A stretch of 64,000 nt of DNA from an uncultured Gammaproteobacteria bacterium (GTDB taxonomy: Bacteria; Patescibacteriota; Patescibacteriia; UBA2196; GWA2-42-15). Both the position numbers and the translations under genes were made by a program. Positions 1 through 64,000 of this stretch are shown here, piece after piece; positions within the stretch are counted from its first letter, which is position 1; every line of letters begins with the position of its first letter. The stretch covers positions 10,881-74,880 of the forward strand of contig CAZNIO010000003.1 of NCBI GenBank assembly GCA_964573135.1. The letters are read 5' to 3'. The notes under the pieces were generated by a model. The model had not been told where the DNA came from. It did not search any database and saw only the letters and a list, made by a program, of their open reading frames with translations.

Positions 1-684
1 TTTATCAACATTTTTAAGTTCTTTCTCCAGCCAATCAAGATCGCTTTGGACAAATGTTTCTCTGACTTTTCTTCGGCGAGATATATTAATAGCAACCTTT
101 AAAAAATCCCGTTCCTCTTTTTGTATAACGCTTATTTCACTGGGAGTAGATAGGTAAGTAAAAACTTCGGGGGTGGATAATTTTAAATTATTTTGCCTAA
201 TCTTATCTTGGACCATTTTAACAAGTGACTTAGTAACCCTCTCCTTATCGACATCAGCAATCCAGGTAACAGAGGGTCCAAGGCCGTGAGAAGCAGAATG
301 GTATTTTAGAGTTTTTTTAAATATTTTAACTAATTGTTGATTAGTCAACTTGGTTAGATTTAATTTTTTTAAGTACCTAGAATCCTTGAAGAACAGAGTG
401 GAGGTTGATTCTATTTTATCAATAACTTTTAGGGCCCAGGCTGGATTGGCTAACATTTTAGTAGCCATAAATTCTGATCCAGCATCTAACTCATGTCGCA
501 GAAAGCACATTTGAGAGAAGTCACCTTTGAATAGGGTGAAATATTGAGTGATTTTATCGCCAAAACCAAGTTTGCCCCATCGACGGAGCATATATATCAT
601 GGGCGGACCCATCATAAATAGGACATTTTGTGGTATGTCTTCAACGGCGACCCAACTGTTTTTTTGTCTTTGCTTGCTTGGCAT
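1..684 (-). CDS. PEP-utilising enzyme family protein (RPH/PpsA-like central-domain paralogue), N-terminal part only; C-terminus runs off the window start
   Basis: Minus-strand ORF with ATG at 682-684, open to position 1, so the track (complete ORFs only) omits it. N-terminus (MPSKQRQKNSWVAVEDIPQN...) parallels the N-terminus of the 511-aa protein at 1767..3302 (KYKWQVVAGDVNSP...). Separated from the upstream gene by an in-frame TAA plus one codon. Confidence 0.5.
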   Translation of the reverse strand, partial: MPSKQRQKNSWVAVEDIPQNVLFMMGPPMIYMLRRWGKLGFGDKITQYFTLFKGDFSQMCFLRHELDAGSEFMATKMLANPAWALKVIDKIESTSTLFFKDSRYLKKLNLTKLTNQQLVKIFKKTLKYHSASHGLGPSVTWIADVDKERVTKSLVKMVQDKIRQNNLKLSTPEVFTYLSTPSEISVIQKEERDFLKVAINISRRRKVRETFVQSDLDWLEKELKNVDK

Positions 685-687
685 AAA

Positions 688-1761
688 TTATATCTTCTTA
701 ACTATTCCCTTTTGCGCATCCACTTCTATTGTGTCGCCATCTTTAAAGACGCGAGTGGCAATTTTGGTACCAATAACACACGGGATATTGAGTTCACGAG
801 AAACAATGGCTGCATGACAAGTAATACCTCCTTCATCGGTAACAATGGCTTTGGCTTTTTTCATGGCTGGTAAAAAATCAGGTACGGTCATGGTAGTTAC
901 TAATATATTACCCTGGTTAAAGCTGGCTACTTCATCGGCATTAAATATGGCCTGCACTTGTCCTTGAATCTTTCCTCCTTGGCAAGCGACTTGCCCTTTA
1001 GCTTCTGAGATATCGATTTTAATTTCTAAATCATCATATTGAAAGTTATTTTCTCTTAAAAATTCGGCAAAATCTTTATCCTCCATTAAATCTCCTTGAA
1101 AGAAAAGATAACCACGCAACCTGGCCTTAAGCCGTTCAAGATCAATTGTCGTGTTGCCTGACATCATCGCTTTTAGCTCTTCAAACCCCACCACTCTGAC
1201 AAATTTCTTGTCTATATTATTCTGCTCCAGTAATATTTCAATTAAATTGCGCCAATAAGTGTCAATTATCTCAAATTTGCCTTCTGAAAAAACACGTGCT
1301 TGATACCACCTTTGGCACAATTCTTCTGCCACTTCGGGGTATAGTTTGAAAAACTCATCTCGCCATCTACTGGGTAGCATATTGGCGAAAACAACCCAGG
1401 GGAAAAATATTTTTAATAATCTAATTGATTCATCAAAGTTATCAATCATAGCCTGTAAGTTGCCCTGCTCTACTTTTTTAATCAAATTTACTACTTGGTC
1501 AGTAATAAGCTTAAATTGTTGCAAAGATTCCTTGGAAAAAATGGGGTCACTAAAGCCCTTCTTGGAAATATATTTTTTAACTTTTTCCATCTCATCAATA
1601 TCTCGATATATTTCGACGGCTCGACCGTTAAATCTGGTAATTTGCTTATGAATACCCATGCCAAACTCTCGCTCAAAATCCTCAGACACTAAAATATGCC
1701 AAAGACCGACCATGCTTAAAGTGACATCCCGAGTAAAGTATAGTTCAATTTTTTGATTCAT
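688..1761 (-). CDS. PEP-utilising enzyme mobile-domain (phosphohistidine swivel) protein, shorter paralogue lacking an ATP-binding domain
   Basis: C-terminal ...VTDEGGITCHAAIVSRELNIPCVIGTK... matches the PEP-utilizers swivel His motif. The central region parallels the C-terminal two-thirds of the 1767..3302 protein. Confidence 0.7.
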   Translation of the reverse strand: MNQKIELYFTRDVTLSMVGLWHILVSEDFEREFGMGIHKQITRFNGRAVEIYRDIDEMEKVKKYISKKGFSDPIFSKESLQQFKLITDQVVNLIKKVEQGNLQAMIDNFDESIRLLKIFFPWVVFANMLPSRWRDEFFKLYPEVAEELCQRWYQARVFSEGKFEIIDTYWRNLIEILLEQNNIDKKFVRVVGFEELKAMMSGNTTIDLERLKARLRGYLFFQGDLMEDKDFAEFLRENNFQYDDLEIKIDISEAKGQVACQGGKIQGQVQAIFNADEVASFNQGNILVTTMTVPDFLPAMKKAKAIVTDEGGITCHAAIVSRELNIPCVIGTKIATRVFKDGDTIEVDAQKGIVKKI

Positions 1762-1766
1762 ATATG

Positions 1767-3302
1767 CTAAATTAACTTTTTAACTAACCCCTGAGTAGCA
1801 TCGACTGCTACCTTGTCACCATCTTTGAGGACTTGGGTGGCGATTTTAGTACCAATCACACAAGGAATATTGAGCTCACGAGAGACAATTGAAGCATGGC
1901 AGGTTAGACCACCTTCATCGGTGACAATGGCAGAGGCCTTTTTCATGGCAGCTACTATTTGTGGAGTGGTGGCTTGAGAAACCAAAATATCACCATGCTT
2001 CATTTTAGACATATTAGAAGCCATATTAACAATTTTAACGGTGCCTTTGGCTTTGCCAGGGCAAGCAGAGTCCCCTTGGAGTTGTTTAATTTTTCTGGCA
2101 CCTGCGGTATTTTTTTCTTTGGTTACTTTTTTGTTATACCAGTCATGTGCTTCTTGTCCGGTTAAAATTGTAATGGTGCCATTGTCGTTGGGCAAACAGA
2201 TATGAAACTTATATATCTCATTTAAATAATGAATATCAAGATTATACTTATTAAGAAGAGCTTTTTCAATTAGATCAAAAGGAGTGGATCTAACTTGATT
2301 AAGTGAAAGATGCAAGCGTCTACCTATTTCACGCAAAAACTTTTCTGCATGATAATATGACTTACTTTGATAGTCTTTTCTTCTGGGTTTTCCCCAGACT
2401 AATTTACCGGCTAAAAGTAAGATTTTTCGATTAAAAATATCTGGTTTTAATTCTTTGAGATATTTCTGCTTGAGTTGCTTGGTTTTATCTCGCTTGGCTT
2501 TAAGGTTTTTGAGTTTTTTACTTGGAGAAAGATTGTCCTTTAAATGGTTTTGTACGAACTCAAGGTAGTTGCTTTCATCAAAGGCAGGGCCAGCATAGGC
2601 ATAATATACCCAGGCATATTTTTGAGTGTGTTTTTGTAGTTGTTTATAGAATACGGGGTATTGAATTTTTAAATTATGTATATCAATTTTTTTAAGATCC
2701 CTAATCAGCTTTTTATTGCTATATGATTTATCAATAAGCTTGAGTAATCCTTCTTCTTGCTCTGAGGCAAATGACTTGTGTAAAGGAGAAGTAAAAACTT
2801 CAAAGTATTTATGATAATCTTTTTTGGATGTATTTTTTTCTAAGAATTTTTTCAAATTCTTTTCAACAAATGAAAAGTCTTGAAAATCTAAGATAGGCAA
2901 AGCAACACCATAAGCGTATAAAGTGCTTTGTTTGTCACAAAAACTTCTAAGGATTGATATAAGCTGCTTGGGGGTGGATTTGGTTAAATCTTTGTTCCAT
3001 ATATTCTTATATGTCCAAGCATTAAACTCTTGGCCAATCTTTTCGGTTTTGTCAATGATATTTTCAATAAAGTCATTGTTTTTTTCAACCTTGCTTTTGA
3101 GTTGGTTGTAAGTATCAACCCAGGTTTTTAAATCAGTCAAATATTTCATATCTTTATCCCAAGCAACAGTAGCCATTAAGGGGCGCGATACTTTGAATAT
3201 CTGGTGATACTTAAAAAAAGCGCTAACCCAAATCTGGTTGCGGAAAAATGGTGAATTAACATCACCGGCAACAACTTGCCATTTGTATTTCTTGTAGGAC
3301 AT
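1767..3302 (-). CDS. Rifampin-phosphotransferase/PEP-synthase-like protein, central domain + C-terminal phosphohistidine swivel domain
   Basis: C-terminal ...TDEGGLTCHASIVSRELNIPCVIGTK... swivel motif, 511 aa. Lies in-frame with and 3 nt downstream of the ATP-binding-domain ORF. Confidence 0.75.
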   Translation of the reverse strand: MSYKKYKWQVVAGDVNSPFFRNQIWVSAFFKYHQIFKVSRPLMATVAWDKDMKYLTDLKTWVDTYNQLKSKVEKNNDFIENIIDKTEKIGQEFNAWTYKNIWNKDLTKSTPKQLISILRSFCDKQSTLYAYGVALPILDFQDFSFVEKNLKKFLEKNTSKKDYHKYFEVFTSPLHKSFASEQEEGLLKLIDKSYSNKKLIRDLKKIDIHNLKIQYPVFYKQLQKHTQKYAWVYYAYAGPAFDESNYLEFVQNHLKDNLSPSKKLKNLKAKRDKTKQLKQKYLKELKPDIFNRKILLLAGKLVWGKPRRKDYQSKSYYHAEKFLREIGRRLHLSLNQVRSTPFDLIEKALLNKYNLDIHYLNEIYKFHICLPNDNGTITILTGQEAHDWYNKKVTKEKNTAGARKIKQLQGDSACPGKAKGTVKIVNMASNMSKMKHGDILVSQATTPQIVAAMKKASAIVTDEGGLTCHASIVSRELNIPCVIGTKIATQVLKDGDKVAVDATQGLVKKLI

Positions 3303-3305
3303 GTG

Positions 3306-4244
3306 TTAAAGAGTGGTTATGGGTCGACTTTGGGTAATGTACAGTTTGCCTCCAACCTCAGCCCATTCAATATCACAGGGGAATTTATAGTGCTTCTCGA
3401 TGTGGCCACATAGCTGAGCGAGCTCAATAATTTTTTTACCCATCAATTTTTGCTGCTCTTGTTTACTTTTTGGGACATTTATAGTTTTGGTAGCTTTACC
3501 CACTTTGGTAATCATTTTTTCTTGCTTGGCAATATTAATATCCATGATAGACCAATCACGCTTGTCAATAACATAAGAGTCGGGGGTAACCTGGCCCGAA
3601 ACGATGGCCTCACCCAGCCCCCAGCCGGCCTCAATAATCATTTGATTTTTGTCTTGAGTGACCGGATGAACGGTAAAGGTAATACCGGAAACTTCAGACT
3701 GAATCATGGCCTGGATAACAACGGCTACTGATACATGTGACTTGAGCATTTTTTTTTCATGGCGATAGAAAATAGCGCGTGGAGTAAAAAGAGATGACCA
3801 GCATTTTTTGACATTGTTAATGAGTTCTTTTTCTGAAGTGTTTAAATATGTTTCCAGCTCCCCTGCCCAAGAGGCTGTGCTTGAATCTTCGGCAGTAGCT
3901 GAACTTCTAACAGCGACTAACGGTGTTTTTAATTTTTTAAACTCGCTGGTAATTTCTTGAGCTAAGTCCTCCGGGAATGCAGTTTTGTCAATCATGTCGC
4001 GAATAACATTCGAATACCTATCAACTGAATTGATATCTTGGTAATTGACATTAGCGAGTTGGGCGCTGATGTCTTGTTTTAAATCAGTTTCTTCTAAAAA
4101 TCTATCAAAGGCATGCGAGGTGAATACAAAGCCAGGCGGGACTGGGATTTTGGCGTTTGTCATTTCACCGAGTGACGCCCCTTTACCCCCAGCTAAGAGT
4201 ACATCTTTTTTGGTAATTTGCTTAAAAGTTCTAGTATATGACAT
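3306..4244 (-). CDS. PEP synthase/PPDK N-terminal ATP-binding (ATP-grasp) domain protein
   Basis: N-terminal ...KKDVLLAGGKGASLGEMTNAKIPVPPGFVFTSHAFDRF... is the classic PPDK_N nucleotide-binding signature. 312 aa equals the N-terminal module of RPH/PpsA. Confidence 0.75.
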   Translation of the reverse strand: MSYTRTFKQITKKDVLLAGGKGASLGEMTNAKIPVPPGFVFTSHAFDRFLEETDLKQDISAQLANVNYQDINSVDRYSNVIRDMIDKTAFPEDLAQEITSEFKKLKTPLVAVRSSATAEDSSTASWAGELETYLNTSEKELINNVKKCWSSLFTPRAIFYRHEKKMLKSHVSVAVVIQAMIQSEVSGITFTVHPVTQDKNQMIIEAGWGLGEAIVSGQVTPDSYVIDKRDWSIMDINIAKQEKMITKVGKATKTINVPKSKQEQQKLMGKKIIELAQLCGHIEKHYKFPCDIEWAEVGGKLYITQSRPITTL

Positions 4245-4305
4245 GCGATTATTAATTAATTGATTATGTATATAATTTTAGCAAATTTAGGTCTAAAAGT
4301 GAAAA

Positions 4306-4332
4306 AACCCAGTTCATTGTGAACTGGGTTTT
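4306..4332. terminator. Bidirectional intrinsic terminator hairpin (CCCAGTTCA/TGAACTGGG) flanked by A- and T-runs
   Basis: Perfect 9-bp stem with loop ttg and AAAAAA upstream/TTTT downstream. Sits between the lipoprotein gene end and the PPDK_N gene start. Confidence 0.6.
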
Positions 4333-4363
4333 GAGCTATATTAATAGAGAGTTATTAAACATG

Positions 4364-5899
4364 TTAGTTACATGAGCCAGCAGATACAGCGTCTCCAGTG
4401 GCTTGTGCTGATAGAGCATTTTCACAGCCAGCAACATCATTATATTGACAGAAGTTCGTTTTAACAGTTTCTGCATCAATACCATTAAACTTGTACTTAT
4501 TATTAACCATCCAAGTAGGACTGGCTCCTATGCCCAAAGATTCTGCAAGCTTTATACTTTCTGAATGTAACGCTTGCCCTTCACTTGAGTTAAAACAAGT
4601 TTTAACTTTTGGAAAATTAACTGCGCAAGATGAATAGTCTCCCTGAATATCTTTGTTCCTACACCAAATGTAGTCCATATAGTTAGTAGGGTAGTGCTTG
4701 ATAGCACAAAGCTCTCTGATATTTTCATCAACTTCAGGCTGACCATGCAAAGAATTGAAAGTACCATCTGGGTTTTCTGAAGCAATGTAATTTATATGAA
4801 AATCCATATTATTGCCAAAGTTGTCTAAAACTTCTTCCATGGCGTCTAAGGCTTTTGTACCATAAGGACATTGGCTCATTACAAATACATCAAGTTGCTT
4901 GGCTACTTCCTCTCGACAAATAAGGTTGCCTGTGCAATCAGTGTCATCACAATCAGTAAGACCATTGCCTGTATCATCAGTATTGTTATCGCAAATTTCC
5001 TTTGTGGGGTTGTGAGTTGCACCAATTGCGAGTGTAAACATACCATTAACTTCTTTGAGATAGCGTTCAACTTGTGAAAAATTATCTGTATCTTTAACAT
5101 CACTTTCTAAAAGAACTGCTGGGAGCTGAGTTAATTCATTTTCTTCATAAAATTTCTTGCCTTTCTTTGAAGTATAGTCTAATTCTTCAAATTCAATACC
5201 AGAAAAAGTATTTTTAAGTTGCTCTTGTAATTGAATTGTGTCACACTCTGGCTTGGTACAACGAGAGTCATTTACAATATATGCAGTAAACTTTTTATCT
5301 TGTGGTAAATCCTTACATTTCGCCGGCTTATCATCAGTAGCTTCACAAATCTTTCTTTGCAATCCAATTTCTGTACGCGGACCAGTATATAGCTCATCTG
5401 CCATGTAAAAAGTTGGGCTACCAGATGCTTGAACTTCATTTGATTTTAGAATGCTGGTGGAAAAGAGATTTTTGCCCTCGTCACCTTCGGCACAAGTTTT
5501 AATTGTGTTGTAATCAACTCCATTCTCATTGGAGCATGACTCAAAGCTTGATTTTAAATCTTGATAGTTCTTGTTTTGGCAACTTACATAATCCCAAAAT
5601 TTATCTGAAAAATGCTCTTTAACACAAAGCTGGTAGATATTACCCTCAACTTCTGGCTCGCCGTGGAGAGATTGAAAAGTGCCGTCATTATTGTCAGTAG
5701 CAATATATTCAACATTAAAATTAACATAGTCAGTGAAATCTCCCATTATCTTATAGACTAAATCTTCGGCCTGGGAACCATAAGGACATTGGCTCATAAC
5801 ATACAAGTCAAAATTAATAGGATCTCCAGATACTTTCTTGATACAACCGGTAGTTACAAAGGCTAATAAAAGCAGAGATAAAATAACAATTTTTTTCAT
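4364..5899 (-). CDS. Cys-rich secreted lipoprotein with two tandem thiol-reductase-like (GILT-like) repeats
   Basis: Lipoprotein signal MKKIVILSLLLLAFVTTGC. Two internal repeats (YVMSQCPYGSQAEDLVYKIMGDF... / VFVMSQCPYGTKALDAMEEVLDNF...), each with ...SLHG(E/Q)PEV(E/D)xNI..LC... resembling GILT-family signatures. More than 30 Cys. Confidence 0.55.
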   Translation of the reverse strand: MKKIVILSLLLLAFVTTGCIKKVSGDPINFDLYVMSQCPYGSQAEDLVYKIMGDFTDYVNFNVEYIATDNNDGTFQSLHGEPEVEGNIYQLCVKEHFSDKFWDYVSCQNKNYQDLKSSFESCSNENGVDYNTIKTCAEGDEGKNLFSTSILKSNEVQASGSPTFYMADELYTGPRTEIGLQRKICEATDDKPAKCKDLPQDKKFTAYIVNDSRCTKPECDTIQLQEQLKNTFSGIEFEELDYTSKKGKKFYEENELTQLPAVLLESDVKDTDNFSQVERYLKEVNGMFTLAIGATHNPTKEICDNNTDDTGNGLTDCDDTDCTGNLICREEVAKQLDVFVMSQCPYGTKALDAMEEVLDNFGNNMDFHINYIASENPDGTFNSLHGQPEVDENIRELCAIKHYPTNYMDYIWCRNKDIQGDYSSCAVNFPKVKTCFNSSEGQALHSESIKLAESLGIGASPTWMVNNKYKFNGIDAETVKTNFCQYNDVAGCENALSAQATGDAVSAGSCN

Positions 5900-6034
5900 A
5901 TTTATACAAGGTTAATTAATATATAGAGGTATTTAACATTTCTTTAGGTTAACATTTATGGTAAAAAATGGCAAATATAAGAGAGATGGGCTAAAAGCCA
6001 TCTCTATATAGCTAAATTGATACTAATTATTGCC

Positions 6035-7618
6035 CTAAGATTCGAGGATTTTATGTAAATCAATGCCAATCATTTTTTCTGACTTTTCCAAGCCAAGCAT
6101 AGATAGTACGGTGGGGGCAATATCAACTAAAGCGCCTTTTATTTTGGCGGTATGTAACTCTCGGTTTGTGTGAGGAGTAAATTTCCCCTTATATTCATCT
6201 TTGACAAGAATGGCAGGTACGGGAAAATTGCTGTGTTCTTTGTCAATTTGACCTGTTTCTACATTAATGACCTCTTCAACATTGCCGTGGTCGGCAGTAA
6301 TTAATACTTGACCACCTTTTCTAAGCGCAGCTTCAGTAATCTCTGATAAACATTTGTCGGTTGCTTCAAGGGCTTGCTTGCAAGCCTCAAGATTGCCAGT
6401 ATGGCCGACCATATCAGGGTTGGCAATATTGGCAACGATAAAATCAAATTCATTCTTACCTAAAACTGAAAGAATATTGTATTTAATATCTTCAACAGCC
6501 ATGGCCGGTTGCTGATCATAGCTTTCGACTGCAGGAGAAGGAATAAGCAGATGCTCTTCTCCTGGATAAGGATCCTCTTTAAGCCCATTTAAGAAAAAAG
6601 TGACATGAGCATATTTTTCGGTTTCAGCAATATGGAATTGTTTTAGATTATTATCTGAAAGTATTTTAGCCAAAGGGTTATCAATAACAAGCTTGGGGAA
6701 AGCGACTTCAATGGGCAAACTCTTTTCATAAAGAGAAAAGCCAGTAAATAGTAAATTATTAATCTTTTTACCTCGATCAAAATATTTGAAAGAATCTGCA
6801 ACAAAACTTTGAGTTAGCTGACGAGCGCGATCAGAACGGAAGTTGAAAAAAATTACGGCATCGTTGTCTTGAATTTTTCCAACTGGCTTGCCTTGGCGCA
6901 AAACAGCAACTGGTTTGAATTCTTCATCATATATCTTTTGGCTATATGAGCTTTGCAGGGTTTGAATGGGATTTTCACAATTAGCGGCGGCTTTGCCAGT
7001 CATAGCATCATATGACAATTTTACTCTATCCCAGTTGTTATTTCTGTCCATACCAAAATATCTGCCAGAAAGACTGGCTATTTGTCCACAGCCAAGTTTA
7101 TTTATCTCTTGTTCAAGCTTTTCTAAAAACTCGACTCCCTTGTCGCGCTTGGTATCACGTCCATCAAGAAAAAGGTGAAGGAAGGTATTATTATTAAGTT
7201 TATTTTGGGTAGATAGCTCAAGTAAGGCTGAGAGATGATTGGAGTGAGAATGCACACCACCGTCGCCAAGAAGACCCACAAGATGTAAATTTGATTTGTT
7301 GTTCTTAACGTGATTAATGGCTTTAAGAAAAGCAGGGTTTTCAAAAAAAGCTCCGCTGGATATTTGTTTATTTATTTTGTCTAGGCTTTGGAGAAAAATT
7401 TGACCAGAGCCGATGGTCAAATGACCAACTTCAGAATTGCCCATTTTGCCCCAAGGCAAACCAACGGCGGGGCCAGAGGCCTGCAGCAAAGTAGCGGGAT
7501 AATTTTGTAATAAATAATCCCAATATGGTAAATTGGCGCTGGTTATGGCGTTGCCGACAGTAGGGGCAGCGACTCCCCAACCGTCAAGGATAACCAGAAG
7601 AACTGGCTTAGAATTCAT
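6035..7618 (-). CDS. gpmI: 2,3-bisphosphoglycerate-independent phosphoglycerate mutase
   Basis: Motifs VILDGWG, GNSEVGHLTIGSG, HLVGLLGDGGVHSH, ADHGN. Start placed at the internal ATG 7616-7618 (MNSKPVLLVILDGWG) because the Ser-rich 42-aa extension of the track ORF (to 7744) is unlike iPGM N-termini. Alternative start 7744. Confidence 0.85.
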   Translation of the reverse strand: MNSKPVLLVILDGWGVAAPTVGNAITSANLPYWDYLLQNYPATLLQASGPAVGLPWGKMGNSEVGHLTIGSGQIFLQSLDKINKQISSGAFFENPAFLKAINHVKNNKSNLHLVGLLGDGGVHSHSNHLSALLELSTQNKLNNNTFLHLFLDGRDTKRDKGVEFLEKLEQEINKLGCGQIASLSGRYFGMDRNNNWDRVKLSYDAMTGKAAANCENPIQTLQSSYSQKIYDEEFKPVAVLRQGKPVGKIQDNDAVIFFNFRSDRARQLTQSFVADSFKYFDRGKKINNLLFTGFSLYEKSLPIEVAFPKLVIDNPLAKILSDNNLKQFHIAETEKYAHVTFFLNGLKEDPYPGEEHLLIPSPAVESYDQQPAMAVEDIKYNILSVLGKNEFDFIVANIANPDMVGHTGNLEACKQALEATDKCLSEITEAALRKGGQVLITADHGNVEEVINVETGQIDKEHSNFPVPAILVKDEYKGKFTPHTNRELHTAKIKGALVDIAPTVLSMLGLEKSEKMIGIDLHKILES

Positions 7619-7868
7619 AAGTATGGTCGATGGGTTGTCCGTCGATAATTTGCTTGACCTTATTATCCATAATGGCATCGTATTCTTGAATGGAGCGCAA
7701 ATATTGCTCAGACTTGATGTCGTCTTGCTTTTTTTCGAGTTCAATAACTTTCTGATTGCGCTGATAGAGAATATCGGTGATGGTCAGAATTACCTTTTCC
7801 TTGTTCTCTTCTGGAACTTGTTTTTCTTCCAAGTATTCTTCAATTGTTTTTTGGCTTGGATTGTCCAT
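7608..7868 (-). CDS. Hypothetical small charged protein (86 aa)
   Basis: ORF between the AMP phosphorylase and gpmI genes, same strand, 11-nt overlap with the gpmI start. Coiled-coil-like charged composition. No recognisable family. Confidence 0.4.
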   Translation of the reverse strand: MDNPSQKTIEEYLEEKQVPEENKEKVILTITDILYQRNQKVIELEKKQDDIKSEQYLRSIQEYDAIMDNKVKQIIDGQPIDHTYEF

Positions 7869-7883
7869 AAAAATATATGACCT

Positions 7884-9380
7884 TTATTTAATACAAATAA
7901 TAGTATTGTTTTTGGTGGCCAGGCGGCCTAAATCAAGGCGGCTCTGATTTTCTCCATAAAGCGTATAGAGTTTCTGCCCCTTGATGATTTTATCGCCAAG
8001 GCGACAGTGCATGTGAATGCCAGCCAACTTTTCATGAGGAGCACCAAGATTGAAGCAAATTTCCACAATAGCTTTATTATCAATATGTTTAACTTTACCA
8101 CTCTTTTTTGAATGAATTTCATAACGCAAAGCGCCTAAAGCAACGGCGTCTGCTTTAATTGTGCCCTTGCCACCTTGAGCACGGATAATTTCAGCCATTT
8201 TCTTGGCAGCAACACCAGCCTCAATTTGATGCCTGGCAATATTTGTACCCCGTCCTTTTGGACAAAAACCTTTAAGTTCTAAAAGTTGCCCTGCAAGATG
8301 AATGGCTTTTTCCTCAAGATCTTTTGGTCTAAGCTCGTGCCTTTGTAATACACGCAAGACATCCCTGGCTTCAAGGGCAGGGCCAACACCGGCGCCAACT
8401 GGCTGATCGGCCTTAGTGGTAACCACTTTAACCTTTATCTTAAACATTTTGCCAAGAGCGATAAATTTCTTGGCTATACTTTTGGCGGTTTTTAAACTGT
8501 GAACTTTGGCGGTTTCTCCGTAAGGTAAATCAATAATTAAGTAATCAACGCCCATGGCAACTTTCTTGGCCATAATGGAAACGATCATCTTATCATAGGT
8601 TTCTAAAGATAGGGGTTTTTCAACATGGATAATTTTGTCATCAGCCGGCGCCATATTGATTCCCCCTCCCCAGACAAGACAGGCGTGAGTTTTTTTAACT
8701 ATTTTATTAATCTTATCGACGGAATGTTCAACAGGTGCTAAAACTTCCATGGTATCGGCTGTGCCAGCTGGAGAGGTGATAGCGCGTGATGAAGTTTTGG
8801 GGATGTAGAGACCGAGAGAGGCAATAATAGGGATAACAATCATGGTGGTGCGATTGCCAGGAATACCACCAATTGAATGTTTATCAACTACCTTTATTTT
8901 CATATTCATTTTGTCGCCACATTCAGCCATGGCGCGAGTCATATAATAGAGTTCTTTTAAGGGATATGGTTTTATAAAACCAGAAGCAACATAATAAGTG
9001 GTTTCGATTTTACCCAATTTACCGGTAGAAATATCGTGCATGATAGAAAAAATTTCATCATAACTTAAATCATGACCCAATAGCTTTTTATTAATAGCTT
9101 TAACTGATTCGGGCCGGGATTGTAAGATAACTTCAACAATATCCTGATCATCAATTGATTTTTTTTGCCAAACTTCTTTAAAAAGACCAACTTGGCCAAA
9201 GTTAACTTTACTGTTGGTATATTGGACTATGGCGGTAATTGATTTTTTACGACTCCATTTCAGAAGGACTCGGTCGCCTGGCATAATACCCTGACTGTCA
9301 GCTTCCTTTTCGCGCAAAACTATGATGGGATCACCACCAGAAGAAAAGTCTAATTTTTTTGATTTATAAAAAATTTTCAT
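7884..9380 (-). CDS. AMP phosphorylase (thymidine phosphorylase family, archaeal-type)
   Basis: 498 aa with an N-terminal extension and glycosyltransferase family 3 / pyrimidine-nucleoside phosphorylase core (KVVDKHSIGGIPGNRTT...). Operonic with RuBisCO and R15P isomerase. Confidence 0.8.
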   Translation of the reverse strand: MKIFYKSKKLDFSSGGDPIIVLREKEADSQGIMPGDRVLLKWSRKKSITAIVQYTNSKVNFGQVGLFKEVWQKKSIDDQDIVEVILQSRPESVKAINKKLLGHDLSYDEIFSIMHDISTGKLGKIETTYYVASGFIKPYPLKELYYMTRAMAECGDKMNMKIKVVDKHSIGGIPGNRTTMIVIPIIASLGLYIPKTSSRAITSPAGTADTMEVLAPVEHSVDKINKIVKKTHACLVWGGGINMAPADDKIIHVEKPLSLETYDKMIVSIMAKKVAMGVDYLIIDLPYGETAKVHSLKTAKSIAKKFIALGKMFKIKVKVVTTKADQPVGAGVGPALEARDVLRVLQRHELRPKDLEEKAIHLAGQLLELKGFCPKGRGTNIARHQIEAGVAAKKMAEIIRAQGGKGTIKADAVALGALRYEIHSKKSGKVKHIDNKAIVEICFNLGAPHEKLAGIHMHCRLGDKIIKGQKLYTLYGENQSRLDLGRLATKNNTIICIK

Positions 9381-9811
9381 AAAATACTATTTAAAACAAG
9401 TGATATACACAATCCGAAAATAAATCCACTTATAATCTCAAAATATGTATGTCCACTAATATCCAATAATCTACCATCTTTAAAAACTCGCTTAACACCT
9501 TTAATACCACTTTTGACCCATGATTGCTGTTCTATTTCCTGTTTTTCTCTATCTTCTAAGAGATTGTAGATAAAAAGAAGCATAACAGTAAAACAAAAAC
9601 TAAAAATTGAGCTAAGGCCATAATCACACCAAATGAGATATAGAACGCCTGTCAATACAGCGGTGTGTGTACTGGGAGCACCACCAGCCCATTGATAAAC
9701 CCAAGTGGCTGTACGTAGCTTTTTCTTTCGTCGATTGGCTAATAATCTAACAATGAATTTCAATGATTGACTCAAAAACCAAATAATAACAGGAAATAGA
9801 ATAAACTTCAT
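9377..9811 (-). CDS. Divergent PAP2-family membrane protein
   Basis: Motifs WAGGAPSTHTA and SGHTYFE resemble divergent PAP2 (acid phosphatase/haloperoxidase-related). Four predicted TM segments. 4-nt overlap with the AMP phosphorylase start. Confidence 0.6.
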   Translation of the reverse strand: MKFILFPVIIWFLSQSLKFIVRLLANRRKKKLRTATWVYQWAGGAPSTHTAVLTGVLYLIWCDYGLSSIFSFCFTVMLLFIYNLLEDREKQEIEQQSWVKSGIKGVKRVFKDGRLLDISGHTYFEIISGFIFGLCISLVLNSIL

Positions 9812-9839
9812 AAATAGTTAGACTAAACTGATAATCATT

Positions 9840-11078
9840 TTATGACCAATATTTTAATGCTTGCTGTAGCTCTTTATGCTGGGTGGCATATTTTGAGAAA
9901 TTTTCTTGCTGGCTGACTGCTTCAACTGCTTGCTGACAGGCTTTAGCACCGGCAATTGGTCCGTCAGGGTGACCATGAAGTCCCCCGCCGAAGTTTATAA
10001 CAATATTTGGACCTAGAATTTTAACTAGATCAGGTACGAGTCCTGGATGCAAGCCGCCTGAAGCAATAGGTAAAGTGGGCTTAATTTTTCCCCAAGGAGT
10101 AGTCACGGCTTCGTTAATGGCATCAACTGTTTCCTTATCGCCTTCCATTTTACCGACTACGGTGCCGGTATGTAGTTGATCAATGCCACATAACCTGGCA
10201 AGCTTGGCTAAGAGGAGCATGGTCATGCCGTGGCGTGGATTTTTAGTAAACATGGAATGACCAGCGCGATGACCGTGTATGATCAAACCTAAATTTTGAT
10301 TTCTTAAAAATTGTACGTTATCTAAGCCACAAACCACCAGGTCAATCATAACTATTTTGCCACCATGCTTTTTAACTAATTTAGCACGCTTGAGCATGAT
10401 ATCAGCTGGACCAGTCACGTTGAAGACGTGTACTTTTTTGTGTCCGGTAACTTTTTGCGCTTGTTTTTTTAGTTTTAAAACTTGCTTAACACGATCTTCA
10501 AATTTATTGAATTTCATGTCGGTCAAATTTTCATCGTCCTTAACTAGATCAATGCCATTTGCCCAAATGTCATAGGTTAGTTGGGCGTGCTGTTTGGAGG
10601 AAAGCCCGAGCTTTGGCTTAATGATTGAGCCAATGATGGGCCTCTCCTTTATATCTAAGTAATTTCTGATGCCAACAATGCCAAAGGCGGGTCCTTGGAA
10701 AGAATTTAGATATTTGTCCGGGAAATGAATATCTAGAAGTCTTAAATTACTAATAATTTTCATGGAGAAAACATTGCCAGCTAAAGCGGAGAGAAGCTGA
10801 GTAATATTACCTAACTCAAAAAGATCTAGGGGATAGGCAATATGAGCAATTTTTTTATGATAATCAAGTTTAAAAATCTTTGGACCAAGGCGGCTAATTG
10901 TTTTTTTATCTAAAGTAGTTAGCTTAGTCCAAGTACCAATAGATGATTCCTGGGCAACTTTAACCGAAGCGGTTTTTAAACCCAAAGGACTTTCAATGTG
11001 ATAGATAGCAACAAGATGATCCTTCAAAGAGGGTTTAGTATTGAGTTTTAAATAAGGTGATTTCATGATTAAAGCCAA
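9840..11078 (-). CDS. rbcL: Ribulose-bisphosphate carboxylase large subunit, form II/III-like
   Basis: NGIDLVKDDENLTD (GxDFxKxDE-like active-site region) and GGGLHGHPDG near the C-terminus. 412 aa. Confidence 0.8.
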   Translation of the reverse strand: MALIMKSPYLKLNTKPSLKDHLVAIYHIESPLGLKTASVKVAQESSIGTWTKLTTLDKKTISRLGPKIFKLDYHKKIAHIAYPLDLFELGNITQLLSALAGNVFSMKIISNLRLLDIHFPDKYLNSFQGPAFGIVGIRNYLDIKERPIIGSIIKPKLGLSSKQHAQLTYDIWANGIDLVKDDENLTDMKFNKFEDRVKQVLKLKKQAQKVTGHKKVHVFNVTGPADIMLKRAKLVKKHGGKIVMIDLVVCGLDNVQFLRNQNLGLIIHGHRAGHSMFTKNPRHGMTMLLLAKLARLCGIDQLHTGTVVGKMEGDKETVDAINEAVTTPWGKIKPTLPIASGGLHPGLVPDLVKILGPNIVINFGGGLHGHPDGPIAGAKACQQAVEAVSQQENFSKYATQHKELQQALKYWS

Positions 11079-12001
11079 TTATATTGTTTTTTAAACTTAT
11101 TAATCTCACTTGGTTTAATAATTCCAAATTCAGTTATATAGCCTGTTATAAATTTGGCAGGAATTCTACCAAAAGCATAGTTTATTATCTTCAAGCCCTT
11201 AGGGGCTTTTGGCCAAATTTCTTTTTCATCCCTGATTTCTATTTTCATTTTCTTATCATGTGTACTTTTAAGCAGAGATCCGCACAGATAAAAAGGAATC
11301 TTTGATGTATGGGCTGCTAGAGCTATGCCAAAACTACCAATCTTATTCAAAGCCGATCCATCGGGTAAAATAACATCAAAACCTAAGAACACTTTGTTGA
11401 TTTTAATATTATCTCCCGAAATATCTGAGACCAAAAATGGAGCGGCTGAATCAACAACCATGGTATTATTAATTTTATGTTTGGCCAAATTAGTTGAAGT
11501 AGTCCTACCTTGGAATAGGGGTCGAGTTTCATCATTGTATACATGAAATTTCTTTTTATCTCTTTTGGCTTGGATCAAAATATTTTCTACAGTACGTGAA
11601 TGACAGTGAGTAAAGATGTTTTCTTTACTTTTTATTAGGCTCCCACCATGGGCGGTGATTTTTTGCCCATTACCATGTAGTAAGGCGGAAAAATCCTGTA
11701 CGTACTGGCGGGTTAATTTTTTTAAATCATTAACTTGAATAAGAGTAGCCTTGATTTTGGTGCTCTGTTTAAGTTCTGCATTCAAATATTTAAAAGCATT
11801 AACAGTCAGTGGCTCATTGGGTCTTGCTTGAGCTAGACTCTCCCCTACTCTTTTAGCTTCAGCTAAATACTTTTTGGTATCTTTCGTTTTGAAATTAATC
11901 AAATAATCTTGCCAAGCAGAAAGACTGGCACGACAAATGTTACTGGCGCCTTGAATTTTAATGGATTGAATATCTTTAATTGTTTGATTTAAGTTGGCCA
12001 T
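11069..12001 (-). CDS. Ribose-1,5-bisphosphate isomerase (eIF-2B alpha/beta/delta-like family)
   Basis: e2b2-like sequence (…GASNICRASLSAW…, …HSRTVENIL…, …CGSLLKS…). Sits upstream of RuBisCO as in the AMP-salvage pathway. Confidence 0.7.
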   Translation of the reverse strand: MANLNQTIKDIQSIKIQGASNICRASLSAWQDYLINFKTKDTKKYLAEAKRVGESLAQARPNEPLTVNAFKYLNAELKQSTKIKATLIQVNDLKKLTRQYVQDFSALLHGNGQKITAHGGSLIKSKENIFTHCHSRTVENILIQAKRDKKKFHVYNDETRPLFQGRTTSTNLAKHKINNTMVVDSAAPFLVSDISGDNIKINKVFLGFDVILPDGSALNKIGSFGIALAAHTSKIPFYLCGSLLKSTHDKKMKIEIRDEKEIWPKAPKGLKIINYAFGRIPAKFITGYITEFGIIKPSEINKFKKQYNWL

Positions 12002-12018
12002 AATAAAAACAAGAAAAA

Positions 12019-12390
12019 TTATATTTCTTGTACATTTAAATTCGTAATGTTTTTAAAATCACGCACATTGCGTGTTATAAGAGTACTACTTGTGAAAAGA
12101 GCCGTAGCAGCGATTACACTATCTGCTGTTTTGGTCCCATACATCTGACGAAGGAGTCCGGCCGTGCGTGCAATTCTTGAGTCAAGTGGAATAATAGCAA
12201 CTGTTTCAAGCAGTTTTTCTATTTCCATTGATTCCCATGGGGTGAGACCATGAAAACCGAAAAGCTCAACCTCGGTTATTGTGGATATATATAACGGAGC
12301 GTTCTTAACTAAAATACCACCTAAAACAGAAACGACCGCTGGGTCGTCTTTTAAATAATAGATAATCGCATTGGTGTCTAGGGTGTGCAC
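12019..12390 (-). CDS. vapC: PIN-domain protein (VapC-like toxin)
   Basis: 123 aa. N-terminal MHTLDTNAIIYYL (conserved Asp), later acidic residues typical of PIN. Confidence 0.65.
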   Translation of the reverse strand: MHTLDTNAIIYYLKDDPAVVSVLGGILVKNAPLYISTITEVELFGFHGLTPWESMEIEKLLETVAIIPLDSRIARTAGLLRQMYGTKTADSVIAATALFTSSTLITRNVRDFKNITNLNVQEI

Positions 12391-12406
12391 GGGTTTAAAA
12401 GTAGAA

Positions 12407-12577
12407 CTAATTACGATCCCATTCTTTTCTCATTTTGCCAAGCTCTTGTGCGGGATCAGGCTTGTGGTTCTTCCACATTCCTTTAATATGTTGCCATATT
12501 AAAAGACGCTCCTTATTTAGAAGAAGTGGGTAGACATTTCTTATTTTTTGATTTTTTATACTGGTCTGGGTTTGCAT
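12407..12577 (-). CDS. Putative antitoxin partner of VapC (56 aa, below the track size cutoff)
   Basis: Minus-strand ORF ATG 12575-12577 to TAG 12407-12409 (MQTQTSIKNQKIRNVYPLLLNKERLLIWQHIKGMWKNHKPDPAQELGKMRKEWDRN), 16 nt upstream of vapC. Position and size fit a type II antitoxin. No recognisable fold motif. Confidence 0.35.
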   Translation of the reverse strand: MQTQTSIKNQKIRNVYPLLLNKERLLIWQHIKGMWKNHKPDPAQELGKMRKEWDRN

Positions 12578-12645
12578 ATACTTAAATTATATCAATTGGC
12601 TTGAGAAAGTCAACAACAAATATACAAATTTGTATAAACAAAGCT

Positions 12646-13839
12646 TTAAATTATAACCCTATTTTTCTTCATTATCAAAATAACTGGAATACCAATTACA
12701 AGAGCACTAATGCCAATAATAGTTAAGGCATTTATTAAGGTGTACACATCAGCCACCCATCCAAAAATTGGGACAATTAACGCATATATTAAACGGCCAG
12801 ACATACTTTGGGCTGAAAGTATGGTGGCGCGTATGTCTGAATTGGCGAGCTTGTTGATATAGTCGGTAATAACAACCTTGGAAAAGCCACGCACAAACTG
12901 GTGTAAAAAGGCAAAAGAAAAACTGAAAAGTAAAACAAAATTACTCATAAGAAGATAACTGGCACTAACTAAAAAAATGAGCATAACAAGCGAATATTTT
13001 TCACCCAATTTTTGTTCAAGTGCATGAGCATATTTTGAGCTCAAGGCAGCTACTACCTGAAAAGAAGCAAAGATAATACCAAAATACATAATATCAACGC
13101 CTGAAATTAAAAAATATGGCTGATAGAACCAGAGGACTGATTGATTGAAGCTAAAAATAATACCAGAGTAGATAATGAGCCATTTCAATTTCTTATTTTT
13201 CAACATGGAATATTTTATGATAAATATCAATTCTTTAACATATCCTTTTTTTAAAATGGGTTTATGTCTTGCGGGCTCTTTCAAGCTCAATGCAATAAAG
13301 ATGGCAATAATGATAAAGGGGATCATGACCCAAAAGGTAAGGCGATAGCTAACCTGGCCCAAAAAGCCGCCAATGACATGGGCGACGGCCATGGCAATAA
13401 GACTATAGAAAAGAACATTACCCCAAATTTTTTTATACTTTTTTTCTTGTTTCAAGCTTTTCAAGGTGTCAAAAATGAAGGCAGAGTCACTACCGGATAT
13501 AAAAGAAATACTCAAGGCCCAGAAAGCCTCTGCTAGCAAAAAATGAGAGAAACTATAACCCTCAGCATAGACTATGGTGGCGCCAAGGATCATAAGGGAT
13601 CCAATAACTAAGCTTTTTTTGCGTCCAACAACATCGGCAAAATATCCGGTGGGTATCTCAAGCAATACAACCAGAATGGCAAAAATTGATTGGAGAACCA
13701 TAATTTGTGTGAGGCTCAAGCCGTTATCCTGCCAGAACAAAACAATAATTGGAGCAAAAAAAGACAAACTTGCCAGAATTTGAAACAAGTAGAATTTAAA
13801 AATGTTACTATTTAATTTAGTTTTAGATAACTGAGTCAT
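12646..13839 (-). CDS. MFS transporter
   Basis: 397 aa, about 12 hydrophobic segments, with a GxxADxxGRK-like loop (GYFADVVGRKKS). Confidence 0.7.
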   Translation of the reverse strand: MTQLSKTKLNSNIFKFYLFQILASLSFFAPIIVLFWQDNGLSLTQIMVLQSIFAILVVLLEIPTGYFADVVGRKKSLVIGSLMILGATIVYAEGYSFSHFLLAEAFWALSISFISGSDSAFIFDTLKSLKQEKKYKKIWGNVLFYSLIAMAVAHVIGGFLGQVSYRLTFWVMIPFIIIAIFIALSLKEPARHKPILKKGYVKELIFIIKYSMLKNKKLKWLIIYSGIIFSFNQSVLWFYQPYFLISGVDIMYFGIIFASFQVVAALSSKYAHALEQKLGEKYSLVMLIFLVSASYLLMSNFVLLFSFSFAFLHQFVRGFSKVVITDYINKLANSDIRATILSAQSMSGRLIYALIVPIFGWVADVYTLINALTIIGISALVIGIPVILIMKKNRVII

Positions 13840-13845
13840 TCAGTT

Positions 13846-15225
13846 TTATAACATAAATTGATCACCAAGCTCTGGTATATGAATTTTATCTATATGCTCT
13901 TTAGCTAATTTACTCGCCAAAGTATTAATACCTTTTTCTTCCCCATGAACAAAGAAGAGTTTTTTTAAGGGGGACGCATGACGAATAAATTCAATTAAAT
14001 CTTTTTGATCAGCATGAGCACTCAGAGAATTCAAAATAACAATATCTGATTTAACTTGAATTTTTTGATTCAAAATATTGACTTGCTTGGCTCCTTCAAC
14101 TAATCTGCGTCCCAAGGTGTGTTCAGCCATAAAACCAACAATAATGACGGTGTTTCTTGAGTCTCCCAGGTTGTTTCTCAGGTGGTGGCGAATGCGACCG
14201 AACTCACACATGCCAGAAGCTGAGATTATAATACAAGGGTCTTGGATAGTATTTAATTTTTTAGAATCTTCAGCTGATTCTATCATTCGTAATTTGGAAA
14301 ATATAAAGGGATCTTTGTTTTTAGATAAAAATGCCTCCCTGGTCTCTTTATCAACTAGATCAGGATAATCAGTAAAAACCTCTGATACCTTAACGGTTAA
14401 CGGGCTATCAATATATACAAAATGATTTGGAATCCTCTTGGTATTAATTAACTCATGAATTATATAGATTAACTCTTGAGCTCGCTCAAGAGCAAAAGAA
14501 GGGATAATTACCTTGCCTCCCCTATCATATGCTTTATTGATAGCATCAGCTAAAGACTTATATGAAGTCATGGCATCATCGTGTAAACGATCACCATAGG
14601 TGCTTTCTGATATAAGATAATCAACATCAGTGATTTGTCCTGGATCGCGTAAAATAGGCAGAAATTTTCTACCCAAATCTCCGGTAAAACCAAGTTTTTT
14701 CTTATTACCATTTTCTTCTAATTCCAAAGTAACTAAAGCAGAACCCAAAACATGGCCGGCGTCTTGCAAATAGGCACGCACACCAGGCATTACCTGAAAC
14801 CACTCATTATATTTCTTTCCCTCAAGGGCCGCTACAGCTGGAGCCACATCATCTGGAGTATAGATTGCTTCCAGCTTTTGACCTGATTTTCTGTTTAAAT
14901 ACTGTATATCATAAACTTGAATACGGGCAGAATCTTCAAGCATGACGGCTACCAGAGATTTAGTGGCATGGGTACAATAAATTTTACCTTTAAACCCTTG
15001 TTTAACAAGATTGGGAATATTACCACAATGGTCAATATGTGCGTGACTTAAAACACAAACATCAATACTTTTGGGGTCAAAAGGGAAATTTCTATTGACG
15101 CGCTCGGTGTCAGCACGCCGTCCCTGGTAGAAACCACATTCGAGAAGTATTTTCTTATCATTAACGGTAATAACATGTTGGGAGCCGGTAACGGTTTTAC
15201 AGGCTCCATGAAATTGAATATGCAT
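13846..15225 (-). CDS. Beta-CASP family metallo-beta-lactamase fold ribonuclease (RNase J/CPSF-like)
   Basis: HAHIDHCG (HxHxDH) zinc motif, 459 aa with C-terminal beta-CASP/RNA-specificity region. Confidence 0.75.
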   Translation of the reverse strand: MHIQFHGACKTVTGSQHVITVNDKKILLECGFYQGRRADTERVNRNFPFDPKSIDVCVLSHAHIDHCGNIPNLVKQGFKGKIYCTHATKSLVAVMLEDSARIQVYDIQYLNRKSGQKLEAIYTPDDVAPAVAALEGKKYNEWFQVMPGVRAYLQDAGHVLGSALVTLELEENGNKKKLGFTGDLGRKFLPILRDPGQITDVDYLISESTYGDRLHDDAMTSYKSLADAINKAYDRGGKVIIPSFALERAQELIYIIHELINTKRIPNHFVYIDSPLTVKVSEVFTDYPDLVDKETREAFLSKNKDPFIFSKLRMIESAEDSKKLNTIQDPCIIISASGMCEFGRIRHHLRNNLGDSRNTVIIVGFMAEHTLGRRLVEGAKQVNILNQKIQVKSDIVILNSLSAHADQKDLIEFIRHASPLKKLFFVHGEEKGINTLASKLAKEHIDKIHIPELGDQFML

Positions 15226-15362
15226 AGTTGTTTATTAGTTTTTGTTATCTTAATTTTACCAATTATGTGCTAATTGAGCAAAAAATAAAAGTACACACGC
15301 TGACAAACGGGTGTACTTTTTTCTCCATTTTAAAAATTTTACGATTTTAACCTTCTTCATTT

Positions 15363-16772
15363 TTATATTAACTCCACAGGACAAAGCGTGGTGGCAGCCT
15401 CTTTAAGATTAGAGAAAGTGTCGTCCCCAATTGCTGCATTTATTAACGCTCCCCGGGCAGTAGCTTCAAAAGCTATTGGCCCATCCAAAGCACTAATAAA
15501 TAATCGAATTTCATCATTAACATCGCGATGGATAAACTTTTTGAAACATTGCTGAAAATACTTTGACCGACAAATACCTCCAGTCAAAATAATTTTTTTA
15601 ATGGGCTGTCCATTAATAACCTCTATCACCATATCTCCAACATGTGAAGACAATATCAAGGCGATTGACTGTTGCACGCTAGCAATTTTATTGCCCAATG
15701 GCAATTGAGCAAAATCAGACGGGTAGTATACTCGGTCATTTTCCTGCGTAATGATGATATTTTTTTGATTACAACTACTAAGAGCAAGTTTGTTCATCTC
15801 TGGATGATCCATGCTAGTGCACCATGATTTCTTAAAATCATAATCATACCATGACCCACAGTGATGCATCATGATGAGTGATAATTTCTTCTGGTAATAC
15901 TCAAAACTAAGAGACTTACCTGCGAGTGCCATTGTTGGCTCGCATATCCGATTCACCGTACCACTAGTACCGGCAGACACTATGATGCTTGACTCATCAT
16001 ATAACCCGCACCCTACGGCGGCGCCATGGTTATCTCCCAAGGGGGAATATATCTCCCATCCTTCTAGAATTCCTCTGATTACTCGCCATGCTGGATCGTT
16101 TCCCTGACCGGTGATATTATCAACAAACTCCCCACTTTGTATTACAGATGGAAACCAAATATAATTAATACCGACTTTATTGAGAAGGGTCTTGGCTAAT
16201 GTTTTTGTTTTTTGATCCAACAATCCATTACTTAATCCATCTGACGTACTCAATGAATCGGTATCGGTTAACTTACCGCCGATCCAATCGCCGGTGGTCA
16301 TGACTTTATAAACCCTATTCTTGAGAGATGGACATTGATTCAAAACCCACATTAACTTAACTATAATAAATCGATTTTCTATGGGTCCCACAATTTTTTC
16401 CGCACCCAACTCTTTGATGATTTTAATTTCCTTGATCTCTGGCTTGCCAAATTTAAACCGCCAGCTTAAAGCTGGAATCACTGGCTGTTTATACTGATCG
16501 AGTAGGACCATATCGTGCTGACGAACGGAGAATGACATCGACCCTCCATAAGAAAAATCCCATCCTCTATCATGGAGCTTAAAGAGGGCCTCAAGAATCA
16601 TTTTGGGCACTTCAGACAAATCATGCGCTGATTCATTCTTCCAACTGGTAGAACCTCGCATGGGAATTGACGCTAAGTCAAATTCACCTGACTGGCTCAT
16701 AACGAAGAGCTTAAGTGCACTAGTACTTAAATCACCACCTGAGTGTCTTGCAATTTTTTTTGTCATTATCAA
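15363..16772 (-). CDS. FGGY-family carbohydrate kinase (divergent)
   Basis: GDNHGAAVGCGL, SAGTSGTV, ILTGGICRSKYFQQ…, EATARGALINAAIG match FGGY conserved blocks. Confidence 0.6.
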   Translation of the reverse strand: MIMTKKIARHSGGDLSTSALKLFVMSQSGEFDLASIPMRGSTSWKNESAHDLSEVPKMILEALFKLHDRGWDFSYGGSMSFSVRQHDMVLLDQYKQPVIPALSWRFKFGKPEIKEIKIIKELGAEKIVGPIENRFIIVKLMWVLNQCPSLKNRVYKVMTTGDWIGGKLTDTDSLSTSDGLSNGLLDQKTKTLAKTLLNKVGINYIWFPSVIQSGEFVDNITGQGNDPAWRVIRGILEGWEIYSPLGDNHGAAVGCGLYDESSIIVSAGTSGTVNRICEPTMALAGKSLSFEYYQKKLSLIMMHHCGSWYDYDFKKSWCTSMDHPEMNKLALSSCNQKNIIITQENDRVYYPSDFAQLPLGNKIASVQQSIALILSSHVGDMVIEVINGQPIKKIILTGGICRSKYFQQCFKKFIHRDVNDEIRLFISALDGPIAFEATARGALINAAIGDDTFSNLKEAATTLCPVELI

Positions 16773-16954
16773 TTTCTCCTTTTATAATGAAAGTTAATTT
16801 TAAATATTTATTGGTTTATTTTTATTACATTACTTTATTTTAGCCAGATTAATCCCCAACTGTCAAATACAGCTGCTTGCCAATCCTAAGTATTTTTGAT
16901 ATAATTTTTTTAGATGATAATGAAGGCTTGATGTCATCTATTTTTTAACATTAC

Positions 16955-17030
16955 GCGCTCATAGCTCAGCTGGTAGAGCAGCTCCCTTTTAAGGAGAAGG
17001 TCCTAGGTTCGAATCCTAGTGGGCGTACCA
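16955..17030 (+). tRNA. tRNA-Lys (anticodon TTT), CCA encoded
   Basis: Cloverleaf: acceptor GCGCTCA/TGGGCGT, D-arm GCTC/GAGC, anticodon loop CTTTTAA, T-arm CTAGG-TTCGAAT-CCTAG, 76 nt. Confidence 0.9.
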
Positions 17031-17062
17031 CAAAAAACATCTCGAGTAGAGGTGTTTTTTGG
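17031..17062 (+). terminator. Intrinsic terminator after tRNA-Lys (ACATCTC-gagta-GAGGTGT + T6)
   Basis: 7-bp hairpin followed by TTTTTT immediately after the CCA. Confidence 0.6.
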
Positions 17063-17090
17063 TTAAAGGGGATCTGCTAGTAGCTCCGTC
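17031..17090 (+). repeat. Direct repeat copy L (terminator + GGTTAAAGGGGATCTGCT module)
   Basis: About 55 of 60 nt are shared with 19180..19236 (aaaaa[a/g]cat[c]ctcg[a/c]g[t]agagg[g]tgtttttt[t]ggttaaa[g/a]gggatctgct[a/c]g[t/c]agctc). Confidence 0.7.
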
Positions 17091-17196
17091 TGGCGCGCCA
17101 CAGGTATTTTAGTGTTTTTTGATTCAAGCCCAAAGGTGCTGTATAATAACAGTGAAAGGTCGTGATTTAAATTATTAATCTTAAAATTATAATTTT

Positions 17197-17826
17197 ATGA
17201 AAAAATTAGGTTTTATTTTAATCTTAATGCTTTTGGTAGTCGGAGTTACGGTCACGGCCAATGCAGCTAGTAAGGCTCCGGGTAAAGGAGGTAGTGATAA
17301 ATGTACCACCATTCAAAGTGGTGAACTTTTAGCCTCTGATGGAACTGTAATCGAACTTGGCTTTGATGCTTGGGGATATAATTATCAAGGCCGTATGTTT
17401 AAAGGTGGTTATTGCGACGCTTATCGCGATGCAGCCTGGTGCCAAGAATGGACTGAGGATAAATTGGCCATGAAATGGAATGACGCTTGGTTATCAAATA
17501 AGGATTGTGACGGGGATGGTTTTCTTGATCGCCATTATGGCCATGATTCATATATTGGATCTGGCGCTTGGCTGACAAATCATCAATCAGGCGAATATGA
17601 AGAAGAAGGTGAAACATGTAAGTGGAATTACTTTGTCAAAATTGTGGCCGCTCCAGCTGACGCTTATGTTGAAGATGGTTATTGGCATACAGCAGAAGGT
17701 GCAGAAATTGGAGAGGTTATTTGGGGAGCTTTTGCTATTATTCAGGAAGTAGAAAATGATCCTTGCGCTGGAGCTCATGGCATGCAATATGTTTCTCCTG
17801 ATAGGGCGGGGCTAGGTAATTGGTAA
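17197..17826 (+). CDS. Secreted Cys/Trp-rich protein with a DxDxDG calcium-binding-like motif
   Basis: Signal peptide MKKLGFILILMLLVVGVTVTANA. Contains DCDGDGFLDRH. No known family. Confidence 0.6.
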   Translation: MKKLGFILILMLLVVGVTVTANAASKAPGKGGSDKCTTIQSGELLASDGTVIELGFDAWGYNYQGRMFKGGYCDAYRDAAWCQEWTEDKLAMKWNDAWLSNKDCDGDGFLDRHYGHDSYIGSGAWLTNHQSGEYEEEGETCKWNYFVKIVAAPADAYVEDGYWHTAEGAEIGEVIWGAFAIIQEVENDPCAGAHGMQYVSPDRAGLGNW

Positions 17827-17891
17827 AAAGGGATATATTAATAAGACCCACTCAAACAATTGAGTGGGTCTTTGACTACTTAAAAATGGCG

Positions 17892-17975
17892 TTAATAAAT
17901 CGTTTATGACACTGTAGGCATATAGATATATTCCTCACTTTTAGCAATTCTGGTTCTAACAGCGTCCACGACCCC
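17892..17975 (+). repeat. Repeat A copy 1 (conserved ~85-nt non-coding element; candidate sRNA)
   Basis: ttaataaa…tatgacactgtaggcatatagatatattcct… is shared with copies at 19091 and 20804. The 3' part differs in a 12-nt block. Confidence 0.7.
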
Positions 17976-17989
17976 ATAAAAATTATTAA

Positions 17990-18015
17990 ACCCCCTATTT
18001 TAGGGGGTTTTGAAG
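17990..18015. terminator. Bidirectional terminator (CCCCCT-atttt-AGGGGG + T-run)
   Basis: Perfect 6-bp GC stem with an A-run before and a T-run after. Serves Repeat A1/ORF 17197 (+) and the dehydrogenase gene (-). Confidence 0.65.
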
Positions 18016-18046
18016 TTGAGTAAAAGTACCTACAAGCTGGTGTGTC

Positions 18047-18997
18047 CTAGTTCACTTTATTTCTAGGCTTTTCCAAAATAAAAGACTGCAGATTCTCTAT
18101 AAGAATACCTTGTTGTTTTTCTATTGCCTCTTTGGTCTTTACTGCAATCGATGGATATAATATTACGTTTTTGGTTTTCATTAGCTTATTTTTATGTTCG
18201 CTTGGAATTGTGTCAAAATACGTTTGTATAAAGCAGAATCTATTTTCATTAAGATTCTTAATTAAGTTATCAAAATCAAAAACATCCGTATGGCTTATGG
18301 AAATTATTACTGAATTTTCTTTAATATTATTTAAGACAACCCCATTCATGATCGAATTTGTTGTTTTATCATCAGGAATAAACAATCCTATAATATCACT
18401 TTCCTTGCACAAATCATTAAGCTTACGAAATTGGATGCCTCCTTGCTCTAGATTTTCTTTTTTTGATTTGGAAAAATGTTTGACATTCATTCCTAAGCCC
18501 AGTGCAAGTTCAGCAACTCTTTTACCAATCCTGCCTAAACCAATAATGCCAAAGGTTTTGTTTTTTAATTCCCAGCCAAGATATTGGTCAACCCCAAAAT
18601 TATTCTTTTTAACATTGGCTCGCGCATTTTCTAGCTCTCTTGCACAGGAAAGCAAGGTAGCAAAAACAAATTCTGCAATACTATTATCACAATATCCCGC
18701 TGTGTTTGTCACAACAATATTTTTTGAAGCTGCATAATCAACATCAATTTTGCTAACTGAGATTGAATCAGTTCCTATATATTTTAAATTTAGAGCGAGG
18801 TCAATTATTTTTTTATTAATCTTAGTTAAGTATTTTATCAAAAGAACATCTGCATCTTTGACCTCTTTATATAAACTCTGTTTATTAGAACTGCTTACAA
18901 AAACCAAAAAAATTGATAGGGATTTTAATCTATCAAGAACATCATTTTTTAACGACTTTTTAGTGTAATCGATAAGGACAATTTTATTCACTTTCAT
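18047..18997 (-). CDS. D-isomer-specific 2-hydroxyacid dehydrogenase family protein (glycerate/phosphoglycerate dehydrogenase-like)
   Basis: Rossmann motif GIIGLGRIGKRVAELALGLGMNV. 316 aa is typical for the family. Confidence 0.75.
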   Translation of the reverse strand: MKVNKIVLIDYTKKSLKNDVLDRLKSLSIFLVFVSSSNKQSLYKEVKDADVLLIKYLTKINKKIIDLALNLKYIGTDSISVSKIDVDYAASKNIVVTNTAGYCDNSIAEFVFATLLSCARELENARANVKKNNFGVDQYLGWELKNKTFGIIGLGRIGKRVAELALGLGMNVKHFSKSKKENLEQGGIQFRKLNDLCKESDIIGLFIPDDKTTNSIMNGVVLNNIKENSVIISISHTDVFDFDNLIKNLNENRFCFIQTYFDTIPSEHKNKLMKTKNVILYPSIAVKTKEAIEKQQGILIENLQSFILEKPRNKVN

Positions 18998-19090
18998 TGG
19001 GTTACTGGCATTTAGTTGATGATTTAATTTTAGCTAAATTATGGGAAAGATGCAAAATTGTCAGGATCTACATTGTTTTTTGTATTGCAT

Positions 19091-19179
19091 AATTAATAAA
19101 GAAATTATGACACTGTAGGCATATAGATATATTCCTGACTTTCCTGGATTCTAGTTCTAACAGAGTCCACGACCCAGTA
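19091..19179 (+). repeat. Repeat A copy 2
   Basis: Identical to copy 3 over ~89 nt (aattaataaagaaattatgacactgtagg…gtccacgacccagta). Confidence 0.75.
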
Positions 19180-19236
19180 AAAAAGCATCCTCGCGAGAGG
19201 GTGTTTTTTTGGTTAAAAGGGATCTGCTCGCAGCTC
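19180..19236 (+). repeat. Direct repeat copy R (terminator CATCCTC-gcga-GAGGGTG + T7 + GGTTAAAAGGGATCTGCT)
   Basis: Near-copy of the tRNA-Lys 3' flank 17031..17090. The embedded hairpin + T-run is a terminator for Repeat A2. Confidence 0.7.
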
Positions 19237-19311
19237 AAAAAAATTGCCTAAACTTAATTTTTTATTTATACTTAAATGTATATATAATAATTAATTATCA
19301 ATAATAAAAGT

Positions 19312-20778
19312 ATGAAAAAATTTATTTTTATGGCCTTATGCATAATTTTGCCATTCAACAATATATCAGCTAATAACGAGGTTACATTAGAAATTATTAC
19401 TCCCAAAGAGGGGCAGTATCTTGCCGTAAACGACTCTATTACTTTTAGTTGGGTGCAAACAGGCTTAGATAAGCTAATGCTAGAAGCACAAATTTGTTGG
19501 CATGATGATATGCAGAGCTTATCCGCAGTAAAGGAAATACATTGTGCTGGAAATTCGGATATTACAAATGGGCTTATTGATGTCGACACTAATGCAAGCA
19601 ATAATTCATTTGAATGGCAACTCCCCAAAATGTTTAAGTCTGGTTTATATAAAATATGGGCTAAAGGTTATGCTAATACTGGGACAAGCGATTCTGTTTA
19701 TTTGGAAGATAAGATGAATCAATATGTAATAATAGATAAGGGAGACCAGAATTTTAGTTTAATTAATTCTACTAGTTTAAATAACATCAGTCAGAACAAG
19801 GTGATTGTTGATATTGGCACTAACAAGCTTTATGCAAATGCGTCAAGATATTTTGTTAGATGGAAAACTCCATGTAACGGCCAATACGCTAATGTCTGGC
19901 TGGTAGCAGAGGTTTTACAAGATGGAACCGAGATAGTTATTCCTATGACTTTTTATGAATGGCATTATGAAACGAATAAATTAAATTTAGATGTGTTCAA
20001 TAATAAGAATATATATTATGGATTAATTCCCGGTTCTGGAAGTACAGACAAAACTCAGCACCATCAATTACCTAGTGATCCCAGTTCGGGTAAGTTTAAT
20101 TTTGCACAAATTTTAATTAAAAGATCACCTGCGGGTGAATATTATACCGAACGAGTGTCTAGCAACTTATATACAAAAGGAAAAGAGCATTATAAGATAA
20201 GGGTTGATGTTCATGGTAACAATTGTTCAGCTACAGGATTAAGTAGATATATTTATCCTACTGCTGTTCTAGATGAACCTATACCATCGCTACCTTTGGA
20301 TAATGTTGTTAATGATTCCCCTGAGACAACCACTATCAGTGATAATAACAACACTTCGCCTAAACTAGTTGCAAAAAAAGCAACAATTGATAAAACATTG
20401 AGTAATAGGCTCAAAGGCAAACTCCTCCTCCAAGTCCAAAACCGTGGCCGTATTTGGTATGTAAATCCAGGTGACGCCAGGCGACATGAGGTAACATTCG
20501 CCAATGCTTTACCTTTATTCGAAAAGTTATCATTGGGTATTACTGATGCTGATTTAGATAAAATTCCAATGCACAATGATAATTGGACATCATCGATTGG
20601 TGATAGATTAAAAGGTAAAATACTCTTACAAGTACAAGATAGAGGAAGAATTTGGTACGTAGATTTCAATGGTAAAAAATGGGAAGTAACATGGAAAAAT
20701 TTAATGACGTTGTTTGAAAGTTTGGCTTTGGGTATCACTGATAGTGATTTGGATAAGATACAGATGGAGGGATTATAA
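19312..20778 (+). CDS. Secreted protein with two C-terminal ~55-aa tandem repeats
   Basis: Signal peptide MKKFIFMALCIILPFNNISA. C-terminal repeats LKGKLLLQVQNRGRIWYVNPGDARRHEVTFANALPLFEKLSLGITDADLDKI / LKGKILLQVQDRGRIWYVDFNGKKWEVTWKNLMTLFESLALGITDSDLDKI. Confidence 0.7.
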   Translation: MKKFIFMALCIILPFNNISANNEVTLEIITPKEGQYLAVNDSITFSWVQTGLDKLMLEAQICWHDDMQSLSAVKEIHCAGNSDITNGLIDVDTNASNNSFEWQLPKMFKSGLYKIWAKGYANTGTSDSVYLEDKMNQYVIIDKGDQNFSLINSTSLNNISQNKVIVDIGTNKLYANASRYFVRWKTPCNGQYANVWLVAEVLQDGTEIVIPMTFYEWHYETNKLNLDVFNNKNIYYGLIPGSGSTDKTQHHQLPSDPSSGKFNFAQILIKRSPAGEYYTERVSSNLYTKGKEHYKIRVDVHGNNCSATGLSRYIYPTAVLDEPIPSLPLDNVVNDSPETTTISDNNNTSPKLVAKKATIDKTLSNRLKGKLLLQVQNRGRIWYVNPGDARRHEVTFANALPLFEKLSLGITDADLDKIPMHNDNWTSSIGDRLKGKILLQVQDRGRIWYVDFNGKKWEVTWKNLMTLFESLALGITDSDLDKIQMEGL

Positions 20779-20803
20779 TTAAGAAATAATAGGATATTTT
20801 TTA

Positions 20804-20891
20804 ATTAATAAAGAAATTATGACACTGTAGGCATATAGATATATTCCTGACTTTCCTGGATTCTAGTTCTAACAGAGTCCACGACCCAGTA
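20804..20891 (+). repeat. Repeat A copy 3
   Basis: Identical to copy 2 through gacccagta. Followed by its own distinct terminator. Confidence 0.75.
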
Positions 20892-20894
20892 CCA

Positions 20895-20921
20895 AAAACC
20901 CCGACAAATGTCGGGGTTTTT
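20895..20921. terminator. Bidirectional terminator (CCCCGACA-aat-GTCGGGG, A-run/T-run)
   Basis: Perfect 8-bp stem. Downstream of Repeat A3 (+) and of hup (-). Confidence 0.7.
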
Positions 20922-20950
20922 ATATTATATACCGAATAGCTACACTCTTT

Positions 20951-21244
20951 CTAGAGTACTGCGTCCTTGGCAGCTTTAGCAACACGGAACTTAACTACAG
21001 TCTTAGCAGGGATCTGGATGGTTTCACCAGTAGCTGGATTTCTACCTTCGCGAGCTTTTCTGTCTACCTTAACTAATTTCCCAAGTCCAGGAAGAATGAA
21101 TTCGCCGCTGTTTACAACTTCGCTATAAGCTAGCTCAGTTAGATTCTCCATGAAAGAGATGATATCTTTCTTACTCATGTCGTTTTTCTCGGCAAGTGCC
21201 TGCATGAGTTGAGATTTTGTCAATTTGGCCATATTTTTTTTCAT
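20951..21244 (-). CDS. hup: DNA-binding protein HU
   Basis: …GFGKFEV-like core (ILPGLGKLVKVDRKAREGRNPATGETIQIPAKTVVKFRVAKAAKDAV). Possible start at the internal Met (21232). Confidence 0.85.
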   Translation of the reverse strand: MKKNMAKLTKSQLMQALAEKNDMSKKDIISFMENLTELAYSEVVNSGEFILPGLGKLVKVDRKAREGRNPATGETIQIPAKTVVKFRVAKAAKDAVL

Positions 21245-21282
21245 GTTAATTTATAAGCCGTTTATTAATAATATTTTAAAGA

Positions 21283-22512
21283 TTATCTCATTTTTCTTCG
21301 AATGAAGGCCGGGATTTCCAGGTCTTCTCCACTGTCATCAAAATTCTCTTCTTCCTCTTTGCTTTTAACTGTAATTTTACTTTTTTTCCTGGCAGTGCTT
21401 TTGGTGTCTTGAGGTGTTTCAGCTTGACCATCGTATGGAGCGTCTTTACCAACCTGAGGCATATATGCGGGACCGGATTTTACGCTTTGTGAAAAAGCAT
21501 TTAAGCCGTCAAACTTGGAATCTCTTTTTTTGGTTTCTTCACCAAAGCCGGTAGCAATAACAGTCACCGAAACTTCATCTTTAGCAGCTTCATTAACGGT
21601 GGATCCAAAAATGATTTTAGCTCCAGTATCAACAGATGCAGTAATTAATCTAGCAGCTTCATTAACTTCATTCATACTTAGATCTTTGGGACCGGAAATT
21701 GTAAAGAGTACTCCTTTTGCGCCTTCAATGGATAATTCAAGCAAAGGTGAATCAATAGCGATTTTAGCAGCGTCAACTGCTCTGTTTTCACCACTGGCGC
21801 GTCCCATGCCCATTAGGGCTGAACCTGAATCTTTCATAACAGCCTTTACATCAGCAAAGTCAACGTTGATCAATCCTGGCTGAGTAATTAATTCTGAAAT
21901 TCCCTGCACACCTTGAGATAGAACGTCATCAACTACAGCGAAGGCGTCAAGCAAAGATGTTTTTTTATCAATAATTTGTAAAATTCTATCATTGGGGATA
22001 CTTATAATAGTATCAACTTTTGAACTTATTTCTTCAAATCCTTTATCAGCAATGGTGCGGCGCTGAGCGCCTTCAAAAGCAAAGGGTCGGGTAACTACAG
22101 CAACTGTCAAACAACCTAGGTCACGGGCGATTTCTGCAATAGCTGGGGAAGCTCCAGTGCCTGTTCCGCCACCCAATCCACAAGTAATAAAAACCATGTC
22201 AGAACCTTTAAGATTTTCACGAATTTCACTGGAAGATTCTTCAGCTGATTTAGTACCAAGCTCTGGGTTCATGCCAGCTCCTAATCCGCGAGTTACAGTC
22301 CGGCCAATGTGTAATTTATTTTTAGCATAACTTTGGTGAAGTGCCTGAGCATCGGTATTAATAGCCACAAAATCGACTCCGCGCAGATTCCCAGAGACCA
22401 TGCGATTAACCGCCGATCCACCGCCACCACCAACACCGACTACCTTAATCTTAGCAAAAGTTTCGATATCTGGCTTAACTTCAATCGTTTTTTTATTCTT
22501 TTTAGTTGCCAT
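21283..22512 (-). CDS. ftsZ: Cell division protein FtsZ
   Basis: GVGGGGGSAVNRM (tubulin signature GGGTGSG-like), 409 aa with an acidic C-terminal tail. Confidence 0.9.
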   Translation of the reverse strand: MATKKNKKTIEVKPDIETFAKIKVVGVGGGGGSAVNRMVSGNLRGVDFVAINTDAQALHQSYAKNKLHIGRTVTRGLGAGMNPELGTKSAEESSSEIRENLKGSDMVFITCGLGGGTGTGASPAIAEIARDLGCLTVAVVTRPFAFEGAQRRTIADKGFEEISSKVDTIISIPNDRILQIIDKKTSLLDAFAVVDDVLSQGVQGISELITQPGLINVDFADVKAVMKDSGSALMGMGRASGENRAVDAAKIAIDSPLLELSIEGAKGVLFTISGPKDLSMNEVNEAARLITASVDTGAKIIFGSTVNEAAKDEVSVTVIATGFGEETKKRDSKFDGLNAFSQSVKSGPAYMPQVGKDAPYDGQAETPQDTKSTARKKSKITVKSKEEEENFDDSGEDLEIPAFIRRKMR

Positions 22513-22652
22513 AGCCTATTTATTAATACTTTAGCAAATCAACATTTGTGCGCTAGAGATCAATTTAAATGTTGATATACCAAAATACTTATACTGATTA
22601 CACCCTTATCTTATAGACTATTTAAAAATAGTCAAGGGGACAATTTTTTAAT

Positions 22653-23930
22653 TTATGGAATTAATGATTTAAACCATTTTTTAGCTTTAACGCTAATTTC
22701 GGTAATTGATTGAATTTTTGGTAACTTAAAGTTGATTAATTTCTTGCCTGAAGCACCAACCAGTTCCTTTCCCCAAAAAGCCAAACCAACAGCAGTGGTA
22801 AATTCAAGGCTATTAACCTTATCAATGGCTGTGTGTATATTTAGTGGGTGGCCCAAAGATGCTGGTAGACGAAATCTCTTTTTGGCAACATCAGTAACAC
22901 CTGGCAGCTGCGATCCACCGCCAGTAATAACCACACCAGCGGGTAAGAGGCCTGACCGATCAATTTTTATAAGCTCTTTATCAACTAGATCAAAAATCTC
23001 TTCCATACGAGCTTCAATGATTTCAGCTACATATTTTAGAGAAACACTGTCTTCTTCAGTATCTGAAAAATCAGATAGATCAATTTCATCTTTTTTATTA
23101 ATATCATCTGAAACGGCTTGGCCATATTCTAACTTAACATCTTCAGCAACGTCGAGTGAGGTTCTAAGGCCAATGGCAATATCAGCCGTGATATGATTTG
23201 AACCAACTGGCAAGACGCTGGTGGTTAGCAATTCACCTTCTTCAAAAACAGCTATAGAAGTTGTTGATTCGCCAATATTAACTAAAGCCACACCAAGTTC
23301 CTTTTGCCTTTTGGTCAAAACACTTTCAGCATTGGCTAAAATAGACAAGACTAAATCATCAATCTCAGCTCCTGTCCTATAAACGGCTTTGGTTAAATTC
23401 TTAATTTGAGACGAAAGACCAAGAATAATCTGAGCGGTAACTTCTAATCTAATGCCAGTCATGCCGATGGGATCTTTGACGCCACTTTGATTATCTATGG
23501 TGAAGCTCTTGGGAATGACGTGCAATATTTCATAGTTGGGCGGGGTGGCCACAGCTTGAGCAGCGGTGACGACACGCTCGACATCATCTTCTTTGATTTC
23601 ACCGTTAGCCCGAGAAACGGTAACTACACCTTTGGATTCTTGGGTAACAATGTGTGAACCTGAAATACCAACAAAAACATTCTCGACAGGAGAGCCGATC
23701 ATTCTTTCGGTTTGCTCAAGACAAGCGGTAACTGATGAAACCGCGTCTTCAATACTAACAATAGTGCTTTTAGATATACCGACAGAGGGTACTTCGCCAC
23801 AACCGACGATATAAAAATTACCGTCTTGCTCATTGAATTGACCAGTGACGGATCTGACGTAGGCGGTACCAATATCGAGGCCTGTAATGAATTTTTCTTT
23901 CATATATGTGTTGGTGTTTAAATTATCCAC
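22653..23930 (-). CDS. ftsA: Cell division protein FtsA
   Basis: Actin-like ATPase (GLDIGTAYVR…, …VITGGGSQLPGV…), directly upstream of ftsZ. Confidence 0.85.
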   Translation of the reverse strand: MDNLNTNTYMKEKFITGLDIGTAYVRSVTGQFNEQDGNFYIVGCGEVPSVGISKSTIVSIEDAVSSVTACLEQTERMIGSPVENVFVGISGSHIVTQESKGVVTVSRANGEIKEDDVERVVTAAQAVATPPNYEILHVIPKSFTIDNQSGVKDPIGMTGIRLEVTAQIILGLSSQIKNLTKAVYRTGAEIDDLVLSILANAESVLTKRQKELGVALVNIGESTTSIAVFEEGELLTTSVLPVGSNHITADIAIGLRTSLDVAEDVKLEYGQAVSDDINKKDEIDLSDFSDTEEDSVSLKYVAEIIEARMEEIFDLVDKELIKIDRSGLLPAGVVITGGGSQLPGVTDVAKKRFRLPASLGHPLNIHTAIDKVNSLEFTTAVGLAFWGKELVGASGKKLINFKLPKIQSITEISVKAKKWFKSLIP

Positions 23931-24035
23931 CTATGCTTTATTATAGACTAAAATATAATTTATGCCAAGTATTTGTCCACTACTAACCAGGGCAAGCTGA
24001 ACAATATTTGTAAACAGCTAAAAAATTGTCTCTTG

Positions 24036-24392
24036 TTAGCGAAAAATGTATGGCCAAAAGATCATTAAGCCAATGATTACCGCACCAAATGAGGCCAAGA
24101 GAACTGTGGCGGCCATAATGTCTTTTATAATTAAAATATAGTTGTGAATACGTGGTTTTAAAATATCTGAGAGATGTTCAAAAATTGTGTTCAGTGCCTC
24201 AAGAACTAAAACTGAGATAATAACGATTAAGAGAACTACTTTTTCAAGCTTGGCAAGACCGAGATAAAACATTAAAAAAATTATAACAACAGCGATGACA
24301 GATTGAATACGAAAATTTTGCTCTTGCCAAACAAATCTGAAGCCACGAATAGCATATTTGAAACTACGAATTAGTTTTCTAATTTTTAACAT
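24036..24392 (-). CDS. dgkA: Diacylglycerol/undecaprenol kinase DgkA family
   Basis: 118 aa, 3 TM, EALNTIFEHL motif. Confidence 0.7.
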   Translation of the reverse strand: MLKIRKLIRSFKYAIRGFRFVWQEQNFRIQSVIAVVIIFLMFYLGLAKLEKVVLLIVIISVLVLEALNTIFEHLSDILKPRIHNYILIIKDIMAATVLLASFGAVIIGLMIFWPYIFR

Positions 24393-24811
24393 AAAGTACG
24401 TTGTAGTAAGTTAGCGCCCAACTGCTCCTCTACTTTCTGCATTGCGTGCCTGTCTTTTTTCTTTTGATGATCATAGCCAACTAGATGCAACATGGCGTGT
24501 GTTAATAATATTGTTAATTCTTTTTTAATGGTGTGGTGGTAGAGGCTAGCTTGCTTTTTAGCAAGCGGGTAGCAAATAATAATTTCACCGTCAAGATGAG
24601 TGCCATCAAAATCATAGCTTAAACTCAAAACATCGGTAGGCTTATTTATTTTACGAAGATCTAGGTTGAGTTTTTTCATTTCGAGCTCGCCAACTAGGAC
24701 AACTGATATGTCTATCTTCTTAATTTTGAGCACTCGGCTAATTTTTTTTAAAGCTTGAGATATATATTTAGTATCTACGCTGGCTTTAACCTTGTTGTTT
24801 ATTCCAATCAT
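24386..24811 (-). CDS. ybeY: rRNA maturation endoribonuclease YbeY
   Basis: HAMLHLVGYDH zinc-binding motif (HxxxHxxGxxH). Confidence 0.85.
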   Translation of the reverse strand: MIGINNKVKASVDTKYISQALKKISRVLKIKKIDISVVLVGELEMKKLNLDLRKINKPTDVLSLSYDFDGTHLDGEIIICYPLAKKQASLYHHTIKKELTILLTHAMLHLVGYDHQKKKDRHAMQKVEEQLGANLLQRTLC

Positions 24812-24813
24812 AA

Positions 24814-26187
24814 TTAGTGCATCAACTTAAAACTTGAAATAATCATATTAAAGGTTGTTAAAAAATTGATATCTTGCCTAAGACCAGCATTGTAGATAAA
24901 GCTATAAATATTATCACCCAGCATGACATGAGCCCGCAAGTCATCTTCTGATTTAAGCCCAGGCATATTATCAATTTGAATTTCTTGATTTTGGCCTGCT
25001 GACTGGCCGTATTGATCAAAATACCAGTCTTCAATAGAGCCATGCTCGCCCTGGTTTGGTTCAACTATAACGGCAATAAATTCGTCAGTAGGGGCGTAGA
25101 AATATGCATTTTCTTCTGTTCCCCTTTTTTCCCAGGCAAGCGGGTAAAGTAAATTATATTTATACTTATTATTAATAAAGGTAGCCATGCGATTTGAATT
25201 AAACAGCTTGGCGTCACCGACAATTAGGGGGTCATACACATTGGTGACTTCAAGGCCATCAGCGTAGCTGTCACCATCTGTGTCAGCGTTGTTCTCGTCT
25301 GTACCAAAAAGATTTTCTTCTAAATCGCTTAAATCATCGTTATCCAGATCACTGGCTGGAAAAAATTCTTGTACATCATAGATGCCGTCATCTGGATATT
25401 CACCTATGTCATAAGATAAATTGTCTTCGCCTGTAAATTCAAAGTTGGCCAAAATTTGCGTATAGACTTGTGATAGCGTTTGGTTTTTGGGTTTAGTAAA
25501 GATCAAATTAAAAATATTTTCTCCTCGGCGACTGTAAATTGAATAGCCTCCAGCTTCTTCAATATATTTATAGGCTGAGACGTCTGCCAACTCAAAAATT
25601 TCTGACTGGTCGCTGTATGTGGAATTAGTATTAAGCCAGTCTTCAAGGCTTTCTTCTTCAGAAGTTGAGAAAACGGCGAAAGTTAGATGGATTGTATCGG
25701 ATATACCTTTTAAACTAAAAGCTTCTTTGGCAGTTGGATAATTAGATAAAATGTCTTCTTTTGTCCATTGAGATGGGTACTTGAATTTGTACCCATAAGG
25801 ATCATTTGAAATGTGTGTCCAAGTGTCAAGAATTAAAAGATCTTGATCACTATTATCCTCAACTGGCGGAGGGTTGTCCTCTGGCTCTCCTGTTGTGACT
25901 GGCTCTTCCACCTCGGCTATTGGCGTAATAGTTAGCGGTTGTTCATCTTCTTCGACACTACGCAAAAAAAGCCAGGCAGCTAAAATCATTAAAATGCCAA
26001 GAGCGACAACAATCGCAACTCCAATGACGACGGTTTTTTTTGTTCCTGTGAGCTTTATGTGATGACCTGCAGAAGATGGTCGAACAGATAAAAACTTTTG
26101 AGGTATAGTCTTAACTTCAAAGTCTTCAGTAATTATATCATGAGGCAAATTTACCTGGGCTATTTTTTCGTCTTTTTGTTTTTCCAT
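24814..26187 (-). CDS. Single-pass membrane protein with acidic extracellular domain and DxDxDG motifs (paralogue of 26187..27380)
   Basis: TM VVIGVAIVVALGILMILAAWLFL. Contains TDGDSYADGLEVTNVYDPL. C-terminal …IISSFKLMH parallels the neighbouring paralogue. Confidence 0.6.
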   Translation of the reverse strand: MEKQKDEKIAQVNLPHDIITEDFEVKTIPQKFLSVRPSSAGHHIKLTGTKKTVVIGVAIVVALGILMILAAWLFLRSVEEDEQPLTITPIAEVEEPVTTGEPEDNPPPVEDNSDQDLLILDTWTHISNDPYGYKFKYPSQWTKEDILSNYPTAKEAFSLKGISDTIHLTFAVFSTSEEESLEDWLNTNSTYSDQSEIFELADVSAYKYIEEAGGYSIYSRRGENIFNLIFTKPKNQTLSQVYTQILANFEFTGEDNLSYDIGEYPDDGIYDVQEFFPASDLDNDDLSDLEENLFGTDENNADTDGDSYADGLEVTNVYDPLIVGDAKLFNSNRMATFINNKYKYNLLYPLAWEKRGTEENAYFYAPTDEFIAVIVEPNQGEHGSIEDWYFDQYGQSAGQNQEIQIDNMPGLKSEDDLRAHVMLGDNIYSFIYNAGLRQDINFLTTFNMIISSFKLMH

Positions 26188-27380
26188 TAGGGTAAAAGCT
26201 TAAAACTACTAAGTATGTATTCAAAGTCTGCCTGGTGCTCAGTTGAGCGCTTTGTAGCAATGTAGCGGAACATATAAGTATGTCCGTTGCTTGATGTTAA
26301 ATAGTTAGTACCAAAAACGGTTGAAGTTGGGGTATTATCTGGCAACTTGCTTGTTTTATTAACTAATATATAGCCTTGGTCGCTTTCTGAGATGGTATAT
26401 GCAATATCTGGTGAAACTGGATCTGTTTCTTCAATATCTACGACAAGATAAAGCTTAAGCTGATTAATATTATCATTATATCTTAAAATGTTGCCGGACT
26501 CGCTTTCAAGCACCATGCCTTCTGGCAATTGAACTTCAAATTTGTGTGTAGTATTTTTATAATAACCCGGCTTACTATCAGCTTCTAGCGGATCACGATC
26601 ACTCAAAAGTTCCTCTTTGTCGTCCATGCTGTCACCATCAGTGTCGGCTTTGAGCGGATCAGTGTTGTATACTTCTACCTCTTCTCGATCAAATAAACCA
26701 TCACCATCAGTATCTGAACTACTGGTGCTGGTACCATAAATCATCTCATCTTCGTCAGATAATCCATCACCATCTGAATCTTTTGGTGAATCAGATGGAG
26801 GTATATAAAGGTCTTCAGCATCATCTACTGTATCACCCAAATTATCTGCTTCTGGGGTTTGCGTGTCATCAGTTTCTTCATCTAGATATTCGTAAGGATT
26901 AGTCAAATTAGGATTTTCTGATGGGGTATTGTCACCTCGCGACATAAACCACCAAATTGCAGCGGCTACAGCAACACAAACGAGTAGGATAATAACAACA
27001 AGGAAAACAATATTTTTACCTCCCTTGGGTCGCTGAGAGTGGTTTGGCGTGAGCTGAGAATCTGGAACAACTCCACTTTTAGGAGTAAAAACCGAGGGTG
27101 TAGCTTTTATAGCTGGCTCAATCGGAGCTTGCGGAACTTGAGCGCCTTCTGCCTGGGGCTGGACTGGAGCAGGAGTTGGTGTGGGGGCAAGACCGGTAGC
27201 CGTTTTTTGAGCCTCGGGCGTGGCACCTGGCGTAGCAAAAATATCATCTGGTTCTTTAGTTTGTGCTGGCTCGCCAGCGTTGGGCGCAAACTCTGGGGCT
27301 GGCTTAGTTCCTGGTGTAATTGGATCACTGGGAACACTGGCTGGGGCATTTTGTTGCGGGGCTACTTTGTCTTCAAACAT
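26187..27380 (-). CDS. Single-pass membrane protein, Pro/Ala-rich cytoplasmic N-terminus, extracellular domain with repeated DxDGDG motifs
   Basis: TM IVFLVVIILLVCVAVAAAIWWF. Contains DSDGDGLSDEDE, DTDGDGLFDREE, DTDGDSMDDKEE. C-terminal …ILSSFKLLP. TAATG overlap with the downstream paralogue. Confidence 0.6.
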   Translation of the reverse strand: MFEDKVAPQQNAPASVPSDPITPGTKPAPEFAPNAGEPAQTKEPDDIFATPGATPEAQKTATGLAPTPTPAPVQPQAEGAQVPQAPIEPAIKATPSVFTPKSGVVPDSQLTPNHSQRPKGGKNIVFLVVIILLVCVAVAAAIWWFMSRGDNTPSENPNLTNPYEYLDEETDDTQTPEADNLGDTVDDAEDLYIPPSDSPKDSDGDGLSDEDEMIYGTSTSSSDTDGDGLFDREEVEVYNTDPLKADTDGDSMDDKEELLSDRDPLEADSKPGYYKNTTHKFEVQLPEGMVLESESGNILRYNDNINQLKLYLVVDIEETDPVSPDIAYTISESDQGYILVNKTSKLPDNTPTSTVFGTNYLTSSNGHTYMFRYIATKRSTEHQADFEYILSSFKLLP

Positions 27381-27402
27381 AATATTTTGAATTTAATTTT
27401 AA

Positions 27403-30400
27403 TTAATAGGCTGATTGGATTGAATTATATATTAAATTATATGTACCAGGAGAACATGGCTGTACAAAGTTGGTGCGATAATGACTATTAGCGGGTTGCC
27501 AGCCGGTATTTGAATATTCCATATTAGCATAGAGATCATAACTATTGCCATTACTACCGGATTTGTAATGGAACATATGCGAACCTGGCTCACACTTAAA
27601 GTTTTTTGCTTCAAGATCCCAACATTCCTTATTATACACGTCATCTGGGCAGTTAGTGCCTTCATTTAATGGATCAAGTAGCAGACTGGCTTTAATTTCA
27701 GAAGACAAGGTGGATGGCCAAGAATCCCAAAGTGAAACACTTTGACCCTGCAAGTAACTACCGGCAGATAGGGTTGGATAGCTTGTGGCGCCTGAGGCAA
27801 CACAAATTTCACTGCGAGGATCGTCGAATATATATTCTGGACAATCAGAATCTGTGTGGCAAGCTAAGTTTTGACTGAGACTACAATGGCCACGATAAAG
27901 TTCAAGATGATATGACATTTCGCCAATACCGCCAATTCTCCTGGCATCACGAGCCAACTTGTCTTTGGGTGCCTGGCATGATCCAGTGCCACACTGACTG
28001 TCTTTAGTACACCAAGTATCACTATTAGTACATAAACGTAGATTTTCACCTAAATTAGCATTAAACACAAAATTTTTATAAAATCTTTGGAAAACTTCTC
28101 TTGTAATGGGGTTAGGGAGTTCATCTATTTTGTTTTCTTCACCCTTTTTAACAGAATATGAAATTCGAAAAATATTAGTAAATATATTATGACTACCAGT
28201 GGGATTAGTATCAACTGCAGTGGGATTAGTATCAACTGCAGTGCCAATAAATGTGTCTTGACTAACACTTAAGGCGTCGTAATTATCAACTTTTAGCATG
28301 GAGTGTCCCCCTGATTCACCCATATATTTCTTGTACCAAGCAGATGGTGACAGATGTTCTGAGTTACTATAAATTCTGATACCAACAACGTCGGTGTTAA
28401 GTTGACAACTGGTATTGGCAACACAATCTTGATTGGCCTGACAAGGAGTCAGGCTATTTTCACACCAATGAGTATTATTATCTTGACTTTGAGGGAAAGA
28501 AAAGAGGAATTCTTTCATAACTTTACGACAATATCCAAGTCCACAGCTACCGTACCCCGCACAAACTGCGCCATGGTTAGCCCCACCAATGCAAGTACCA
28601 TTTGTTTCTCCAAGAATGGTACCTGGAATTGCCAAAGCCGGCAGATCGTCAGTATCTGAACCAAGACATACACACTCCCCCCTTGGGCAATCAGAGTTGT
28701 CGGGACAATCACTGTCGTCAGCGCAAGCAAGTCCAGAATCTTGGCAATACTTTTCACTATTGCCAAAATCCCTGCAATAGAAAGCTGAAAATGTCATATC
28801 ATGGCAAAATCCAGATGCACAATTGGAGAGACTGTCGTTAAAGGGGAAAGCCTGGTCGAAAGAAGGCCATGGATTCTGACAAATAAAGTTAGTGATAGTA
28901 ATGGCTTGGCTGGCAGAGCCATAATTTGGATCGCCATCATCTGGATCAAAGCCTGTAACTATCAGAGTGGTATTACCGCTCTGATCAACTGGAGTGACCT
29001 CTACTTCTTCGGTGTCGGTGGCTGATAAGATAATAAGGCTTTGTGAGGAAGGATTTTCTTTCCAAGCAAAATCAGCTACCAGCAAGTTATCTGATATATC
29101 TCTGGCTGTAGCTAAATAACCATGCTGATTGTCGGCGACGCCTGGATTGACATCGTCTGGGCAGCCATTGAGGCGAGTAACGCAGGTAAAATAGTCATAG
29201 GCTGTATCCTCTTTGGTTGACTCGTCGCTACCTGCACCACTGGTTATATTAACATTGACATGATTTATATCGCAAACATTTTTACCTACGGTAAAGAGTC
29301 CGTCAGTATAGTCATTTTCCATAATGCCACCAAGAACGCTTTTGACTCCATTGCTCTTCCCAGCGACAAAAATACGATGTGTGACTGAGCTGTCTGGTTG
29401 CCCAAGTAAATCACTTGGCCTAAAATATGTGACTGTCTTGCCGTTTACGTTGTGGGCTGTAACCTTGCCATCAACTGGACAATAGGTACCGCTTTGAGCA
29501 AAACTCTCTTTAGATAATAGATTGCGGAAAAAAGCAATAACTCTATCTTTTAAGGTGGGGTTATAGACATTAGCGGGTGGCTGTCCATCACAACCACGCC
29601 CATCTGTACGCAAATATTCAAGTTTTAAGGTAGTTGAATTAATAGAATTTAAGTTCATCTCTCTATCAAAGGTGAGACTAACCATGGCATTACGGCAGGC
29701 GTCAGTACCTGTTGGCGAATAACTTAAAATTGAAGGACTTGGTGATTTTTGGCAGGTACAATTAGCATCGGGATCACACCAGAAACCTTGCCAGCACATA
29801 TTGTTATCAGCATCACAAACAGGCTGGTTACTCAAATTTGAATCACAGGGCGCTCCTTCGCCACCACCTGCAATTGTGAATTTAAGCCCATTGCTGGGAC
29901 AGCTTGCCACTGTAGCGATAACGTCGCCAGTGCTAGCGCTATCTGGAACTTGAGTAGATATGTTGGCGTCAAGCCAATTGGAAGTAGCAGCTGTAATATT
30001 GTTAAAAGTAACTAAATCTTTGGTAGTACCAAAATTACTACCTGAGATACCAACAGCATCGCCAGGCTGGCCTTGATATCTGCTAAGTGAGCAAATTCCA
30101 GGAATATTATCTGTAATGCCATTACAATTAGACGTTACTGTGAAATTCCCGTTACCATTATTACTTTGTACTGTATTCAATCCATAAGCATCTGTTAGTG
30201 TAACCACATGAGAACCTTGGCTGACCACTGGAACCTCAACAATGACCTGAGTGTCTGTCCAGGAAGAAGAGCATGGATAAAGACTAACCTGGGTACTGCC
30301 AAAATTAATACTACTGCTTTGCCCTTTTGATTTAAAATAGCAACCTTGGATGGTAGTCCAGCGACCAGCAGGGCCATTATCTGGACTTAGACTCTGAATA

Positions 30401-33400
30401 ACCGGGGTACACCTGTCGGCTTCAATATCACAAACGCTACCAGGACAATTTTGGTCACAAACACCTGGCGCAAGTCGGCAAGAATCAATATTAATATTTA
30501 ATGATCCACGAGCAAATTTATTTTCGTCCAAATTAGTGGCACGCACGTAAACAGAACCAGCTTGTGTACCAGAGGTTATAATAGCATGAGCGTCATCAGC
30601 ACCATCTTCTTGGGCGTCAACGCCTAAGTCTGGGTCATCAATGCCCCACTGCCAATCATATTCTTGGCTAATTAAGGCACAATTAGTTGAGGCTAAAGGA
30701 GCAACGGCATCAGCACGGTAGTTACCAGCCACATTCGCTCCGTTTATTATATAATGAGGTGGTTCAACGTAAACTCTTTCAATCGGACAGGGCGCTGCAT
30801 CATTTTTAGTCTTAAAGTGCCAGATATATGGGTTTTGCATTGGCACATTGTCAACAAGACTGCTAACTCCAGTGGTGATAGTTACCTGATAGGTAGTATT
30901 GATCGCTAAGTTGCTGTCTGGGTCCAATCGAAAACTTTTACTACCGGCAGTTGTTAGAGCGGTAGCTAGATGAGCGGAGTTAACATTTTGGCAAGTGTCA
31001 TCATCGCACTTCTGCATGAAAATATTTGACGAATTAACTGAGGCTGGATCAAGGTCGATGTTAAAGTTGGCTGAGACAATAGTGTTTAAGCAAGCGTCTC
31101 TTGAATTACGAAAAGGATTAGCACTTGGTATCACATCAATGACACACTGGCCATCAAGTGTTGGCGCCGTGCCTTGACAATCGCTGTCGCGAAAACAACG
31201 ATTACCATGGTTGTCACCACCATCACAAACCAAGAGACATTGACTATTTTCTACAACGCCAGGAGCGTTAGAACAGCTTGTGGTATCAAAATAGCAACTA
31301 ACATCCTGCCCGGTAATTGGATCTGTACTTCCCGAAGAGTAGCATAATAGATTACCACCAACAAAACCATGATCCTGGCATTCACCAGGAACATTATTTA
31401 AATCACATTCCTCGCCTGGATCAATAACATTGTCGCCACACTCCCACACATTAAAAAATATACCGTTGCTTTGTCCATGATCAGCGTTGATTATAGCTGG
31501 TCCGTCTTTTGCGCCATTTGGGACAATAACTCCTTTAATTAAATCATTGGTCCAATTATTAATATCTGTGACTTCGAATGGAACTCCAGGAGTGAAAACA
31601 ACTTGAGAAGTTGTCATACCATCTAAATCAGCAACATTAAGGGGTAATAGACGAGTGCCACCTAAGGTAAGATTTGTTCCCGGCGGGCCCTGATCGGGAT
31701 TGATTGACCAAAGACAGGGGCCAGTGGCTTCACCTGGAGTGATATAAAATTCTTTGGAATTGCTAGGTGGTACGTTATTACCACTGGAATAGTTAATAGC
31801 CAAACTGACTTGTGGCCGATCTCCCTGATTAAACTCCGCAGGAACGGTGGTACCAACAGCTCGGTTACTATAGCCTGCACCAACTTGAGCATCTTTTGAA
31901 TCAAAATTAATATATTCAATGGTGGCTGGCTGCTCTTGAGTTCCGGTGAAACAGTAGCCACTGAGAGTCAAGCAGTCTCCAATAGGACCCTGATCTTTGC
32001 TCAAATGGGTAATATATGGGGCACAGACGCAAGCTGATAGATCAGTGACGCCAAACTCCCATGACTTGGCAAGGGCTGTTCTATCGGCATTAATAATTTT
32101 ATTGGTGACAACATTGACATAGTAGCTGGTATTTTCAACTAAGCCACCAGTGGGTATAAACTCAAAAACACGATAATTATTACTAATATTATTTCCATCG
32201 ACATCCACAATACGAAATTCTCCAAGAATATTTTCAGAGGTACTACGATCAAAGGTTGTGCTTGTTTTACCATCTTGGTCAGGAGCTAATATATATGTAG
32301 AAGGTCCGTAACCCTCCACACCTATATTAAGAGTGACCTCATCATAATACATACTTGTATTAAATGTAATACTGGTGCGGGTGTCTGGGCAGGCGTTAGT
32401 TCCAGTCGGATAATATCCAGCTACTCCAGGAACTCTATCATTGGTGGTAAACCGCCAGGTGACGGGTTCCAGCATTTTGTTATTACATAGATCAGTTACG
32501 TCCTGGACGGTAACTTGATAGGCAGTAAAAGCATCAAGCAAATTAGGGTCTTCTAAATAGAATCTAAAGCCGTTGTTTTTAATAACAAGATGGATAAGAT
32601 TATTGGCAATTTGAGTTAAACTACCGTCGCTTTCAACTTTCTGAAAATAGAGTCGTCCTGGATATGGATTAATGCCATTAACGTCAAGTATGCTGGTAGC
32701 ATCTATATTTTCTGAAAAAGTAACGTCGACAACAGGATCACGAGAAACATTCATATCAGGGTTGGCGTCATCAATTCTTGGATAAGCGCTAACAATAAAT
32801 GGGTCAACCTCATCTCCTTCGTTACCAACAAAGAAATTCCATTGCACACCAGCTGATGAAGCTTCATCACAGTCTGCCCCTATGGAACAAGATCTTAAGA
32901 AAAGAGGTTCGGGAGAGGCATCTTCAATGCTTGAAGGCATATCATATTCGTGATTGTGTTTTTTGCCAATGGCAATAACTTCCCGGTTATCAAAAGTACT
33001 ACTCCCATCACTACCGAGCGGTGAATAAACTAAAACATTACTGCGAGCATCCCAGTTGCCCTGCTGAATGCCCTGAATGCCGGCAATGGCAGCTATTTTT
33101 AAATTGTCAGCGTTATGTGCATCAACAATGGTACTTATATCGACATTTCTATTAAAAATAGTTTGAACTTTACTACACCAATGTACGTTGCTTTTCTCTT
33201 CTGGCAAACCATTGCTAAGTGGTGCTCCATGAGAGGTATGAACGGCATCTACTACAAACTCTGACATACTGGGGCCAATGGAACACACACAAGGCGCGCT
33301 TGTGATACCACAACTCTCATCGCATAAATATCCGCTTCCATCATCAAGGCACCTTGAACAACCATAACACTGCTGGGCTTGGCAAATCGGCGCATTAGAG

Positions 33401-33792
33401 CCTTGACCGCCTTCAAGAACCTTAAAAATATATTGAATAATGGCAAAAGCCATAAAGATGATAATCAGGCCAATGACGGTATTGACCAGTATTTTTTTGG
33501 CTTTCTCAATTTTCTCAGAATTGCCACCAGCAGTCATCCAGACAAAACCACCGTATATAATGAGGCAAAGGGCCACAATGCCGAGAACCCCCAAGATAGC
33601 GCGGATAATTCTGACAACAGAGATACGAATATCGGTGGTAGACAGGCCCGTACCTTGACCGTAATTAACGCCAAACATATCATCGCTTTGAGCTAAAGTA
33701 GCTTCAGGCAACAAAAAAACAACGGAAAAAATAACAATAAAAATTGCCGTTGTGAGGATAATAAAACGTTTGGGTTTTAAAATCTCTAGCAT
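27403..33792 (-). CDS. Giant (2129 aa) Cys-rich cell-surface protein with N-terminal double-TM pilin-like (VirB2/TrbC-like) segment and at least four IPT/TIG domains
   Basis: N-terminal signal plus two closely spaced TM helices (…ILGVLGIVALCLIIYGGFVWMTAGG…/…VIGLIIIFMAFAIIQYIF). IPT/TIG-like blocks (PYITHLSKDQGPIGDCLTLSGYCF, PCLWSINPDQGPPGTNLTLGGTRL, PVIQSLSPDNGPAGRWTTIQGCYF, ICSLSRYQGQPGDAVGISGSNFG). Over 100 Cys in CxxC/CxDxxC arrangements. Confidence 0.75.
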   Translation of the reverse strand: MLEILKPKRFIILTTAIFIVIFSVVFLLPEATLAQSDDMFGVNYGQGTGLSTTDIRISVVRIIRAILGVLGIVALCLIIYGGFVWMTAGGNSEKIEKAKKILVNTVIGLIIIFMAFAIIQYIFKVLEGGQGSNAPICQAQQCYGCSRCLDDGSGYLCDESCGITSAPCVCSIGPSMSEFVVDAVHTSHGAPLSNGLPEEKSNVHWCSKVQTIFNRNVDISTIVDAHNADNLKIAAIAGIQGIQQGNWDARSNVLVYSPLGSDGSSTFDNREVIAIGKKHNHEYDMPSSIEDASPEPLFLRSCSIGADCDEASSAGVQWNFFVGNEGDEVDPFIVSAYPRIDDANPDMNVSRDPVVDVTFSENIDATSILDVNGINPYPGRLYFQKVESDGSLTQIANNLIHLVIKNNGFRFYLEDPNLLDAFTAYQVTVQDVTDLCNNKMLEPVTWRFTTNDRVPGVAGYYPTGTNACPDTRTSITFNTSMYYDEVTLNIGVEGYGPSTYILAPDQDGKTSTTFDRSTSENILGEFRIVDVDGNNISNNYRVFEFIPTGGLVENTSYYVNVVTNKIINADRTALAKSWEFGVTDLSACVCAPYITHLSKDQGPIGDCLTLSGYCFTGTQEQPATIEYINFDSKDAQVGAGYSNRAVGTTVPAEFNQGDRPQVSLAINYSSGNNVPPSNSKEFYITPGEATGPCLWSINPDQGPPGTNLTLGGTRLLPLNVADLDGMTTSQVVFTPGVPFEVTDINNWTNDLIKGVIVPNGAKDGPAIINADHGQSNGIFFNVWECGDNVIDPGEECDLNNVPGECQDHGFVGGNLLCYSSGSTDPITGQDVSCYFDTTSCSNAPGVVENSQCLLVCDGGDNHGNRCFRDSDCQGTAPTLDGQCVIDVIPSANPFRNSRDACLNTIVSANFNIDLDPASVNSSNIFMQKCDDDTCQNVNSAHLATALTTAGSKSFRLDPDSNLAINTTYQVTITTGVSSLVDNVPMQNPYIWHFKTKNDAAPCPIERVYVEPPHYIINGANVAGNYRADAVAPLASTNCALISQEYDWQWGIDDPDLGVDAQEDGADDAHAIITSGTQAGSVYVRATNLDENKFARGSLNINIDSCRLAPGVCDQNCPGSVCDIEADRCTPVIQSLSPDNGPAGRWTTIQGCYFKSKGQSSSINFGSTQVSLYPCSSSWTDTQVIVEVPVVSQGSHVVTLTDAYGLNTVQSNNGNGNFTVTSNCNGITDNIPGICSLSRYQGQPGDAVGISGSNFGTTKDLVTFNNITAATSNWLDANISTQVPDSASTGDVIATVASCPSNGLKFTIAGGGEGAPCDSNLSNQPVCDADNNMCWQGFWCDPDANCTCQKSPSPSILSYSPTGTDACRNAMVSLTFDREMNLNSINSTTLKLEYLRTDGRGCDGQPPANVYNPTLKDRVIAFFRNLLSKESFAQSGTYCPVDGKVTAHNVNGKTVTYFRPSDLLGQPDSSVTHRIFVAGKSNGVKSVLGGIMENDYTDGLFTVGKNVCDINHVNVNITSGAGSDESTKEDTAYDYFTCVTRLNGCPDDVNPGVADNQHGYLATARDISDNLLVADFAWKENPSSQSLIILSATDTEEVEVTPVDQSGNTTLIVTGFDPDDGDPNYGSASQAITITNFICQNPWPSFDQAFPFNDSLSNCASGFCHDMTFSAFYCRDFGNSEKYCQDSGLACADDSDCPDNSDCPRGECVCLGSDTDDLPALAIPGTILGETNGTCIGGANHGAVCAGYGSCGLGYCRKVMKEFLFSFPQSQDNNTHWCENSLTPCQANQDCVANTSCQLNTDVVGIRIYSNSEHLSPSAWYKKYMGESGGHSMLKVDNYDALSVSQDTFIGTAVDTNPTAVDTNPTGSHNIFTNIFRISYSVKKGEENKIDELPNPITREVFQRFYKNFVFNANLGENLRLCTNSDTWCTKDSQCGTGSCQAPKDKLARDARRIGGIGEMSYHLELYRGHCSLSQNLACHTDSDCPEYIFDDPRSEICVASGATSYPTLSAGSYLQGQSVSLWDSWPSTLSSEIKASLLLDPLNEGTNCPDDVYNKECWDLEAKNFKCEPGSHMFHYKSGSNGNSYDLYANMEYSNTGWQPANSHYRTNFVQPCSPGTYNLIYNSIQSAY
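28197..28242. repeat. Tandem 21-nt direct repeat (~2.2 copies) inside the giant gene
   Basis: gggattagtatcaactgcagt x2 plus a partial third copy. Encodes TAVDTNP TAVDTNP in frame. Confidence 0.8.
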
Positions 33793-33824
33793 GGGATGTG
33801 AATTGTTAAATTAACAATTTTGTG

Positions 33825-34274
33825 CTAACTGTTTAATTTTTCTTTAACAATCGTACTGACCAATTTACCGTCTGCTTGTCCCTTGGTTTTAGCCATAACG
33901 CTTTTTATAACTTGACCAAATTGGCTGGGGCCAACTTCGCCCATCTCGTCAATAACCTTTTGTGTAATTTTTTCAACTTCCTCTTGGTTAAGGGGGGCGG
34001 GTAAATATTTTTGGATTAATTCAATTTCTTGTTTTTCTTTGTCAGCTAGTTCTTTACGATTTCCTTTTGTATATAACTGAATTGCATCTTGTCTTTTCTT
34101 TTTTTCCTTATTTATAATACGAAGGGTCTCTTCATCTGACAATTCCTGTTTTTTGAGCTGAATCATCTCGTTTTGTAGGGCTGCTTTTAACAAACGCAAT
34201 AAATCAACCTCAGCTTGTTTTTTACCAAGCAGGGCCGTCTTCAGGTCAGATTCAATTGTTTGTGCTAGACTCAT
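33825..34274 (-). CDS. GatB/YqeY domain protein
   Basis: 149 aa. MSLAQTIESDLKTALLGKKQAEVDLLRLLKAALQN… is typical of the YqeY family. Confidence 0.7.
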   Translation of the reverse strand: MSLAQTIESDLKTALLGKKQAEVDLLRLLKAALQNEMIQLKKQELSDEETLRIINKEKKKRQDAIQLYTKGNRKELADKEKQEIELIQKYLPAPLNQEEVEKITQKVIDEMGEVGPSQFGQVIKSVMAKTKGQADGKLVSTIVKEKLNS

Positions 34275-34558
34275 CTCCTATTAGTTTGTGGGCTTGACCC
34301 TCGTTTGTAACCGCCTGAATTACCGAGAACATCGTCATCGCTTGGTAATTGACCAATTTTTTGCAAATATTCTCTTTTGGCTCTAACATATTGGCGACGA
34401 AGGGCTACCTCTTTAATTTGTCTTTTAGTCTTTGGTTTATTGCGATATTTAGTGGCTTTTGCACGAAAAATCACACGACTTTGTAAAACTCGCTTAGAAA
34501 AACGTCTGAGTAAGCCTTCAACTGATTCATTTTGCTTACGCTTAACTTCAACTGCCAT
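34271..34558 (-). CDS. rpsU: 30S ribosomal protein S21 (with basic C-terminal extension)
   Basis: MAVEVKRKQNESVEGLLRRFSKRV… aligns with the S21 N-terminus. Start moved to the internal Met (track ORF starts 34573). Confidence 0.75.
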   Translation of the reverse strand: MAVEVKRKQNESVEGLLRRFSKRVLQSRVIFRAKATKYRNKPKTKRQIKEVALRRQYVRAKREYLQKIGQLPSDDDVLGNSGGYKRGSSPQTNRR

Positions 34559-34699
34559 AAGGTGTATTAACACCTCCTTTCTTTAAGTAGGCCTGCATGG
34601 AGCAGGTAACTAAATATAGCCAAAAAATGAGCACTTATAAACAGGCTATTTGTAATTAAAATATACCAAAGAATGGCAAAATAGTCAAAAAAATATTGG

Positions 34700-35908
34700 T
34701 TAAAATATTAAATTACACAATTTGGCATTAATTTTTTGAATTTGACCTTTCAAATCCTGCGAAGAAGTGGCTTTTTTCTTTACTTTTATATAGTTATGAG
34801 TAAAGCCATACCAAGAGTTCTCTTTTTTCTCTTCCCAGAGGATTGGCATGCTTTTACCTATAAACTGTTCTTTAACTTGTTTTGCCCGAATATCAGCCAA
34901 ATTTTTTAAGGTTATACTACGTGCTTGCTTAACTTTATCTTTAACCTGGTTTTCAAGTAATATAGCCTTTGTTTGGGGACGTTTGGAATATTTAAAAATG
35001 TGGACTTTAGAAAAACCTATCTTATCCACTAATTGGCAAGTCTTTTTAAAATCGGTCTCCCCTTCTCCGGGGAAGCCGACGATAATATCAGAGGTAAAAT
35101 TAATCAACGGAATTTTTTTACGAGCGAGATTAACAATGGATAAGATATTTTGAGGAGTGTAGTAGCGACCCATGCTCTTTAAAATTTTTGGTGAGCCTGA
35201 TTGAATGCTTAAATGAAAGTGGGGGCAGAGCCTTTCTTCTTTTGATACAAGAGATATAAGGGAAGAAGTTACGTGTGTTGGCCACAAAGAGCCAAGACGA
35301 ATGCGCTCAATCTTTGTTTCTTTTAAAATAAGTTTTAAGAGGGGAACTAAATTGCCAATCCCCTTATCATTATATAAGCCGATATTAATACCAGTTAGAA
35401 CAACTTCTTGAAAACCTTGCTTTTCTTTGTTTAAAATTTCTTGAATAATTTTACCGGCAGGCAAACTTGTTGGTTTACCTCGCGTATATGGAACAATACA
35501 ATAGGTGCAAAAATTGTTGCAACCGGTTTGAATTTTAATTAAAGCTCGATTACGGAGAGAGGGTGGCCTGACTACTTTTGGGCCACTTTTAATGTGACTA
35601 CTAGCTATTTCGCCTATTTTACTTTTATCTTTATTAGTTACCCAGAAATCAACGCCGGGCCAATTCTTTTCATCCAGACAACCAGTGACTATAATTTTGG
35701 CGCGTGGATAATTTCTTTTAACAAAAGATGTTTTTTGTCTGCCCTGGCGCACAGCTTTGGCTGTAACGGCGCAAACATTAATAATAACAAAATTGGGTTT
35801 TTTATTGATTGGCACAGGATAAAAACCAGTGGAAATTAAATCAGCGGAAATCGTTTCAGATTCCGCCTGATTTAATTTACAACCAAAAGTAATTATCTTG
35901 AAATACAT
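34700..35908 (-). CDS. Radical-SAM methylthiotransferase, MiaB/MtaB family
   Basis: N-terminal MTTase Cys (…FGCKLNQAESE…, …NVCAVT…) and radical-SAM CxxxCxxC (GCNNFCTYCIVP). No obvious TRAM domain. Confidence 0.75.
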   Translation of the reverse strand: MYFKIITFGCKLNQAESETISADLISTGFYPVPINKKPNFVIINVCAVTAKAVRQGRQKTSFVKRNYPRAKIIVTGCLDEKNWPGVDFWVTNKDKSKIGEIASSHIKSGPKVVRPPSLRNRALIKIQTGCNNFCTYCIVPYTRGKPTSLPAGKIIQEILNKEKQGFQEVVLTGINIGLYNDKGIGNLVPLLKLILKETKIERIRLGSLWPTHVTSSLISLVSKEERLCPHFHLSIQSGSPKILKSMGRYYTPQNILSIVNLARKKIPLINFTSDIIVGFPGEGETDFKKTCQLVDKIGFSKVHIFKYSKRPQTKAILLENQVKDKVKQARSITLKNLADIRAKQVKEQFIGKSMPILWEEKKENSWYGFTHNYIKVKKKATSSQDLKGQIQKINAKLCNLIF

Positions 35909-35927
35909 AAAACCCAGTAACTAAATA

Positions 35928-37817
35928 TTAACCAGTCAAAACTATATCCAGCTCCGTTGCTGTTCTTTTAACAAAATCAATCATTGCTTGGTTGATTTTA
36001 ATTTGTTGGCTTACCTGCTCTCTTACTTCATGATTATTCCCCAGTTTATCCTTTTTGATTCCAATAGTTTTTGATAAACGAAAAATATTTCCGTCATCTT
36101 CCTTTATGGTTTTACGAGTGATAACTATAAGTGAGTCAATGCCTGCCTTCTCTTGCTCTTGATTATTTTTATTTTCTGCTAGTGCCTTAAATTGTAACAC
36201 ATCTGCCTTATCCTGATCCTGGGTACAATATTTATGTAATTTATCTAATTTTTCTTGTTGTGCCGGTTGCGCTAACCATTTTTTTAATCTAACAGATGGC
36301 GTAGCTACTGAAATTTTATTTTTTGTGTAAGTTAGTATCTTTTTTAATGGAGGACTACTATCTTTACGTTTTTCCAGATTTTCTTTATATAGCTTGGAGA
36401 TGTCAGCAAGTTCTTCAGCCAATGATTGAAATTCTAGCGAAGAAGTAAGGTACTTGTCTATTTTTCCTGCTAAGACTTGGGGCTCTTGCTGGTATAATTT
36501 TAACTCTCCTAATTGTGATTGATATCTTTTTAAGCCGCAGTTACTTAAAAAGTACTGTTTAAAAACTTTTTTAACATTATCGAAAATAGACTCATCAATA
36601 TCAACACCATTTTCTTTAAGCCTTGACTTGACCGCTGATATATCTTGAAGGATATTTTTCTTGGTTCTTTCTACGCCCATTATTTCGCTGTAATAATGAT
36701 AATGGCGGTCATTGTTTAACTTAACTTCATCGAGATCTATGTCTTTCCTTTGGGATGGGTCTTGAGGTATAATATCGTGATTACCGGGGTCAAGGCCGTC
36801 TCTAGTTATCTTAATAAAAAGAGCTAGTTTCTGGGCTTTTGATTCTTCGTCTTCTCCTTGCTGTGCGTCTAATAAGAGTTTTGTGGTTAGCTCTTCAGGA
36901 TAAAAGCAAAAAGTATCCTTGCACGAATTATAGGCTATGGTTTCTGTAAGCGGATATTTCTCACTTTCGGACTGTTCATTTTCTCCGGTGGCCACCAATT
37001 TAAATAAATCATAGGATAATCTTTGGCCGATAAAAAGACCTTTGCGATCTTTTTCCATCTTTTTTATTATGGATGAATAATATGCCGTGTGCTCATGGTT
37101 ATGATTCTCCCCTGAATAAAAGACGGTTGATTCCTCTTCCTCAAATTCTGGCTCGTCAGAATATTGGTAGAAAATAGCTTTATTAACAAGCATTGTAGAT
37201 AACTCACTAAAGTCATGCTTCTTTTCATGTGGAAACCAAGATACTACTATTTCTCTTGCTCTTTTTTCTATTTCTCCTTGATCATTTAAAGAAGAAAGTT
37301 TTTGGGCTTCTTGATTGATAAAATCAAAGAAACTTAAATTTTTTTCCTGACATTCACTTTGAGCTTCTGGAGGCATTTTGGGTAAAAAATTTTCATCAAT
37401 CATCTTGCGTGTGATTGTCCATTCCTCACTATATTTCTTTTCCCATTCTTTTTGGGGAATGTGCTCTACTGACTTATACCCAATCTCGGGCTGAGTGCCC
37501 TCGATTCTCTTCTTATCTAACTGTTCAACTAATGGTGCCTCGGCGGGTTGGTTTGATTTATTAATCTGTTGGTTGGCGTAAGTTAATAGTAACGCTAATT
37601 CTTCTTGCGTAATCTGCTGGCCGGGGATATGTAGCTTATTCATGAGAGGGGCAACTTCCTTTGGGCTTACTGTTGTTTCGTTGTTTGGCGCTAGATCAAG
37701 ACTATATTCTAATTCTTGTGCTTTTTGTAAAACAAGATCCTTAAGTTCCTGGTTGGGATCTCGTTCCTTGGGTGGAGGGTCCTTTTTTTCTGGCTGAGGA
37801 GATGCTGTTTCTATCAT
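35928..37817 (-). CDS. Hypothetical soluble protein (629 aa), acidic, no recognisable domain
   Basis: Long ORF in the same operon orientation as hisS and the MiaB-like gene. No TM, no motif I can name. Confidence 0.5.
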   Translation of the reverse strand: MIETASPQPEKKDPPPKERDPNQELKDLVLQKAQELEYSLDLAPNNETTVSPKEVAPLMNKLHIPGQQITQEELALLLTYANQQINKSNQPAEAPLVEQLDKKRIEGTQPEIGYKSVEHIPQKEWEKKYSEEWTITRKMIDENFLPKMPPEAQSECQEKNLSFFDFINQEAQKLSSLNDQGEIEKRAREIVVSWFPHEKKHDFSELSTMLVNKAIFYQYSDEPEFEEEESTVFYSGENHNHEHTAYYSSIIKKMEKDRKGLFIGQRLSYDLFKLVATGENEQSESEKYPLTETIAYNSCKDTFCFYPEELTTKLLLDAQQGEDEESKAQKLALFIKITRDGLDPGNHDIIPQDPSQRKDIDLDEVKLNNDRHYHYYSEIMGVERTKKNILQDISAVKSRLKENGVDIDESIFDNVKKVFKQYFLSNCGLKRYQSQLGELKLYQQEPQVLAGKIDKYLTSSLEFQSLAEELADISKLYKENLEKRKDSSPPLKKILTYTKNKISVATPSVRLKKWLAQPAQQEKLDKLHKYCTQDQDKADVLQFKALAENKNNQEQEKAGIDSLIVITRKTIKEDDGNIFRLSKTIGIKKDKLGNNHEVREQVSQQIKINQAMIDFVKRTATELDIVLTG

Positions 37818-37822
37818 AGAGA

Positions 37823-39322
37823 CTATAGCTTATTCATAATCTTCTCGTTGTCTTCAAGAGGGTCTAGCTTGTATTTGAACTGTTCGCCCTTTTTGGGCTT
37901 ATTTTTTTTTGGCTTGCCATCTTCCTGAGACTCTTCGCCCTCAAGATTGTCTTGTTTGTCAATAACATAACTTTTAACGGCTGAGCCAAGAGTGCCAATG
38001 CGTTTCTTAGCTTCAGAGACTACATTGTCATAGTTAATAATTTCCTGAATACCAGAATTCATATCCCGCAGAATAATGGTTTTATCAATTAGTTCACGCT
38101 GGCCTAGGATTAAAGCGAATTTTACTCCCATGGTATCTGCTTTTTCAAGTTGTTTTTTTAGCCCATCTTGTGAGAAACTTTCTGCTACTTTAACGTCTTC
38201 AGCAATCAGGCGTTCATAGAGATGGAAACATTCTTTGCGTGCTTCGCTACCAAGTTGGGCTACAAAAATATCAGGTTTATCAACCTCTGGTATAATGGCA
38301 CCTAAATCACGCATGCGTGAAATTACTCTTTCAACTCCAACGGCAAAGCCAATAGCTGGGGTTGGACGCCCGCCAAGTAGCTCTATTAAACCATCATAGC
38401 GCCCGCCACCAATGAGAGTTGATTGTGCTTTTGTGCCCTGCTCTCCTTGGTCTTTTAAAGCAATTTCAAAAGTAGTACGCGTATAGTAGTCTAGCCCGCG
38501 GACCAATTTAACATCTAGGGTGTAGGAAACCTCTGAATCATCCAGCTGTTCTAAAACGGCCATAAAATGTTTTTTGCATTCTTCACAAAGAGCATCAATG
38601 ATCTGAGGTGCGTCAGCTAGCACATTTTGACATTCTTCATTTTTGCAATCAAGAATACGTAAGGGATTTTTGGTATATCTCTCACGACAGTTTTCGCATA
38701 ATGCTTTTTTTCTACCACTAACCATAAGGTATTGCTTAAAAGTCGTTATATATTCCGGGCGACACTCCTGGCAACCAATACTATTAATATGAACTAGCGG
38801 TTTTAACCCAAGAGATTCAAGCAGCCTATAGCCGATAAGAATGAGCTGAGCATCGAGTACGGGGCTATCTGAGCCAATAACTTCTAAATCGAGTTGGTTG
38901 AACTGACGGAAACGACCGGCTTGCGGGTTATCGTGCCTAAAAACTGGGCCTACACAATAGAATTTTAAGGGTTGTGGCCTGTTTATCATGCCGTGCTCAA
39001 TATATGCGCGACAAATACCTGGAGTAAATTCTGGACGAAGTGCTACTCTTTCTCCATTTTTATCTTCAAATTCATAAAGCTCCTTGCTAACCACATCAGT
39101 ATGCTTGCCAGTGCCTTTTACAAAAAGTCTGGCTTCTTCAAGAACTGGCACATCTATATTTTGAAAATCATAGTGTTTAAGAATTTTTTTAGATTGAGAC
39201 ATGAAAAAATCCCAATGCTTGCGGTGCTCGGGTAAAATATCTTTAAAACCTTTGAGGAGCTGAACTGGTTTGTTCGAAATTCTTGACATAATTCGAATGT
39301 TTAATTTAGTATACTTTATCAT
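37823..39322 (-). CDS. hisS: Histidine--tRNA ligase (class II) with Cys-rich insertion
   Basis: Class II motifs (…ALRPEFTPGICRAY…, …FRHDNPQAGRFRQFNQLDLEVIG…, …GGGRYDGL…). Insertion carries CQEC…CENC…CKNEEC…CEEC. Possible start at the internal Met 39289. Confidence 0.85.
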   Translation of the reverse strand: MIKYTKLNIRIMSRISNKPVQLLKGFKDILPEHRKHWDFFMSQSKKILKHYDFQNIDVPVLEEARLFVKGTGKHTDVVSKELYEFEDKNGERVALRPEFTPGICRAYIEHGMINRPQPLKFYCVGPVFRHDNPQAGRFRQFNQLDLEVIGSDSPVLDAQLILIGYRLLESLGLKPLVHINSIGCQECRPEYITTFKQYLMVSGRKKALCENCRERYTKNPLRILDCKNEECQNVLADAPQIIDALCEECKKHFMAVLEQLDDSEVSYTLDVKLVRGLDYYTRTTFEIALKDQGEQGTKAQSTLIGGGRYDGLIELLGGRPTPAIGFAVGVERVISRMRDLGAIIPEVDKPDIFVAQLGSEARKECFHLYERLIAEDVKVAESFSQDGLKKQLEKADTMGVKFALILGQRELIDKTIILRDMNSGIQEIINYDNVVSEAKKRIGTLGSAVKSYVIDKQDNLEGEESQEDGKPKKNKPKKGEQFKYKLDPLEDNEKIMNKL

Positions 39323-39923
39323 TAAATACTTTAAGTCGACTTAACGGCCAGCCGCGGAGCCAGGTCTTGCCGATGATATCGCCGTCTTGGATGGAGCCAA
39401 ACATGCGTGAGTCAAGCGAAGCAGAGCGGTTATCTCCCATGATATAGTACTCATCGCTATCAAGCTCTAGACTTTCATTGCCTTGAGTGTAGGTATTTGG
39501 CAGATAGAGATCTTCATTTAAGGTAAACCCCTGGGGGTTATTGACATCGCTAATATTTATATGGCCATCTTTGACGGTAATGGTTTCACCGGGTAAACCG
39601 ATGATGCGTTTTATAAAATATTGTGAGCGGTCATAGGGATATTTGAAAACAATAACATCACCGCGCTCTGGCTCATTAAAGCGATATGAAATTTCATCGA
39701 TAATTAGATATTCATGATCATAGAAGTTGGGCTCCATGGAAGCGCCCTTAACATAGAAGGGCTGGATAACAAAGTAGCGGATGGGTATAATAATGACTAA
39801 AGAGATAATGATTACCTTTAGGGTCTCCCATATAAAATCCTTAAATTGCCCCTTAACTTTATCCTTATCGGTTTCGGGCTCGAAACTGGGCTCTTTTTCT
39901 TGGGGCTGTTGAATAAATGTCAT
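39306..39923 (-). CDS. lepB: Signal peptidase I
   Basis: TM anchor, catalytic GASMEPNF (Ser) and …GDNRSASLDSR… box. Confidence 0.85.
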   Translation of the reverse strand: MTFIQQPQEKEPSFEPETDKDKVKGQFKDFIWETLKVIIISLVIIIPIRYFVIQPFYVKGASMEPNFYDHEYLIIDEISYRFNEPERGDVIVFKYPYDRSQYFIKRIIGLPGETITVKDGHINISDVNNPQGFTLNEDLYLPNTYTQGNESLELDSDEYYIMGDNRSASLDSRMFGSIQDGDIIGKTWLRGWPLSRLKVFNDKVY

Positions 39924-40120
39924 AATAATAGATTAATAATTTGATAATTTAATGATACTTAGTTTTTCCAATAAATGGCATTTTTCCCCTAAAAAAAGGG
40001 TAATTTATACTCATACTAGCATATTTTTTTGATTGACGCAAGGCGCGAAATGGTGTATGGTGAAGTTAAAGATAAGCTAAAAAATTGCTTTATCGTAGAT
40101 TTTTGATAAAGTAAAAATTT

Positions 40121-41632
40121 ATGTATAATCATCATATTAATCTGGCCAAGAGCAACATAGTACATGTTAAGCGTAGAAAAAAAAGAAAAAGCCTACTATA
40201 CCGCGTGGGTCGGTTTTTATTAATAATAATCCTGGCGCTATTTGTTATCTCTTTTGCCTTGTCATACAAAGCAATCTTTTCACAAGAAACTCTGGGTAGA
40301 ACGATTGCCAAGCTACCAGTAGTCAGTCAGATAAGAACTTTGTTTTCCGGGGAAGACAAATTGGCCAAGGATGATGATCGAGTAAATTTCCTTTTGATGG
40401 GCATTGGTGGCGCAGGACACGATGGGGCGCTCTTGACTGATACGATGATGGTGGCCAGCGTTAAATTATCTACACGAGAAATTGCCTTGCTGTCTATCCC
40501 CCGTGACTTGTTGGTAAAAATTCCAGATAATGGTTGGCAAAGAATAAATCATGCAAATGCTTATGGAGAATTAAATGATTATCCGGGTGGCGGATCGGCA
40601 TTGGCGGCCAAAACAGTAGAACAAACCTTTGGTATCCCTATAAACTATTGGGTAAGAATTGATTTTTTGGGGTTTATGAAAGTAATTGATGATATTTCAG
40701 GTGTACAAGTCTTTGTAGAAAGAGAATTTACTGATGAAGAATACCCAACGGAGGATCATGAGGTTCAAACGATACGCTTTGATCAGGGGTTGCAGCGCAT
40801 GAGCGGAGAGAGGGCCTTGCAGTTTGCCAGATCACGACATGGCGACAATTTTGAGGGGTCTGACTTTGCACGCAGTAAACGCCAGCAAAAAATATTGATG
40901 GCAGTTAAGGATAAAATTCTAAATTGGAAAACATTTTTAAATCCTAATCGAGTTTACTCGATTTATGATAATGCCAAAAGCAATACTGAAACTAATATAG
41001 AAACCTGGCAGTTACCACAACTCCTTAACTTATTCAAAGATTTGAATTTTGATGAAATAGAACATTATATTATAGATGACTCTGCTGGCGGACTATTAAA
41101 GCCAATTATGACAGAGGAAGGGGCATCGGTGCTCGCGCCAAAGTCCGGAGACCTAAGTGAATTACAAGAATTTGTACAGAATATATTTGTGGTGAATGAG
41201 ATTGCTGAACAAAATTTAAGAGTAATCATTGCGAATGGTACGACCATCGAAGGCTTGGCTACCTATACGGGATCAACGTTGGAATCATGGGGATTTAAGA
41301 TAGCTAGATTAATTACTTCACCTCAACAAGACTTTGAAAAAACGGTAATTTACAGATTAGATGATGGCAATTATAAGGAAGCGTTGAAAATATTAAAATC
41401 AAGAATGGAAGCAAATGCGACTAACGATTTACCTGAGTTTTTGGAACCATTACTTTACCGAATGGATGATTATGGGGAAAAGCAAAAGATAGAGGCAGAG
41501 TTTTTAGTGGTGGTAGGACTTGATCAAGAAAGATCAATCAAGGCCATAGAGGAGTGGGAAATAGAGCAAGCCAGATTGGCGAGCTTAATAGATGAAGAGG
41601 AAACAGAAGAAGCTGAAAATAAAGAGGAATAA
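40121..41632 (+). CDS. LCP family (LytR-CpsA-Psr) cell-envelope protein
   Basis: N-terminal TM, then NFLLMGIGGAGHDGALLTDTMMVASV…LLSIPRDL… LCP core. Confidence 0.8.
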   Translation: MYNHHINLAKSNIVHVKRRKKRKSLLYRVGRFLLIIILALFVISFALSYKAIFSQETLGRTIAKLPVVSQIRTLFSGEDKLAKDDDRVNFLLMGIGGAGHDGALLTDTMMVASVKLSTREIALLSIPRDLLVKIPDNGWQRINHANAYGELNDYPGGGSALAAKTVEQTFGIPINYWVRIDFLGFMKVIDDISGVQVFVEREFTDEEYPTEDHEVQTIRFDQGLQRMSGERALQFARSRHGDNFEGSDFARSKRQQKILMAVKDKILNWKTFLNPNRVYSIYDNAKSNTETNIETWQLPQLLNLFKDLNFDEIEHYIIDDSAGGLLKPIMTEEGASVLAPKSGDLSELQEFVQNIFVVNEIAEQNLRVIIANGTTIEGLATYTGSTLESWGFKIARLITSPQQDFEKTVIYRLDDGNYKEALKILKSRMEANATNDLPEFLEPLLYRMDDYGEKQKIEAEFLVVVGLDQERSIKAIEEWEIEQARLASLIDEEETEEAENKEE

Positions 41633-41643
41633 TTTAAAAAATT

Positions 41644-43059
41644 ATGAAAAAAACAGTATCCATCATAGGCCGAGTAAATGTCGGCAAATCAACACTTTTT
41701 AATTGTTTGGCTGAAAAAAGACAAGCCATGGTTTCAGATACCCCGGGAACTACCAGAGATTTAAAATACGCTGCCATTAAATGGCAAGATAGAAATTTTA
41801 AATTAATTGATACTGGCGGATTTTTATCACAGCAAAAGCCTTTGCGAGACATGACAAAGAAAGAGCAAAAAAAGTTTCAAAAAGAAAAGGTGGGTGATAT
41901 TAATAAGCAGGTTGAAGCCATGGCTCGCAAGGCTTTAGCTGAAAGCCAGATAGTACTTTTCGTGGTTGACGCCAAAGAAGGGTTGAACCCGCAAGATCGT
42001 CAAATCGCTGATTACTTACGCAAAATTAAAGACAAGGAAGTTATACTTGTTGTTAGCAAATGTGATAATCCCAAAATTAGACAGACTACAGCTGAATTCC
42101 ATAAATTAGGGCTGGGTGAACCGATGCTTGTATCTGGAGTTAACGGTTCTGGTACAGGAGATTTACTTGACCAAATAATTTCAAAATTAGAGACAAAGAA
42201 AGAAGATGAGGGAGAGAAAGAAACAGATGGCTATATCAAAGTAAGTATTATGGGCAAACCGAACGTGGGCAAATCATCTTTATTAAATCAACTCCTAGGA
42301 GAAGAAAAAGCAATTGTCTCCCCTATCGCGCATACTACGCGCGAACCAAATGATACCTTAATTGAATTTGAGGGTAAAAAAATATTATTGATAGACACAG
42401 CCGGTATTCGGCGTAAAGCAAGAGTGGTTGAGAAAAGTTTAGAGAAGCTGGGAGTATCAATGTCAATTAGCTCATTAAAACATTGCGGGATAGCACTTTT
42501 AGTAATAGATATATCAATTGGCTTATCCAAACAAGATTTGGCTCTAGGTAGCCTGATAGCTGAGTCTGGGGCTGGGGTAATCATCGTAGCGAACAAGTAT
42601 GATTTGGTTGATACGGGTGAAGACAAGGATGTGGCCCAAAAAATGAAGGATCATATATATAAGAATTTTCCGCATCTATCTTTTGCTCCTATAATATTCA
42701 TCTCGGCCAAAACTGGCTTAAATACTAAAAAGATACTAAAATTAATATTAGAGGTTGAAAAAGAAAAAGAAATTACAATACCGGCCGGGGCATTGAGTAA
42801 ATTTTTGAAGAGTATTATACGCCATCAGCCACCACCAAGAAAGCAGATCGGAGATGGCAGTAAGAAAAAGATTAAACGAGCTTTTATAACAGAATTTAGC
42901 CAAATTGGTAGTCGCCCGCCTACTTTTGAGTGCACGGTGGGTAGCCAAGAGAAACTACCCGAGGAATACAGAAAGTATATTATTAATAATATTAGAAAAA
43001 AGTTTGGCTTTGAGGGTGTACCAATTAGATTGAAGGTTCAATGGAAAAAAGAAGAATAA
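41644..43059 (+). CDS. der: Ribosome-associated GTPase Der (EngA), two GTPase domains + KH-like domain
   Basis: Two Walker A motifs, GRVNVGKSTLFN and GKPNVGKSSLLN, each with DTGG/DTAG. Confidence 0.9.
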   Translation: MKKTVSIIGRVNVGKSTLFNCLAEKRQAMVSDTPGTTRDLKYAAIKWQDRNFKLIDTGGFLSQQKPLRDMTKKEQKKFQKEKVGDINKQVEAMARKALAESQIVLFVVDAKEGLNPQDRQIADYLRKIKDKEVILVVSKCDNPKIRQTTAEFHKLGLGEPMLVSGVNGSGTGDLLDQIISKLETKKEDEGEKETDGYIKVSIMGKPNVGKSSLLNQLLGEEKAIVSPIAHTTREPNDTLIEFEGKKILLIDTAGIRRKARVVEKSLEKLGVSMSISSLKHCGIALLVIDISIGLSKQDLALGSLIAESGAGVIIVANKYDLVDTGEDKDVAQKMKDHIYKNFPHLSFAPIIFISAKTGLNTKKILKLILEVEKEKEITIPAGALSKFLKSIIRHQPPPRKQIGDGSKKKIKRAFITEFSQIGSRPPTFECTVGSQEKLPEEYRKYIINNIRKKFGFEGVPIRLKVQWKKEE

Positions 43060-43063
43060 ATAT

Positions 43064-43600
43064 ATGCAATTAATTGTCGGCCTGGGGAACCCAGGCAAGA
43101 AATATGAGAAAACAAGACACAATACTGGCTTTATGGCAGTTGATTTTTTAGTAGATAAATTTGATTTTGACAAATTCAAAATGAAAGATAAGTTTAAAGC
43201 TGAAATTACGCAGGGTAATATTGAAAATGAAAAGGCTATAATAGCCAAACCGCAAACATATATGAATAATTCCGGGGAGGCGGTACAGGCGTTGAAGTCA
43301 TTTTATAAGATAAAAATCGAGGATATTATAGTGGTATACGATGAGCTTGATTTAATATTAGGAAAAATTAGAGTACGCGATGAAGGCTCATCAGCCGGAC
43401 ATAAAGGAATTGAGTCGATTATGGAAAAAGTTGGAGATGATAAATTTACAAGGGTGCGTATTGGGATAAGAAATGGAAAAGCCGACAGAATGCCGACTGA
43501 TAAATTTGTATTGTCTCGATTCAGTTTAAGTGAAAGATGGAAATTAAAAAAAGAAATTTTACCTAAAGCAATTGAAGAAATAACAAAAAGCAGACCTTAG
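43064..43600 (+). CDS. pth: Peptidyl-tRNA hydrolase
   Basis: MQLIVGLGNPGKKYEKTRHNTGF… is the canonical Pth N-terminus. Confidence 0.9.
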   Translation: MQLIVGLGNPGKKYEKTRHNTGFMAVDFLVDKFDFDKFKMKDKFKAEITQGNIENEKAIIAKPQTYMNNSGEAVQALKSFYKIKIEDIIVVYDELDLILGKIRVRDEGSSAGHKGIESIMEKVGDDKFTRVRIGIRNGKADRMPTDKFVLSRFSLSERWKLKKEILPKAIEEITKSRP

Positions 43601-43636
43601 AATTTTTTTAATTAAGAATTCTAAGGTCTGCTTTGG
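43588..43636 (+). terminator. Intrinsic terminator after pth (15-bp stem GCAGACCTTAGAATT/AATTCTAAGGTCTGC)
   Basis: Long perfect hairpin overlapping the pth stop codon, followed by TTT. Confidence 0.6.
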
Positions 43637-43911
43637 CTGGAAAATATTTCACCCATATTACCCTCCAATAGCGCAAGGATAATTAGGAAAACCTGACTAT
43701 CCTTAACTTGAGGCTACTCGATCCGGTTAGGAGGGGTTCCTTCACTTTCGCCACTATTAGAGGAAAATATAAGCAATATATATATTGATCAATTGTCAAA
43801 TTATATTAACATGAATTACAAAACTTGTCAAGTAGCGATAAACATGTTATATTAATTTATATTAAAAATGCTGTAAAAAGCGTTGTTTTTTAATAACTTT
43901 GACCCCGAAAA

Positions 43912-43986
43912 GGTCCCTTCGTCTAGTGGTTAGGACACTAGGTTTTCATCCTAGAAACAGGGGTTCGATTCCCCTAGGGACTACCA
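43912..43986 (+). tRNA. tRNA-Glu (anticodon TTC), CCA encoded
   Basis: Anticodon arm CTAGG-TTTTCAT-CCTAG, T-arm AGGGG-TTCGATT-CCCCT, acceptor GGTCCCT/AGGGACT (G1-U72). Confidence 0.85.
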
Positions 43987-43987
43987 A

Positions 43988-44020
43988 AGAGGACTCACTC
44001 GCAAGATTGGGTCTTTTTTG
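43988..44020 (+). terminator. Putative terminator after tRNA-Glu (imperfect hairpin + T6)
   Basis: aagaggactcactcgcaagattgggtctttttt is about 80% identical to the module after Repeat B2 (47088..47121). Confidence 0.4.
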
Positions 44021-44172
44021 ATTGGAATGTTAACGCAGGAAGTGATTTTCTAGCTTCAATTGAAATATAGATAAGTTGGTTGCAGAAAATATCTATGAAA
44101 TGTACACATTTGACAGATAAAAAAGTTTTATGTATACTTAAAATATATTGAATAATTAAAAAAGTTTTAAAT

Positions 44173-45378
44173 ATGATTAAAAAATACATCAAACGCCCTA
44201 TATACTTAGATCAAATTAAGCCCTTTATTGACAAGGATATTATTAAAGTTATCATCGGACAACGACGAGTTGGTAAAAGTTATTTGTTGTTCCAAATAAT
44301 GGATGAGATAAAAAAGAAAAATAAAACAGCTAATATTATTTATATCAACAAAGAATTAAATGAATTTGAAACAATAAAAAATGACAAAGACTTATTGGAT
44401 TATATTAAAAAAAATAATAAGAATAAGAAGAGTTATGTTTTTATTGATGAAATACAGGATATTCAAAATTTTGAAAAGGCCTTAAGAAGCTTGAAAGCTG
44501 AGGGGAAATATGATATCTACTGCACTGGCAGTAATGCTAATTTGCTATCAAGCGAAATAGCCACTTATCTTAGCGGTCGATATATTGAGATAAACGTTTT
44601 TGGATTAAGTTATGTTGAATTTTTACAATTTCATAATTTGAAGGAAGATACAGATTCATTTTTAAAATATATCAAATATGGTGGTTTGCCTTATTTAATA
44701 AATTTAGATTTAACTGACGAAATTGTTTATCATTATTTAAAAAGTATTTATAACACAATTCTATTGAAGGATGTTGTCAGCAGATTTAATATTCGTAATG
44801 TTTCATTTTTAGAAAGTTTAATTGACTACCTGGCTGATAATACTGGTAGCTTAGTTTCTTCTAAGAAAATTAGTGATTTTTTAAAATCACAAAAAATTAA
44901 TATTTCAACAAACATTGTCTTGGATTATTTATCTTTTTTAGCAAATGCATTCTTTATTTTCAAAGTCCAAAGATCTGAGGTACAGGGTAAAAAAATATTT
45001 GAAATTAATGATAAATATTACTTTGAAGATCTTGGGCTCAGACATTCCTTAATTGGTTATAAGCAGGTCGATATAAATAAGATTTTAGAAAATTTAGTTT
45101 TTTTACATTTACAAATTTTAGGCTACAAAGTAACAGTTGGGCAACTGAAAGAAAAAGAAATTGATTTTGTGTGTGAAAAAGAAAATAAAAAAATATATAT
45201 TCAAGTGGCTTACTTAATTAATGATAAAAATAAAGATAGGGAGTTTGGAAATTTATTACAAATCAAGGATAATTATCCTAAAATAGTTGTTTCAACTGAT
45301 GAATTAATAGACAACAGTGAATATAAAGGAGTAAAACATTTTAATATTAGAAATTTTTTAACCATAACATCTTTTTAA
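44173..45378 (+). CDS. AAA-family ATPase with DUF4143-like C-terminal domain
   Basis: Walker A GQRRVGKSY, Walker B …VFIDEIQ…. 401 aa, architecture typical of AAA_14+DUF4143 ATP-binding proteins. Confidence 0.7.
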   Translation: MIKKYIKRPIYLDQIKPFIDKDIIKVIIGQRRVGKSYLLFQIMDEIKKKNKTANIIYINKELNEFETIKNDKDLLDYIKKNNKNKKSYVFIDEIQDIQNFEKALRSLKAEGKYDIYCTGSNANLLSSEIATYLSGRYIEINVFGLSYVEFLQFHNLKEDTDSFLKYIKYGGLPYLINLDLTDEIVYHYLKSIYNTILLKDVVSRFNIRNVSFLESLIDYLADNTGSLVSSKKISDFLKSQKINISTNIVLDYLSFLANAFFIFKVQRSEVQGKKIFEINDKYYFEDLGLRHSLIGYKQVDINKILENLVFLHLQILGYKVTVGQLKEKEIDFVCEKENKKIYIQVAYLINDKNKDREFGNLLQIKDNYPKIVVSTDELIDNSEYKGVKHFNIRNFLTITSF

Positions 45379-45407
45379 GTTTGCTAAATTTTATACACTT
45401 TACAACC

Positions 45408-45479
45408 CTGGAATCACAAGATGCCACCTCCTAATATCCCCCACTATTTGTTTTAAATTCTTTAAACAATGGTCTACCA
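45408..45479 (+). repeat. Repeat B copy 1 (~72-nt conserved non-coding element)
   Basis: ctggaatcacaagatgccacctcctaatatcccccactatttgttttaaattctttaaacaatggtctacca. About 90% identity with copies at 47018 and 47989. Confidence 0.75.
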
Positions 45480-45500
45480 TTCCAGATTTCCCCTTAGATC

Positions 45501-45548
45501 GCCCGCCCCTTGGGCGGATGAATTCTCGGCGCTTCGCGCCGTTTTTTT
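45501..45548 (+). terminator. Tandem GC hairpins + T8 after Repeat B1
   Basis: CCGCC-ccttg-GGCGG followed by GGCGC-ttc-GCGCC, then gttttttt. Confidence 0.6.
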
Positions 45549-45807
45549 GTTTTATCTAATTTTTGAGAGTTGTTTGGTTTGAAAAGTTTTGTAAGTATGA
45601 AAATATAAGGTCGTCACTTGCTATTTACTTGGGACGACTTTTTTATTGTAAATTGGTTTAATCTTACGAAATTGCCCCTTATTTTAGAGGGTTTTGGGGT
45701 TGGGCAATGTGGACTTTTTCTATTGCATAATATATAATCAAGTCAGATAAAAATACATACAGACTCTAAGAAACAAGTAAGTAAATATCAATACAAATAA
45801 TACCCCT

Positions 45808-46803
45808 ATGATGATCAATAAAAGTACATATATTTTTGGTGGCGGAGATTCTGATGGATTGCTTGGCATTGCCACAATATTAAAAAAAGTAAATGATGCT
45901 TTTTTCTCTTTTACTTCCCCTAGAACCTTACATAGTCTAATCCATGATCTTGTAAAAGGAACTAACGGTAGTGTCTATATTGTAGATTTAGCAATAGATG
46001 CTTCAACATATAAAGATTTATTTAAAGAAATAGAAGGACGGCCTGGATTTGATAGTTATTTTTTTGACCAACATAATTTACCCGCTGGCGTATCCAAAGA
46101 GGACTTGCCGTTCACTGATTTATCAATTGATAGTGCGGTATCTAGCTGTGAAAATACATACGTTACAATTGGAAGCGATCTGGATCCTATAATTCCAGCC
46201 ATGGCTTCCTTAAATGACGGCATTTCTGATACTGAAAAAATAAGGGAAGCACAAAAAATTCATGGGGAGAAACTATATTCAAATGCTAAAATATTAAAAT
46301 TTGGTTTGGCATACAATATTAAAGATAATAAATTTAAACGTCAATTAGTGTATGATTTTAAAGAGGGCAAATATCCAGAATCTATTCCTGAATTAGTAGA
46401 TAGATACAAAAAAGGCCTTATACGGTGGGAAGAAATTAAAAAGATGGCTAATGAAAGGAAAAAAAGCCTTACACATCTAGCGTATGGTTTGTTCCCAAAT
46501 TTGAAAGGGGGGTTTACTAACTTACTAGCAGCATACCTAGCAGAAAGCACTGAAAAATTAGTTGGGGTTAGTATCCTTGAAACTGACCGCACCCTGCAAA
46601 AAATGAATATTATTTCAAATGATCCATCACTGAATATTGGTTTGTTTGTACATAAAGTAGCAAACAAATTTAATGGTTTTGGCGGGGGTAGTATTTCTAG
46701 CGCTGGGGCTACTTTACAGAAAAAGGAGACTACAAACTTTCTGCAAAACCTTAATAAAGAGATTGGAGATTATAAAAAATTATTAAAAAGCAATCAAGAC
46801 TAA
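45808..46803 (+). CDS. Hypothetical protein, possible DHH/DHHA1-like phosphoesterase
   Basis: N-terminal IFGGGDSDGLLG (DxD-like motif I), …VDLAID…, …FFDQHN… (degenerate DHH), C-terminal …FNGFGGGSIS… (DHHA1 GGGH-like). Weak assignment. Confidence 0.45.
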   Translation: MMINKSTYIFGGGDSDGLLGIATILKKVNDAFFSFTSPRTLHSLIHDLVKGTNGSVYIVDLAIDASTYKDLFKEIEGRPGFDSYFFDQHNLPAGVSKEDLPFTDLSIDSAVSSCENTYVTIGSDLDPIIPAMASLNDGISDTEKIREAQKIHGEKLYSNAKILKFGLAYNIKDNKFKRQLVYDFKEGKYPESIPELVDRYKKGLIRWEEIKKMANERKKSLTHLAYGLFPNLKGGFTNLLAAYLAESTEKLVGVSILETDRTLQKMNIISNDPSLNIGLFVHKVANKFNGFGGGSISSAGATLQKKETTNFLQNLNKEIGDYKKLLKSNQD

Positions 46804-46807
46804 AAAG

Positions 46808-46930
46808 ATGACCAGAAAAAACATTGAAATAATTTTACCAGAAGTATCGCAAGACACTATTAAGTACGACTTGCGCAAAATGAAAGAAAAAGGCTTAATT
46901 GTCCAAAGTGGTGAGTCTGTAAATACATAG
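46808..46930 (+). CDS. Small ORF (40 aa), possible winged-helix fragment or gene remnant
   Basis: MTRKNIEIILPEVSQDTIKYDLRKMKEKGLIVQSGESVNT starts 5 nt after the stop of the preceding gene and resembles the C-terminus of a wHTH regulator. Below the track cutoff. Confidence 0.25.
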   Translation: MTRKNIEIILPEVSQDTIKYDLRKMKEKGLIVQSGESVNT

Positions 46931-47017
46931 TATGAAGCTAATTTTTAGTTAAAAAAACTACCTAAAATTTAACCGCAATTAGAAGCGATCCCGAATAATT
47001 AATTAAGTATTTAATTC

Positions 47018-47087
47018 AGGAATCACAAAATACCATCTCCTAATATCCCCTACTATTTGTTTTAAATTCTTTAAACAGTGGTCTACC
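47018..47087 (+). repeat. Repeat B copy 2
   Basis: caggaatcacaaaataccatctcctaatatcccctactatttgttttaaattctttaaacagtggtctacca. Ends in CTACCA like a tRNA 3' end. Confidence 0.75.
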
Positions 47088-47093
47088 AAAGAA

Positions 47094-47121
47094 TACTCAC
47101 TCGTAAGAGTGGGTGTTTTTT
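47094..47121 (+). terminator. Intrinsic terminator after Repeat B2 (CACTC-gtaa-GAGTG + T6)
   Basis: Hairpin + T-run. The sequence resembles the tRNA-Glu flank. Confidence 0.5.
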
Positions 47122-47151
47122 GTTTAGGCTAATATTTATGCTATAATACAA

Positions 47152-47769
47152 ATGTTAACTAAATTAAACAGTATGAAAAAGTATTTTAAAAAATCTAATC
47201 CAAAAATAAAAATTAATACAATTTATGTTTTTATTGATGCTTCAAATGTCTGGAATGCGGTCAAGGCTGAAAAGAAATTTATTGAATACAAGAAGATTAA
47301 AAATTGGTTGAAAAAGAATTTTAATGCTACTAATGTTGAAATTTTTTATTATGATGCCTACCCCAAAGATGGGACAAGGGAATATAGCCTAGATGGTAAA
47401 CATAGATTTTTTACCTATCTAAAAAAAGGTCTCGGCTTCACGGTGCGTAAAAAAGAATTAAAAAGAATTACCATTACTAGTAAAGATGGGGAATCTATCA
47501 TGGAGAAAGGTAATATGGATATAGAGATGGTTATTGATGCGATCCATAATATGAATAAATATGATACTGCTGTTTTGTTTAGTGGAGATGCTGATTTTTT
47601 GGCACTAGTTAATTATTTAAAAAATGGTGGTAAAAAAGTCTATATTTTCTCCTCAAAAGATAATATATCTCGCGAACTTAAAACTGGCGGGAATGGATAT
47701 TTTGATGTAAGGGATATAAAAGAATTCTGGGGTAAGGATTTGAAATATCGTATAAATAAGCAAAAATAA
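47152..47769 (+). CDS. NYN-domain (LabA-like) putative ribonuclease
   Basis: …IYVFIDASNVWNA… and …VLFSGDADF… acidic residues, typical of the NYN/LabA-like PIN-related fold. 205 aa. Confidence 0.65.
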   Translation: MLTKLNSMKKYFKKSNPKIKINTIYVFIDASNVWNAVKAEKKFIEYKKIKNWLKKNFNATNVEIFYYDAYPKDGTREYSLDGKHRFFTYLKKGLGFTVRKKELKRITITSKDGESIMEKGNMDIEMVIDAIHNMNKYDTAVLFSGDADFLALVNYLKNGGKKVYIFSSKDNISRELKTGGNGYFDVRDIKEFWGKDLKYRINKQK

Positions 47770-47988
47770 AACCACCCTCAACTAAGAGGATGGCTCTAGG
47801 ATGTATAACCCTAACAGTTCTATGGAAGAACCGAAAGACATTATTAATATACACTTTTTTAATAAAAATGTCAAATTTCATCCACAGGGTGTCAAAATAG
47901 CATTATTATCAAATATTTATCTGATATATTAACTATATCAGATTATATCAATTTAAGGGATGTTAATGGTGAGCAATAGTCCGTAACT

Positions 47989-48059
47989 CAGGAATCACAA
48001 AATACCATCTCCTAACATCAGCCACTATTTGTTTTAAATTCTTTAAACAATAGTCTACC
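47989..48059 (+). repeat. Repeat B copy 3
   Basis: caggaatcacaaaataccatctcctaacatcagccactatttgttttaaattctttaaacaatagtctacc. Confidence 0.75.
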
Positions 48060-48249
48060 GAAGAAGACTTCTCCTCGCGAGTGGTCTTTTTTGATTTGTA
48101 GATTAGAAAAAAATAGAGTTTCTCAGTTTTTACGTGATTTATAGATTGAAATAAGGATTTGGTTTATTTCAATAAATGGCATATTATTACAACATAAATA
48201 ACGACATTGTAAAGATATAAATTATCAAGAAAAAACTATAAAATCTTTA

Positions 48250-48633
48250 GTGACAGCGATAAGTTATGTTGTTTCACTTATGGCTTTAGGTTTTATTTCA
48301 TTTCTTGTTTCCATCGGCTTATCTTGGAGTCGTTGTGATTTGAAATGCGAGGTATCTCACTTTTTATCTAGTGAGCTACTGGCTATATTTTTTTGGCCGG
48401 TGATGCTCATAGGCGACATTGATAACCTTGTTTTCGTATTGATTTTTTGTGCTCTTTTTAATATTCTTTTTGTTTATTTTATTTTGCGTTTAATTATAGC
48501 GAAGACGCGGTTGTCAAATAAACAAATTATTTTAATAATTATTATCGGTTCTTTGGTAATTGCTCCTATTTTACCGATTATTGGATTTAACAGTGAATTC
48601 TATCGCCAGTTTGTAATGGACTTCTGGTCTTAA
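48250..48633 (+). CDS. Small integral membrane protein (127 aa, GTG start)
   Basis: Four hydrophobic segments. No family assignable. Confidence 0.45.
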   Translation: MTAISYVVSLMALGFISFLVSIGLSWSRCDLKCEVSHFLSSELLAIFFWPVMLIGDIDNLVFVLIFCALFNILFVYFILRLIIAKTRLSNKQIILIIIIGSLVIAPILPIIGFNSEFYRQFVMDFWS

Positions 48634-48940
48634 AAGTCTTTTTTGATTTCGATTCAGTTGTGATTATTTTTTTACACACTATATCTAATTTTTAAATTGA
48701 CCTTATTTTTTATAATTGTCTGAAAAACTTCAATACCTCCTCCACCAAAGTTTTTCAAAGGAATAAGGCATATAAGCATCAGAGATTTTTTAAAAAGTAC
48801 TTCTTTTTAATATTGAGCAACCAAAACCCAATATCTGAAGCCATTTATGCAAGCCTATTGGCCTAACCCTATACACAACCTGCTTAGTCCTGCCAAGACC
48901 CTTGCAAAATACTATATTTATGCTAATGTTTAATCAATAG

Positions 48941-49008
48941 AAACAGTTTGTGATTCTGGTATTATAAAATACCGTTTTTTAATATCAGCGATTATTTGTT
49001 GCAAATTC
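48941..49008 (+). repeat. Partial/rearranged Repeat B-like segment immediately upstream of tRNA-Val
   Basis: …gattatttgttgcaaattctttaaataatgg matches the 3' half of Repeat B. Upstream tttgtgattctggtatt is the inverted form of the Repeat B 5' segment gaatcacaaa…atacc. Confidence 0.5.
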
Positions 49009-49009
49009 T

Positions 49010-49086
49010 TTAAATAATGGGGCACTTAGCTCAGTTGGCTAGAGCATCTCGTTTACACCGAGAGGGTCGGGGGTTCGAGTCCCTCA
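49010..49086 (+). tRNA. tRNA-Val (anticodon TAC), CCA encoded
   Basis: Acceptor GGGCACT/AGTGCCC, anticodon arm TCTCG-TTTACAC-CGAGA, T-arm GGGGG-TTCGAGT-CCCTC. Confidence 0.9.
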
Positions 49087-49117
49087 GTGCCCACCAGAAA
49101 AACTAACCCATGCTTAT

Positions 49118-49369
49118 ATGAAATATTTTTTTAGTTTTTTAGCTATTGTAGCTGGATTCTTTTTAGTTAAATATTCCAATAACATTGTGAATAGCTTTGG
49201 GCGTAGTGCCTGGGCTGAACATTATCTTGGATCCTACGGAGGTACCAGAGCATTAATTAAAATGATCGGCATTCTTTTTATAATAGGTGCATTGTTGGTT
49301 GTTAGTGGATTAATGAATACAATTCTTTACTCAATCTTTTCACCGACCATAAGTAGTATGTCATATTAG
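49118..49369 (+). CDS. Small membrane protein (83 aa) between tRNA-Val and tRNA-Ala
   Basis: Two hydrophobic helices. Position only. Confidence 0.4.
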   Translation: MKYFFSFLAIVAGFFLVKYSNNIVNSFGRSAWAEHYLGSYGGTRALIKMIGILFIIGALLVVSGLMNTILYSIFSPTISSMSY

Positions 49370-49378
49370 TATAAATAA

Positions 49379-49451
49379 GGGCCGCTAGCTCAGTTGGTAG
49401 AGCACCTGCTTTGCAAGCAGGGGGTCAGGAGTTCGAGTCTCCTGCGGTCCA
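49379..49451 (+). tRNA. tRNA-Ala (anticodon TGC), CCA not encoded
   Basis: Acceptor GGGCCGC/GCGGTCC with the G3:U70 Ala identity pair. Anticodon arm CCTGC-TTTGCAA-GCAGG. Confidence 0.9.
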
Positions 49452-49461
49452 AAAAAGACAT

Positions 49462-49881
49462 ATGATAAATAAGTATCAAAAATTCCACGTAGGCATAAAT
49501 GTAATTGTAGTCAAAAATAATCAATTGCTTTTGGGCAAAAGGAAAAATGTTTATGGAGCTGGAACTTGGGGTATGTCAGGTGGCCACTTAGAAGACATGG
49601 AAGGAATGAAAGATGCGGCAGCTCGTGAACTATTTGAAGAAACCGGTATAAAGGCCGAGGAATATATTTTTTCTGATATAGTCAATGATCGACGCGATAA
49701 TCATTATTTACAAATAGGTTTTGTGGCAAAAAATCATAAGGGTGAACCTCAGGTGAGAGAGCCTGATAGATGCGAGGAGCGGAAATGGTTTGATTTAGAT
49801 GATTTGCCAGAGAACATATTTCCGGGACACGTTGAGAATATAAGATTATATTTGGAGAATTCAAATTTTGGTGATAATTAG
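49462..49881 (+). CDS. NUDIX hydrolase
   Basis: Nudix box GGHLEDMEGMKDAAARELFEETG. Start moved to MINKYQ… because the track ORF start (49411) lies inside tRNA-Ala. Confidence 0.8.
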   Translation: MINKYQKFHVGINVIVVKNNQLLLGKRKNVYGAGTWGMSGGHLEDMEGMKDAAARELFEETGIKAEEYIFSDIVNDRRDNHYLQIGFVAKNHKGEPQVREPDRCEERKWFDLDDLPENIFPGHVENIRLYLENSNFGDN

Positions 49882-50674
49882 TTATATGAAACAAGATCCT
49901 CAATTTAAAAAGGTAGCAGTTGAATCAGCCAAACAAGCTGGTAAGGTTATATTAAAACATTTTGACAAGATAGCCAGGAAAAATTTAATGGTAAAGAATA
50001 AGTATGAGATTGTAACCCCGGCTGATTTAGCAGCAGAGAAGATAATTCTTAAGAATATTAAAAAGAATTTTCCAAGTCATAGAATTTTATCCGAAGAGGA
50101 AGGTAAAACTGGGGCTGAAAAATCAGAATACTTATGGGTGATAGACCCCTTAGATGGGACAACTAATTTTTCGATGGGTAATCCCCTATTCAATGTATCA
50201 ATTGCATTATTTAAAAATGATAAACCAATACTCGGGATAATTTACGTACCATTTTTAAATAACTTATATCTAGCGCAAAAAGGCAAAGGAGCTACTTTAA
50301 ATGGAAAGAAAATAAGAGTATCAACGGTAGGTAAAATAAAAGATGCATTTTTGACTTTTTGCCATGGGTATAATGAGAAGAGTGTTAAGAAAGCGATTAA
50401 GATATATAGTAAGTTAAAGTTTGAGGCAAGGGATCTAAGACAAATCGGAGCAGCGGCCATTGAATGTGCCTGGGTGGCACAAGGTAAAACTGAAGCAATT
50501 ATGATACCCGGAGTAAATGTGTGGGATGTGGCAGCCGGAGCTCTACTCATACGGGAAGCGGGTGGCATAGTAAGTGATATGATGGGACATGAATGGGATA
50601 TACATTCAGAAGGTATTATTGCAAGTAATAAGGTGATAAATGATCAGCTTATACGAAGAGTGAAGAATATATGA
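49868..50674 (+). CDS. suhB: Inositol monophosphatase family protein
   Basis: …WVIDPLDGTTNF… and …WDVAAGALLIREAGG… motifs. Confidence 0.8.
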   Translation: MVIISYMKQDPQFKKVAVESAKQAGKVILKHFDKIARKNLMVKNKYEIVTPADLAAEKIILKNIKKNFPSHRILSEEEGKTGAEKSEYLWVIDPLDGTTNFSMGNPLFNVSIALFKNDKPILGIIYVPFLNNLYLAQKGKGATLNGKKIRVSTVGKIKDAFLTFCHGYNEKSVKKAIKIYSKLKFEARDLRQIGAAAIECAWVAQGKTEAIMIPGVNVWDVAAGALLIREAGGIVSDMMGHEWDIHSEGIIASNKVINDQLIRRVKNI

Positions 50675-50892
50675 AGATTAAAGTGAAAGTAAATACTAAG
50701 GCCAAAGAGAACAAGGTAGAAAGAATAAGCAATGATGAATATGAGATAAATACCACTCAAATTCCAGAGAAAGGCAAGGCAAATGAAAAAATTCTAAAGA
50801 TGATGGCCAAAGAATTAAAAAAAGCGAAGAGTAACTTAAGAATTATTCAGGGAGGAAAAAGTAGATACAAAGTAATAGAGATTGACAATTAG
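50671..50892 (+). CDS. DUF167 (YggU/UPF0235) family protein
   Basis: 73 aa with …KGKANEKILKMMAKELK…IIQGGKSRYKVIEI… pattern. 4-nt overlap with the upstream gene. Confidence 0.6.
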   Translation: MKIKVKVNTKAKENKVERISNDEYEINTTQIPEKGKANEKILKMMAKELKKAKSNLRIIQGGKSRYKVIEIDN

Positions 50893-50922
50893 CTTTTTAA
50901 GATTTACTATATTAAATATCAT

Positions 50923-50997
50923 GCGGGTGTCGTATAATGGTTATTATATTGGGTTGCCAATCCAAAGATGGCGGTTCGATTCCGCTCACCCGCTCCA
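50923..50997 (+). tRNA. tRNA-Gly (anticodon GCC), CCA encoded
   Basis: Acceptor GCGGGTG/CACCCGC, anticodon arm TTGGG-TTGCCAA-TCCAA, T-arm GGCGG-TTCGATT-CCGCT. Track ORF 50919..51113(-) is spurious. Confidence 0.85.
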
Positions 50998-51395
50998 ACT
51001 AAAAGCTTCTTTAATAGCTCTAATATTAGGGGAGTTTTTAGTTGGAATTTAAGTGGCTGGTAATGGGAATCAAACTTTTGCCTTATTTTATAAACCGCGC
51101 AATTTGACATCAAAATAAAGTCTTCTGGTTATATTTATTAAAATTAAGCTAATATTAGCTAAATTATTACTTTATGCTAACCGCGCAATTTGACATATAA
51201 CTTTTGATCTAAAAAAAGCATACCCTAATTACTTTTTAGATACAAAGGAATTCATTGCTTATCTTAACAAAATTGTAGACAAAAAATAATAAATTTTACA
51301 AAATAAGCTAAGCTTCTCCCTGCATAACAAACTCTGGAGAACAAATCCCCCCATCGAATTGTACTGTCACAGTTCTAACATCATTGACTAAAGAG

Positions 51396-51440
51396 CTCCA
51401 TCCAAAAAACTCTAGAAATTCTAGAGTTTTTTGGATGAAT
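51396..51440. repeat. Palindromic element copy 1 (AAAAAACTCTAGAA-A-TTCTAGAGTTTTTT with CCATCC/GGATG extension); doubles as a bidirectional terminator
   Basis: Near-perfect palindrome of about 40 bp. A second copy at 53141 has the centre base flipped (A vs T). Confidence 0.75.
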
Positions 51441-51480
51441 TGACATTGCCATACCCAATAAAAAATGGTATAATTACAAT

Positions 51481-51705
51481 ATGAAACAAGCTAAAAAATA
51501 TATAAAGTCATCATCTTTCTGGGATTATAAGATTGAGAAAAGGGCACTTAAAAATGAAAAAGTGAAAAAGTTTTGGTTGGCTAGAAAAATCAATATGGCG
51601 GACTGGCAAGGGATCAAGAAAAAAGACCTAGAAAAATATTTACCCGAACTTGATATCAGGCCGGAAATGAAAAATTTGTTAACTTTATTTTTGGAACATG
51701 CTTAA
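51481..51705 (+). CDS. Small hypothetical protein (74 aa), candidate AbiEi-like/antitoxin partner
   Basis: 8-nt overlap with the downstream AbiEii-like gene. Basic/charged. No clear motif. Confidence 0.4.
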   Translation: MKQAKKYIKSSSFWDYKIEKRALKNEKVKKFWLARKINMADWQGIKKKDLEKYLPELDIRPEMKNLLTLFLEHA

Positions 51706-52375
51706 GAATATTTTAAATCCAACACAGATAAAAGCATTAACTGCTATTGGCCAAAGCGAACTGGCTAAAATTTATTATTGGACTGGTGGTACTGCTTTGG
51801 CGTATAAATACTTAAACAATAGATTATCAGTTGACCTGGATTTTTTTAGTTATGATTTAATAGCAGATGAAGAGCTGTTGGCTTTGGTAAATAATATCAA
51901 AAAGCAATTAGGGGTTAAAAGAATTAAATTTTATAAGAATTTAAATCGTCAACAATTTATCCTTGATTTTGGCAATAAAATCAGCTTGCAACTTGAGTTT
52001 GTATATTTCCCCTTTGATAATATATCAAAACCAAAATCAGACCAGGATTTTAAGATTAAAGTTGATTCATTAGTTGATATGGCGACTAATAAAACGCTAG
52101 CTACTTATCAGAGAAATGAACCTAAAGATATTTTTGATTTATATTCCCTTTTAGAAACTAAAAAATTTAAATTGCCTGGGTTAATAAAAAATGTTAATAA
52201 AAAATTTGAAATAGAAATTGATGAAGCAGATTTGGAAGCAAAAATTTTAAGTAATATTGATTTATTGGAGAATATAAGGCCATTGATATTGAATAAGAGG
52301 AATTTCAAAATTGGCAAGATAGAAGCTTTTTTTACCAAGAAATCTGTTAACTATTTAAAGACGGTTATTTTTTGA
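51698..52375 (+). CDS. Nucleotidyltransferase of the AbiEii/AbiGii (DUF1814) toxin family
   Basis: …YYWTGGTALAYKYLNNRLSVDLDFFS… matches the hGGTAL…R.S.DLDF signature of type IV TA / abortive-infection NTases. Confidence 0.6.
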   Translation: MLKNILNPTQIKALTAIGQSELAKIYYWTGGTALAYKYLNNRLSVDLDFFSYDLIADEELLALVNNIKKQLGVKRIKFYKNLNRQQFILDFGNKISLQLEFVYFPFDNISKPKSDQDFKIKVDSLVDMATNKTLATYQRNEPKDIFDLYSLLETKKFKLPGLIKNVNKKFEIEIDEADLEAKILSNIDLLENIRPLILNKRNFKIGKIEAFFTKKSVNYLKTVIF

Positions 52376-52439
52376 TACCAAACCCTGTGTTGAGAACTAA
52401 AAATTGAGATGGTAATATTAAAAGCAAAAGTGATATACA

Positions 52440-53069
52440 ATGAATAAAATTCAACAAGCCAATCAAGAGTCTAGACATGGTAATAATTTGAATGATAAGA
52501 ATTTTAAGAGTGTGGCAGGACTCTATGAGAAGAGTTTAAAGTTTCCAGCCCAAAAATACCAAAAGCAGCTAATTATTTGCCCGATCGGACTTGTTAGTTC
52601 AGGAAAAACCACAGTCGTCAAGATTTTGTGTAAAAAGTTACCACTTTTGCGCGTTTCAACTGATGAGATTAGATTACTATTAAAAGAAAAAGAGTACAAT
52701 TTTACTAGGACACGTGAATTGGCTTGGCATATAATTAATAAATATTTAAAGCAGGGGTTCAGTATTGCCATTGATGCAGATTGTATTTCCGAAGAGGCAC
52801 GCAAATATATAAAAGATTTGGAAAAACAAACTAAAACCAAAGTTTTTTGGATTCATATTAACCCACCCCGGAGTTTTATTTTAAATAATTTAAGTAAACC
52901 TAAAAAAATATTCAAAAATACTGAACATGCATTGCGGGTTTATAAAATGCACAAAGTATTACATAATAAGATAAATTTTCCTTTTATATATATTTTTGAT
53001 ACGGCCAAAAATAATGTGATAGAACAAACCAAGGAGTGCGTGTTACTAATTAAGAAGGAATTAAGTTAA
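52440..53069 (+). CDS. P-loop NTPase/kinase (AAA_33/zeta-toxin-like fold)
   Basis: Walker A CPIGLVSSGKTTVVKIL. 209 aa. No further family resolution. Confidence 0.55.
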   Translation: MNKIQQANQESRHGNNLNDKNFKSVAGLYEKSLKFPAQKYQKQLIICPIGLVSSGKTTVVKILCKKLPLLRVSTDEIRLLLKEKEYNFTRTRELAWHIINKYLKQGFSIAIDADCISEEARKYIKDLEKQTKTKVFWIHINPPRSFILNNLSKPKKIFKNTEHALRVYKMHKVLHNKINFPFIYIFDTAKNNVIEQTKECVLLIKKELS

Positions 53070-53140
53070 CCAATTCATATGATTGAATTGTGGGATATAA
53101 GAATTGTGCCCTAAGCGGAGTAATATTAGTTCTAGCGACC

Positions 53141-53180
53141 TCCGCCAAAAAACTCTAGAATTTCTAGAGTTTTTTGAATA
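53141..53180. repeat. Palindromic element copy 2 (AAAAAACTCTAGAA-T-TTCTAGAGTTTTTT)
   Basis: Same 30-bp core as 51396..51440 with the complementary centre base, consistent with inverted orientation. Between convergent genes. Confidence 0.75.
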
Positions 53181-53209
53181 GGCGAATAAAATCATTATAA
53201 CCTCATTTT

Positions 53210-53425
53210 CTATTTTTTAGATTTTCTCATTTTTGTCCTCTGAACATCAGATAAAGACGTAAGCCAGAAAACAAAAGGTCGACGAATTTTCTCAATTGAA
53301 TAGTCCCCGCTTATAAAGAGCGCGGGCTTTTTAATTTCAAAAAAAAGAAGCATCCCAAGAGTAGCTCTCATATTTAAAGGAGAGAGATTATTGTGTTCAA
53401 TTAAAAATTGTCCTCTGGTAGTCAT
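53210..53425 (-). CDS. Small hypothetical protein (71 aa)
   Basis: ORF only. Weak. Confidence 0.25.
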   Translation of the reverse strand: MTTRGQFLIEHNNLSPLNMRATLGMLLFFEIKKPALFISGDYSIEKIRRPFVFWLTSLSDVQRTKMRKSKK

Positions 53426-53599
53426 ATTTTCATAAAAAAAGCAACTCGAATAGCTTCTAGTTGCAGATAATACTTACATATTGATTTTCCTCGGGGAAAC
53501 AGAATATTGCAACCGTTGTTCCCTGTCTTAATAATACACTGGATAGCTTGAAAAGTCAATATTATGTATTTAATGTGATATAATAAGAGTATAAACTTT

Positions 53600-55792
53600 A
53601 TGCGTCACAAATTAATTTTTTCCATAAAATATACATTACTTATCCTGACATCTTGTCTGTTCTTTTTTTATATCTACCATAAGGGGTTGGGATTAGATTT
53701 TTCTATAAAGACCATGATCTTTATAGCCCTATTCCTTGTTGATCTGATTATATTAATGCATTTGCTAAAATCTCGTGTATTGGGCGCTATATTTTTATCC
53801 CTGTCTTTAATTGTCTTCACCTTTTATTCTTTAGTAAATTTCGCTTATTATGAAGTTTTTAATTCTTTCTTGAGAATAAGGCAAGAACAAGTGGCTCAGG
53901 TAAATAAACCGCTAATTGAGCTTTTGGGTAATTACTACATCCTTATCCCAACCTACCTATATGGTCTGGCTTTAATTTTACTTCTTGGGATAATAGCGGG
54001 GACGGTGGTCTATTGTAAAAAGCATAAAAAAATAAGTGTAGAGTATGAAATTGCAAACTTAAGAAAATTATACAATAAGATAAACTTTGTAGGATTGAAA
54101 AGAAAAAATAGAATATCCTTGTCTTTCATATCTCTCCTAATTTTATTTATAATAATAAATTCAATGCTTTACTTCGGGATTTATAATTATAAAAAACAAG
54201 CAAGTGCAGAAGGGTTTACGCGTGTGCGATATTTTTCTGATTTAGGAGTGCCTGGATATTTAATTAGCGGATTAACTGGCAACATAGCTGGATCAGTAAA
54301 ATATAAAGAGAACACCCCCTTAGAAACACCTAGCAAGCCAGCTGATATAAAAAGCATAATTGATACCTTAAAAGAAAATATAACCGAATTGTCTTGGCTA
54401 TCTAACCTAGAGAAAACGCCAGGCATTGAACTGGAAAAAACTGTAAATCCCCCACATATAATTATTTATCAACTGGAGTCGGTTGGTTCTTGGGCCCTAG
54501 AACAACAACCAACCCCAATGCCCTATTTATCTGAGTTAATAAACGAAACTGCAAGTGTAGAACATTTTTTTGCTAATAGCTGTACAACTATTAATGCTGA
54601 ATTTACATCAATGTGCAGTTTTTATTCTGAAACATGGGGACCAGTGAGCGACCTCTTCTCTCAGAATGAATATTATTGCCTACCCCAATTACTTAGAGAA
54701 AAACACAACTACAAGACAGCACTGCATCACGCCAATTCAGCAAATTTTTGGAATCGTAATATATTAGGGCCTAAGTGGGGTTTTGAGGATATGTATTTTA
54801 GTCCACACTATGAAAACAGGGAAGATGATGGCTCTTTGCTGAAAAATACCGTTTCACAGTTAAAAAAATCAGAACGGCCAATGTTGCAGTATGTTATAGG
54901 GTTTAGCACTCATGGTCCTCATAACCAAGCATTTATGGATAATTATTTTAGTACTAATAAGTCTAGAATAAAACCATATGAGCTTGAGCTGAATGACAAC
55001 GCCAAAACAGCAACTCAAGATGAGGAAACCACCCGTATATATTTTGGATTTCTGCAAAAGGCAGATATGGCCATTAAAAACCTATTTAAAGATCTTGAAG
55101 AAAATAATCTACTTGATAAAACAATAGTTATAATCTATGGAGATCACCGCTATTACGACTTTAAGTCTGATGACAAAATCAATGATTTCTATAACTACAA
55201 TAAAGTCCCCTTTGCAATGCATATACCGCAAAAATACCGCGGTCAAGTAAAAAAAATCGCCAGTCATGTTGACATTGCTCCAACGTTATTGAATATAGTC
55301 GAAGGAGAGGGATATGAGATGCCGGAACATTTTGTGGGTAGTAGCCTATTTAGCAGTAGCCACCCCAATAGCGCGATTAATAAATGTTTGGGTGAATCCT
55401 ACTATGTCGACCAGAATATTATTATCAATAACGACATGCTTTTGGGGGTAGAAAGTCCAATAGCCTTTTTGAGAGAATATGCTAAGGATAAATTTGATAA
55501 GTATGCCAGTCTCTTCAGGCAAGTACTAAAAAAAAGTGATGAAATAATGGTGGAGAATATTTTATTGGGAGATTATAGAACAAAAAGCAATCGACTACAA
55601 ACAAGCGATGTTAAGAAAGAGATGAAAATTGATTTTGTACAAGAAACAGACAGTGATCAAGACGGATTGTCTGATTTAAGAGAGAAAGCTATAGGTACAA
55701 ATAGAAAAAATCCCGACACTGATGGGGACGGGATACTTGATGGCATAGAAGTGATTGAAGGTAGCGACCCTTTGTGGCCTGGCCGGTTATAA
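53600..55792 (+). CDS. LtaS-like sulfatase-family membrane protein (phosphoglycerol/lipoteichoic-acid-synthase-like) with C-terminal DxDxDG motifs
   Basis: Five or more N-terminal TM helices, then an alkaline-phosphatase-superfamily sulfatase domain. C-terminal DSDQDGLSDLRE…DTDGDGILDGIE. Confidence 0.7.
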   Translation: MRHKLIFSIKYTLLILTSCLFFFYIYHKGLGLDFSIKTMIFIALFLVDLIILMHLLKSRVLGAIFLSLSLIVFTFYSLVNFAYYEVFNSFLRIRQEQVAQVNKPLIELLGNYYILIPTYLYGLALILLLGIIAGTVVYCKKHKKISVEYEIANLRKLYNKINFVGLKRKNRISLSFISLLILFIIINSMLYFGIYNYKKQASAEGFTRVRYFSDLGVPGYLISGLTGNIAGSVKYKENTPLETPSKPADIKSIIDTLKENITELSWLSNLEKTPGIELEKTVNPPHIIIYQLESVGSWALEQQPTPMPYLSELINETASVEHFFANSCTTINAEFTSMCSFYSETWGPVSDLFSQNEYYCLPQLLREKHNYKTALHHANSANFWNRNILGPKWGFEDMYFSPHYENREDDGSLLKNTVSQLKKSERPMLQYVIGFSTHGPHNQAFMDNYFSTNKSRIKPYELELNDNAKTATQDEETTRIYFGFLQKADMAIKNLFKDLEENNLLDKTIVIIYGDHRYYDFKSDDKINDFYNYNKVPFAMHIPQKYRGQVKKIASHVDIAPTLLNIVEGEGYEMPEHFVGSSLFSSSHPNSAINKCLGESYYVDQNIIINNDMLLGVESPIAFLREYAKDKFDKYASLFRQVLKKSDEIMVENILLGDYRTKSNRLQTSDVKKEMKIDFVQETDSDQDGLSDLREKAIGTNRKNPDTDGDGILDGIEVIEGSDPLWPGRL

Positions 55793-55795
55793 GAA

Positions 55796-56884
55796 TTATT
55801 GAAACTCTTGAATTCTGCCCCCTCCCAGGCAGATTTTGTTTTTATAAAAAACAACGTACTGACCAGGAGTGATTGATTTTACTGGTTTTCTGAAAATAAT
55901 CTTTAGCTTCCCCTTATGAATAGGATAAAGAATTGCTTTGGCTGCCTTGTGAGCGTAGCGAATCTTGGCCTTAATCCTAATAGGTTTGTCTAGTAGTTGA
56001 TTAGAAATAAAATTAAAGGGATAAAGAACCGCTTGTTGCGATTTAAGATCATCTTCGTTTTTACTGACGATTAGAACGTTTTTAATTATATTAAAACCAA
56101 CCACAAACCAGGGACCACCTGCTAATTTTATGCCTTTGCGTTGGCCCAAAGTATAGAAATGAAGACCTTGATGTTTACCCAGAATATTACCTTGTATATC
56201 TTGTATCCCCCCTACTTTCTCCCCAATAGCCTTACTCAAAAATTTAGGCATAGATTTACCGGCAACAAAGCAAAAATCTTGGCTTTGTTTTATTTTTTCA
56301 AAAAAATCAAAGCCATGCCTTTTGGCAATTTTATATACCTGTTGCTTGGTATATTTGTCAAGAGGGAAAACGACGTCTTTTAAATATTCTTGGGGTAGAA
56401 AGGACAAAGAATATGTCTGATCTTTGTGTTTATCTTTGGGCTTTAGAAGCTGATAACCTACCTTGCCTTTTTTGACTTGTGCAAAATGTCCAGTGGCTAC
56501 ATGCTGGATACCTTTATCTCTTGCCCAGGCAAACAGTTTTTTAAATTTTAAATTTGGATTACACATGATGCATGGATTGGGGGTTTTATTGTTCCTTAAT
56601 TCAGAAATGAAATAATCAATGACTTCTTGTTCAAATTCCTTTGAAACATCAAAGATATGATGTTCTACCCCTAGTTTTTGACAAACTTGCCTGGCAACAT
56701 CAAAAGACTCCTTTGAGCAACAGGCGTTTTCACGCAGGGAGTTATCTTTGTCTTGCCAAACAGCATATTTGAGTGAGAGGCCAATTGGTTGCCAGCCTTG
56801 TTTTTTGAGCAATATTAAAGCGACTGACGAATCAACTCCGCCAGACATGCCAACTACTATTTTTTTATCATTCTTATGTTTCAT
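55796..56884 (-). CDS. mnmA: tRNA-specific 2-thiouridylase MnmA
   Basis: PP-loop VVGMSGGVDSSVA and catalytic Cys region …NPCIMCN…. Confidence 0.85.
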   Translation of the reverse strand: MKHKNDKKIVVGMSGGVDSSVALILLKKQGWQPIGLSLKYAVWQDKDNSLRENACCSKESFDVARQVCQKLGVEHHIFDVSKEFEQEVIDYFISELRNNKTPNPCIMCNPNLKFKKLFAWARDKGIQHVATGHFAQVKKGKVGYQLLKPKDKHKDQTYSLSFLPQEYLKDVVFPLDKYTKQQVYKIAKRHGFDFFEKIKQSQDFCFVAGKSMPKFLSKAIGEKVGGIQDIQGNILGKHQGLHFYTLGQRKGIKLAGGPWFVVGFNIIKNVLIVSKNEDDLKSQQAVLYPFNFISNQLLDKPIRIKAKIRYAHKAAKAILYPIHKGKLKIIFRKPVKSITPGQYVVFYKNKICLGGGRIQEFQ

Positions 56885-57617
56885 GACGAATGATTAGCAT
56901 GAATAGAAGAGCAAGGATAAAAACCAGAAAAGAAAGTAACGATTTTTTTAAATTTTTCTCTTTGTGAAGTTCTGGGATTAAGTCCGAGGCAGCAATGTAT
57001 ATAAAACCACCAGCAGCAAAGGGTAGCAAAAACATATTAACGCCCTCTATCCGGTTAACAAGAAAATGGCCAATGATTACCCCAATAATTACCGTGCTGG
57101 CTGAAATAAAGTTATACAGCAAGGCCTTGCCTTTTTTAAAGCCAGAATATAAAAGTACGCCAAAATCACCAATTTCTTGAGGTATTTCATGTAGGGCAAT
57201 TGACAAGACTACAGGAATGCCAAGTGCAGGACTGACGGCAAAAGAAGAGGCAATTATAATACCATCAATTAAATTATGTACCCCATCACCAATAAGATTT
57301 AGGTGCCCCAAATGTTTATGGGTTTCGCAGCCCACTTCATGACAATGATGCCAGCGTAGTACTCGTTCTATTATAAAAAAGAAACAAATACCAAGGAGTG
57401 TATATTCAAAAATTCTGACTGGCTGTCCAAATTCTTCTATGGCCTCGGGCAAAAGATGGAAAAACGCACCACCCAAAAGAGCCCCAGCGGAAAAGCCGAC
57501 AAATAACATAATTATCTTGTTGATCACCTTTTCTTTGAGAGCTAAAACAATAACTCCTGTTATTGAAAGGAGGCTAATACCGATAGCGGCCAAAAGTGAA
57601 AGTGTAAAATTTGTCAT
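56874..57617 (-). CDS. zupT: ZIP family metal (zinc) transporter
   Basis: …HEIPQEIGDFGVLL… and His-rich TM signature. 247 aa. Confidence 0.75.
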   Translation of the reverse strand: MTNFTLSLLAAIGISLLSITGVIVLALKEKVINKIIMLFVGFSAGALLGGAFFHLLPEAIEEFGQPVRIFEYTLLGICFFFIIERVLRWHHCHEVGCETHKHLGHLNLIGDGVHNLIDGIIIASSFAVSPALGIPVVLSIALHEIPQEIGDFGVLLYSGFKKGKALLYNFISASTVIIGVIIGHFLVNRIEGVNMFLLPFAAGGFIYIAASDLIPELHKEKNLKKSLLSFLVFILALLFMLIIRHET

Positions 57618-57660
57618 AATTTAATAGTACTAGAATATGAGTATTTTTTCAAGGAACGCA

Positions 57661-57690
57661 AAAACCCGATTTTTGAAAAATCGGGTTTTA
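57661..57690. terminator. Bidirectional terminator (AAACCCGATTTTT-gaa-AAATCGGGTTT)
   Basis: Perfect 13-bp stem between the ZIP transporter start region and the upstream gene end. Confidence 0.6.
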
Positions 57691-57715
57691 TGGGAAAAGG
57701 TCAATTTATTATATT

Positions 57716-58177
57716 TTACTCTTTGAGATCAAGCCGATCGCAGACTCCGTCGCCGTTGCTATCAACGAATTGTCCACCATGCTGGAAGAATTTACCCATG
57801 CCTTTTTTAAATATTCTTCTTGGTTTGAGTCCAAGTTCATCGGCAATGGCTTTGGCACCTTCATGGTCGCCGTCTTGTTTAAGTTGATGCATGGCAACAA
57901 ACTGATCAAAATTGTCTTCAGTTATAATTTCAGTTAACTTCTCTGCACCAGGTCTGTCGCTAATAGCCTCAAGCCAAGCTTGGTAGTCATTATTTTCGAT
58001 GGCGTCCATAACAACTTGGTGTTGTGCCTTTTTCTCAGCGATTTGTTCTTCTGTTAATTGAGGCTTGTGAACCCGGTTGCCTTCGCCTTGAGGACTAAAG
58101 GCTAAAGTGGATAATACCCCTGCACCCAAGATAAGTCCTAAAGCTGCTAGGGTAATCAATGTTTTTTTGTGAAACAT
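57716..58177 (-). CDS. Secreted/membrane-anchored hypothetical protein with C-terminal DxNGDG motif
   Basis: N-terminal hydrophobic anchor TLITLAALGLILGAGVLSTLAF. Ends …DSNGDGVCDRLD. Confidence 0.5.
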   Translation of the reverse strand: MFHKKTLITLAALGLILGAGVLSTLAFSPQGEGNRVHKPQLTEEQIAEKKAQHQVVMDAIENNDYQAWLEAISDRPGAEKLTEIITEDNFDQFVAMHQLKQDGDHEGAKAIADELGLKPRRIFKKGMGKFFQHGGQFVDSNGDGVCDRLDLKE

Positions 58178-58251
58178 ATATTATTGGTTAGTTTATAATA
58201 GAAAGTGGCCTACTTTCCTACTCACTTATTAGTACGCAGTCTTTATATATT

Positions 58252-58995
58252 TTATTTCACATAGACCGGGGACTTTTGAAGCAGGCGCCTTTTGCCGCCC
58301 ATAAATGGCCTAATGTGTATGGCTTGGAACCTAGACTCTCCAATCTCTTTTCCAATAACTTTTATTCTCATATTCGGGGAAAGGGTCATATGAGGGGGTA
58401 AAATTTCTTGATTATAAATAACTATCCAGTGTCTATTATGTAAATCCTCTAAGTTTAATTCTTGCTGGTTTAATATATTAAGAATTCTACCGGCCAAAAT
58501 ACCACTATCTTTTGGCCTGTCCCACATTCTCATGCGGGTATCCATAAGGCGTCTATAAATAGGAAGTCTTTCATCAAATTGTCGCTCAAGCTTGGCACCC
58601 AGTCCTGTGGAGTAAAAAATAGTGCCAAGTAAAATGCTTAGAACGATGCTAAAGATAAATATTAGAACAATCCTGTGTTTATAGCCGGCTTTGGTTTGGC
58701 GGAAAATGTAATAAACAAGCAGGATAAAAATAGCAAGCAAAATAATCCAAAAATATGGCAGGCTGGCAAAGACAAAAGAGAAAAGACTGGGGCTAACTCT
58801 GTCGTATAAATCCCAATCATTGTTTTTAATCATATAGATAACAACAGCAAAGCCAAGACTGCCTATTATAAGGGAAATAGTAGCTAAAGCCCAGACAAAA
58901 TATTCTTTGAGTATAAATTCCCATTTAGGCTTAGGTTTGAGCTTGTGTTGCTCAATTTTTTCTATTATTTTTTGGGTGAGGTTTTTATCGCTCAT
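58252..58995 (-). CDS. Membrane protein, putative anti-sigma factor
   Basis: Overlaps the stop of the ECF sigma gene by 4 nt. Multiple TM segments. Confidence 0.45.
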   Translation of the reverse strand: MSDKNLTQKIIEKIEQHKLKPKPKWEFILKEYFVWALATISLIIGSLGFAVVIYMIKNNDWDLYDRVSPSLFSFVFASLPYFWIILLAIFILLVYYIFRQTKAGYKHRIVLIFIFSIVLSILLGTIFYSTGLGAKLERQFDERLPIYRRLMDTRMRMWDRPKDSGILAGRILNILNQQELNLEDLHNRHWIVIYNQEILPPHMTLSPNMRIKVIGKEIGESRFQAIHIRPFMGGKRRLLQKSPVYVK

Positions 58996-59591
58996 ATTTT
59001 TAAGTTTAATTCTTTAAGTTTTTCGAAAAAATTCTTTTTAGCACGATTGATAAGCGTACCGATGGTACTGGTTGGTTTTTTCAAGATATCTGACATTTCC
59101 TGATAACTCTTATCTTCAAAAAATTTAAGCACAAGGACTTCCCTGTATTTAATGTCCAATTTAGCAAGTACTTGGCTAATTTTTTCTCTACTTATTTTAG
59201 TATCAGTTTCCTTTTCTAAATTAAAGTCAGAGGCAATATTGTTAAAGATATCATCTTCATTATCAGAAGTCACTGTTTGAGGACGAGATTTTTGTTTACG
59301 AAAATGGCTAATTGTCTCATTGTGAGCAATGCGATAAATCCAAGAAGAAAATTTTAGAGAGTCATCAAAGGCGTTTAGATTTTTATATACCTTAATGAAT
59401 ATTTCTTGTAATAAATCTTCAATATCTTCTTGACTATAACTTGAAATACGTCTGATATATCGGGTGAGTTTGGCTTCGTAATTCTTAACTAAACAATAGA
59501 AAAAATCCTGGCTCTTAAGAGTCAGCTGGACTAATTCCTCATCGCTTTTATTATTACATTTATCCTGTGTCAGCATATCTATATTATACAC
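58992..59591 (-). CDS. RNA polymerase sigma-70 family, ECF subfamily
   Basis: Region 2 (…LLQEIFIKVYKNLNAFDD…SWIYRIAHN…) and region 4 HTH (…SYQEMSDILKKPTSTIGTLINRAKKNF…). Confidence 0.8.
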   Translation of the reverse strand: MYNIDMLTQDKCNNKSDEELVQLTLKSQDFFYCLVKNYEAKLTRYIRRISSYSQEDIEDLLQEIFIKVYKNLNAFDDSLKFSSWIYRIAHNETISHFRKQKSRPQTVTSDNEDDIFNNIASDFNLEKETDTKISREKISQVLAKLDIKYREVLVLKFFEDKSYQEMSDILKKPTSTIGTLINRAKKNFFEKLKELNLKI

Positions 59592-59756
59592 ATGTTATTA
59601 TATAATACGCAAAGAGGGATGGTTTTATTTCACTATCAAAGAAACTATCCCTCTAAGAACAGTTTGGCTATTAAGTATTATGGTCATTATAAAAATAGCT
59701 ATCTTTTAATTTCCACGCAGTTCACAGAAGTTAGGTGATTCTTGGTTGCAGAAATA

Positions 59757-59800
59757 GGACGGAATCTACAACAGTTGGTGATGGATATTGCGAATATGGC
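59757..59800. repeat. Repeat C copy 1 (GGACGGAATCTACA… ~45-nt motif)
   Basis: ggacggaatctacaacagttggtgatgg… shares the first ~27 nt with copies at 60860 and 61850. Lies about 170 nt upstream of the ECF sigma gene. Confidence 0.6.
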
Positions 59801-59902
59801 TAGCTTCCATTCTTATAGTCTTGAACCACTAAAGATAGAAAGCATATAGAGTACGATAACTATATTTTTATTCTATCGTACCTTGGATATATTTTATCAA
59901 GT

Positions 59903-60796
59903 TTATATAATTATTCTTTGTGCATGGTCGGGTTTATCTAAATCTAAAACTAATACTGCTAAATTTTCTCCAATATTATGGTTACCGGAGGTTAGGCATA
60001 ATGTGATTCCAATCTGATGCTTAAACTTCCCGGACTTCTCCACTGTTTCATGTACATGCCCATGTAGTGTAAGGAATGGCTGATACTTTTCTATAAATCG
60101 CCTGACTGCCATACTGCCGACATGCGTTATGCCTGAAGCAGAAAAAGGTGAAATTATATCTAAATTTGTACGGTCTGGAGGAACATGGGTTATATAGATT
60201 GCCTTGTCTGGGTTTTGAGTAAACAATTTATCTGATAAATCTTTTTGGATTGAGTCTTGCTTTTCAATTTCAGGAGTAAATTCAAAATTCTGCCAGCCGT
60301 CTTTAGTACTCTTTTTGGCTTTAAGTCTATAGTTTACTCTTTTTCTTTCTTCATAATATGCTTCCAAATTTTTAGGTATATTGCTAAAATCATATTTCTC
60401 CCAATCCTTAATTCCAAACGGCGTGATTGGCACACAACCATAACCGACTAAATCAAAATTGTCTGTTAATTTTATTCTTTTATTATGAATTAGATGATAT
60501 AAATTACCGTCCCCTTTTTCCAAAATATCCATGTTGGCCATAACATCGTCATTGCCCATCATTAAAAATAGTTTGCAATTTGGTAGTTTATTTTTTAAGG
60601 GGGATAATAATTCTGGTAATTTGTTTCTTAAAAACCTTCTTTGGCCTATTATAAATTCACCTTCATTAAAATCTTTAGGTGCTATATCTCCGCCGATAAT
60701 GATAAAATCGGCACGGACTTGGATAACATGACTAACTAACTTTTTATATTGAGTTTCATTTCCGTGTATATCGGAAGTATATATTACTTTACTCAT
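59903..60796 (-). CDS. Metallophosphoesterase (calcineurin-like)
   Basis: Motifs SDIHGN, GGDIAP, GNDD, HGHVHE. Confidence 0.75.
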   Translation of the reverse strand: MSKVIYTSDIHGNETQYKKLVSHVIQVRADFIIIGGDIAPKDFNEGEFIIGQRRFLRNKLPELLSPLKNKLPNCKLFLMMGNDDVMANMDILEKGDGNLYHLIHNKRIKLTDNFDLVGYGCVPITPFGIKDWEKYDFSNIPKNLEAYYEERKRVNYRLKAKKSTKDGWQNFEFTPEIEKQDSIQKDLSDKLFTQNPDKAIYITHVPPDRTNLDIISPFSASGITHVGSMAVRRFIEKYQPFLTLHGHVHETVEKSGKFKHQIGITLCLTSGNHNIGENLAVLVLDLDKPDHAQRIII

Positions 60797-60812
60797 ATTT
60801 TTATCTTAACAC

Positions 60813-60846
60813 AAAAGCCACCTAAATAAAATTTAAGTGGCTTTTG
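60813..60846. terminator. Hairpin AAAAGCCAC-(15-nt loop)-GTGGCTTTT
   Basis: 9-bp stem between Repeat C2 and the start of the metallophosphoesterase gene. Confidence 0.45.
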
Positions 60847-60859
60847 GTTTGCGGGATTA

Positions 60860-60905
60860 GGACGGAATCTACACCAATTGATAAGGGAAATCACGCAAAT
60901 TTCTA
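60860..60905. repeat. Repeat C copy 2
   Basis: ggacggaatctacaccaattgataagggaaatcacgcaaat. About 80% identical to copy 3 over 45 nt. Confidence 0.65.
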
Positions 60906-60980
60906 CTTATGCTTATACAATCTAAAAATTTTTGATATACTAAAGTATATAGACCTTATTATACATTACAAATTTTATTT

Positions 60981-61721
60981 ATGGAAAATGAATCACAATT
61001 TAAAAATCAGGAAAATGCTGTAATAAAGATATGGGATAAGCGTTATTCTGAGACGGAGACATATAGAAAGCAAAAGGTAAAGGACGGATCCGTATTTGAT
61101 TTTTTTGAAAAATACAATGATGAAGTAAAAGCTGGTCCATCTCTCGACTTGGGATGTGGTAATGGCCGTCACCTTCGACATATGGCCCGAATGGGGCTTG
61201 ATACCTATGGCATTGATATTTCATCGGAGTCCCTGAAACAGCTCAAGGAAGATTTCAAAGAAGAAGATCTTATGGCAAATATACAACAGTCAAGTTTTTA
61301 CAATCTTCCTTACAAAGATGAAAAATTTAATAGTATTGTCAGCCATAATAGCCTTCAGCATAACGATTGGGATGGAGCAAAAAAATCTTTTGCGGAAGTA
61401 GGGCGCGTATTAAAAGATAGTGGTTTATTTTCACTCACAGTAATATCAACGAATTGCGACAGGCCACAACAAGTGAATGATATATCAAGCAAGGAGGAAG
61501 GAACAACTTTTATTCCTTATGAGGGGCGCAAAGCAGGCATAAAAGTTCATCATTATTCAGAAGAAGAGCTGGAGGAATTGGCACAAGAAAATGGACTAAA
61601 AATAATTGAGAAGAGAGAGTATGTAAGAGAAGTTACGGATCCATACGACAACAAAAAAGTCCAAAAAGGGCATTGGATAGTAGTATTTAGAAAAAACAAA
61701 GATAATCAGCATAGTGCTTAA
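60981..61721 (+). CDS. Class I SAM-dependent methyltransferase
   Basis: Motif I LDLGCGNGRH. 246 aa. Confidence 0.75.
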   Translation: MENESQFKNQENAVIKIWDKRYSETETYRKQKVKDGSVFDFFEKYNDEVKAGPSLDLGCGNGRHLRHMARMGLDTYGIDISSESLKQLKEDFKEEDLMANIQQSSFYNLPYKDEKFNSIVSHNSLQHNDWDGAKKSFAEVGRVLKDSGLFSLTVISTNCDRPQQVNDISSKEEGTTFIPYEGRKAGIKVHHYSEEELEELAQENGLKIIEKREYVREVTDPYDNKKVQKGHWIVVFRKNKDNQHSA

Positions 61722-61742
61722 TAAAAAATACAACCATACAGT

Positions 61743-61771
61743 CCGCGGATTCCGTATCTGCGGGTTTTATT
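61743..61771 (+). terminator. Terminator after methyltransferase (CCGCGGAT-tccgt-ATCTGCGG + TTTT)
   Basis: 8-bp stem with one mismatch plus a T-run, 22 nt after the stop. Confidence 0.55.
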
Positions 61772-61802
61772 AATTATAGGGGCTTTAACTGAATTTTCCC
61801 AA

Positions 61803-61841
61803 CAAAAAATTCCCTTCAAATTAATTGAAAGGAATTTTTTG
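61803..61841. terminator. Bidirectional terminator (AATTCCCTTCAA-attaa-TTGAAAGGAATT, A-run/T-run)
   Basis: 12-bp stem with one mismatch. Lies immediately before Repeat C3 on the plus strand and after it on the minus strand. Confidence 0.55.
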
Positions 61842-61849
61842 CGAGAGGA

Positions 61850-61895
61850 GGACGGAATCTACACCGGTTGATTAATGAAATCATAAAAATCAAAG
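61850..61895. repeat. Repeat C copy 3
   Basis: ggacggaatctacaccggttgattaatgaaatcataaaaatc. Confidence 0.65.
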
Positions 61896-61968
61896 ATTTT
61901 TCTTGTAAATTTTAATAGTTCTTTGATAATTAAATTCTTATAACTAATATTATATAATACTTGATAAT

Positions 61969-64000
61969 TTATTGCTGAGGAAGTTTGCCTTCACCAAGCG
62001 GATTGTAGCCAGCCTGGATTTCCTGGCCATCGAAGTAACTATCACCATCGGTGTCTTTTTGCTGCGTATTTGTACCTAATATAAGCTCGACTTCATCGGG
62101 TAATTCATCACTGTCACTGTCAATATATTCAGTAACATGTTTGATGCCGTTTGGTGATGCGATATTAAGACCGGCCTTTAGTCCGCCAGTGTCAAGCCCC
62201 AAAGTAAAAAATAGGTAATATGTGTTTTTCCCGCCGCTAACGAAAACATACGGGGCAGTATTCATATTGGAACCACCAAAAACGGATCTCATATAAATTG
62301 TACTGCTACTGCAACTCGCATCATCCCAGCCAATACTACTCAAACAAGCCATACGATCTTTGCCGGTCACGCCATAACTTAAATTTTCGGGGTGGCTATT
62401 ATGATCTACATAATACAGTTCAAGAGCTGTCTGGAGTTGTTTAATCTCTGAAATGCTTTTGGCACCGTTTCCTATATCTTGGTCATTGGGGTTAACAAAT
62501 GTATTGCTGCCAATCTTATCAAGCACGATAATCTCCTGACTTAATTCTTCATCAGCTAATATGTCTTTTTCTGAAACAAAATAATCTTTAAATTTTTTGA
62601 ATAATTCCTGGTAGTGGTCTGACACTTGCAGTGGAATAGATTGCCTCTCCCACTCGCCAAGCATATATACAGGAGGGATAATAATACCAGATTCCATAGT
62701 AATACAAGGCGTAAAAACTTTAGGTTCTACATGCGTCCTTCGCTCATCTTTTATCCAGCCACTGATTAAGTTGGTATATCTTGTAAGAAGAATACCTTTG
62801 CGAATACCTGTATTGCCATAGAATTCTACATCTTTATCAATAACTATATCGGACTGCTCTCCATCTTGATTGCCCTGTCTGTCCTCATAACTTGTTTTTA
62901 AGATGAGTGTGGCAGATGATGATGTCTTTTTTAATTTTAAAAGTACCAGTCCGCCTCGAGTTTCGCCGCCCTTAGTCTTTGATGGAAATAGCGTGTTAAC
63001 TTTCATAATTTCACCAGTGGCTTCATTGGCTTCTGGCGATCCATAAACTTTTTCAATTTCATAGCCAGTGGCATCCAAGCTCAAAACAAGATTAAAAACT
63101 AAAGGGGTGACCATGTATTCAAATTCATCATCCATTCTTGTCTTAAATTCTTTAGGCGAGTGTACTGAATAATAGTTGGCACCACGCACTTTAGTAATTG
63201 CCTCAGTAAGCTCAGTATTAAAATCGACGCCAATACCGATAAAAGTTGTATAAGTTTTATTTTCAGCATTTAGACTGGTTTGACCAAGTAGCCCCTCCTG
63301 ACTGGTATCACCTAGGTTGGGCATAGCATCAGTCAAAAATATAATCCTATTTTCGTAGAGAGAGGAATCAACGTCTTCAAATTCAGCAAAAAGCTCGGTA
63401 CCCATTTTCATACCAGCCGACATTTGAGTTCCCCCGGCAGGTGCAAGTTCAAGAATATGATTTTTAATTTGTGACATGTCAGTATCTCCTACAAGATTTA
63501 GAGGTTTAGCGAGATAAGCGGTATCATCAAATAAAACCATGCCAAAACTATCGTCTTTTTCCAAATGATCTAAAAGAGCAACAACTGACTGTGCAGCAAC
63601 TTCCATTTTGCTTTTACTGCTATCTTTTTCCGTATAATCTTCTACTTCTATTTGTCTGCCAAATTGATCATAATAGTACCGATCAAAAGGAGAGCTCATA
63701 GAGCCCGAGATATCCAAAACAACAACTAGGTTCAATTTTTTTCTTTCAAAATCTGATTCTTTAATACCTGAATTTAAACCAACTGATAAATAATACTCAT
63801 CCTGTCCACTAAACGGATCTTTGGAAACAGCGTAGCTATATGACGGACAAAACAACTTTTCACATTTTGTGCTTTGGCCAGTATCAAAATAATAATCATA
63901 AAATAATCCTTCATATGTTATATCAGTAGGTAAGGGCAAATAGTCATTTGCTATATTTTGCCTAAAGTTATTAATGTCTTTGGCGCCACCAGTAGAAAAC
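61969..64000 (-). CDS. von Willebrand factor A domain protein with C-terminal pilin-like and DxDGD segments; N-terminus beyond window end
   Basis: MIDAS motif VVVLDISGSMSS. C-terminal …SEIKQLQTALELYYVDHNSHPE… resembles a type IV pilin/pseudopilin body. Ends …DTDGDSYFDGQE…. The reading frame stays open to position 64000, and the track start at 63939 is a TTG. Confidence 0.7.
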   Translation of the reverse strand, partial: FSTGGAKDINNFRQNIANDYLPLPTDITYEGLFYDYYFDTGQSTKCEKLFCPSYSYAVSKDPFSGQDEYYLSVGLNSGIKESDFERKKLNLVVVLDISGSMSSPFDRYYYDQFGRQIEVEDYTEKDSSKSKMEVAAQSVVALLDHLEKDDSFGMVLFDDTAYLAKPLNLVGDTDMSQIKNHILELAPAGGTQMSAGMKMGTELFAEFEDVDSSLYENRIIFLTDAMPNLGDTSQEGLLGQTSLNAENKTYTTFIGIGVDFNTELTEAITKVRGANYYSVHSPKEFKTRMDDEFEYMVTPLVFNLVLSLDATGYEIEKVYGSPEANEATGEIMKVNTLFPSKTKGGETRGGLVLLKLKKTSSSATLILKTSYEDRQGNQDGEQSDIVIDKDVEFYGNTGIRKGILLTRYTNLISGWIKDERRTHVEPKVFTPCITMESGIIIPPVYMLGEWERQSIPLQVSDHYQELFKKFKDYFVSEKDILADEELSQEIIVLDKIGSNTFVNPNDQDIGNGAKSISEIKQLQTALELYYVDHNSHPENLSYGVTGKDRMACLSSIGWDDASCSSSTIYMRSVFGGSNMNTAPYVFVSGGKNTYYLFFTLGLDTGGLKAGLNIASPNGIKHVTEYIDSDSDELPDEVELILGTNTQQKDTDGDSYFDGQEIQAGYNPLGEGKLPQQ

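Follow-up and report, generated by a model that had tools for sequence, protein, structure and literature searches.

Three open reading frames lie next to one another and in the same orientation on the minus strand of the window (the whole 64-kb stretch of DNA that was analysed), where a sequence-only reading had placed them. According to the ORF list and translations, they encode proteins of 2129, 397, and 457 aa, referred to here as the giant, A, and B. The trio is embedded in a housekeeping operon with the order rpsU-yqeY-giant-A-B-ybeY-dgkA, followed by ftsA and ftsZ (Table 1). The gap of 32 nt between yqeY and the giant gene contains no terminator-like site, A and B overlap each other by TAATG, and 2 nt separate B from ybeY. 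The positional counterpart of the 100-aa rpsU ORF in a related locus (L004) matched Ribosomal_S21. The exact giant sequence was also found on metagenome contigs of JGI, NCBI, and ENA, and its gene occupies about 1% of a genome of ~1 Mb.

Table 1 Features of the giant locus, in coordinates of the 64-kb window
Feature	Position	Strand	Description	Basis
rpsU	34271-34573	-	upstream operon gene	100-aa ORF reads as ribosomal protein S21
yqeY	33825-34274	-	upstream operon gene	Pfam YqeY
Giant gene	27403..33792	-	2129 aa; pilin module and ~2,000-aa ectodomain, 87 Cys	ORF list, translation
Signal peptide	33691..33792	-	aa 1-34, ending ...ATLA before Q	hydropathy 7-36; AF2 helix 7-34
VirB2-type pilin hairpin	33406..33630	-	aa 55-129	PF18895 and AF2
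Membrane-proximal Cys cluster	33283..33384	-	aa 137-170 (C..C.GC.RC...)	Cys positions
Big_5 domain 1	32443..32805	-	aa ~330-450	Pfam PF13205, 37.6 bits
Big_5 domain 2 (partial match)	32053..32217	-	aa ~526-580	Pfam PF13205, 31.8 bits
Two divergent TIG-like domains	31438..32031	-	aa 588-785	similarity to TIG pair
Big_5 domain 3	30808..31128	-	aa 889-995	Pfam PF13205, 55.2 bits
Two IPT/TIG domains	29878..30411	-	aa 1128-1305	Pfam PF01833
Conserved C-terminal module	27406..29115	-	aa 1560-2129 (570 aa)	recurs in most family members
Most conserved sub-module	27481..28002	-	aa 1931-2104	profile search
Protein A	26187..27380	-	397 aa	
Protein B	24814..26187	-	457 aa	
ybeY	24386-24811	-	downstream	Pfam
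dgkA	24036-24392	-	downstream	Pfam
ftsA	22653-23930	-	downstream	Pfam
ftsZ	21283-22512	-	downstream	Pfam

Hydropathy shows three hydrophobic stretches at the N terminus of the giant (7-36, 55-90, and 97-129), and the AF2 model places helices at residues 7-34, 55-86, and 92-129, with a 5-residue loop, TAGGN, between the last two and pLDDT values of 88-96 over residues 60-120. Right after this loop, helix 2 of the hairpin opens with the basic stretch EKIEKAKK. The predicted structure is a signal helix plus a two-helix hairpin rather than a single transmembrane helix, and it agrees with the earlier suggestion of a VirB2/TrbC-like N terminus with a signal and two transmembrane helices. Pfam T4SS_pilin (PF18895) matched residues 63-122 with 32.6 bits for the whole protein and 36.3 bits for the N-terminal piece, above the cutoff of 26.6. 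The TrbC/VirB2 family (PF04956) stayed below its cutoff (14.9-18.6 versus 27.9 bits) while covering model positions 11-98 of 98, the NCBIfam Mbov_0395 pilin-like model scored 28.6 against a threshold of 40, and Foldseek found nothing but generic helical hairpins for this part (E > 1).

When the 94-aa module was used as a query, it retrieved only stand-alone PF18895 proteins of 57-197 aa that are 45-66% identical to it, some of them annotated as TrbC/VirB2 or pilin. These small pilins, 96 of 98 of which carry the WMTAGG motif, end a median of 6 aa past helix 2; the giant runs on exactly at this point, for 2,003 residues more. With its 2129 aa, it departs from the rule that a pilin has little beyond its hairpin. 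At least 90% of 51 homologues retain residue A34, which precedes Q35, and signal peptidase I probably cleaves after A34. Residues 1-129 of the giant are thus a complete Patescibacterial T4SS pilin, comprising signal peptide and hairpin. Across the family this module is 40-57% identical whereas the remaining sequence is 20-30% identical, and it is the best-conserved part of the protein.

Beyond the membrane-proximal cluster, whose CxGCxRC-like motif recurs in close homologues, the ectodomain is predicted to contain at least eight Ig-like domains of the Big_5 and TIG types. Big_5 is the strongest HMM match of the giant (86 bits overall), with three separate matches and one weak one; a Cys-rich linker (aa 785-885) precedes Big_5 domain 3. 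TIG (PF01833) exceeds its cutoff of 20.9 twice, with 38.9 and 24.3 bits. One member of the divergent TIG-like pair scores 16.1 bits, below the Pfam threshold, and residues 588-790 align colinearly with the TIG pair at 1128-1310 (BLASTP E 2e-6). The sequence-only reading had counted at least four IPT/TIG domains, of which two stand above the Pfam threshold, a third falls short of it, and the fourth is recognized only by internal similarity. While the HMM scan recovered the anticipated TIG and pilin matches, three to four Big_5 domains had been missed, and the more than 100 cysteines that had been estimated come to 87 (4.1%).

The C-terminal module has an Ig-like domain first; the NPWP...YCRD...DDLP...IGIR core follows, then Cys-rich inserts, then a helix of 26 residues and a beta-rich end. 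Its sequence shows strong conservation, including invariant W, C, R, D, and P residues. It was modelled by AF2 with a pLDDT of 83 and a pTM of 0.85. It matched no Pfam family, and neither a sequence or fold match in the PDB nor a match in BFVD (viral predicted structures) was obtained at E ≤ 0.001, which makes it a well-predicted fold without a solved relative. A profile of its most conserved part, residues 1931-2104, retrieved 1421 clusters at 50% identity, 1284 of them at E ≤ 1e-10, and the best 150 of the 1421 are almost all proteins of 2-4 kaa or fragments. A GspG/type IV pilin head was considered for the same residues and found no support (hhalign 10%; T2SSG in 2 of 20 members, E 0.038).

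A and B are single-pass membrane proteins with predicted calcium-binding TSP3 repeats. A comprises a Pro-rich cytoplasmic tail, one transmembrane segment (aa ~118-149), an acidic linker, three TSP3 repeats of the calcium-binding type (aa ~199-262), and a C-terminal domain. The repeats, previously described as DxDGDG motifs, matched TSP3_bac (PF18884) with 42.8 bits against a cutoff of 25. B has a conserved cytoplasmic motif, FEVKT(I/M)PQKFL, followed by one transmembrane segment (aa ~47-79), a variable linker, TSP3 repeats (aa ~278-321), and a conserved C-terminal domain that ends in SSFKL. The repeats of B gave no match above the Pfam threshold; they align with those of A by hhalign, and D280, D282, D284, D302, D304, and D306 are invariant across orthologues. 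The C-terminal domains of A and B scored below cutoff against PsbP (E 0.0011, 19.5 bits, cutoff 23.5) and PsbP_2 (E 0.038, 14.4 bits, cutoff 27), respectively; B also matched PsbP weakly.

By BLASTP, A and B are alike in the repeats only (E 8e-4), whereas their orthologue profiles are paralogous over both the TSP3 repeats and the C-terminal domain (hhalign 99.2%, E 8e-20). The paralogy proposed earlier thus holds for these parts and not for the N-terminal halves, which are unrelated. The related endings (...LSSFKLLP and ...ISSFKLMH) and the TAATG overlap are present as described. Conservation in the transmembrane anchors of A and B is poor compared with the pilin module. TSP3 repeats also occur elsewhere in the window, on an LtaS/sulfatase-like exported protein and on a VWA exported protein.

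Homologues of the giant (n = 99) all come from Patescibacteria, measure 1.3-3.7 kaa, and nearly all combine PF18895 with Big_5 and/or TIG; VWA, LamG, CBM_4_9, fn3, Toxin_R_bind_N, and lectin-like modules are found among these relatives. The same locus was recovered in L001-L006, where the giant is 29-44% identical and an orthologue of A lies directly downstream of it. Among the 80 GTDB loci with the best matches, labelled class ABY1 or generic Patescibacteria, about 65 have a pilin-fused giant at this position. The downstream gene order ybeY-dgkA-ftsA-ftsZ recurs in relatives, and in the loci examined one to three single-pass membrane proteins with TSP3 repeats invariably come after the giant. 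Within class ABY1 the giant belongs to the core genes and has been inherited vertically. The description of the organism as an obligate episymbiont was an assumption about lifestyle; by homology it belongs to this class, for which we know of no cultivated member and no demonstrated host. Extensions joined to pilin modules range from 70 to 3,600 aa, and in one locus (L008) the module is fused to a peptidoglycan-binding domain.

The proposed link of the trio to a T4SS was not borne out by gene content. The ORFs of at least 100 aa in the 64-kb window include neither VirB4 or VirB6 nor a coupling protein or small pilin, and the surroundings are a housekeeping operon and not a secretion island. Likewise, all four are absent within 10 kb of the giant gene in every relative examined. 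The small pilins closest to the module sit in arrays whose neighbours encode a solute-binding protein and glycosyltransferases, and no VirB4 occurs within 10 kb of them. VirB4 itself is common in the phylum (2417 of 3035 assemblies).

An adhesion or surface-appendage role fits the predicted Ig-like domains, the many cysteines, and the VWA, LamG, CBM, and lectin-like modules of the relatives. We propose, with a probability of roughly 0.4, that the giant is a cell-surface adhesin built on a genuine VirB2-type (T4SS) pilin. The protein would be exported by Sec and cut by signal peptidase I after A34. The hairpin would be inserted with its basic loop in the cytoplasm, and both of its ends would therefore face out. 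The disulfide-bonded ectodomain would fold outside as a long stalk, with the C-terminal module as its distal binding head. The giant would then be handled as a pilin: a T4SS whose genes lie elsewhere in the genome would draw it from the membrane pool and place it among the small pilins, either sparsely or at one end. One pilin of the Patescibacterial T4SS pilus would in this way carry the adhesin as a direct fusion. In the weakest step of this proposal, A and B may act as envelope partners that depend on calcium and keep the structure in place or spaced.

Handling like a pilin seems the likeliest course because the pilin is complete, because it is under stronger constraint than the remaining sequence, and because in solved conjugative pili, as with TraA of the F pilus, the C terminus of the pilin lies on the outer surface. 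The more specific claim, that this ABY1 core gene encodes the adhesin of the Patescibacterial T4SS pilus, a VirB2 pilin with a 2,000-residue stalk placed at the tip or sparsely, is somewhat less probable than the proposal as a whole. The lack of T4SS genes near the giant and the small-pilin arrays without VirB4 count against the whole proposal.

The giant may instead be an adhesin whose pilin-derived two-helix hairpin is a static membrane anchor, so that the protein never leaves the membrane and forms a T4SS-independent fibril, perhaps braced by A and B. We regard this as a serious possibility that falls short of even odds. It would account for the housekeeping operon, far from T4SS genes in every genome looked at, and for the constant co-encoding of A/B-type membrane proteins. 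Extensions of such varied size are what is expected of a general-purpose anchor, and the fusion to a peptidoglycan-binding domain suggests that the hairpin can serve as a plain one. However, a passive anchor needs neither 40-57% identity across orders, nor a near-invariant WMTAGG..EK...AKK loop, nor a full pilin with its pre-helix segment, and the anchors of A and B, each a single helix, change freely in sequence.

A scaffold of the envelope, either an S-layer-like coat or a wall-spacing structure linked to growth and division rather than attachment, would explain the fixed place beside ybeY-dgkA-ftsA-ftsZ, and the synteny with these genes and with rpsU-yqeY is invariant across the class; gene order in compact genomes is, however, weak evidence of function. 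In fold searches the C-terminal model came closest to SbsB and Sap, both S-layer proteins, but these matches are non-significant (E 0.02-0.6, TM about 0.1) and involve Ig-like domains only. While the TSP3 repeats on other exported proteins of the window point to a general envelope module, the giant is rich in cysteine and S-layer proteins are typically Cys-poor, and its relatives exchange adhesion and lectin modules, a variation that suits a host-facing surface and not a lattice. We consider such a scaffold improbable. Least probable is an enzyme or toxin ectodomain, wall-degrading or effector, delivered to a neighbouring cell with the Ig-like domains as spacer: the strong conservation of the 570-aa module outside known families speaks for it, as does a preprint that reports a link between the degradation of cell walls and giant genes in other bacteria that are predatory or have small genomes (bioRxiv 10.1101/2023.11.21.568195), but neither Pfam nor NCBIfam matched a catalytic or toxin family in any piece of the giant, and no structural match to enzymes was found.

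The proposed adhesin on a pilin can be set beside several known systems. FimH and PapG of chaperone-usher pili and TcpB and CofB of type IV pili are two-domain adhesins or large minor pilins, and like the giant they join a module that fits the filament to a displayed binding domain. However, they have unrelated pilin folds and assembly machines and measure only 300-550 aa, and incorporation of the giant into a filament is our proposal. SiiE, LapA, and BapA are Cys-poor adhesins that are exported by type I secretion, retained at the outer membrane, and bind Ca2+ through their own domains. They share with the giant an Ig-like stalk, a distal region for binding, and a connection with calcium, which here lies in the TSP3 repeats of the partners, whereas the giant would be Sec-exported in a monoderm, is Cys-rich, and has an N-terminal pilin anchor. 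PrgB-type adhesins, which are anchored to the wall through LPXTG, share the proposed role of cell contact for a monoderm T4SS. In contrast, the giant carries a pilin hairpin; no PrgB-type adhesin or stalk domain was matched by Pfam or NCBIfam in any of its pieces, and an LPXTG sorting signal with a hydrophobic tail is absent from its translated C terminus.

Extended VirB6 proteins are likewise T4SS membrane components with a very large hydrophilic domain, but they are polytopic VirB6 and not VirB2 proteins, belong to Gram-negative T4SSs, and are encoded inside T4SS loci (PMC12857230). Pam pili, found mainly in Saccharimonadia and Microgenomatia, are also CPR-specific surface filaments with Ig-like folds that are implicated in host contact; they are built by donor-strand exchange with membrane-anchored chaperones, and the text of that paper contains no word match for VirB2 or T4SS (bioRxiv 10.64898/2026.03.03.709456).

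The closest comparison is with the small pilins of Patescibacteria themselves. In the only Patescibacterium tested genetically, the T4SS and its pilins are essential (PMC10633639). The giant's module, 45-66% identical to stand-alone pilins, belongs to the same PF18895 family as the pilin array that is essential in Southlakia epibionticum and the arrays covered by a survey (PMC12102498), and Patescibacterial small pilins share its signal peptide, hairpin, and loop motif. Whereas these pilins measure 100-160 aa and often occur in tandem arrays and near virB4, the giant has a further 2,000 aa of C-terminal ectodomain, occurs once in the window, and lies in a housekeeping operon. Small-pilin arrays average 25% identity (PMC12102498), and across lineages the giant's module differs far less than the pilins of such arrays do among themselves. 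The survey of these arrays states that "No adhesins, such as PrgB, were detected" in Patescibacteria (PMC12102498), and a T4SS review credits these systems only with the "potential to elaborate conjugative pili" (PMC12857230). Full-text searches of two T4SS surveys found no mention of a pilin-giant fusion. A VirB2-type pilin joined to a giant Ig-domain ectodomain appears to be an undescribed fusion and could be the missing adhesin of the secretion pilus in these bacteria.

Patescibacteria may represent a large share of bacterial diversity. The giant, with its pilin and variable ectodomain, offers a concrete candidate adhesin kept at one chromosomal position across class ABY1. Surveys that count PF18895 matches as small pilins would miss such pilin-fused giants. 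Even if the hairpin is only an anchor, the family shows VirB2-type pilins put to a second use, in which they carry surface proteins of 0.2-3.7 kaa. Should the T4SS pilus reading prove true, this would be, to our knowledge, the first conjugative-type (VirB2) pilus with an adhesin as a pilin fusion, and the giant would mark the host- or surface-selecting molecule of a large uncultivated class.

The N-terminal residues of the giant protein, up to the end of its membrane hairpin, constitute a full T4SS-type pilin, to which a giant ectodomain rich in Ig-like domains and Cys is fused. Hydropathy revealed three hydrophobic segments (residues 7-36, 55-90, and 97-129), and the Pfam family PF18895 (T4SS_pilin) covers residues 63-122 with 32.6 bits, or 36.3 bits for the N-terminal piece alone, against a curated cutoff of 26.6 bits. 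PF04956 (TrbC/VirB2) aligned over nearly its full model with a score below threshold, and the NCBIfam model "pilin-like conjugal transfer protein" fell below its own cutoff. The AlphaFold2 model, computed from an alignment of 51 family N-termini, consists of a helix at 7-34, a low-confidence linker, and helices at 55-86 and 92-129 joined by a five-residue loop, with pLDDT 88-96 across residues 60-120. A34, directly before Q35, is near-invariant in the family N-termini, a context that would fit cleavage by signal peptidase I after A34. The module has an acidic N-terminal segment and a basic EKIEKAKK where helix 2 begins; by the positive-inside rule, both would agree with the topology of VirB2, in which the loop is cytoplasmic and the two ends lie outside.

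When the 94-residue module was used as the sole query against 5.8 billion proteins, 98 matches were obtained, all of them PF18895 proteins of 57-197 aa with 45-66% identity, some carrying the source names TrbC/VirB2 or pilin, and a few of the short ones being truncated gene calls. The loop motif WMTAGG is present in 96 of the 98. The stand-alone small pilins used for comparison (P0101-P0105, 120-126 aa) terminate about six residues past helix 2 ("...VLENAT"), and the giant runs on at the very point where they stop ("...VLEGG-QGSN..."). Foldseek comparison of the N-terminal model with the PDB returned generic helical hairpins only (E>1), and a PDB sequence profile search with the giant N-terminus gave 0 matches. 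The hairpin fold search is thus uninformative on VirB2 ancestry, and the pilin assignment rests on the HMM match, the topology, and the sequence identity. The sequence-only reading of a VirB2/TrbC-like N-terminus was structurally right.

The closest small pilins lie in arrays adjoining genes for a solute-binding protein, a nucleotidyltransferase, and glycosyltransferases, and some pilin modules in these arrays are extended by 70-200 aa, in one case by a peptidoglycan-binding domain. Two unrelated Patescibacterial contigs hold four to six small T4SS_pilin genes each (L007, 8210-12727; L008, 7161-11340). Ahead of both arrays lies the same gene pair, coding for an NTP_transferase and a solute-binding protein (SBP_bac_1), and the first pilin-module gene in each is extended, in L008 with a PG_binding_1 domain. 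No VirB4 was found within 10 kb of these closest arrays.

To map the ectodomain, ten overlapping pieces of the giant were scanned together with isolated domains. The TIG domains proposed from the sequence are present, although two score above threshold and two further units are divergent, and the proposed count of more than 100 Cys comes down to 87 (4.1%), of which one lies in hairpin helix 1 and all others in the predicted ectodomain.

Features of the window (nucleotide positions) and of the giant protein (residues)
Feature	Position	Strand	Basis or remark
Giant, 2129 aa	27403-33792	-	ORF list and translation
Protein A, 397 aa	26187-27380	-	ORF list and translation
Protein B, 457 aa	24814-26187	-	ORF list and translation
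Cys cluster	giant aa 137-170		domain map
Big_5	giant aa ~330-450		domain map
Big_5	giant aa ~526-580		domain map
Two divergent TIG-like units	giant aa 588-785		one at 16.1 bits; pair vs later TIG pair, E 2e-6
Cys-rich linker	giant aa 785-885		domain map
Big_5	giant aa 889-995		domain map
Two TIG domains, above threshold	giant aa 1128-1305		domain map
Weak Big_5 match	giant aa ~1352-1390		domain map
Conserved C-terminal module, without Pfam family	giant aa 1560-2129		domain map
Sulfatase/LtaS-like membrane protein ending in TSP3 repeats	53600-55792	+	
VWA-domain protein ending in TSP3 repeats	61969-63939	-	
GILT/DsbA-like protein, 511 aa	4364-5899	-	
PPDK_N and PEP-utilizer proteins	688-4244	-	
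AMP phosphorylase-like	7884-9380	-	
RuBisCO large subunit, form II/III-type	9840-11078	-	
IF-2B-family	11069-12001	-	
PIN-domain protein	12019-12390		
K/E/Q-rich protein, 629 aa	35928-37817	-	
AAA_14/DUF4143 ATPase	44173-45378		
AbiEii nucleotidyltransferase toxin	51698-52375		

The AlphaFold model of the C-terminal module is confident (pLDDT 83, pTM 0.85). It shows an Ig-like domain and a core of mixed alpha/beta type, where the NPWP...YCRD...DDLP...IGIR motifs lie, together with Cys-rich inserts, a helix of 26 residues, and an end rich in beta structure. Neither the PDB, searched by sequence profile and Foldseek, nor viral predicted structures yielded a match to it. A profile of its best-conserved 170 residues retrieved 1421 clusters (50% identity) from 1.84 billion representatives, and the best 150 of these are nearly all proteins of 2-4 kaa or fragments. 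The motif KL.RD..R..DL...Y...YP...DP.N...Y.Y...Y.L.A..E at residues 1931-2104 raised the suspicion of a type IV pilin/GspG-like head, which we rejected for now (hhalign 10%; T2SSG in 2 of 20 members, E 0.038); a search of the examined loci for type IV pilins that could improve the head profile gave two minor-pilin-like ORFs only.

A 511-aa protein encoded elsewhere in the window has two GILT-type thiol reductase matches along with DsbA/thioredoxin-like matches, and is a candidate for introducing disulfides into exported Cys-rich proteins, the giant among them. In the relative L003, DsbA and glutaredoxin genes lie just upstream of yqeY.

Proteins A and B are encoded directly downstream of the giant on the same strand, at the positions and with the TAATG overlap originally described; 22 nt separate the giant from A, and 2 nt separate B from the next gene. 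In each, a cytoplasmic N-terminus is followed by a single TM helix and an acidic linker, and then by TSP3 calcium-binding repeats; the C-terminal domain of ~125 residues ends in SSFKL and gave sub-threshold PsbP-type matches. BLASTP confined the similarity of A and B to the repeats, and hhalign of the orthologue alignments gave 99.2% probability (E 8e-20) spanning the repeats and the C-terminal domain. In more distant lineages, A has shrunk to the TM helix and TSP3 repeats. The B orthologues (alignment A3) carry FEVKTMPQKFL in the cytoplasmic N-terminus before the TM helix (B aa 23-33), with P29 and F32 invariant, a possible signal for sorting or interaction. Since two exported proteins elsewhere in the window also bear TSP3 repeats at their C-terminal ends, the repeats are not specific to the giant-A-B cluster and seem to serve exported proteins of this genome more generally as a C-terminal module.

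The gene order is lepB, hisS, the 629-aa protein, MiaB-like radical SAM, rpsU, yqeY, giant, A, B, ybeY, dgkA, ftsA, and ftsZ. The same arrangement surrounds giant homologues at 29-44% identity, one of them on a 1.03-Mb contig. Within the 64-kb window, no scanned ORF encodes a T4SS component and no second pilin module was found. A mobile T4SS island was rejected, as the flanks hold housekeeping genes and synteny is kept. Promoter and terminator scans gave hints at the consensus level only. The highly charged, K/E/Q-rich 629-aa protein has no Pfam match and no TM helix; in L001, the MiaB-like gene directly follows hisS, so the protein looks like a lineage-specific insertion. At ~39900-40150, the minus-strand block ends (39923) and a plus-strand block begins (40121), with GC skew rising from about 0 to +0.2, and the divergent lepB/LytR-family junction there is kept in relatives. 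No DnaA-box cluster was found at this switch, and a replication origin there is therefore not supported.

Scanning GTDB at one genome per species with the giant N-terminal alignment as query, we recovered at least 585 loci. The named records belong to Kuenen-, Magasanik-, Komeili-, Buchanan-, Falkow-, and Uhrbacteria, which we assign, in part by GTDB taxonomy, to class ABY1. Kuenenbacteria are listed under ABY1 in a published Table S1. About 65 of the best 80 loci sit at lepB-hisS-rpsU-yqeY, usually as two consecutive pilin-fused genes of 540-1050 aa and then 2000-3500 aa (for example, L012 9980-20336 and L020 235-10948), and about 15 hold 4-12 PF18895 ORFs in an array, with lengths of 113-476 aa that are mostly below 250 aa. 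Where two pilin-fused genes are present, the longer one corresponds to the giant as its orthologue, and TSP3 proteins come next wherever the flank extends that far. The giant stands without the shorter pilin-fused gene in the window's lineage, L018, L066, and L001-L006. That the window giant arose by fusion of the two pilin-fused genes present in most ABY1 species was rejected, because the shorter one has a pilin module of its own and is an additional paralogue. The giant is a class-wide core gene, and the TSP3 membrane proteins are co-conserved with it.

Elsewhere in the window, the clustered minus-strand genes at 7884-12001, with a ribose-1,5-bisphosphate isomerase-like IF-2B-family member, presumably represent the nucleotide-salvage RuBisCO pathway of CPR bacteria and archaea. 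A 312-aa PPDK_N (ATP-binding) protein is followed by separate 511-aa and 357-aa proteins, both with a PEP-utilizer mobile domain at the C-terminal end; the arrangement resembles a PEP synthase/pyruvate phosphate dikinase that has been split or duplicated. Scattered genes of defence or toxin-antitoxin type encode the AAA_14/DUF4143 ATPase, in a low-GC stretch (0.26-0.29, 44-45.5 kb) beside tRNA-Glu, and the AbiEii and PIN proteins.

VirB2-like pilins (PF18895) are reported to be widespread in Patescibacteria and often arrayed, with a mean identity of 25% within an array, and 2417 of 3035 assemblies have VirB4 (PMC12102498). Both the T4SS and the associated pilin array are essential in Southlakia epibionticum (PMC10633639; review PMC12857230). 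Neither the survey (PMC12102498), whose table gives PF18895 matches without lengths, nor the review (PMC12857230) mentions pilin modules on giant proteins. The recently described Pam pilus, known from CPR bacteria, is a different system and was rejected as an identity. The window giant is a member of a large, database-visible family, labeled "hypothetical", "Ig-like domain-containing", or "cysteine-rich repeat protein" in the source databases, and our full-text literature search found no description of such a pilin-giant fusion.

We estimate a probability of roughly 40% that the module is built into a pilus. The module is complete and much better conserved than the remainder of the giant or ordinary TM anchors. 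Going by F-pilus structures, the C-terminus of the module would face outward in a VirB2 filament, and with the ectodomain already outside, extraction from the membrane would pose no transport problem. Moreover, the Patescibacterial T4SS has no known adhesin, the survey stating that "No adhesins, such as PrgB, were detected" (PMC12102498). A serious competitor, itself short of even odds, is that the hairpin is a static membrane anchor, for which the absence of linkage to T4SS genes anywhere and the many kinds of extension fused to pilin modules both speak. An envelope scaffold is improbable, and an enzyme or toxin more improbable still. The giant would be exported by Sec and cut after A34, leaving the hairpin in the membrane and the ectodomain outside. 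Disulfides would form in the ectodomain, a predicted long stalk of at least 8 Ig-like domains, expected as a thin fibril tens of nm in length, whose conserved head at the distal end would serve attachment. The giant is best described as a VirB2-type pilin that carries a giant adhesin-like extension.

Follow-up and report, generated by a model that had tools for sequence, protein, structure and literature searches.

Some type I toxin–antitoxin systems have an antisense RNA that is convergent with the toxin gene and overlaps its 3′ end, as in txpA/RatA and bsrG/SR4 of Bacillus subtilis. Type III toxin–antitoxin systems include ToxIN, CptIN and TenpIN, and some of them act in abortive infection. 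Among candidate defence genes, a role for PDC-S01 has been predicted from genomic embedding, without experimental validation, and PADLOC handles PDC-S01 as a single-gene system (PMC12988326).

The locus described here lies in a 64,000-nt stretch of DNA (the window) and touches on each of these systems. A row of cassettes occupies the space between two tRNA genes; one cassette encodes a PDC-S01-type ATPase, and another an NYN nuclease with a convergent, previously undescribed small RNA gene. The explanation that we favour, and consider fairly probable as a whole, combines an insertion hot spot between tRNA-Glu and tRNA-Val, four independent cassettes, an origin of the array by duplication of a joint, and an antitoxin-like role of the small RNA.

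The tRNA-Glu/tRNA-Val interval and its composite repeat

In the genome of a tiny CPR bacterium, the tRNA-Glu/tRNA-Val interval is an insertion and constitutes an accessory island. Its anchors, repeats and neighbouring elements are as follows.

43825–43853: promoter-like site of tRNA-Glu, TTGTCA-N17-TATATT (promoter scan)
43912–43986, forward strand: tRNA-Glu(TTC), left island anchor (ARAGORN, Rfam)
43987–44023, forward strand: tRNA-Glu trailer, terminator hairpin and T-run (repeat search, family D2; sequence reading)
45403–45548, forward strand: Repeat B1 (45403–45470), then GGTCTACCA (45471–45479), then two GC-rich hairpins, the second at 45527–45541 with a T-run
47012–47125, forward strand: Repeat B2 unit, with the repeat (47012–47079), GGTCTACCA (47080–47088) and a copy of the tRNA-Glu terminator (hairpin 47098–47115 and T-run)
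47984–48097, forward strand: Repeat B3 unit, with the repeat (47984–48051), AGTCTACCG (48052–48060) and a diverged copy of the tRNA-Glu terminator
48754–48810, forward strand: probable 3′-terminal remnant of another DUF4143-ATPase gene (repeat search, tblastn)
48951–49019, forward strand: Repeat B4, native upstream/leader region of tRNA-Val
49020–49096, forward strand: tRNA-Val(TAC), right island anchor (ARAGORN, Rfam)
49379–49451: tRNA-Ala (Rfam tRNA)

The two anchors are separated by 5,033 nt here and by 263 nt in the Kuenenbacteria relatives L099 and L100, which means that the interval is a true insertion. The synteny upstream of tRNA-Glu is conserved in the relatives having the 263-nt gap, and the promoter-like stretch of tRNA-Glu reads as conserved in the sequence of relatives. 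The GC-content across 44–49 kb is 0.255–0.332, compared with roughly 0.35–0.37 in the flanking kilobases, and GC3 is 0.22–0.26 in island genes versus 0.31 in flanking core genes. In a related strain (L098), the same gap harbors an rve-family insertion sequence with its transposase; in L002 and L004 an rve-family element is located upstream of tRNA-Glu. All the called open reading frames (44173–45378, 45808–46803, 46808–46930, 47152–47769 and 48250–48633) are oriented in the forward direction. An AbiEii gene is found further downstream of the island. The preliminary description had reported tRNA-Glu, the same-strand genes, their partitioning by Repeat B and a tRNA-bounded accessory island, and all of this was confirmed, the positions included.

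Four copies of Repeat B, starting at 45403, 47012, 47984 and 48951, are distributed between and around the genes, and the 26-nt repeat core has four matches versus none expected in shuffles. The repeat is a composite that joins the upstream region of tRNA-Val to the final ~9 nt of tRNA-Glu plus the tRNA-Glu terminator, a feature missed in the preliminary description. Copies B1 and B2 end with GGTCTACCA and B3 with the near-copy AGTCTACCG; the tRNA-Glu trailer is the source of the sequence copied after B2 and B3, and the second hairpin of B1, with its T-run, looks like a terminator. B4 directly abuts tRNA-Val and keeps an extended −10-like sequence, TGGTATTAT, which corresponds to GGAATCAC in B1–B3.

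From this structure we infer that Repeat B is a duplication joint reused between cassettes. The interval would be a lineage-specific insertion hot spot, where a segment running from the 3′ end of tRNA-Glu to the 5′ end of tRNA-Val was tandemly duplicated to give the composite joint of B1–B3; the duplicated flanks may then have provided the homology by which other cassettes were swapped in. The joint predicted in this way, GG(G)ACTACCA, differs from the observed GGTCTACCA, so that one extra substitution or deletion must be assumed. A Pfam search revealed no recombinase or integrase among the called genes at roughly 33–58 kb of the window, and hence the route of array formation is deduced from sequence alone. 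The translation of 48754–48810, FKGIRHISIRDFLKSTSF, resembles the ATPase C-terminus, YKGVKHFNIRNFLTITSF, each ending at a stop; the match (repeat family D3, 73% over 59 nt; tblastn 10/18 identical, E 0.05) is only suggestive and points to a probable 3′ remnant of a second DUF4143-ATPase gene.

In an unlikely alternative, small circular cassettes would have been integrated one after another at the tRNA-Glu 3′ end, in a site-specific and integron-like manner, with GGTCTACCA as the crossover core, Repeat B as an attachment-site arm and a recombinase supplied in trans. The cassettes are flanked by directly repeated tRNA 3′-end and trailer sequence, the classic signature of integration at a tRNA gene, and the 9-mer is identical in B1 and B2 with a near-copy in B3. 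However, no integrase is present among the called genes at roughly 33–58 kb, folding of Repeat B does not form an attC-like hairpin, and the ATPase relic beside B4 suggests duplication and decay. Moreover, B4 precedes tRNA-Val itself and not the core, which marks Repeat B as native chromosomal sequence rather than cassette sequence. Contigs of other assemblies break at both tRNAs (L003 covers 43955–49055, which comprises the island plus a partial tRNA on either side, and the end of L010 is at 43941), but such breaks can be repeat artefacts, compare the L093 chimera.

Each repeat unit can also be described as a tRNA gene minus its body (upstream/leader, 9 nt that match tRNA ends, GGTC...TACCA, and terminator), as though a tRNA array had lost its bodies and the protein genes were ordinary residents. 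The 263-nt spacer of the relatives contains no extra tRNAs, and the unit is chimeric, with an upstream part from tRNA-Val and a 3′ part from tRNA-Glu. The same deletion would be needed three times, or once with subsequent duplication, which is the duplication model again. We regard this origin as extremely improbable.

The ATPase, phosphoesterase and membrane protein cassettes

44110–44138: promoter-like site of the ATPase gene, TTGACA-N17-TATACT (promoter scan)
44173–45378, forward strand: cassette 1, AAA_14 + DUF4143 ATPase (Pfam, PADLOC)
45808–46803, forward strand: cassette 2, two-domain DHH/DHHA1 phosphoesterase (homologues, alignment, AF2, Foldseek, PDB profile)
46808–46930, forward strand: 40-aa open reading frame with weak HTH similarity (Pfam, all matches below cutoff)
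48250–48633, forward strand: cassette 4, 127-aa multi-pass membrane protein, orphan (hydropathy)

The product of cassette 1 matches Pfam AAA_14 (4.5e-33) and DUF4143 (1.4e-14), as well as the full length of the PADLOC PDC-S01 HMM (1.1e-146, positions 6–407 of 412), and can be considered a candidate defence gene of the PDC-S01 type. The protein of cassette 4 contains three to four strongly hydrophobic segments; it has no match in Pfam, PADLOC, NCBIfam or PHROG and no real homologue among 1.84 billion representatives.

The cassette 2 protein has only a sub-threshold Pfam match to DHHA1 (2.8e-4, 21.7 bits versus a cutoff of 25.9). The top Foldseek matches of its AF2 model (pLDDT 92) are the archaeal pAp phosphatase 8a8k (TM 0.72/0.75) and archaeal RecJ/Cdc45-type proteins, and the DHHA1 C-terminus aligns with archaeal RecJ2 in a PDB profile search (1.5e-5). 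The motifs are variant: GGGDSDG, VDLA, FFDQHN (replacing DHH) and GGGSxSSAG (replacing GGGH). Judging from the model, the enzyme probably acts on short nucleotides or oligonucleotides. The family is very rare, with nine homologues found by a word-indexed search of 5.8 billion sequences. The closest one (83% identical) occurs in L033/L034, and the best-resolved one is on an apparently archaeal contig next to RadA, RPA and HxlR; the contexts of the homologues examined are unrelated and contain neither AAA_14 nor NYN neighbours. The 40-aa frame has sub-threshold HTH matches (E 0.006–0.08), no NCBIfam match and no conserved counterpart beside the closest DHH homologue in L033/L034, and is probably a gene relic.

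Most protein assignments of the preliminary description hold: the AAA ATPase with DUF4143, the NYN-domain nuclease, the small membrane protein and the DHH guess, which is confirmed by the predicted fold in spite of the sub-threshold sequence match. The truncated winged-helix frame was its weak point. The defence flavour ascribed to the block finds support in the match of the ATPase to the PDC-S01 candidate, but a single defence/RNA-targeting module is unsupported. A terminator hairpin lies after each of cassettes 1–3, and cassettes 1 and 2 have upstream promoter-like sites of their own. The four genes are best interpreted as independent, separately transcribed cassettes rather than one system, because they have their own terminators, homologues that never co-occur, and differing origins. 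By eye, the C-terminal motif of the ATPase reads IQVAY where E-x-K would be expected.

That the four proteins (ATPase, DHH, NYN and membrane protein) act jointly as a single system for defence or RNA surveillance could be argued from their location on one strand within 5 kb, the resemblance of the ATPase to a candidate defence family, weak PADLOC matches of the NYN protein (NYN accessory model, HEC-09) and the downstream AbiEii gene. Nevertheless, terminators and repeat units stand between the genes, and PDC-S01 is a single-gene system in PADLOC. The origins also differ, the DHH protein having a homologue on an archaeal-looking contig, the NYN protein being CPR-wide and the membrane protein an orphan. 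The other genes are missing from the DHH-homologue loci examined, and the island ATPase, DHH and membrane proteins are absent from all 55 NYN loci (tblastn, neighbour lists). A joint system is very unlikely, and the missing co-occurrence already largely refutes it.

The NYN nuclease and its convergent small RNA

47152–47769, forward strand: cassette 3a, LabA/MARF1-type NYN nuclease (Pfam, alignment, AF2, Foldseek)
47761–47844, reverse strand: cassette 3b, small RNA gene, predicted ~77-nt transcript at 47839–47763 (alignments, RNAalifold, pair counts, covariance model)
47846–47874, reverse strand: small RNA promoter, −35 TTGACA (47874–47869), 17-nt spacer, −10 TATATT (47851–47846)

The NYN protein matches PF01936 (7.1e-23, 82 bits). 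Its invariant residues in the alignment include D29, D123, E125, D129, D146 and D148, and the closest folds to its AF2 model in Foldseek are VPA0982 (2qip) and the MARF1 NYN domain (6fdl).

The small RNA gene is arranged tail-to-tail with the NYN gene. The predicted RNA consists of a hairpin P1, an invariant single-stranded core AGGG-N4-ACATCC-N-AG and a terminator hairpin P2 with a U-run, which overlaps the NYN stop codon. The promoter is near-consensus (11/12 in the promoter scan), and its −35 and −10 boxes are conserved over the aligned loci with a variable spacer. The two hairpins covary, with 94.7% of cells paired versus 39–60% when the partners are slid, double-sided changes at 10 pairs and a covariation score of 0.358 versus 0.07–0.10. 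The fold z-score is −5.5, compared with −1.7 for the opposite strand, and many G·U pairs (RNAalifold, pair counts) fix the functional strand. The preliminary description had missed this minus-strand gene.

The small RNA accompanies NYN in 53 of the 53 related metagenome loci having downstream sequence. The covariance model scored the copy in the window at 87.2 bits (E 3e-20) and gave 55 matches of 54–94 bits, all of them antisense to NYN; no match at that level came from a locus lacking NYN (best score 20.7 bits). No match was found in Rfam 15, and no description of the linkage was found in the literature. The pair is a self-contained two-part module across CPR bacteria. We propose that the convergent RNA is a real functional partner of the nuclease and that the two form an RNA-controlled RNase module of the toxin–antitoxin type. 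The RNA would restrain the nuclease either through base pairing to the NYN 3′ UTR generated by read-through, or through contact of its invariant loop with the protein, or both; if so, the pair would be an RNase module of the addictive or abortive-infection type. In L006, rpsF comes immediately after NYN and the small RNA is missing, an arrangement which, if real, argues against an essential antitoxin.

The identity of NYN across many CPR lineages is 70–84%, versus 43–49% for the core GTPase Der, and in the case of NYN the earlier statement that the island contains no core CPR housekeeping gene requires qualification. Together with the high conservation of the RNA core, this degree of protein conservation makes it possible, though rather doubtful, that the pair is a core CPR housekeeping unit (an RNA-processing enzyme with a substrate, cofactor or autoregulatory RNA) present in the island by chance. 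Among close relatives NYN is inherited vertically at a fixed locus (89% identity versus 92–94% for neighbours), with a divergence about equal to that of RF-2 and NrdD; such conservation and inheritance also fit a housekeeping RNase. The gene is often co-directional within housekeeping genes, and a search of the IMG/VR viral collection did not recover it, which leaves it without a direct link to phage.

On the other hand, the identity of NYN over CPR lineages exceeds that of Der, a sign of mobility, and NYN GC3 is only weakly correlated with the host (rho 0.27, p 0.09) and compositionally foreign in GC-richer hosts. The neighbours vary over the 55 loci (RF-2, NrdD/G, MurG, RecJ, LexA, type I R-M, DUF3800) and differ even among NYNs 73–78% identical to that of the window. 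Some copies lie within type I R-M loci, L046 has a duplicated NYN fragment, and the copy described here is part of a low-GC insertion. In distant locus pairs NYN identity is 59–76%, above the 25–55% of most shared neighbours, which suggests horizontal transfer.

Comparison with known systems

The island shares with tRNA-inserted genomic islands and tandem arrays the tRNA bounds, direct repeats of a tRNA 3′ end, low GC, accessory or defence-like cargo and absence from relatives. It differs in that the called genes at roughly 33–58 kb include no integrase, each cassette is tiny (1–1.6 kb, one or two genes) and the repeat is a chimera of tRNA-Val upstream sequence and tRNA-Glu trailer, pointing to duplication and recombination rather than att sites. 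The row of same-strand single-gene cassettes, each followed by a repeated element, is reminiscent of integron arrays. Unlike in integrons, however, intI was not found, the repeat has no attC-like hairpin and derives from tRNA flanks, and the cassettes have their own terminators, cassettes 1 and 2 also a promoter-like site.

The ATPase has the same AAA_14 + DUF4143 architecture as PDC-S01, an AAA ATPase fused to a PD-(D/E)XK domain. The DHH protein has the two-domain fold of 8a8k and of RecJ/Cdc45-like nucleases, but only 10–17% identity among the listed matches; compared with RecJ, it has no extra domains, its motif III is DQH and its DHHA1 motif GGGS.

The NYN–small RNA pair resembles type I systems in its convergent layout, strong constitutive-type RNA promoter, shared 3′ terminator hairpin and full complementarity of the RNA to the 3′ UTR that read-through from the protein gene would give. 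In contrast to those systems, the candidate toxin is a 205-aa NYN nuclease, not a small membrane peptide, and the RNA has an invariant single-stranded core beyond the needs of antisense pairing. The likeness to type III systems lies in an endoribonuclease with a dedicated structured RNA that may bind and inhibit it; the fold is NYN/PIN-like rather than ToxN/AbiQ, and the RNA is single-copy, downstream and on the opposite strand, whereas type III RNAs are tandem-repeat arrays that precede the toxin gene on its own strand. With LabA/MARF1-type NYN proteins (PF01936) the nuclease shares the Pfam match, the folds 2qip and 6fdl and the invariant acidic residues, and it is distinguished from them as a stand-alone 200-aa form that shows very high conservation within CPR and invariable linkage to the small RNA gene.

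Genes of the tRNA-Glu–tRNA-Val gap

Five plus-strand ORFs lie between the genes for tRNA-Glu and tRNA-Val. The tRNA genes of this region, called with both ARAGORN and Rfam, are the following:

43912–43986, tRNA-Glu(TTC)
49020–49096, tRNA-Val(TAC)
49379–49451, tRNA-Ala

The tRNAs, the genes on one strand and Repeat B, as reported in the preliminary description, were all real and correctly placed according to ARAGORN, Rfam, Pfam and a repeat search. The core GTPase Der places Candidatus Kuenenbacteria closest among named relatives (the nearest at 74% identity and the next at 64–67%, with 43–49% for other Patescibacteria), and the Kuenenbacteria relatives share the upstream gene order with the window (giant pilin-like protein, YqeY, HisRS, signal peptidase, LytR, Der, Pth). 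The spacing from tRNA-Glu(TTC) to tRNA-Val(TAC) is 5,033 nt in the window versus 263 nt in two of these relatives (L099 and L100), which bears out the view of the island as accessory and bounded by tRNAs. The contig of the Kuenenbacteria species representative L019 stops 74 nt past tRNA-Glu and is hence uninformative on the gap. The GC-content is 0.255–0.332 over 44–49 kb versus about 0.35–0.37 in the flanking kilobases. A 94.9-kb contig of JGI metagenome 3300005915 contains the window, and identical copies of the island are present in several assemblies from related samples.

Just upstream, between pth and the tRNA-Glu promoter, a non-coding segment of about 130 nt (43640–43775) is about 88% identical to the relatives L098 and L019, with Der at only 67%. 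It has no Rfam match and folds on the minus strand into a long closed multi-branch structure (two-sequence consensus, −51 kcal/mol) with a few compensatory changes. The segment is probably an unannotated structured RNA, perhaps of the minus strand.

The Glu–Val gap draws other mobile DNA too. In L098, an rve-family transposase begins directly after tRNA-Glu in the same gap, and is 52% identical to the transposase ending about 110 nt upstream of tRNA-Glu in L002 and L004, two contigs that otherwise match the island exactly. These rve (DDE) transposases (L002 1–875, L004 1–178, L098 12572–13814) lie beside tRNA-Glu in different strains and lineages, and homology of L002 and L004 to the window begins exactly 2 nt upstream of tRNA-Glu; this IS family may prefer tRNA boundaries. 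An apparent variant at the 3′ end of tRNA-Ala (L093/L094) was rejected as an assembly chimera, joined to another tRNA 3′ end and the start of 23S rRNA. Since L093 is a chimera through a repeated tRNA, junctions at tRNAs need caution, including those of L002/L004 and of contig L006 discussed below.

The first gene (44173–45378) encodes the AAA ATPase noted earlier, with AAA_14 (4.5e-33) and DUF4143 (1.4e-14) domains in Pfam. It also matches, over its full length, the PADLOC HMM PDLC04787 for the candidate system PDC-S01 (1.1e-146, positions 6–407 of 412), which has the same AAA_14 + DUF4143 architecture. PDC-S01, a single-gene candidate defence family, is very common and has repeatedly crossed between Archaea and Bacteria; its protein joins an ATPase to a PD-(D/E)XK domain. 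Most PDCs are described as still awaiting experimental validation (PMC12988326). The island's ATPase is plausible as a stand-alone candidate defence gene. Its C-terminus (45300–45378) contains, by eye, a nuclease-like motif, EIDFV...IQVAY. In PD-(D/E)XK domains E-x-K is expected; as IQVAY stands in its place, the nuclease part may, on this visual reading, be inactive.

For the next protein (45808–46803), Pfam gives a sub-threshold match to DHHA1 only and leaves the DHH domain unmatched. Structure prediction upheld the earlier DHH assignment: the AF2 model (pLDDT 92, pTM 0.87) has a two-domain DHH + DHHA1 fold, and DHH-family enzymes lead the Foldseek matches (E down to 3.6e-15), in the order archaeal pAp phosphatase (8a8k, TM 0.72/0.75), archaeal RecJ/Cdc45-like nucleases and then NrnA, GdpP, PggH and DhhP-type phosphodiesterases. 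In a family profile, the C-terminus of the protein aligns to archaeal RecJ2 at 1.5e-5. The DxD motif (GGGDSDG) and the motif II Asp (VDLA) are kept, motif III is DQH and not DHH, and DHHA1 carries GGGS and not GGGH, family-wide. Judging from the model, the protein is probably a phosphoesterase that would act on short nucleotides. A word-indexed search of 5.8 billion sequences returned only nine homologues, one beside RadA/Rad51-type, RPA-like and HxlR genes on a contig that looks archaeal and another among methyltransferase and ArsR-type genes.

The following 40-aa ORF (46808–46930), previously taken for a winged-helix fragment, has weak HTH matches only in Pfam and is most likely a relic. The NYN-domain nuclease (47152–47769) was recovered as assigned (PF01936, LabA-like; 7.1e-23, 82.2 bits versus a cutoff of 24.2). 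Its model (pLDDT 73) is nearest to VPA0982 (2qip, function unknown) and the NYN domain of MARF1 (6fdl), and the acidic residues D29, D123, E125, D129, D146 and D148 are invariant in the alignment. No real homologue of the 127-aa membrane protein (48250–48633) was found among 1.84 billion cluster representatives. Searches of PHROGs and NCBIfam added nothing decisive.

The proposal that these genes form a single defence/RNA-targeting module was not supported, as no co-occurrence appeared in the DHH contexts, in 55 NYN contexts or when the island's proteins were compared by tblastn with all loci. The contexts of the DHH homologues are unrelated. The neighbours of NYN vary over the 55 metagenome loci (RF-2, NrdD/NrdG, MurG, RecJ, LexA, SNase, DUF3800, type I R-M subunits), in which tblastn detected none of the island's other proteins. 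The ATPase, DHH-like and NYN cassettes (1, 2 and 3) are each followed by a terminator hairpin, and the first two also have a promoter-like site of their own in front. The island is not a coherent defence module.

Repeat B separators and the origin of the array

Four copies of Repeat B, B1–B4, were found at 45403, 47012, 47984 and 48951, and its 26-nt core gave four matches versus none in shuffles. B1–B3 lie between cassettes, in agreement with the described partitioning of the genes. They are 83–90% identical to each other, and B4 is 66% identical to the reference copy B2. Because B4 runs straight into tRNA-Val, it represents the native upstream/leader region of that gene. It retains an extended −10-like box, TGGTATTAT, where B1–B3 have GGAATCAC; a promoter scan gave no convincing standard sigma-70 promoter inside B1–B3. 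In place of the tRNA, B1–B3 go on with GGTCTACCA (B1, B2) or AGTCTACCG (B3). The former 9-mer is one base off the last 9 nt of tRNA-Glu, GGACTACCA, and in B2 and B3 the terminator hairpin and T-run of tRNA-Glu are repeated next. The order of these sequences therefore makes the separator a chimera of the tRNA-Val upstream region, the tRNA-Glu 3′ end and the tRNA-Glu terminator. Repeat B is lineage-specific. Its core pattern had no matches in public metagenome and species-representative genome collections (the source contig is outside those collections), and it gave no alignment with the relatives' 263-nt Glu–Val spacer, the divergence being too great.

A tandem duplication of the segment from the 3′ end of tRNA-Glu to the 5′ end of tRNA-Val would make such a junction, and the chimeric separator is exactly the novel junction that this duplication predicts. 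Just before B4 lies a probable relic of the 3′ end of a second DUF4143 ATPase, FKGIRHISIRDFLKSTSF versus YKGVKHFNIRNFLTITSF (73% at the DNA level; tblastn E 0.05); read from the sequence, it would fit duplication followed by replacement and decay. The duplicated flanks could then serve as short homology arms for cassette exchange.

The main alternative is site-specific integration at the GGTCTACCA core by a recombinase supplied in trans. As in tRNA islands, the insert lies beside a tRNA gene, is absent from close relatives and has direct repeats of the tRNA 3′ end at its borders (the 3′ 9 nt of tRNA-Glu after B1–B3, and a trailer copy of about 37 nt in B2 and B3). Repeat B is, however, chromosomal sequence, and no integrase or recombinase was found inside the island or among the called genes of about 33–58 kb, so that integration is less parsimonious than duplication. 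The array also differs from an integron cassette array: the intI integrase was not found here and an attC-like hairpin fold is absent from Repeat B, which folds into the terminator hairpin plus weak local stems only. The island is of an ordinary kind, an accessory islet in a tRNA gap, and its separator is unusual and instructive. The separators suggest how a genome with no visible integrase could stack foreign single-gene cassettes by reusing duplicated tRNA flanks.

A similar layout is found at tRNA-Lys (17–21 kb), where the sequence just downstream of the tRNA is duplicated after one unit of another repeat, Repeat A; the array process therefore seems general in this genome. In that array (16955–21000), Repeat A (about 100 nt) occurs behind tRNA-Lys at 17882, 19083 and 20795 in the same architecture as Repeat B, and the tRNA-Lys terminator and flank (17031–17086) recur after the second copy at about 19190–19236. 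Its cargo comprises a secreted 209-aa protein, an opposite-strand 316-aa ORF, dehydrogenase-like by eye alone, and a 488-aa protein. Downstream of tRNA-Gly (50923–50997), at about 51400–53200, palindromic 35-nt repeats at 51402 and 53145 (94% identical) enclose a 74-aa ORF, a gene with an AbiEii domain and an AAA_33 kinase-like gene, giving another small defence/TA-like islet beside a tRNA.

A small RNA gene convergent with NYN

DNA similarity between the window and other NYN loci extends about 80–120 nt beyond the NYN stop codon. The regions downstream of NYN in 50 loci and the window were aligned. On the strand opposite NYN, the alignment contains a −35 box TTGACA and a −10 box TATACT/TATATT with an unconserved spacer of 16–17 nt, followed by a hairpin (P1), an invariant single-stranded core AGGG-N4-ACATCC-N-AG, a second hairpin (P2) and a U-run overlapping the NYN stop codon. 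The elements of this small RNA (sRNA) gene in the window are:

47874–47846, minus strand, sRNA promoter (11 of 12 consensus positions)
about 47839–47763, minus strand, sRNA (from the alignment)

Support for the structure is strong. Pairing is kept in 94.7% of cells, versus 39–60% with the partners slid; ten pairs change on both sides, with 76 compensatory cells versus 26 in shuffles, and the covariation score is 0.358 versus 0.07–0.10. Many G.U pairs of the sRNA become A.C mismatches if read on the NYN-sense strand. For the window's copy the folding energy is −29.4 kcal/mol (z = −5.5) with the sRNA strand versus −14.9 kcal/mol (z = −1.7) with the other. A coding ORF or conserved peptide was rejected, as the P1 loop length shifts by non-multiples of three and several loci have early stop codons.

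A covariance model gave one strong match (76–94 bits) beside every NYN with downstream sequence, or 54–71 bits where the contig end cuts it; the window has a single match (87 bits, E 3e-20). In loci without NYN, viral contigs and relatives the model found no sRNA, the best score being 21 bits, and 11 short-pattern matches in IMG/VR, also scoring at most 21 bits, were dismissed as chance. Rfam 15 identified tRNAs only over 43.0–51.5 kb at E ≤ 1, and in seven small NYN loci at E ≤ 10 only noise far under gathering scores. Literature searches found no NYN-linked RNA in CPR and no description of an NYN toxin–antitoxin. What is really new is the NYN–sRNA pair: the RNA family is new, its gene structure is clear, and across CPR bacteria it is strictly linked to a conserved nuclease.

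Some individual loci deserve mention. L046 has two sRNA matches, the second beside a 3′-fragment copy of NYN (8158–8516, residues 115–200 only); this sRNA is intact and scores the same as the one by the full-length copy 1.9 kb upstream. In L075 (3404–4006), an in-frame stop takes the exact position of the invariant Trp34 in the NYN homologue, and the sRNA beside it is intact (92.5 bits); either this homologue is a pseudogene or the stop hints that the organism has reassigned that codon. A supposed broken NYN with intact sRNA in L055 was an ORF-calling artefact, NYN being intact there. Contig L006 is 100% identical to window 46602–47771, but the ribosomal protein S6 gene (rpsF) begins 2 nt past the NYN stop (L006 1165–1448, junction at window 47771), and the sRNA, B3 and the membrane-protein cassette are missing. 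L006 is either a deletion/rearrangement variant or an assembly chimera; if real, it would count against an essential antidote.

The evidence on whether NYN is a core gene or a mobile one is mixed. Among close relatives the locus is unchanged, and NYN has diverged to roughly the same degree as RF-2 and NrdD. Across Nealson-, Roizman-, Wolfe-, Falkow-, Colwell-, Pacebacteria and others, NYN is 70–84% identical, with Der at 43–49%, and in distant genomes it keeps 59–76% identity versus 25–55% for most shared neighbours (LexA, MurG, RecJ, RF-2, type I R-M S subunit). The GC3 of NYN is mostly 0.16–0.41 and that of its neighbours 0.20–0.64 (rho 0.27, p 0.09). Its contexts are many, including the inside of type I R-M loci, and neither single-protein nor family patterns found NYN in the IMG/VR viral collection. 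We read these sequence comparisons as suggesting vertical descent over short times and horizontal transfer over long times; extreme functional constraint on NYN is a live alternative. In L040–L043 and L073/L074, the pair sits within a type I R-M locus, with an N6_Mtase/HSDR_N gene on one side and a specificity-subunit gene on the other; the same interval also holds a DUF3800 gene in L040, L041 and L043.

Possible action of the NYN–sRNA pair and known RNA-antidote systems

To our knowledge, few defence systems have been recognised in CPR/Patescibacteria, whose genomes are tiny, and almost none of their regulatory RNAs has been characterised. The sRNA family is weightier than the island, having its own promoter and terminator, a covarying structure and a one-to-one association with a conserved NYN across many CPR lineages.

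The sRNA lies antisense to the stretch directly after NYN. The NYN-sense strand has no U-run after P2, and transcripts of NYN should therefore read through, fully complementary to the sRNA. Complementarity in cis needs no sequence conservation, so that the invariant loop and conserved stems imply recognition by a protein, which would most simply be NYN itself, as in type III systems. On this ground we tentatively favour an RNase module that is restrained by its RNA and serves addiction or abortive infection, a reading that we would put somewhat below even chances. Such a module would extend RNA-antidote systems to NYN/PIN-like nucleases and, at about 720 bp, would be a tractable and portable two-part system for CPR biology, testable in E. 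coli.

The rival reading, a housekeeping RNase with the sRNA as its cofactor, substrate or autoregulatory RNA, is only slightly less likely; if it is a core RNA-processing pair of this kind, a major bacterial radiation would have a conserved RNA that has gone unrecognised. Pairing of the sRNA in trans with the NYN translation-initiation region was rejected as a candidate, there being no enrichment (−21.3 kcal/mol versus −25.3 kcal/mol for control windows in coding sequence).

Going beyond the RNA-restrained module, NYN and its obligate sRNA might constitute a new class of RNA-controlled ribonucleases, so far in CPR only, in which the RNA would be a protein-bound partner (an antidote, or a guide/decoy acting through the invariant loop) and not merely an antisense regulator; we regard this broader claim as unlikely. 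The sRNA core also seems to resemble the complement of the ‘790 loop’, a universal region of 16S rRNA: the stretch 47780–47810 (core and P1 3′ strand), GAACUGUUAGGGUAUUACAUCC, is presumably like the complement of 16S rRNA 785–806 at about 16 of 22 positions, a likeness that by a rough estimate could be chance. Were this resemblance to hold, the pair could target or protect ribosomes, leading to dormancy or abortive infection.

Among known systems, the pair shares with type I toxin–antitoxins, in which an antisense RNA overlaps the 3′ end of the toxin gene, the convergent genes, the strong RNA promoter and the shared terminator hairpin. The type I toxin is, however, a small hydrophobic toxic peptide, whereas the partner here is a 205-aa soluble NYN nuclease. 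Type III (ToxIN-like) systems have an upstream, same-strand RNA of tandem repeats and a toxin of the ToxN/AbiQ fold, whereas the sRNA described here is single-copy, downstream and on the opposite strand, and the protein beside it has the NYN fold.

Follow-up and report, generated by a model that had tools for sequence, protein, structure and literature searches.

Repeat B, a short direct repeat between the tRNA-Glu and tRNA-Val genes of an uncultured member of the Kuenenbacteria (CPR), is best explained as the DNA joint between four horizontally acquired single-gene units arranged head-to-tail, an explanation that we hold with middling confidence. The tRNA-Glu/tRNA-Val array is most likely a small tRNA-linked genomic island, and Repeat B is most likely a DNA-level cassette boundary and not a tRNA-like RNA gene. 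Within the 64-kb stretch of DNA that was analysed (the window), the island runs in the pattern tRNA-Glu with terminator T1, gene, Repeat B with T1, gene, Repeat B with T1, gene, Repeat B, tRNA-Val, and the array fills the 5.0-kb interval between the two tRNA genes exactly (Table 1).

Repeat B copies and the composition of their junctions

A repeat search of the window identified four direct copies of Repeat B in register (45403-45488, 47012-47097, 47984-48069 and 48951-49036), all in a single orientation and within one 3.6-kb stretch. The three copies of about 90% identity reported in the preliminary description are real: aligned without gaps over their first 69 nt, they are 86-90% identical to each other and 70-75% identical to copy 4, which aligns to copies 1-3 with z = 13-15. 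A 26-nt degenerate core pattern matched exactly four sites, where shuffled sequences are expected to give none, and blocks such as TATTTGTT and AAATTCTTTAAA are unchanged across all four copies. Copy 4 had been described as partly inverted; the copy exists, but it is essentially direct and stops at the first base of tRNA-Val (49020), and only ~13 nt of it, TTTGTGATTCTG at the 5' edge, match the 5' end of the repeat in inverted orientation as well. Because independent JGI, ENA and Logan assemblies carry the region in contigs at 100% identity, Repeat B is not an assembly duplication.

Table 1 Positions of the island features and of the parallel tRNA-Lys island in the window.
Feature	Position	Strand	Basis and remarks
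Parallel island: tRNA-Lys (16955-17030), its terminator/flank and three cargo units interspersed with Repeat A	16955..20930	+	
Repeat A copies	17882-17983, 19083-19184, 20795-20896	+	repeat search; end ..CCCAGTA(CC)A
tRNA-Glu(UUC), left island border	43912..43986	+	ARAGORN; Rfam RF00005, 66.9 bits
Candidate attL-type segment: CTACCA, AAGA and intrinsic terminator T1	43981..44027	+	homologues flank copies 2 and 3
Cassette 1 cargo: AAA_14/DUF4143 ATPase	44173..45378	+	Pfam; GC 24-29%
Repeat B copy 1 (arm and CTACCA)	45403..45479	+	repeat search, profile; followed by unrelated GC-rich flank, not T1-like
Pair of GC-rich hairpins, the downstream one with a T-run	45500..45548	+	terminator scan 45527-45541; fold
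Cassette 2 cargo: DHH/DHHA1-like protein (45808-46803) and 40-aa winged-helix fragment (46808-46930)	45808..46930	+	Pfam
Repeat B copy 2 (arm and CTACCA)	47012..47088	+	repeat search, profile
T1': CTACCAAAGA and terminator	47082..47129	+	37/43 aligned positions equal tRNA-Glu 3' end and flank
Cassette 3 cargo: NYN (LabA-like) nuclease-domain protein	47152..47769	+	Pfam E = 7e-23; weak PADLOC NYN match
Repeat B copy 3 (arm and CTACCG)	47984..48060	+	repeat search, profile
T1'': CTACCGAAGA and terminator	48054..48101	+	tRNA-Glu flank homologue
Cassette 4 cargo: 127-aa predicted membrane protein	48250..48633	+	ORF prediction
Repeat B copy 4, candidate attR-type (arm only, no CTACCA)	48951..49019	+	directly abuts tRNA-Val
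tRNA-Val(UAC), right island border	49020..49096	+	ARAGORN; Rfam

Copies 1-3 end in CTACC(A/G), and CTACCA, the short sequence that they have in common, is also the last 6 nt of tRNA-Glu (43981-43986). Downstream of copies 2 and 3, ~40 nt are homologous to the T1 terminator that follows tRNA-Glu. The resemblance to the tRNA-Glu 3' end and flank noted earlier was confirmed at copies 2 (z = 16) and 3 (z = 11.5), whereas copy 1 has no such flank (z = -0.3). A T1 profile (nhmmer) found three matches only in the 64-kb window, namely the attL-type segment, T1' and T1'' of Table 1, each directly after CTACC(A/G). The hairpin and T-run described behind each of copies 1-3 were recovered by a terminator scan (45527-45541, 47098-47115) with which folding agreed, and ORF and Pfam analysis bore out the order gene, repeat, terminator, gene. 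The GC-rich hairpins behind copy 1 form a putative terminator and the putative left end of cassette 2. Copy 4, whose 5' part contributes to a promoter-like site (TAGAAA-16-TGgTATTAT, 48938-48965) missing from copies 1-3, likely carries the promoter of the adjoining tRNA-Val.

In each internal copy, a conserved ~66-nt arm runs into the final 6 nt of tRNA-Glu and its downstream terminator. The two sides of CTACC(A/G) vary independently, with either tRNA-Glu or the Repeat B arm on the left and either T1 or the unrelated GC-rich flank on the right, which is the pattern of a recombination core; as a whole, the layout is that to be expected if a head-to-tail array had attL at one edge, attP-like joints inside and attR at the other edge. 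An intact tRNA gene at one end, as in tDNA islands, is provided by tRNA-Glu. An Islander-style BLASTN search (word size 7, tRNA-Glu alone as query) found no displaced tRNA fragment at any Repeat B copy, because the exact overlap of Repeat B with tRNA-Glu itself is only 6 nt, the repeated portion being otherwise ~40 nt of downstream flank.

Searches with a Repeat B profile (nhmmer) gave no match outside 45403-49022, either in the 64-kb window or in relatives, and no copy was present in any public collection searched. A further explanation would make Repeat B a miniature non-autonomous transposable element (MITE/REP-like) with several chance insertions in the region. Repeat B is indeed short, multi-copy and intergenic, and rve-family IS elements adjoin these tRNAs in strain variants and relatives. 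However, the copy borders have neither terminal inverted repeats nor target-site duplications, the copies are co-oriented in one stretch instead of dispersed, and their right borders are fused to the homologue of the tRNA-Glu flank, which is not expected from independent transposition. We regard such an origin as extremely improbable and rejected assignment to the MITE/REP-type dispersed repeats.

Cargo and base composition

The four units measure 1.0-1.6 kb and hold one gene each, with no cargo homology among them. The GC content of the island is 24-35%, compared to 35-39% in its flanks. The cassette 1 ATPase matches the PADLOC defence candidate PDC-S01 over its full length (E = 1e-146) and has a promoter-like site upstream of its gene (TTGACA-17-TATACT, 44110-44138). 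A promoter-like site was also present in cassette 2 (45710-45738), and an extended -10 (TGCTATAAT, 47139-47147) was read from the sequence of cassette 3. For the DHH-like gene of cassette 2 only nine homologues were found; the 61% homologue lies in an archaeal-looking context, the 83% homologue has the ORF alone in common, without the repeat, and in genome L111 the ORF is present and Repeat B absent. The membrane protein of cassette 4 had no family match in Pfam. Pfam scans together with precomputed Pfam assignments of the contig genes revealed no integrase, recombinase or transposase among the four cargo proteins or among the remaining window ORFs with a length of 90 aa or more.

Tests for an RNA gene and for descent from tRNA-Glu

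ARAGORN predicted only five true tRNAs in the window, none of them at Repeat B, and Rfam cmscan at E<=10 over 45300-49030 returned no tRNA or other RNA match at Repeat B; Repeat A likewise gave no tRNA match with cmscan. Repeat B was rejected as a tRNA gene or pseudogene (Rfam RF00005), as neither the covariance model nor ARAGORN recognised a cloverleaf. The element by itself folded no better than shuffled sequences (z = +0.3 and -0.5), neither strand exceeding them, and the RNAalifold consensus reached -1.4 kcal/mol with 10 pairs and no compensatory change, in an alignment of four sequences that affords little power. Copy 4 breaks one pair of the predicted consensus and has gaps at two others. 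The internal AU hairpin noted in the preliminary description contributes almost nothing to this consensus, and that description's proposal of a degenerate tRNA-like sRNA found no support in these searches or folds. A structured small or cis-regulatory RNA was likewise not supported as a class, with no covariation-supported structure among the four sequences.

These results weigh against a functional-RNA explanation, in which Repeat B would be either a 3'-UTR module, transcribed with the upstream gene up to the terminator, that influences how the mRNA is processed or how stable it is and might serve as a tRNA-like substrate of RNase P/Z or the CCA enzyme, or a multicopy small RNA gene. The constant position of Repeat B between stop codon and terminator on the coding strand would fit, as would its tRNA-like ..CTACCA end and the blocks invariant in 4/4 copies. 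Conversely, besides the empty RNA searches and the shuffle-level folding, copies 1-3 have no promoter-like site, copy 4 is followed by a tRNA and not by a terminator, and Repeat B is absent outside the island, which together make a functional RNA very unlikely.

In collinear alignments to tRNA-Glu, the body of Repeat B scored z = 2.2-2.3 (p ~0.03) for copies 1-2 and weaker for copies 3-4. When copy 2 was compared with 55 tRNAs, the top four were all Kuenenbacteria tRNA-Glu. Such similarity is only suggestive of a descent of the Repeat B body from tRNA-Glu.

The locus in related genomes and a parallel tRNA-Lys island

In related Kuenenbacteria, tRNA-Glu and tRNA-Val are separated by 175 nt (L017) or 262 nt (L102). 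This difference from the fully occupied interval described here, together with joints made of a ~66-nt arm, CTACCA and a terminator, supports the earlier proposal of a tRNA-flank duplication or recombination site that produces single-gene cassettes. Neither T1 nor Repeat B was found at the tRNA-Glu/tRNA-Val locus of L017 or L102, and therefore both array ends look imported. An island-free locus in relatives and a foreign composition, two marks of tDNA islands, are thus both observed (L017 and L102; GC). The nearest database relatives (Pth 70% identical) also have neither the repeats nor the island as a whole. Other assemblies of the population showed the linear array only; none had an empty site, a circular junction or a different number of cassettes. 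In L017 (GCA_043823865.1), 25 nt of the tRNA-Glu 3' end recur without mismatch as a direct repeat 3 nt before tRNA-Val; the copies lie 168 nt apart and bracket a ~143-nt insert, in what appears to be an att-type duplication at the same tRNA-Glu/tRNA-Val site.

A second island, at tRNA-Lys, has the architecture of the Repeat B island, with an unrelated repeat family (Repeat A). The flank of Repeat A copy 2 repeats the downstream flank of tRNA-Lys (local score 70 over 89 nt), and Repeat A aligns to tRNA-Val(UAC) with z = 4.3-4.5.

Proposed formation of the array

Tandem integration would account for this organization as follows. Each unit would have the last 6 nt of tRNA-Glu plus terminator T1 as its left end and a ~66-nt Repeat B arm as its right end. 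The left edge of the array (tRNA-Glu-CTACCA-T1) would then correspond to attL (B-O-P'), the unit-unit joints (Repeat B-CTACCA-T1, copies 1-3) would be attP-like (P-O-P'), and the right edge (Repeat B-tRNA-Val, copy 4) would correspond to attR (P-(O)-B'). Most likely, small circular cassettes integrated site-specifically, one after another, at the tRNA-Glu 3' end, with the Repeat B|CTACCA|T1 joint as the attP of each circle, crossover within CTACCA, and a recombinase either encoded elsewhere in the genome and acting in trans or since lost. The split tRNA pair would stay expressed through the arms, with T1 ending the transcripts of tRNA-Glu and of each upstream cassette and Repeat B copy 4 giving tRNA-Val its promoter and leader. 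Neither a recombinase nor a classical tRNA fragment occurs in the 64 kb, so that site-specific recombination in trans is an inferred mechanism. Repeat B copy 4 lacks the CTACCA core, and therefore an extra deletion of ~13 nt must be assumed there. Against integration also stands that one-gene units of 1.0-1.6 kb are smaller than any autonomous integrative element. Conversely, tRNA-linked islands built by successive integrations, with att copies between them, are documented (bioRxiv 10.1101/2020.12.28.424599; PMC4383910).

The array could also have formed without a dedicated enzyme. A single illegitimate or short-homology exchange between the 5' border of tRNA-Val and the 3' border of tRNA-Glu (GGGCACT vs GGGACT) would yield a tandem duplication of the DNA between the two tRNAs with a Repeat B/CTACCA-T1 joint, unequal homologous recombination would amplify it, and cargo would later be swapped by homologous recombination through T1 and Repeat B, leaving the repeats as passive scars and homology arms. 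In line with this, the joint is exactly the right end of the interval followed by its left end, the window has no recombinase, no tRNA fragment has the length of a classical att site, and the repeats are restricted to one locus. However, with no cargo homology between units, complete gene replacement would be needed in every duplicate, and T1 and Repeat B, being absent from the locus in relatives, do not look like native flanks. In copy 1, CTACCA is followed by unrelated flank, and this break coincides precisely with the end of the tRNA-like core, which fits crossover at a defined site better. Homologous recombination, moreover, works poorly on arms of 66-77 nt with 86-90% identity. Overall, we consider a recombinase-independent origin possible but unlikely.

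Tandem integration could be taken further, to an integron-like system of the Kuenenbacteria (CPR) with its integrase in trans, in which small circular single-gene cassettes, rich in defence candidates and with a ~115-nt site each, are captured serially at the border of adjacent tRNAs. We hold this broader proposal to be doubtful. If true, one arm of the ~115-nt site would terminate the upstream tRNA or cassette while the other would be able to promote a downstream tRNA, and the window would contain one kind of system in two specificities at independent loci, one at tRNA-Glu/tRNA-Val (Repeat B) and one at tRNA-Lys (Repeat A).

Comparison with known systems

Arrays of tRNA-integrated islands, including the tycheposon islands of Prochlorococcus (bioRxiv 10.1101/2020.12.28.424599; Islander, PMC4383910), resemble the Repeat B island in starting at an intact tRNA 3' end, in their co-oriented successive units, set apart by direct repeats in which the tRNA 3' terminus is contained, and in accessory or defence-like cargo, a GC content below that of the flanks and a locus that is empty in relatives. 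In contrast to them, no unit of the Repeat B island, nor any part of the 64 kb, encodes an integrase, although integrase-less, degenerate remnants have been described in such arrays (bioRxiv 10.1101/2020.12.28.424599; PMC4383910). Repeat B further differs in having only 6 nt in common with the tRNA, the remainder being a ~66-nt arm and a ~40-nt downstream terminator, and the array stops exactly where the next tRNA begins. Islander defines islands by, among other features, a displaced cognate tRNA end-fragment of like orientation at the far end and a tyrosine integrase gene within, both of which are missing here, and rejects candidates <2 kb (PMC4383910), whereas the Repeat B units are single genes of 1.0-1.6 kb. 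The duplication in L017 shares with Repeat B the locus, the clade and a direct repeat over the tRNA-Glu 3' end around inserted DNA. In contrast, its repeat is a classical tRNA fragment, from the T-loop to 5 nt past CCA (25/25), and its insert has no gene, Repeat B-like arm or T1.

Integron cassette arrays are similar in their co-oriented single-gene cassettes, each with a recombination-site-like repeat of ~70-120 nt at its 3' end, and in the implied circular intermediate of one gene and one site. Identification as an integron array was rejected: the window has no IntI or other integrase, and Repeat B has neither an attC-like imperfect palindrome nor R''/R' boxes (RYYYAAC/GTTRRRY), with no significant fold on either strand. 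Unlike integron cassettes, those of Repeat B have their own promoter-like sites and terminators, and their insertion point is a tRNA border instead of attI. IMEX-type integrative elements rely on a recombinase of the host, for example XerCD at dif, and are able to form tandem arrays; like them, the Repeat B units lack a recombinase gene and lie head-to-tail at a single site of the chromosome, but their target is a tRNA 3' end and not dif.

Repeat B and its four direct copies

A repeat search of the window placed Repeat B, an arm of ~66 nt, between tRNA-Glu and tRNA-Val as a single direct family of four copies. Copies 1-3 are mutually 86-90% identical, compared with 70-75% for copy 4 against copies 1-3 (ungapped, first 69 nt), and copy 4 aligned to the other three with z = 13-15. 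A 26-nt degenerate core matched all four copy sites and nowhere else in the window, where shuffles expect no match. The preliminary description had placed a partly inverted copy against tRNA-Val; the abutment was confirmed, while the copy itself proved to be direct, with only ~13 nt of its 5' edge also matching the 5' end of the repeat in inverted orientation. Assembly duplication, raised earlier as a possible source of the copies, is excluded, since JGI, ENA and Logan assemblies, made from several samples, hold contigs that repeat the region at 100% identity.

Coordinates of the features in the window.
Feature	Position	Strand	Basis or remark
tRNA-Glu	43912-43986	+	ARAGORN, Rfam
Repeat B copies 1-4	45403-45488, 47012-47097, 47984-48069, 48951-49036		Repeat search
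tRNA-Val	49020-49096	+	ARAGORN, Rfam
Cargo 1: AAA_14/DUF4143 ATPase		+	Pfam
Cargo 2: DHH/DHHA1-like protein, plus 40-aa winged-helix fragment		+	Pfam
Cargo 3: NYN-domain protein		+	Pfam
Cargo 4: membrane protein, 127 aa		+	
Promoter-like sites of cargo genes	44110-44138, 45710-45738		
Promoter-like site of a cargo gene, TGCTATAAT	47139-47147		Read from sequence
Promoter-like site in copy 4	48938-48965		TAGAAA-16-TGgTATTAT
Second tRNA-border island, same architecture	16955-20930		tRNA-Lys + terminator/flank, three cargo units
tRNA-Lys	16955-17030		
Repeat A (102 nt, unrelated to Repeat B)	17882-17983, 19083-19184, 20795-20896		
Non-coding block between pth and tRNA-Glu promoter	43650-43775		~125 nt
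tRNA-Gly islet	50923-53200		Third tRNA-adjacent islet
35-nt palindromic sequence, two copies	51400-51434, 53145-53179		Bidirectional-terminator-like
RuBisCO gene row	7884-12001	-	
PIN-domain gene	12019-12390		
2129-aa ORF	27403-33792	-	Precomputed Pfam
Pyruvate phosphate dikinase-like ORFs	688-4244 (688-1761, 1767-3302, 3306-4244)	-	

Search for an RNA function of Repeat B

Copies 1-3 lie between an upstream stop codon and a downstream terminator-like hairpin (terminator scan, folds), which bears out the gene-repeat-terminator-gene order described previously. The same position would suit a functional role of Repeat B as a 3'-UTR or small RNA, a role that we consider improbable given the lack of an Rfam match, of a fold above shuffles and of compensatory pairs. 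No Rfam family, tRNA included, matched the Repeat B region at gathering thresholds or at E ≤ 10, the latter covariance search serving as a relaxed check for tRNAs on the copies, and ARAGORN was also empty; Repeat B was therefore rejected as a tRNA-like or known RNA. Repeat A, an unrelated repeat family near tRNA-Lys, was likewise without an Rfam match at E ≤ 10. Neither strand of the 70-nt element gave a better fold than its shuffles (z = +0.3, -0.5), and RNAalifold on the four copies gave -1.4 kcal/mol without a compensatory pair, one predicted pair being broken and two gapped in copy 4. Repeat B was rejected as a structured RNA; the degenerate tRNA-like sRNA proposed earlier finds no support, and the internal AU hairpin adds next to nothing.

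A collinear alignment of the Repeat B body to tRNA-Glu reached z about 2.3 (p about 0.03), and the best 4 of 55 tRNAs for copy 2 were all Kuenenbacteria tRNA-Glu. These two results make descent from a tRNA-Glu-like sequence suggestive, not established.

Junction composition

Copies 1-3 end in CTACC(A/G) (CTACCG in copy 3), and the last 6 nt of tRNA-Glu are CTACCA. Downstream of tRNA-Glu follows T1, a terminator segment of ~40 nt consisting of AAGA and then a hairpin and T-run. This sequence is homologous to the flanks of copy 2 (T1', z = 16) and copy 3 (T1'', z = 11.5), and these three places were the only T1 profile matches in the 64 kb. After copy 1, CTACCA is followed by a GC-rich double hairpin unrelated to T1 (z = -0.3), so that the mimicry of the tRNA-Glu 3' end plus flank ascribed to Repeat B stands for copies 2 and 3 and fails for the flank of copy 1. 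Copy 4 is an arm without CTACCA whose last base, 49019, is flush with tRNA-Val. Left of CTACCA lies either tRNA-Glu or the Repeat B arm, and right of it T1 or another sequence; since both neighbours vary, CTACCA is a short constant element.

The array (RepB, Repeat B) reads tRNA-Glu-CTACCA-T1, cargo 1, RepB-CTACCA-X, cargo 2, RepB-CTACCA-T1', cargo 3, RepB-CTACCG-T1'', cargo 4, RepB, tRNA-Val. This is the layout that would be expected for attL (B-O-P'), three attP-like sites (P-O-P') and attR (P-(O)-B') in a head-to-tail array. What can be inferred robustly is that inserted units end on the right in Repeat B, and that a RepB-CTACCA-T1 module joins one unit's right end to the left end of the following unit. 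Serial site-specific integration at the tRNA-Glu 3' end is the likeliest process, at about even odds: small circular cassettes would integrate there one after another, with a recombinase acting in trans or since lost, and a later deletion of ~13 nt would have taken the core from copy 4. On this model the genome would hold more arrays at tRNA borders, each with a repeat family of its own, and at least one orphan recombinase.

The tRNA-Glu/tRNA-Val locus in relatives

The nearest relatives of Pth, the protein encoded just upstream of tRNA-Glu, have 70% identity and belong to Candidatus Kuenenbacteria. Relatives useful for comparing the locus came from exact-protein look-ups, and a Pth search of metagenome contigs returned distant relatives only (≤56% identity), without synteny. 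In the related genome L017 (GCA_043823865.1) gene order is as in the window (pth, tRNA-Glu, tRNA-Val, 83-aa ORF, tRNA-Ala, ... inositol monophosphatase, tRNA-Gly, mnmA). The two tRNAs are 175 nt apart in L017 and 262 nt apart in L102, another of the Kuenenbacteria, and neither T1 nor Repeat B was detectable at this locus in either. Together with the junction composition, these distances uphold the earlier suggestion of a recombination site or tRNA-flank duplication that organises single-gene cassettes. In L017 the tRNA-Glu 3' end occurs a second time, as a perfect 25-nt match that stops 3 nt short of tRNA-Val and lies ~143 nt from the first copy; this is a classical att-type duplication at the very site of the island. 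The spacers between tRNA-Glu and tRNA-Val in relatives were rejected as homologues of Repeat B, since a local alignment that looked tempting reached only z = -1.3 to +0.9.

Cargo genes and promoters

Island GC is 24-35%, versus 35-39% in the flanks. The ATPase cargo is a full-length match of the PADLOC defence candidate PDC-S01 (E = 1e-146). For the DHH-like gene just nine homologues were found; those of 61-65% identity include a contig with RadA, RPA and HxlR-type neighbours. An 83% identical homologue (L111) has the ORF alone in common, with no repeat and no tRNA nearby. The idea of a repeat travelling with its cargo was rejected on this ground; Repeat B is thus part of the locus or of the integration system, not of the cargo. 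Promoter-like sites also precede cargo genes. A separate promoter-like site in copy 4, made by positions differing from the other copies, fits this copy being a putative promoter and leader of tRNA-Val.

A second island at tRNA-Lys

The three cargo units downstream of tRNA-Lys, parted by Repeat A, encode a secreted protein of 209 aa, a 2-hydroxyacid dehydrogenase on the minus strand and a protein of 488 aa. Its 3' end, ..CCCAGTA(CC)A, agrees with the GTACCA end of tRNA-Lys, and after copy 2 come the terminator and flank that also follow tRNA-Lys (local alignment over 89 nt, score 70; paired by the repeat search too). That one architecture turns up with two different repeats argues for a general process acting at tRNA borders. 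In its body Repeat A is similar to tRNA-Val(UAC) (z = 4.3-4.5) and retains 5/7 acceptor-stem pairs; the idea that Repeats A and B both belong to a single 'leader + tRNA-Val' unit was not supported. A profile search of the window and relatives found no further copies of Repeat A.

Recombinases, further copies and variants

No integrase, recombinase or transposase domain was found in the window (Pfam, ORFs of at least 90 aa). This speaks for an origin without a recombinase, in which illegitimate or homologous recombination was followed by replacement of the cargo; we regard such an origin as unlikely, since the absence of detectable T1 and Repeat B from the locus in L017 and L102 counts against it. 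A classical displaced tRNA fragment at the repeats was rejected, Islander-style BLASTN of tRNAs alone and a tRNA 3'-end sequence search both being empty.

Searches for further copies, which had been proposed, found none beyond the island in genome, metagenome, viral, phage and plasmid collections. The exact degenerate pattern gave one chance match in genome contigs (a Clostridiales contig) and 0 in metagenome contigs, three patterns gave 7 seed-only chance matches or none in viral contigs, and whole-island blastn against phages and plasmids gave nothing relevant. That Repeat B is a MITE-like element seems very improbable.

Other assemblies of the lake population yielded no empty site, circle junction, cassette-number variant or alternative cassette. 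Two variants exist (L012, L014) and are not cassette-boundary events. In L012 (1-874), an rve-type IS with an outward TTGACT-17-TATACT ends 2 nt upstream of tRNA-Glu. The ENA contig L014 follows the window at 100% identity across the DHH-like gene, copy 2 and NYN and leaves it at 47771, just after the NYN stop, for the rpsF upstream region and start (L014 1171-1448); either a strain living alongside is truly rearranged here or the contig is a chimera. The JGI contig L108 (1222-2395), which passes from this locus via tRNA-Ala into a 23S rRNA operon, is an assembly chimera; because of it, contig breaks at tRNAs were rejected as an unreliable sign of population variability.

Other features of the window and its relatives

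The non-coding block upstream of tRNA-Glu recurs in L017 (769-890) and L102 (8690-8810), with most columns identical in the three Kuenenbacteria, whose Pth proteins are 61-70% identical to that of the window. The block folds into a long hairpin of rod-like shape (44 pairs, 2 compensatory; -33.7 kcal/mol in RNAalifold), had no Rfam match even at E ≤ 10, and is a candidate lineage-specific structured RNA. In the third islet, tRNA-Gly is followed by a 74-aa ORF, an AbiEii toxin and an AAA_33 kinase-like protein, the unit being bracketed by the palindromic sequence; L017 has only a 78-aa ORF between tRNA-Gly and mnmA. An rve-type IS directly follows tRNA-Glu in L101 (9139-10381), and a similar IS end follows tRNA-Val in L102 (9475-9872). 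In this clade, insertions seem to target tRNA borders generally.

Elsewhere, Glycos_transf_3 (AMP/nucleoside phosphorylase-like), RuBisCO large-subunit and IF-2B-family (ribose-1,5-bisphosphate isomerase-like) genes stand in a row, which we take to be the nucleotide-salvage RuBisCO pathway, as in CPR and archaea; a DUF212 gene lies among them and the PIN-domain gene next to them. The giant ORF combines T4SS_pilin and Big_5 domains and is kept beside yqeY in relatives L101 and L103. Pyruvate phosphate dikinase-like functions are spread over three adjacent ORFs, one with PPDK_N (3306-4244) and two each ending in a PEP-utilizers mobile domain.

Significance and comparison with known systems

Little is understood of how CPR/Patescibacteria, whose genomes are tiny, acquire accessory genes. 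Should the repeats be active recombination sites, they would let single genes, for defence or other accessory functions, be stacked compactly at tRNA borders with no integrase resident there, the split tRNA pair being kept expressed; should they be scars only, the island remains a clean case, with precise limits, of an island growing at a tRNA border in a CPR genome. As a practical warning, detectors that look for an integrase and a tRNA fragment miss islands of this kind, since arm and terminator sequence makes up most of the repeated unit. An integrase and a displaced tRNA fragment are two of the features that define classical tDNA islands (PMC4383910); both are missing here, so the island departs from that class on two counts. 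Integron cassette arrays are close in formal layout only, and tycheposon islands (bioRxiv 10.1101/2020.12.28.424599), as tandem tRNA-linked islands, are among the closest known systems.
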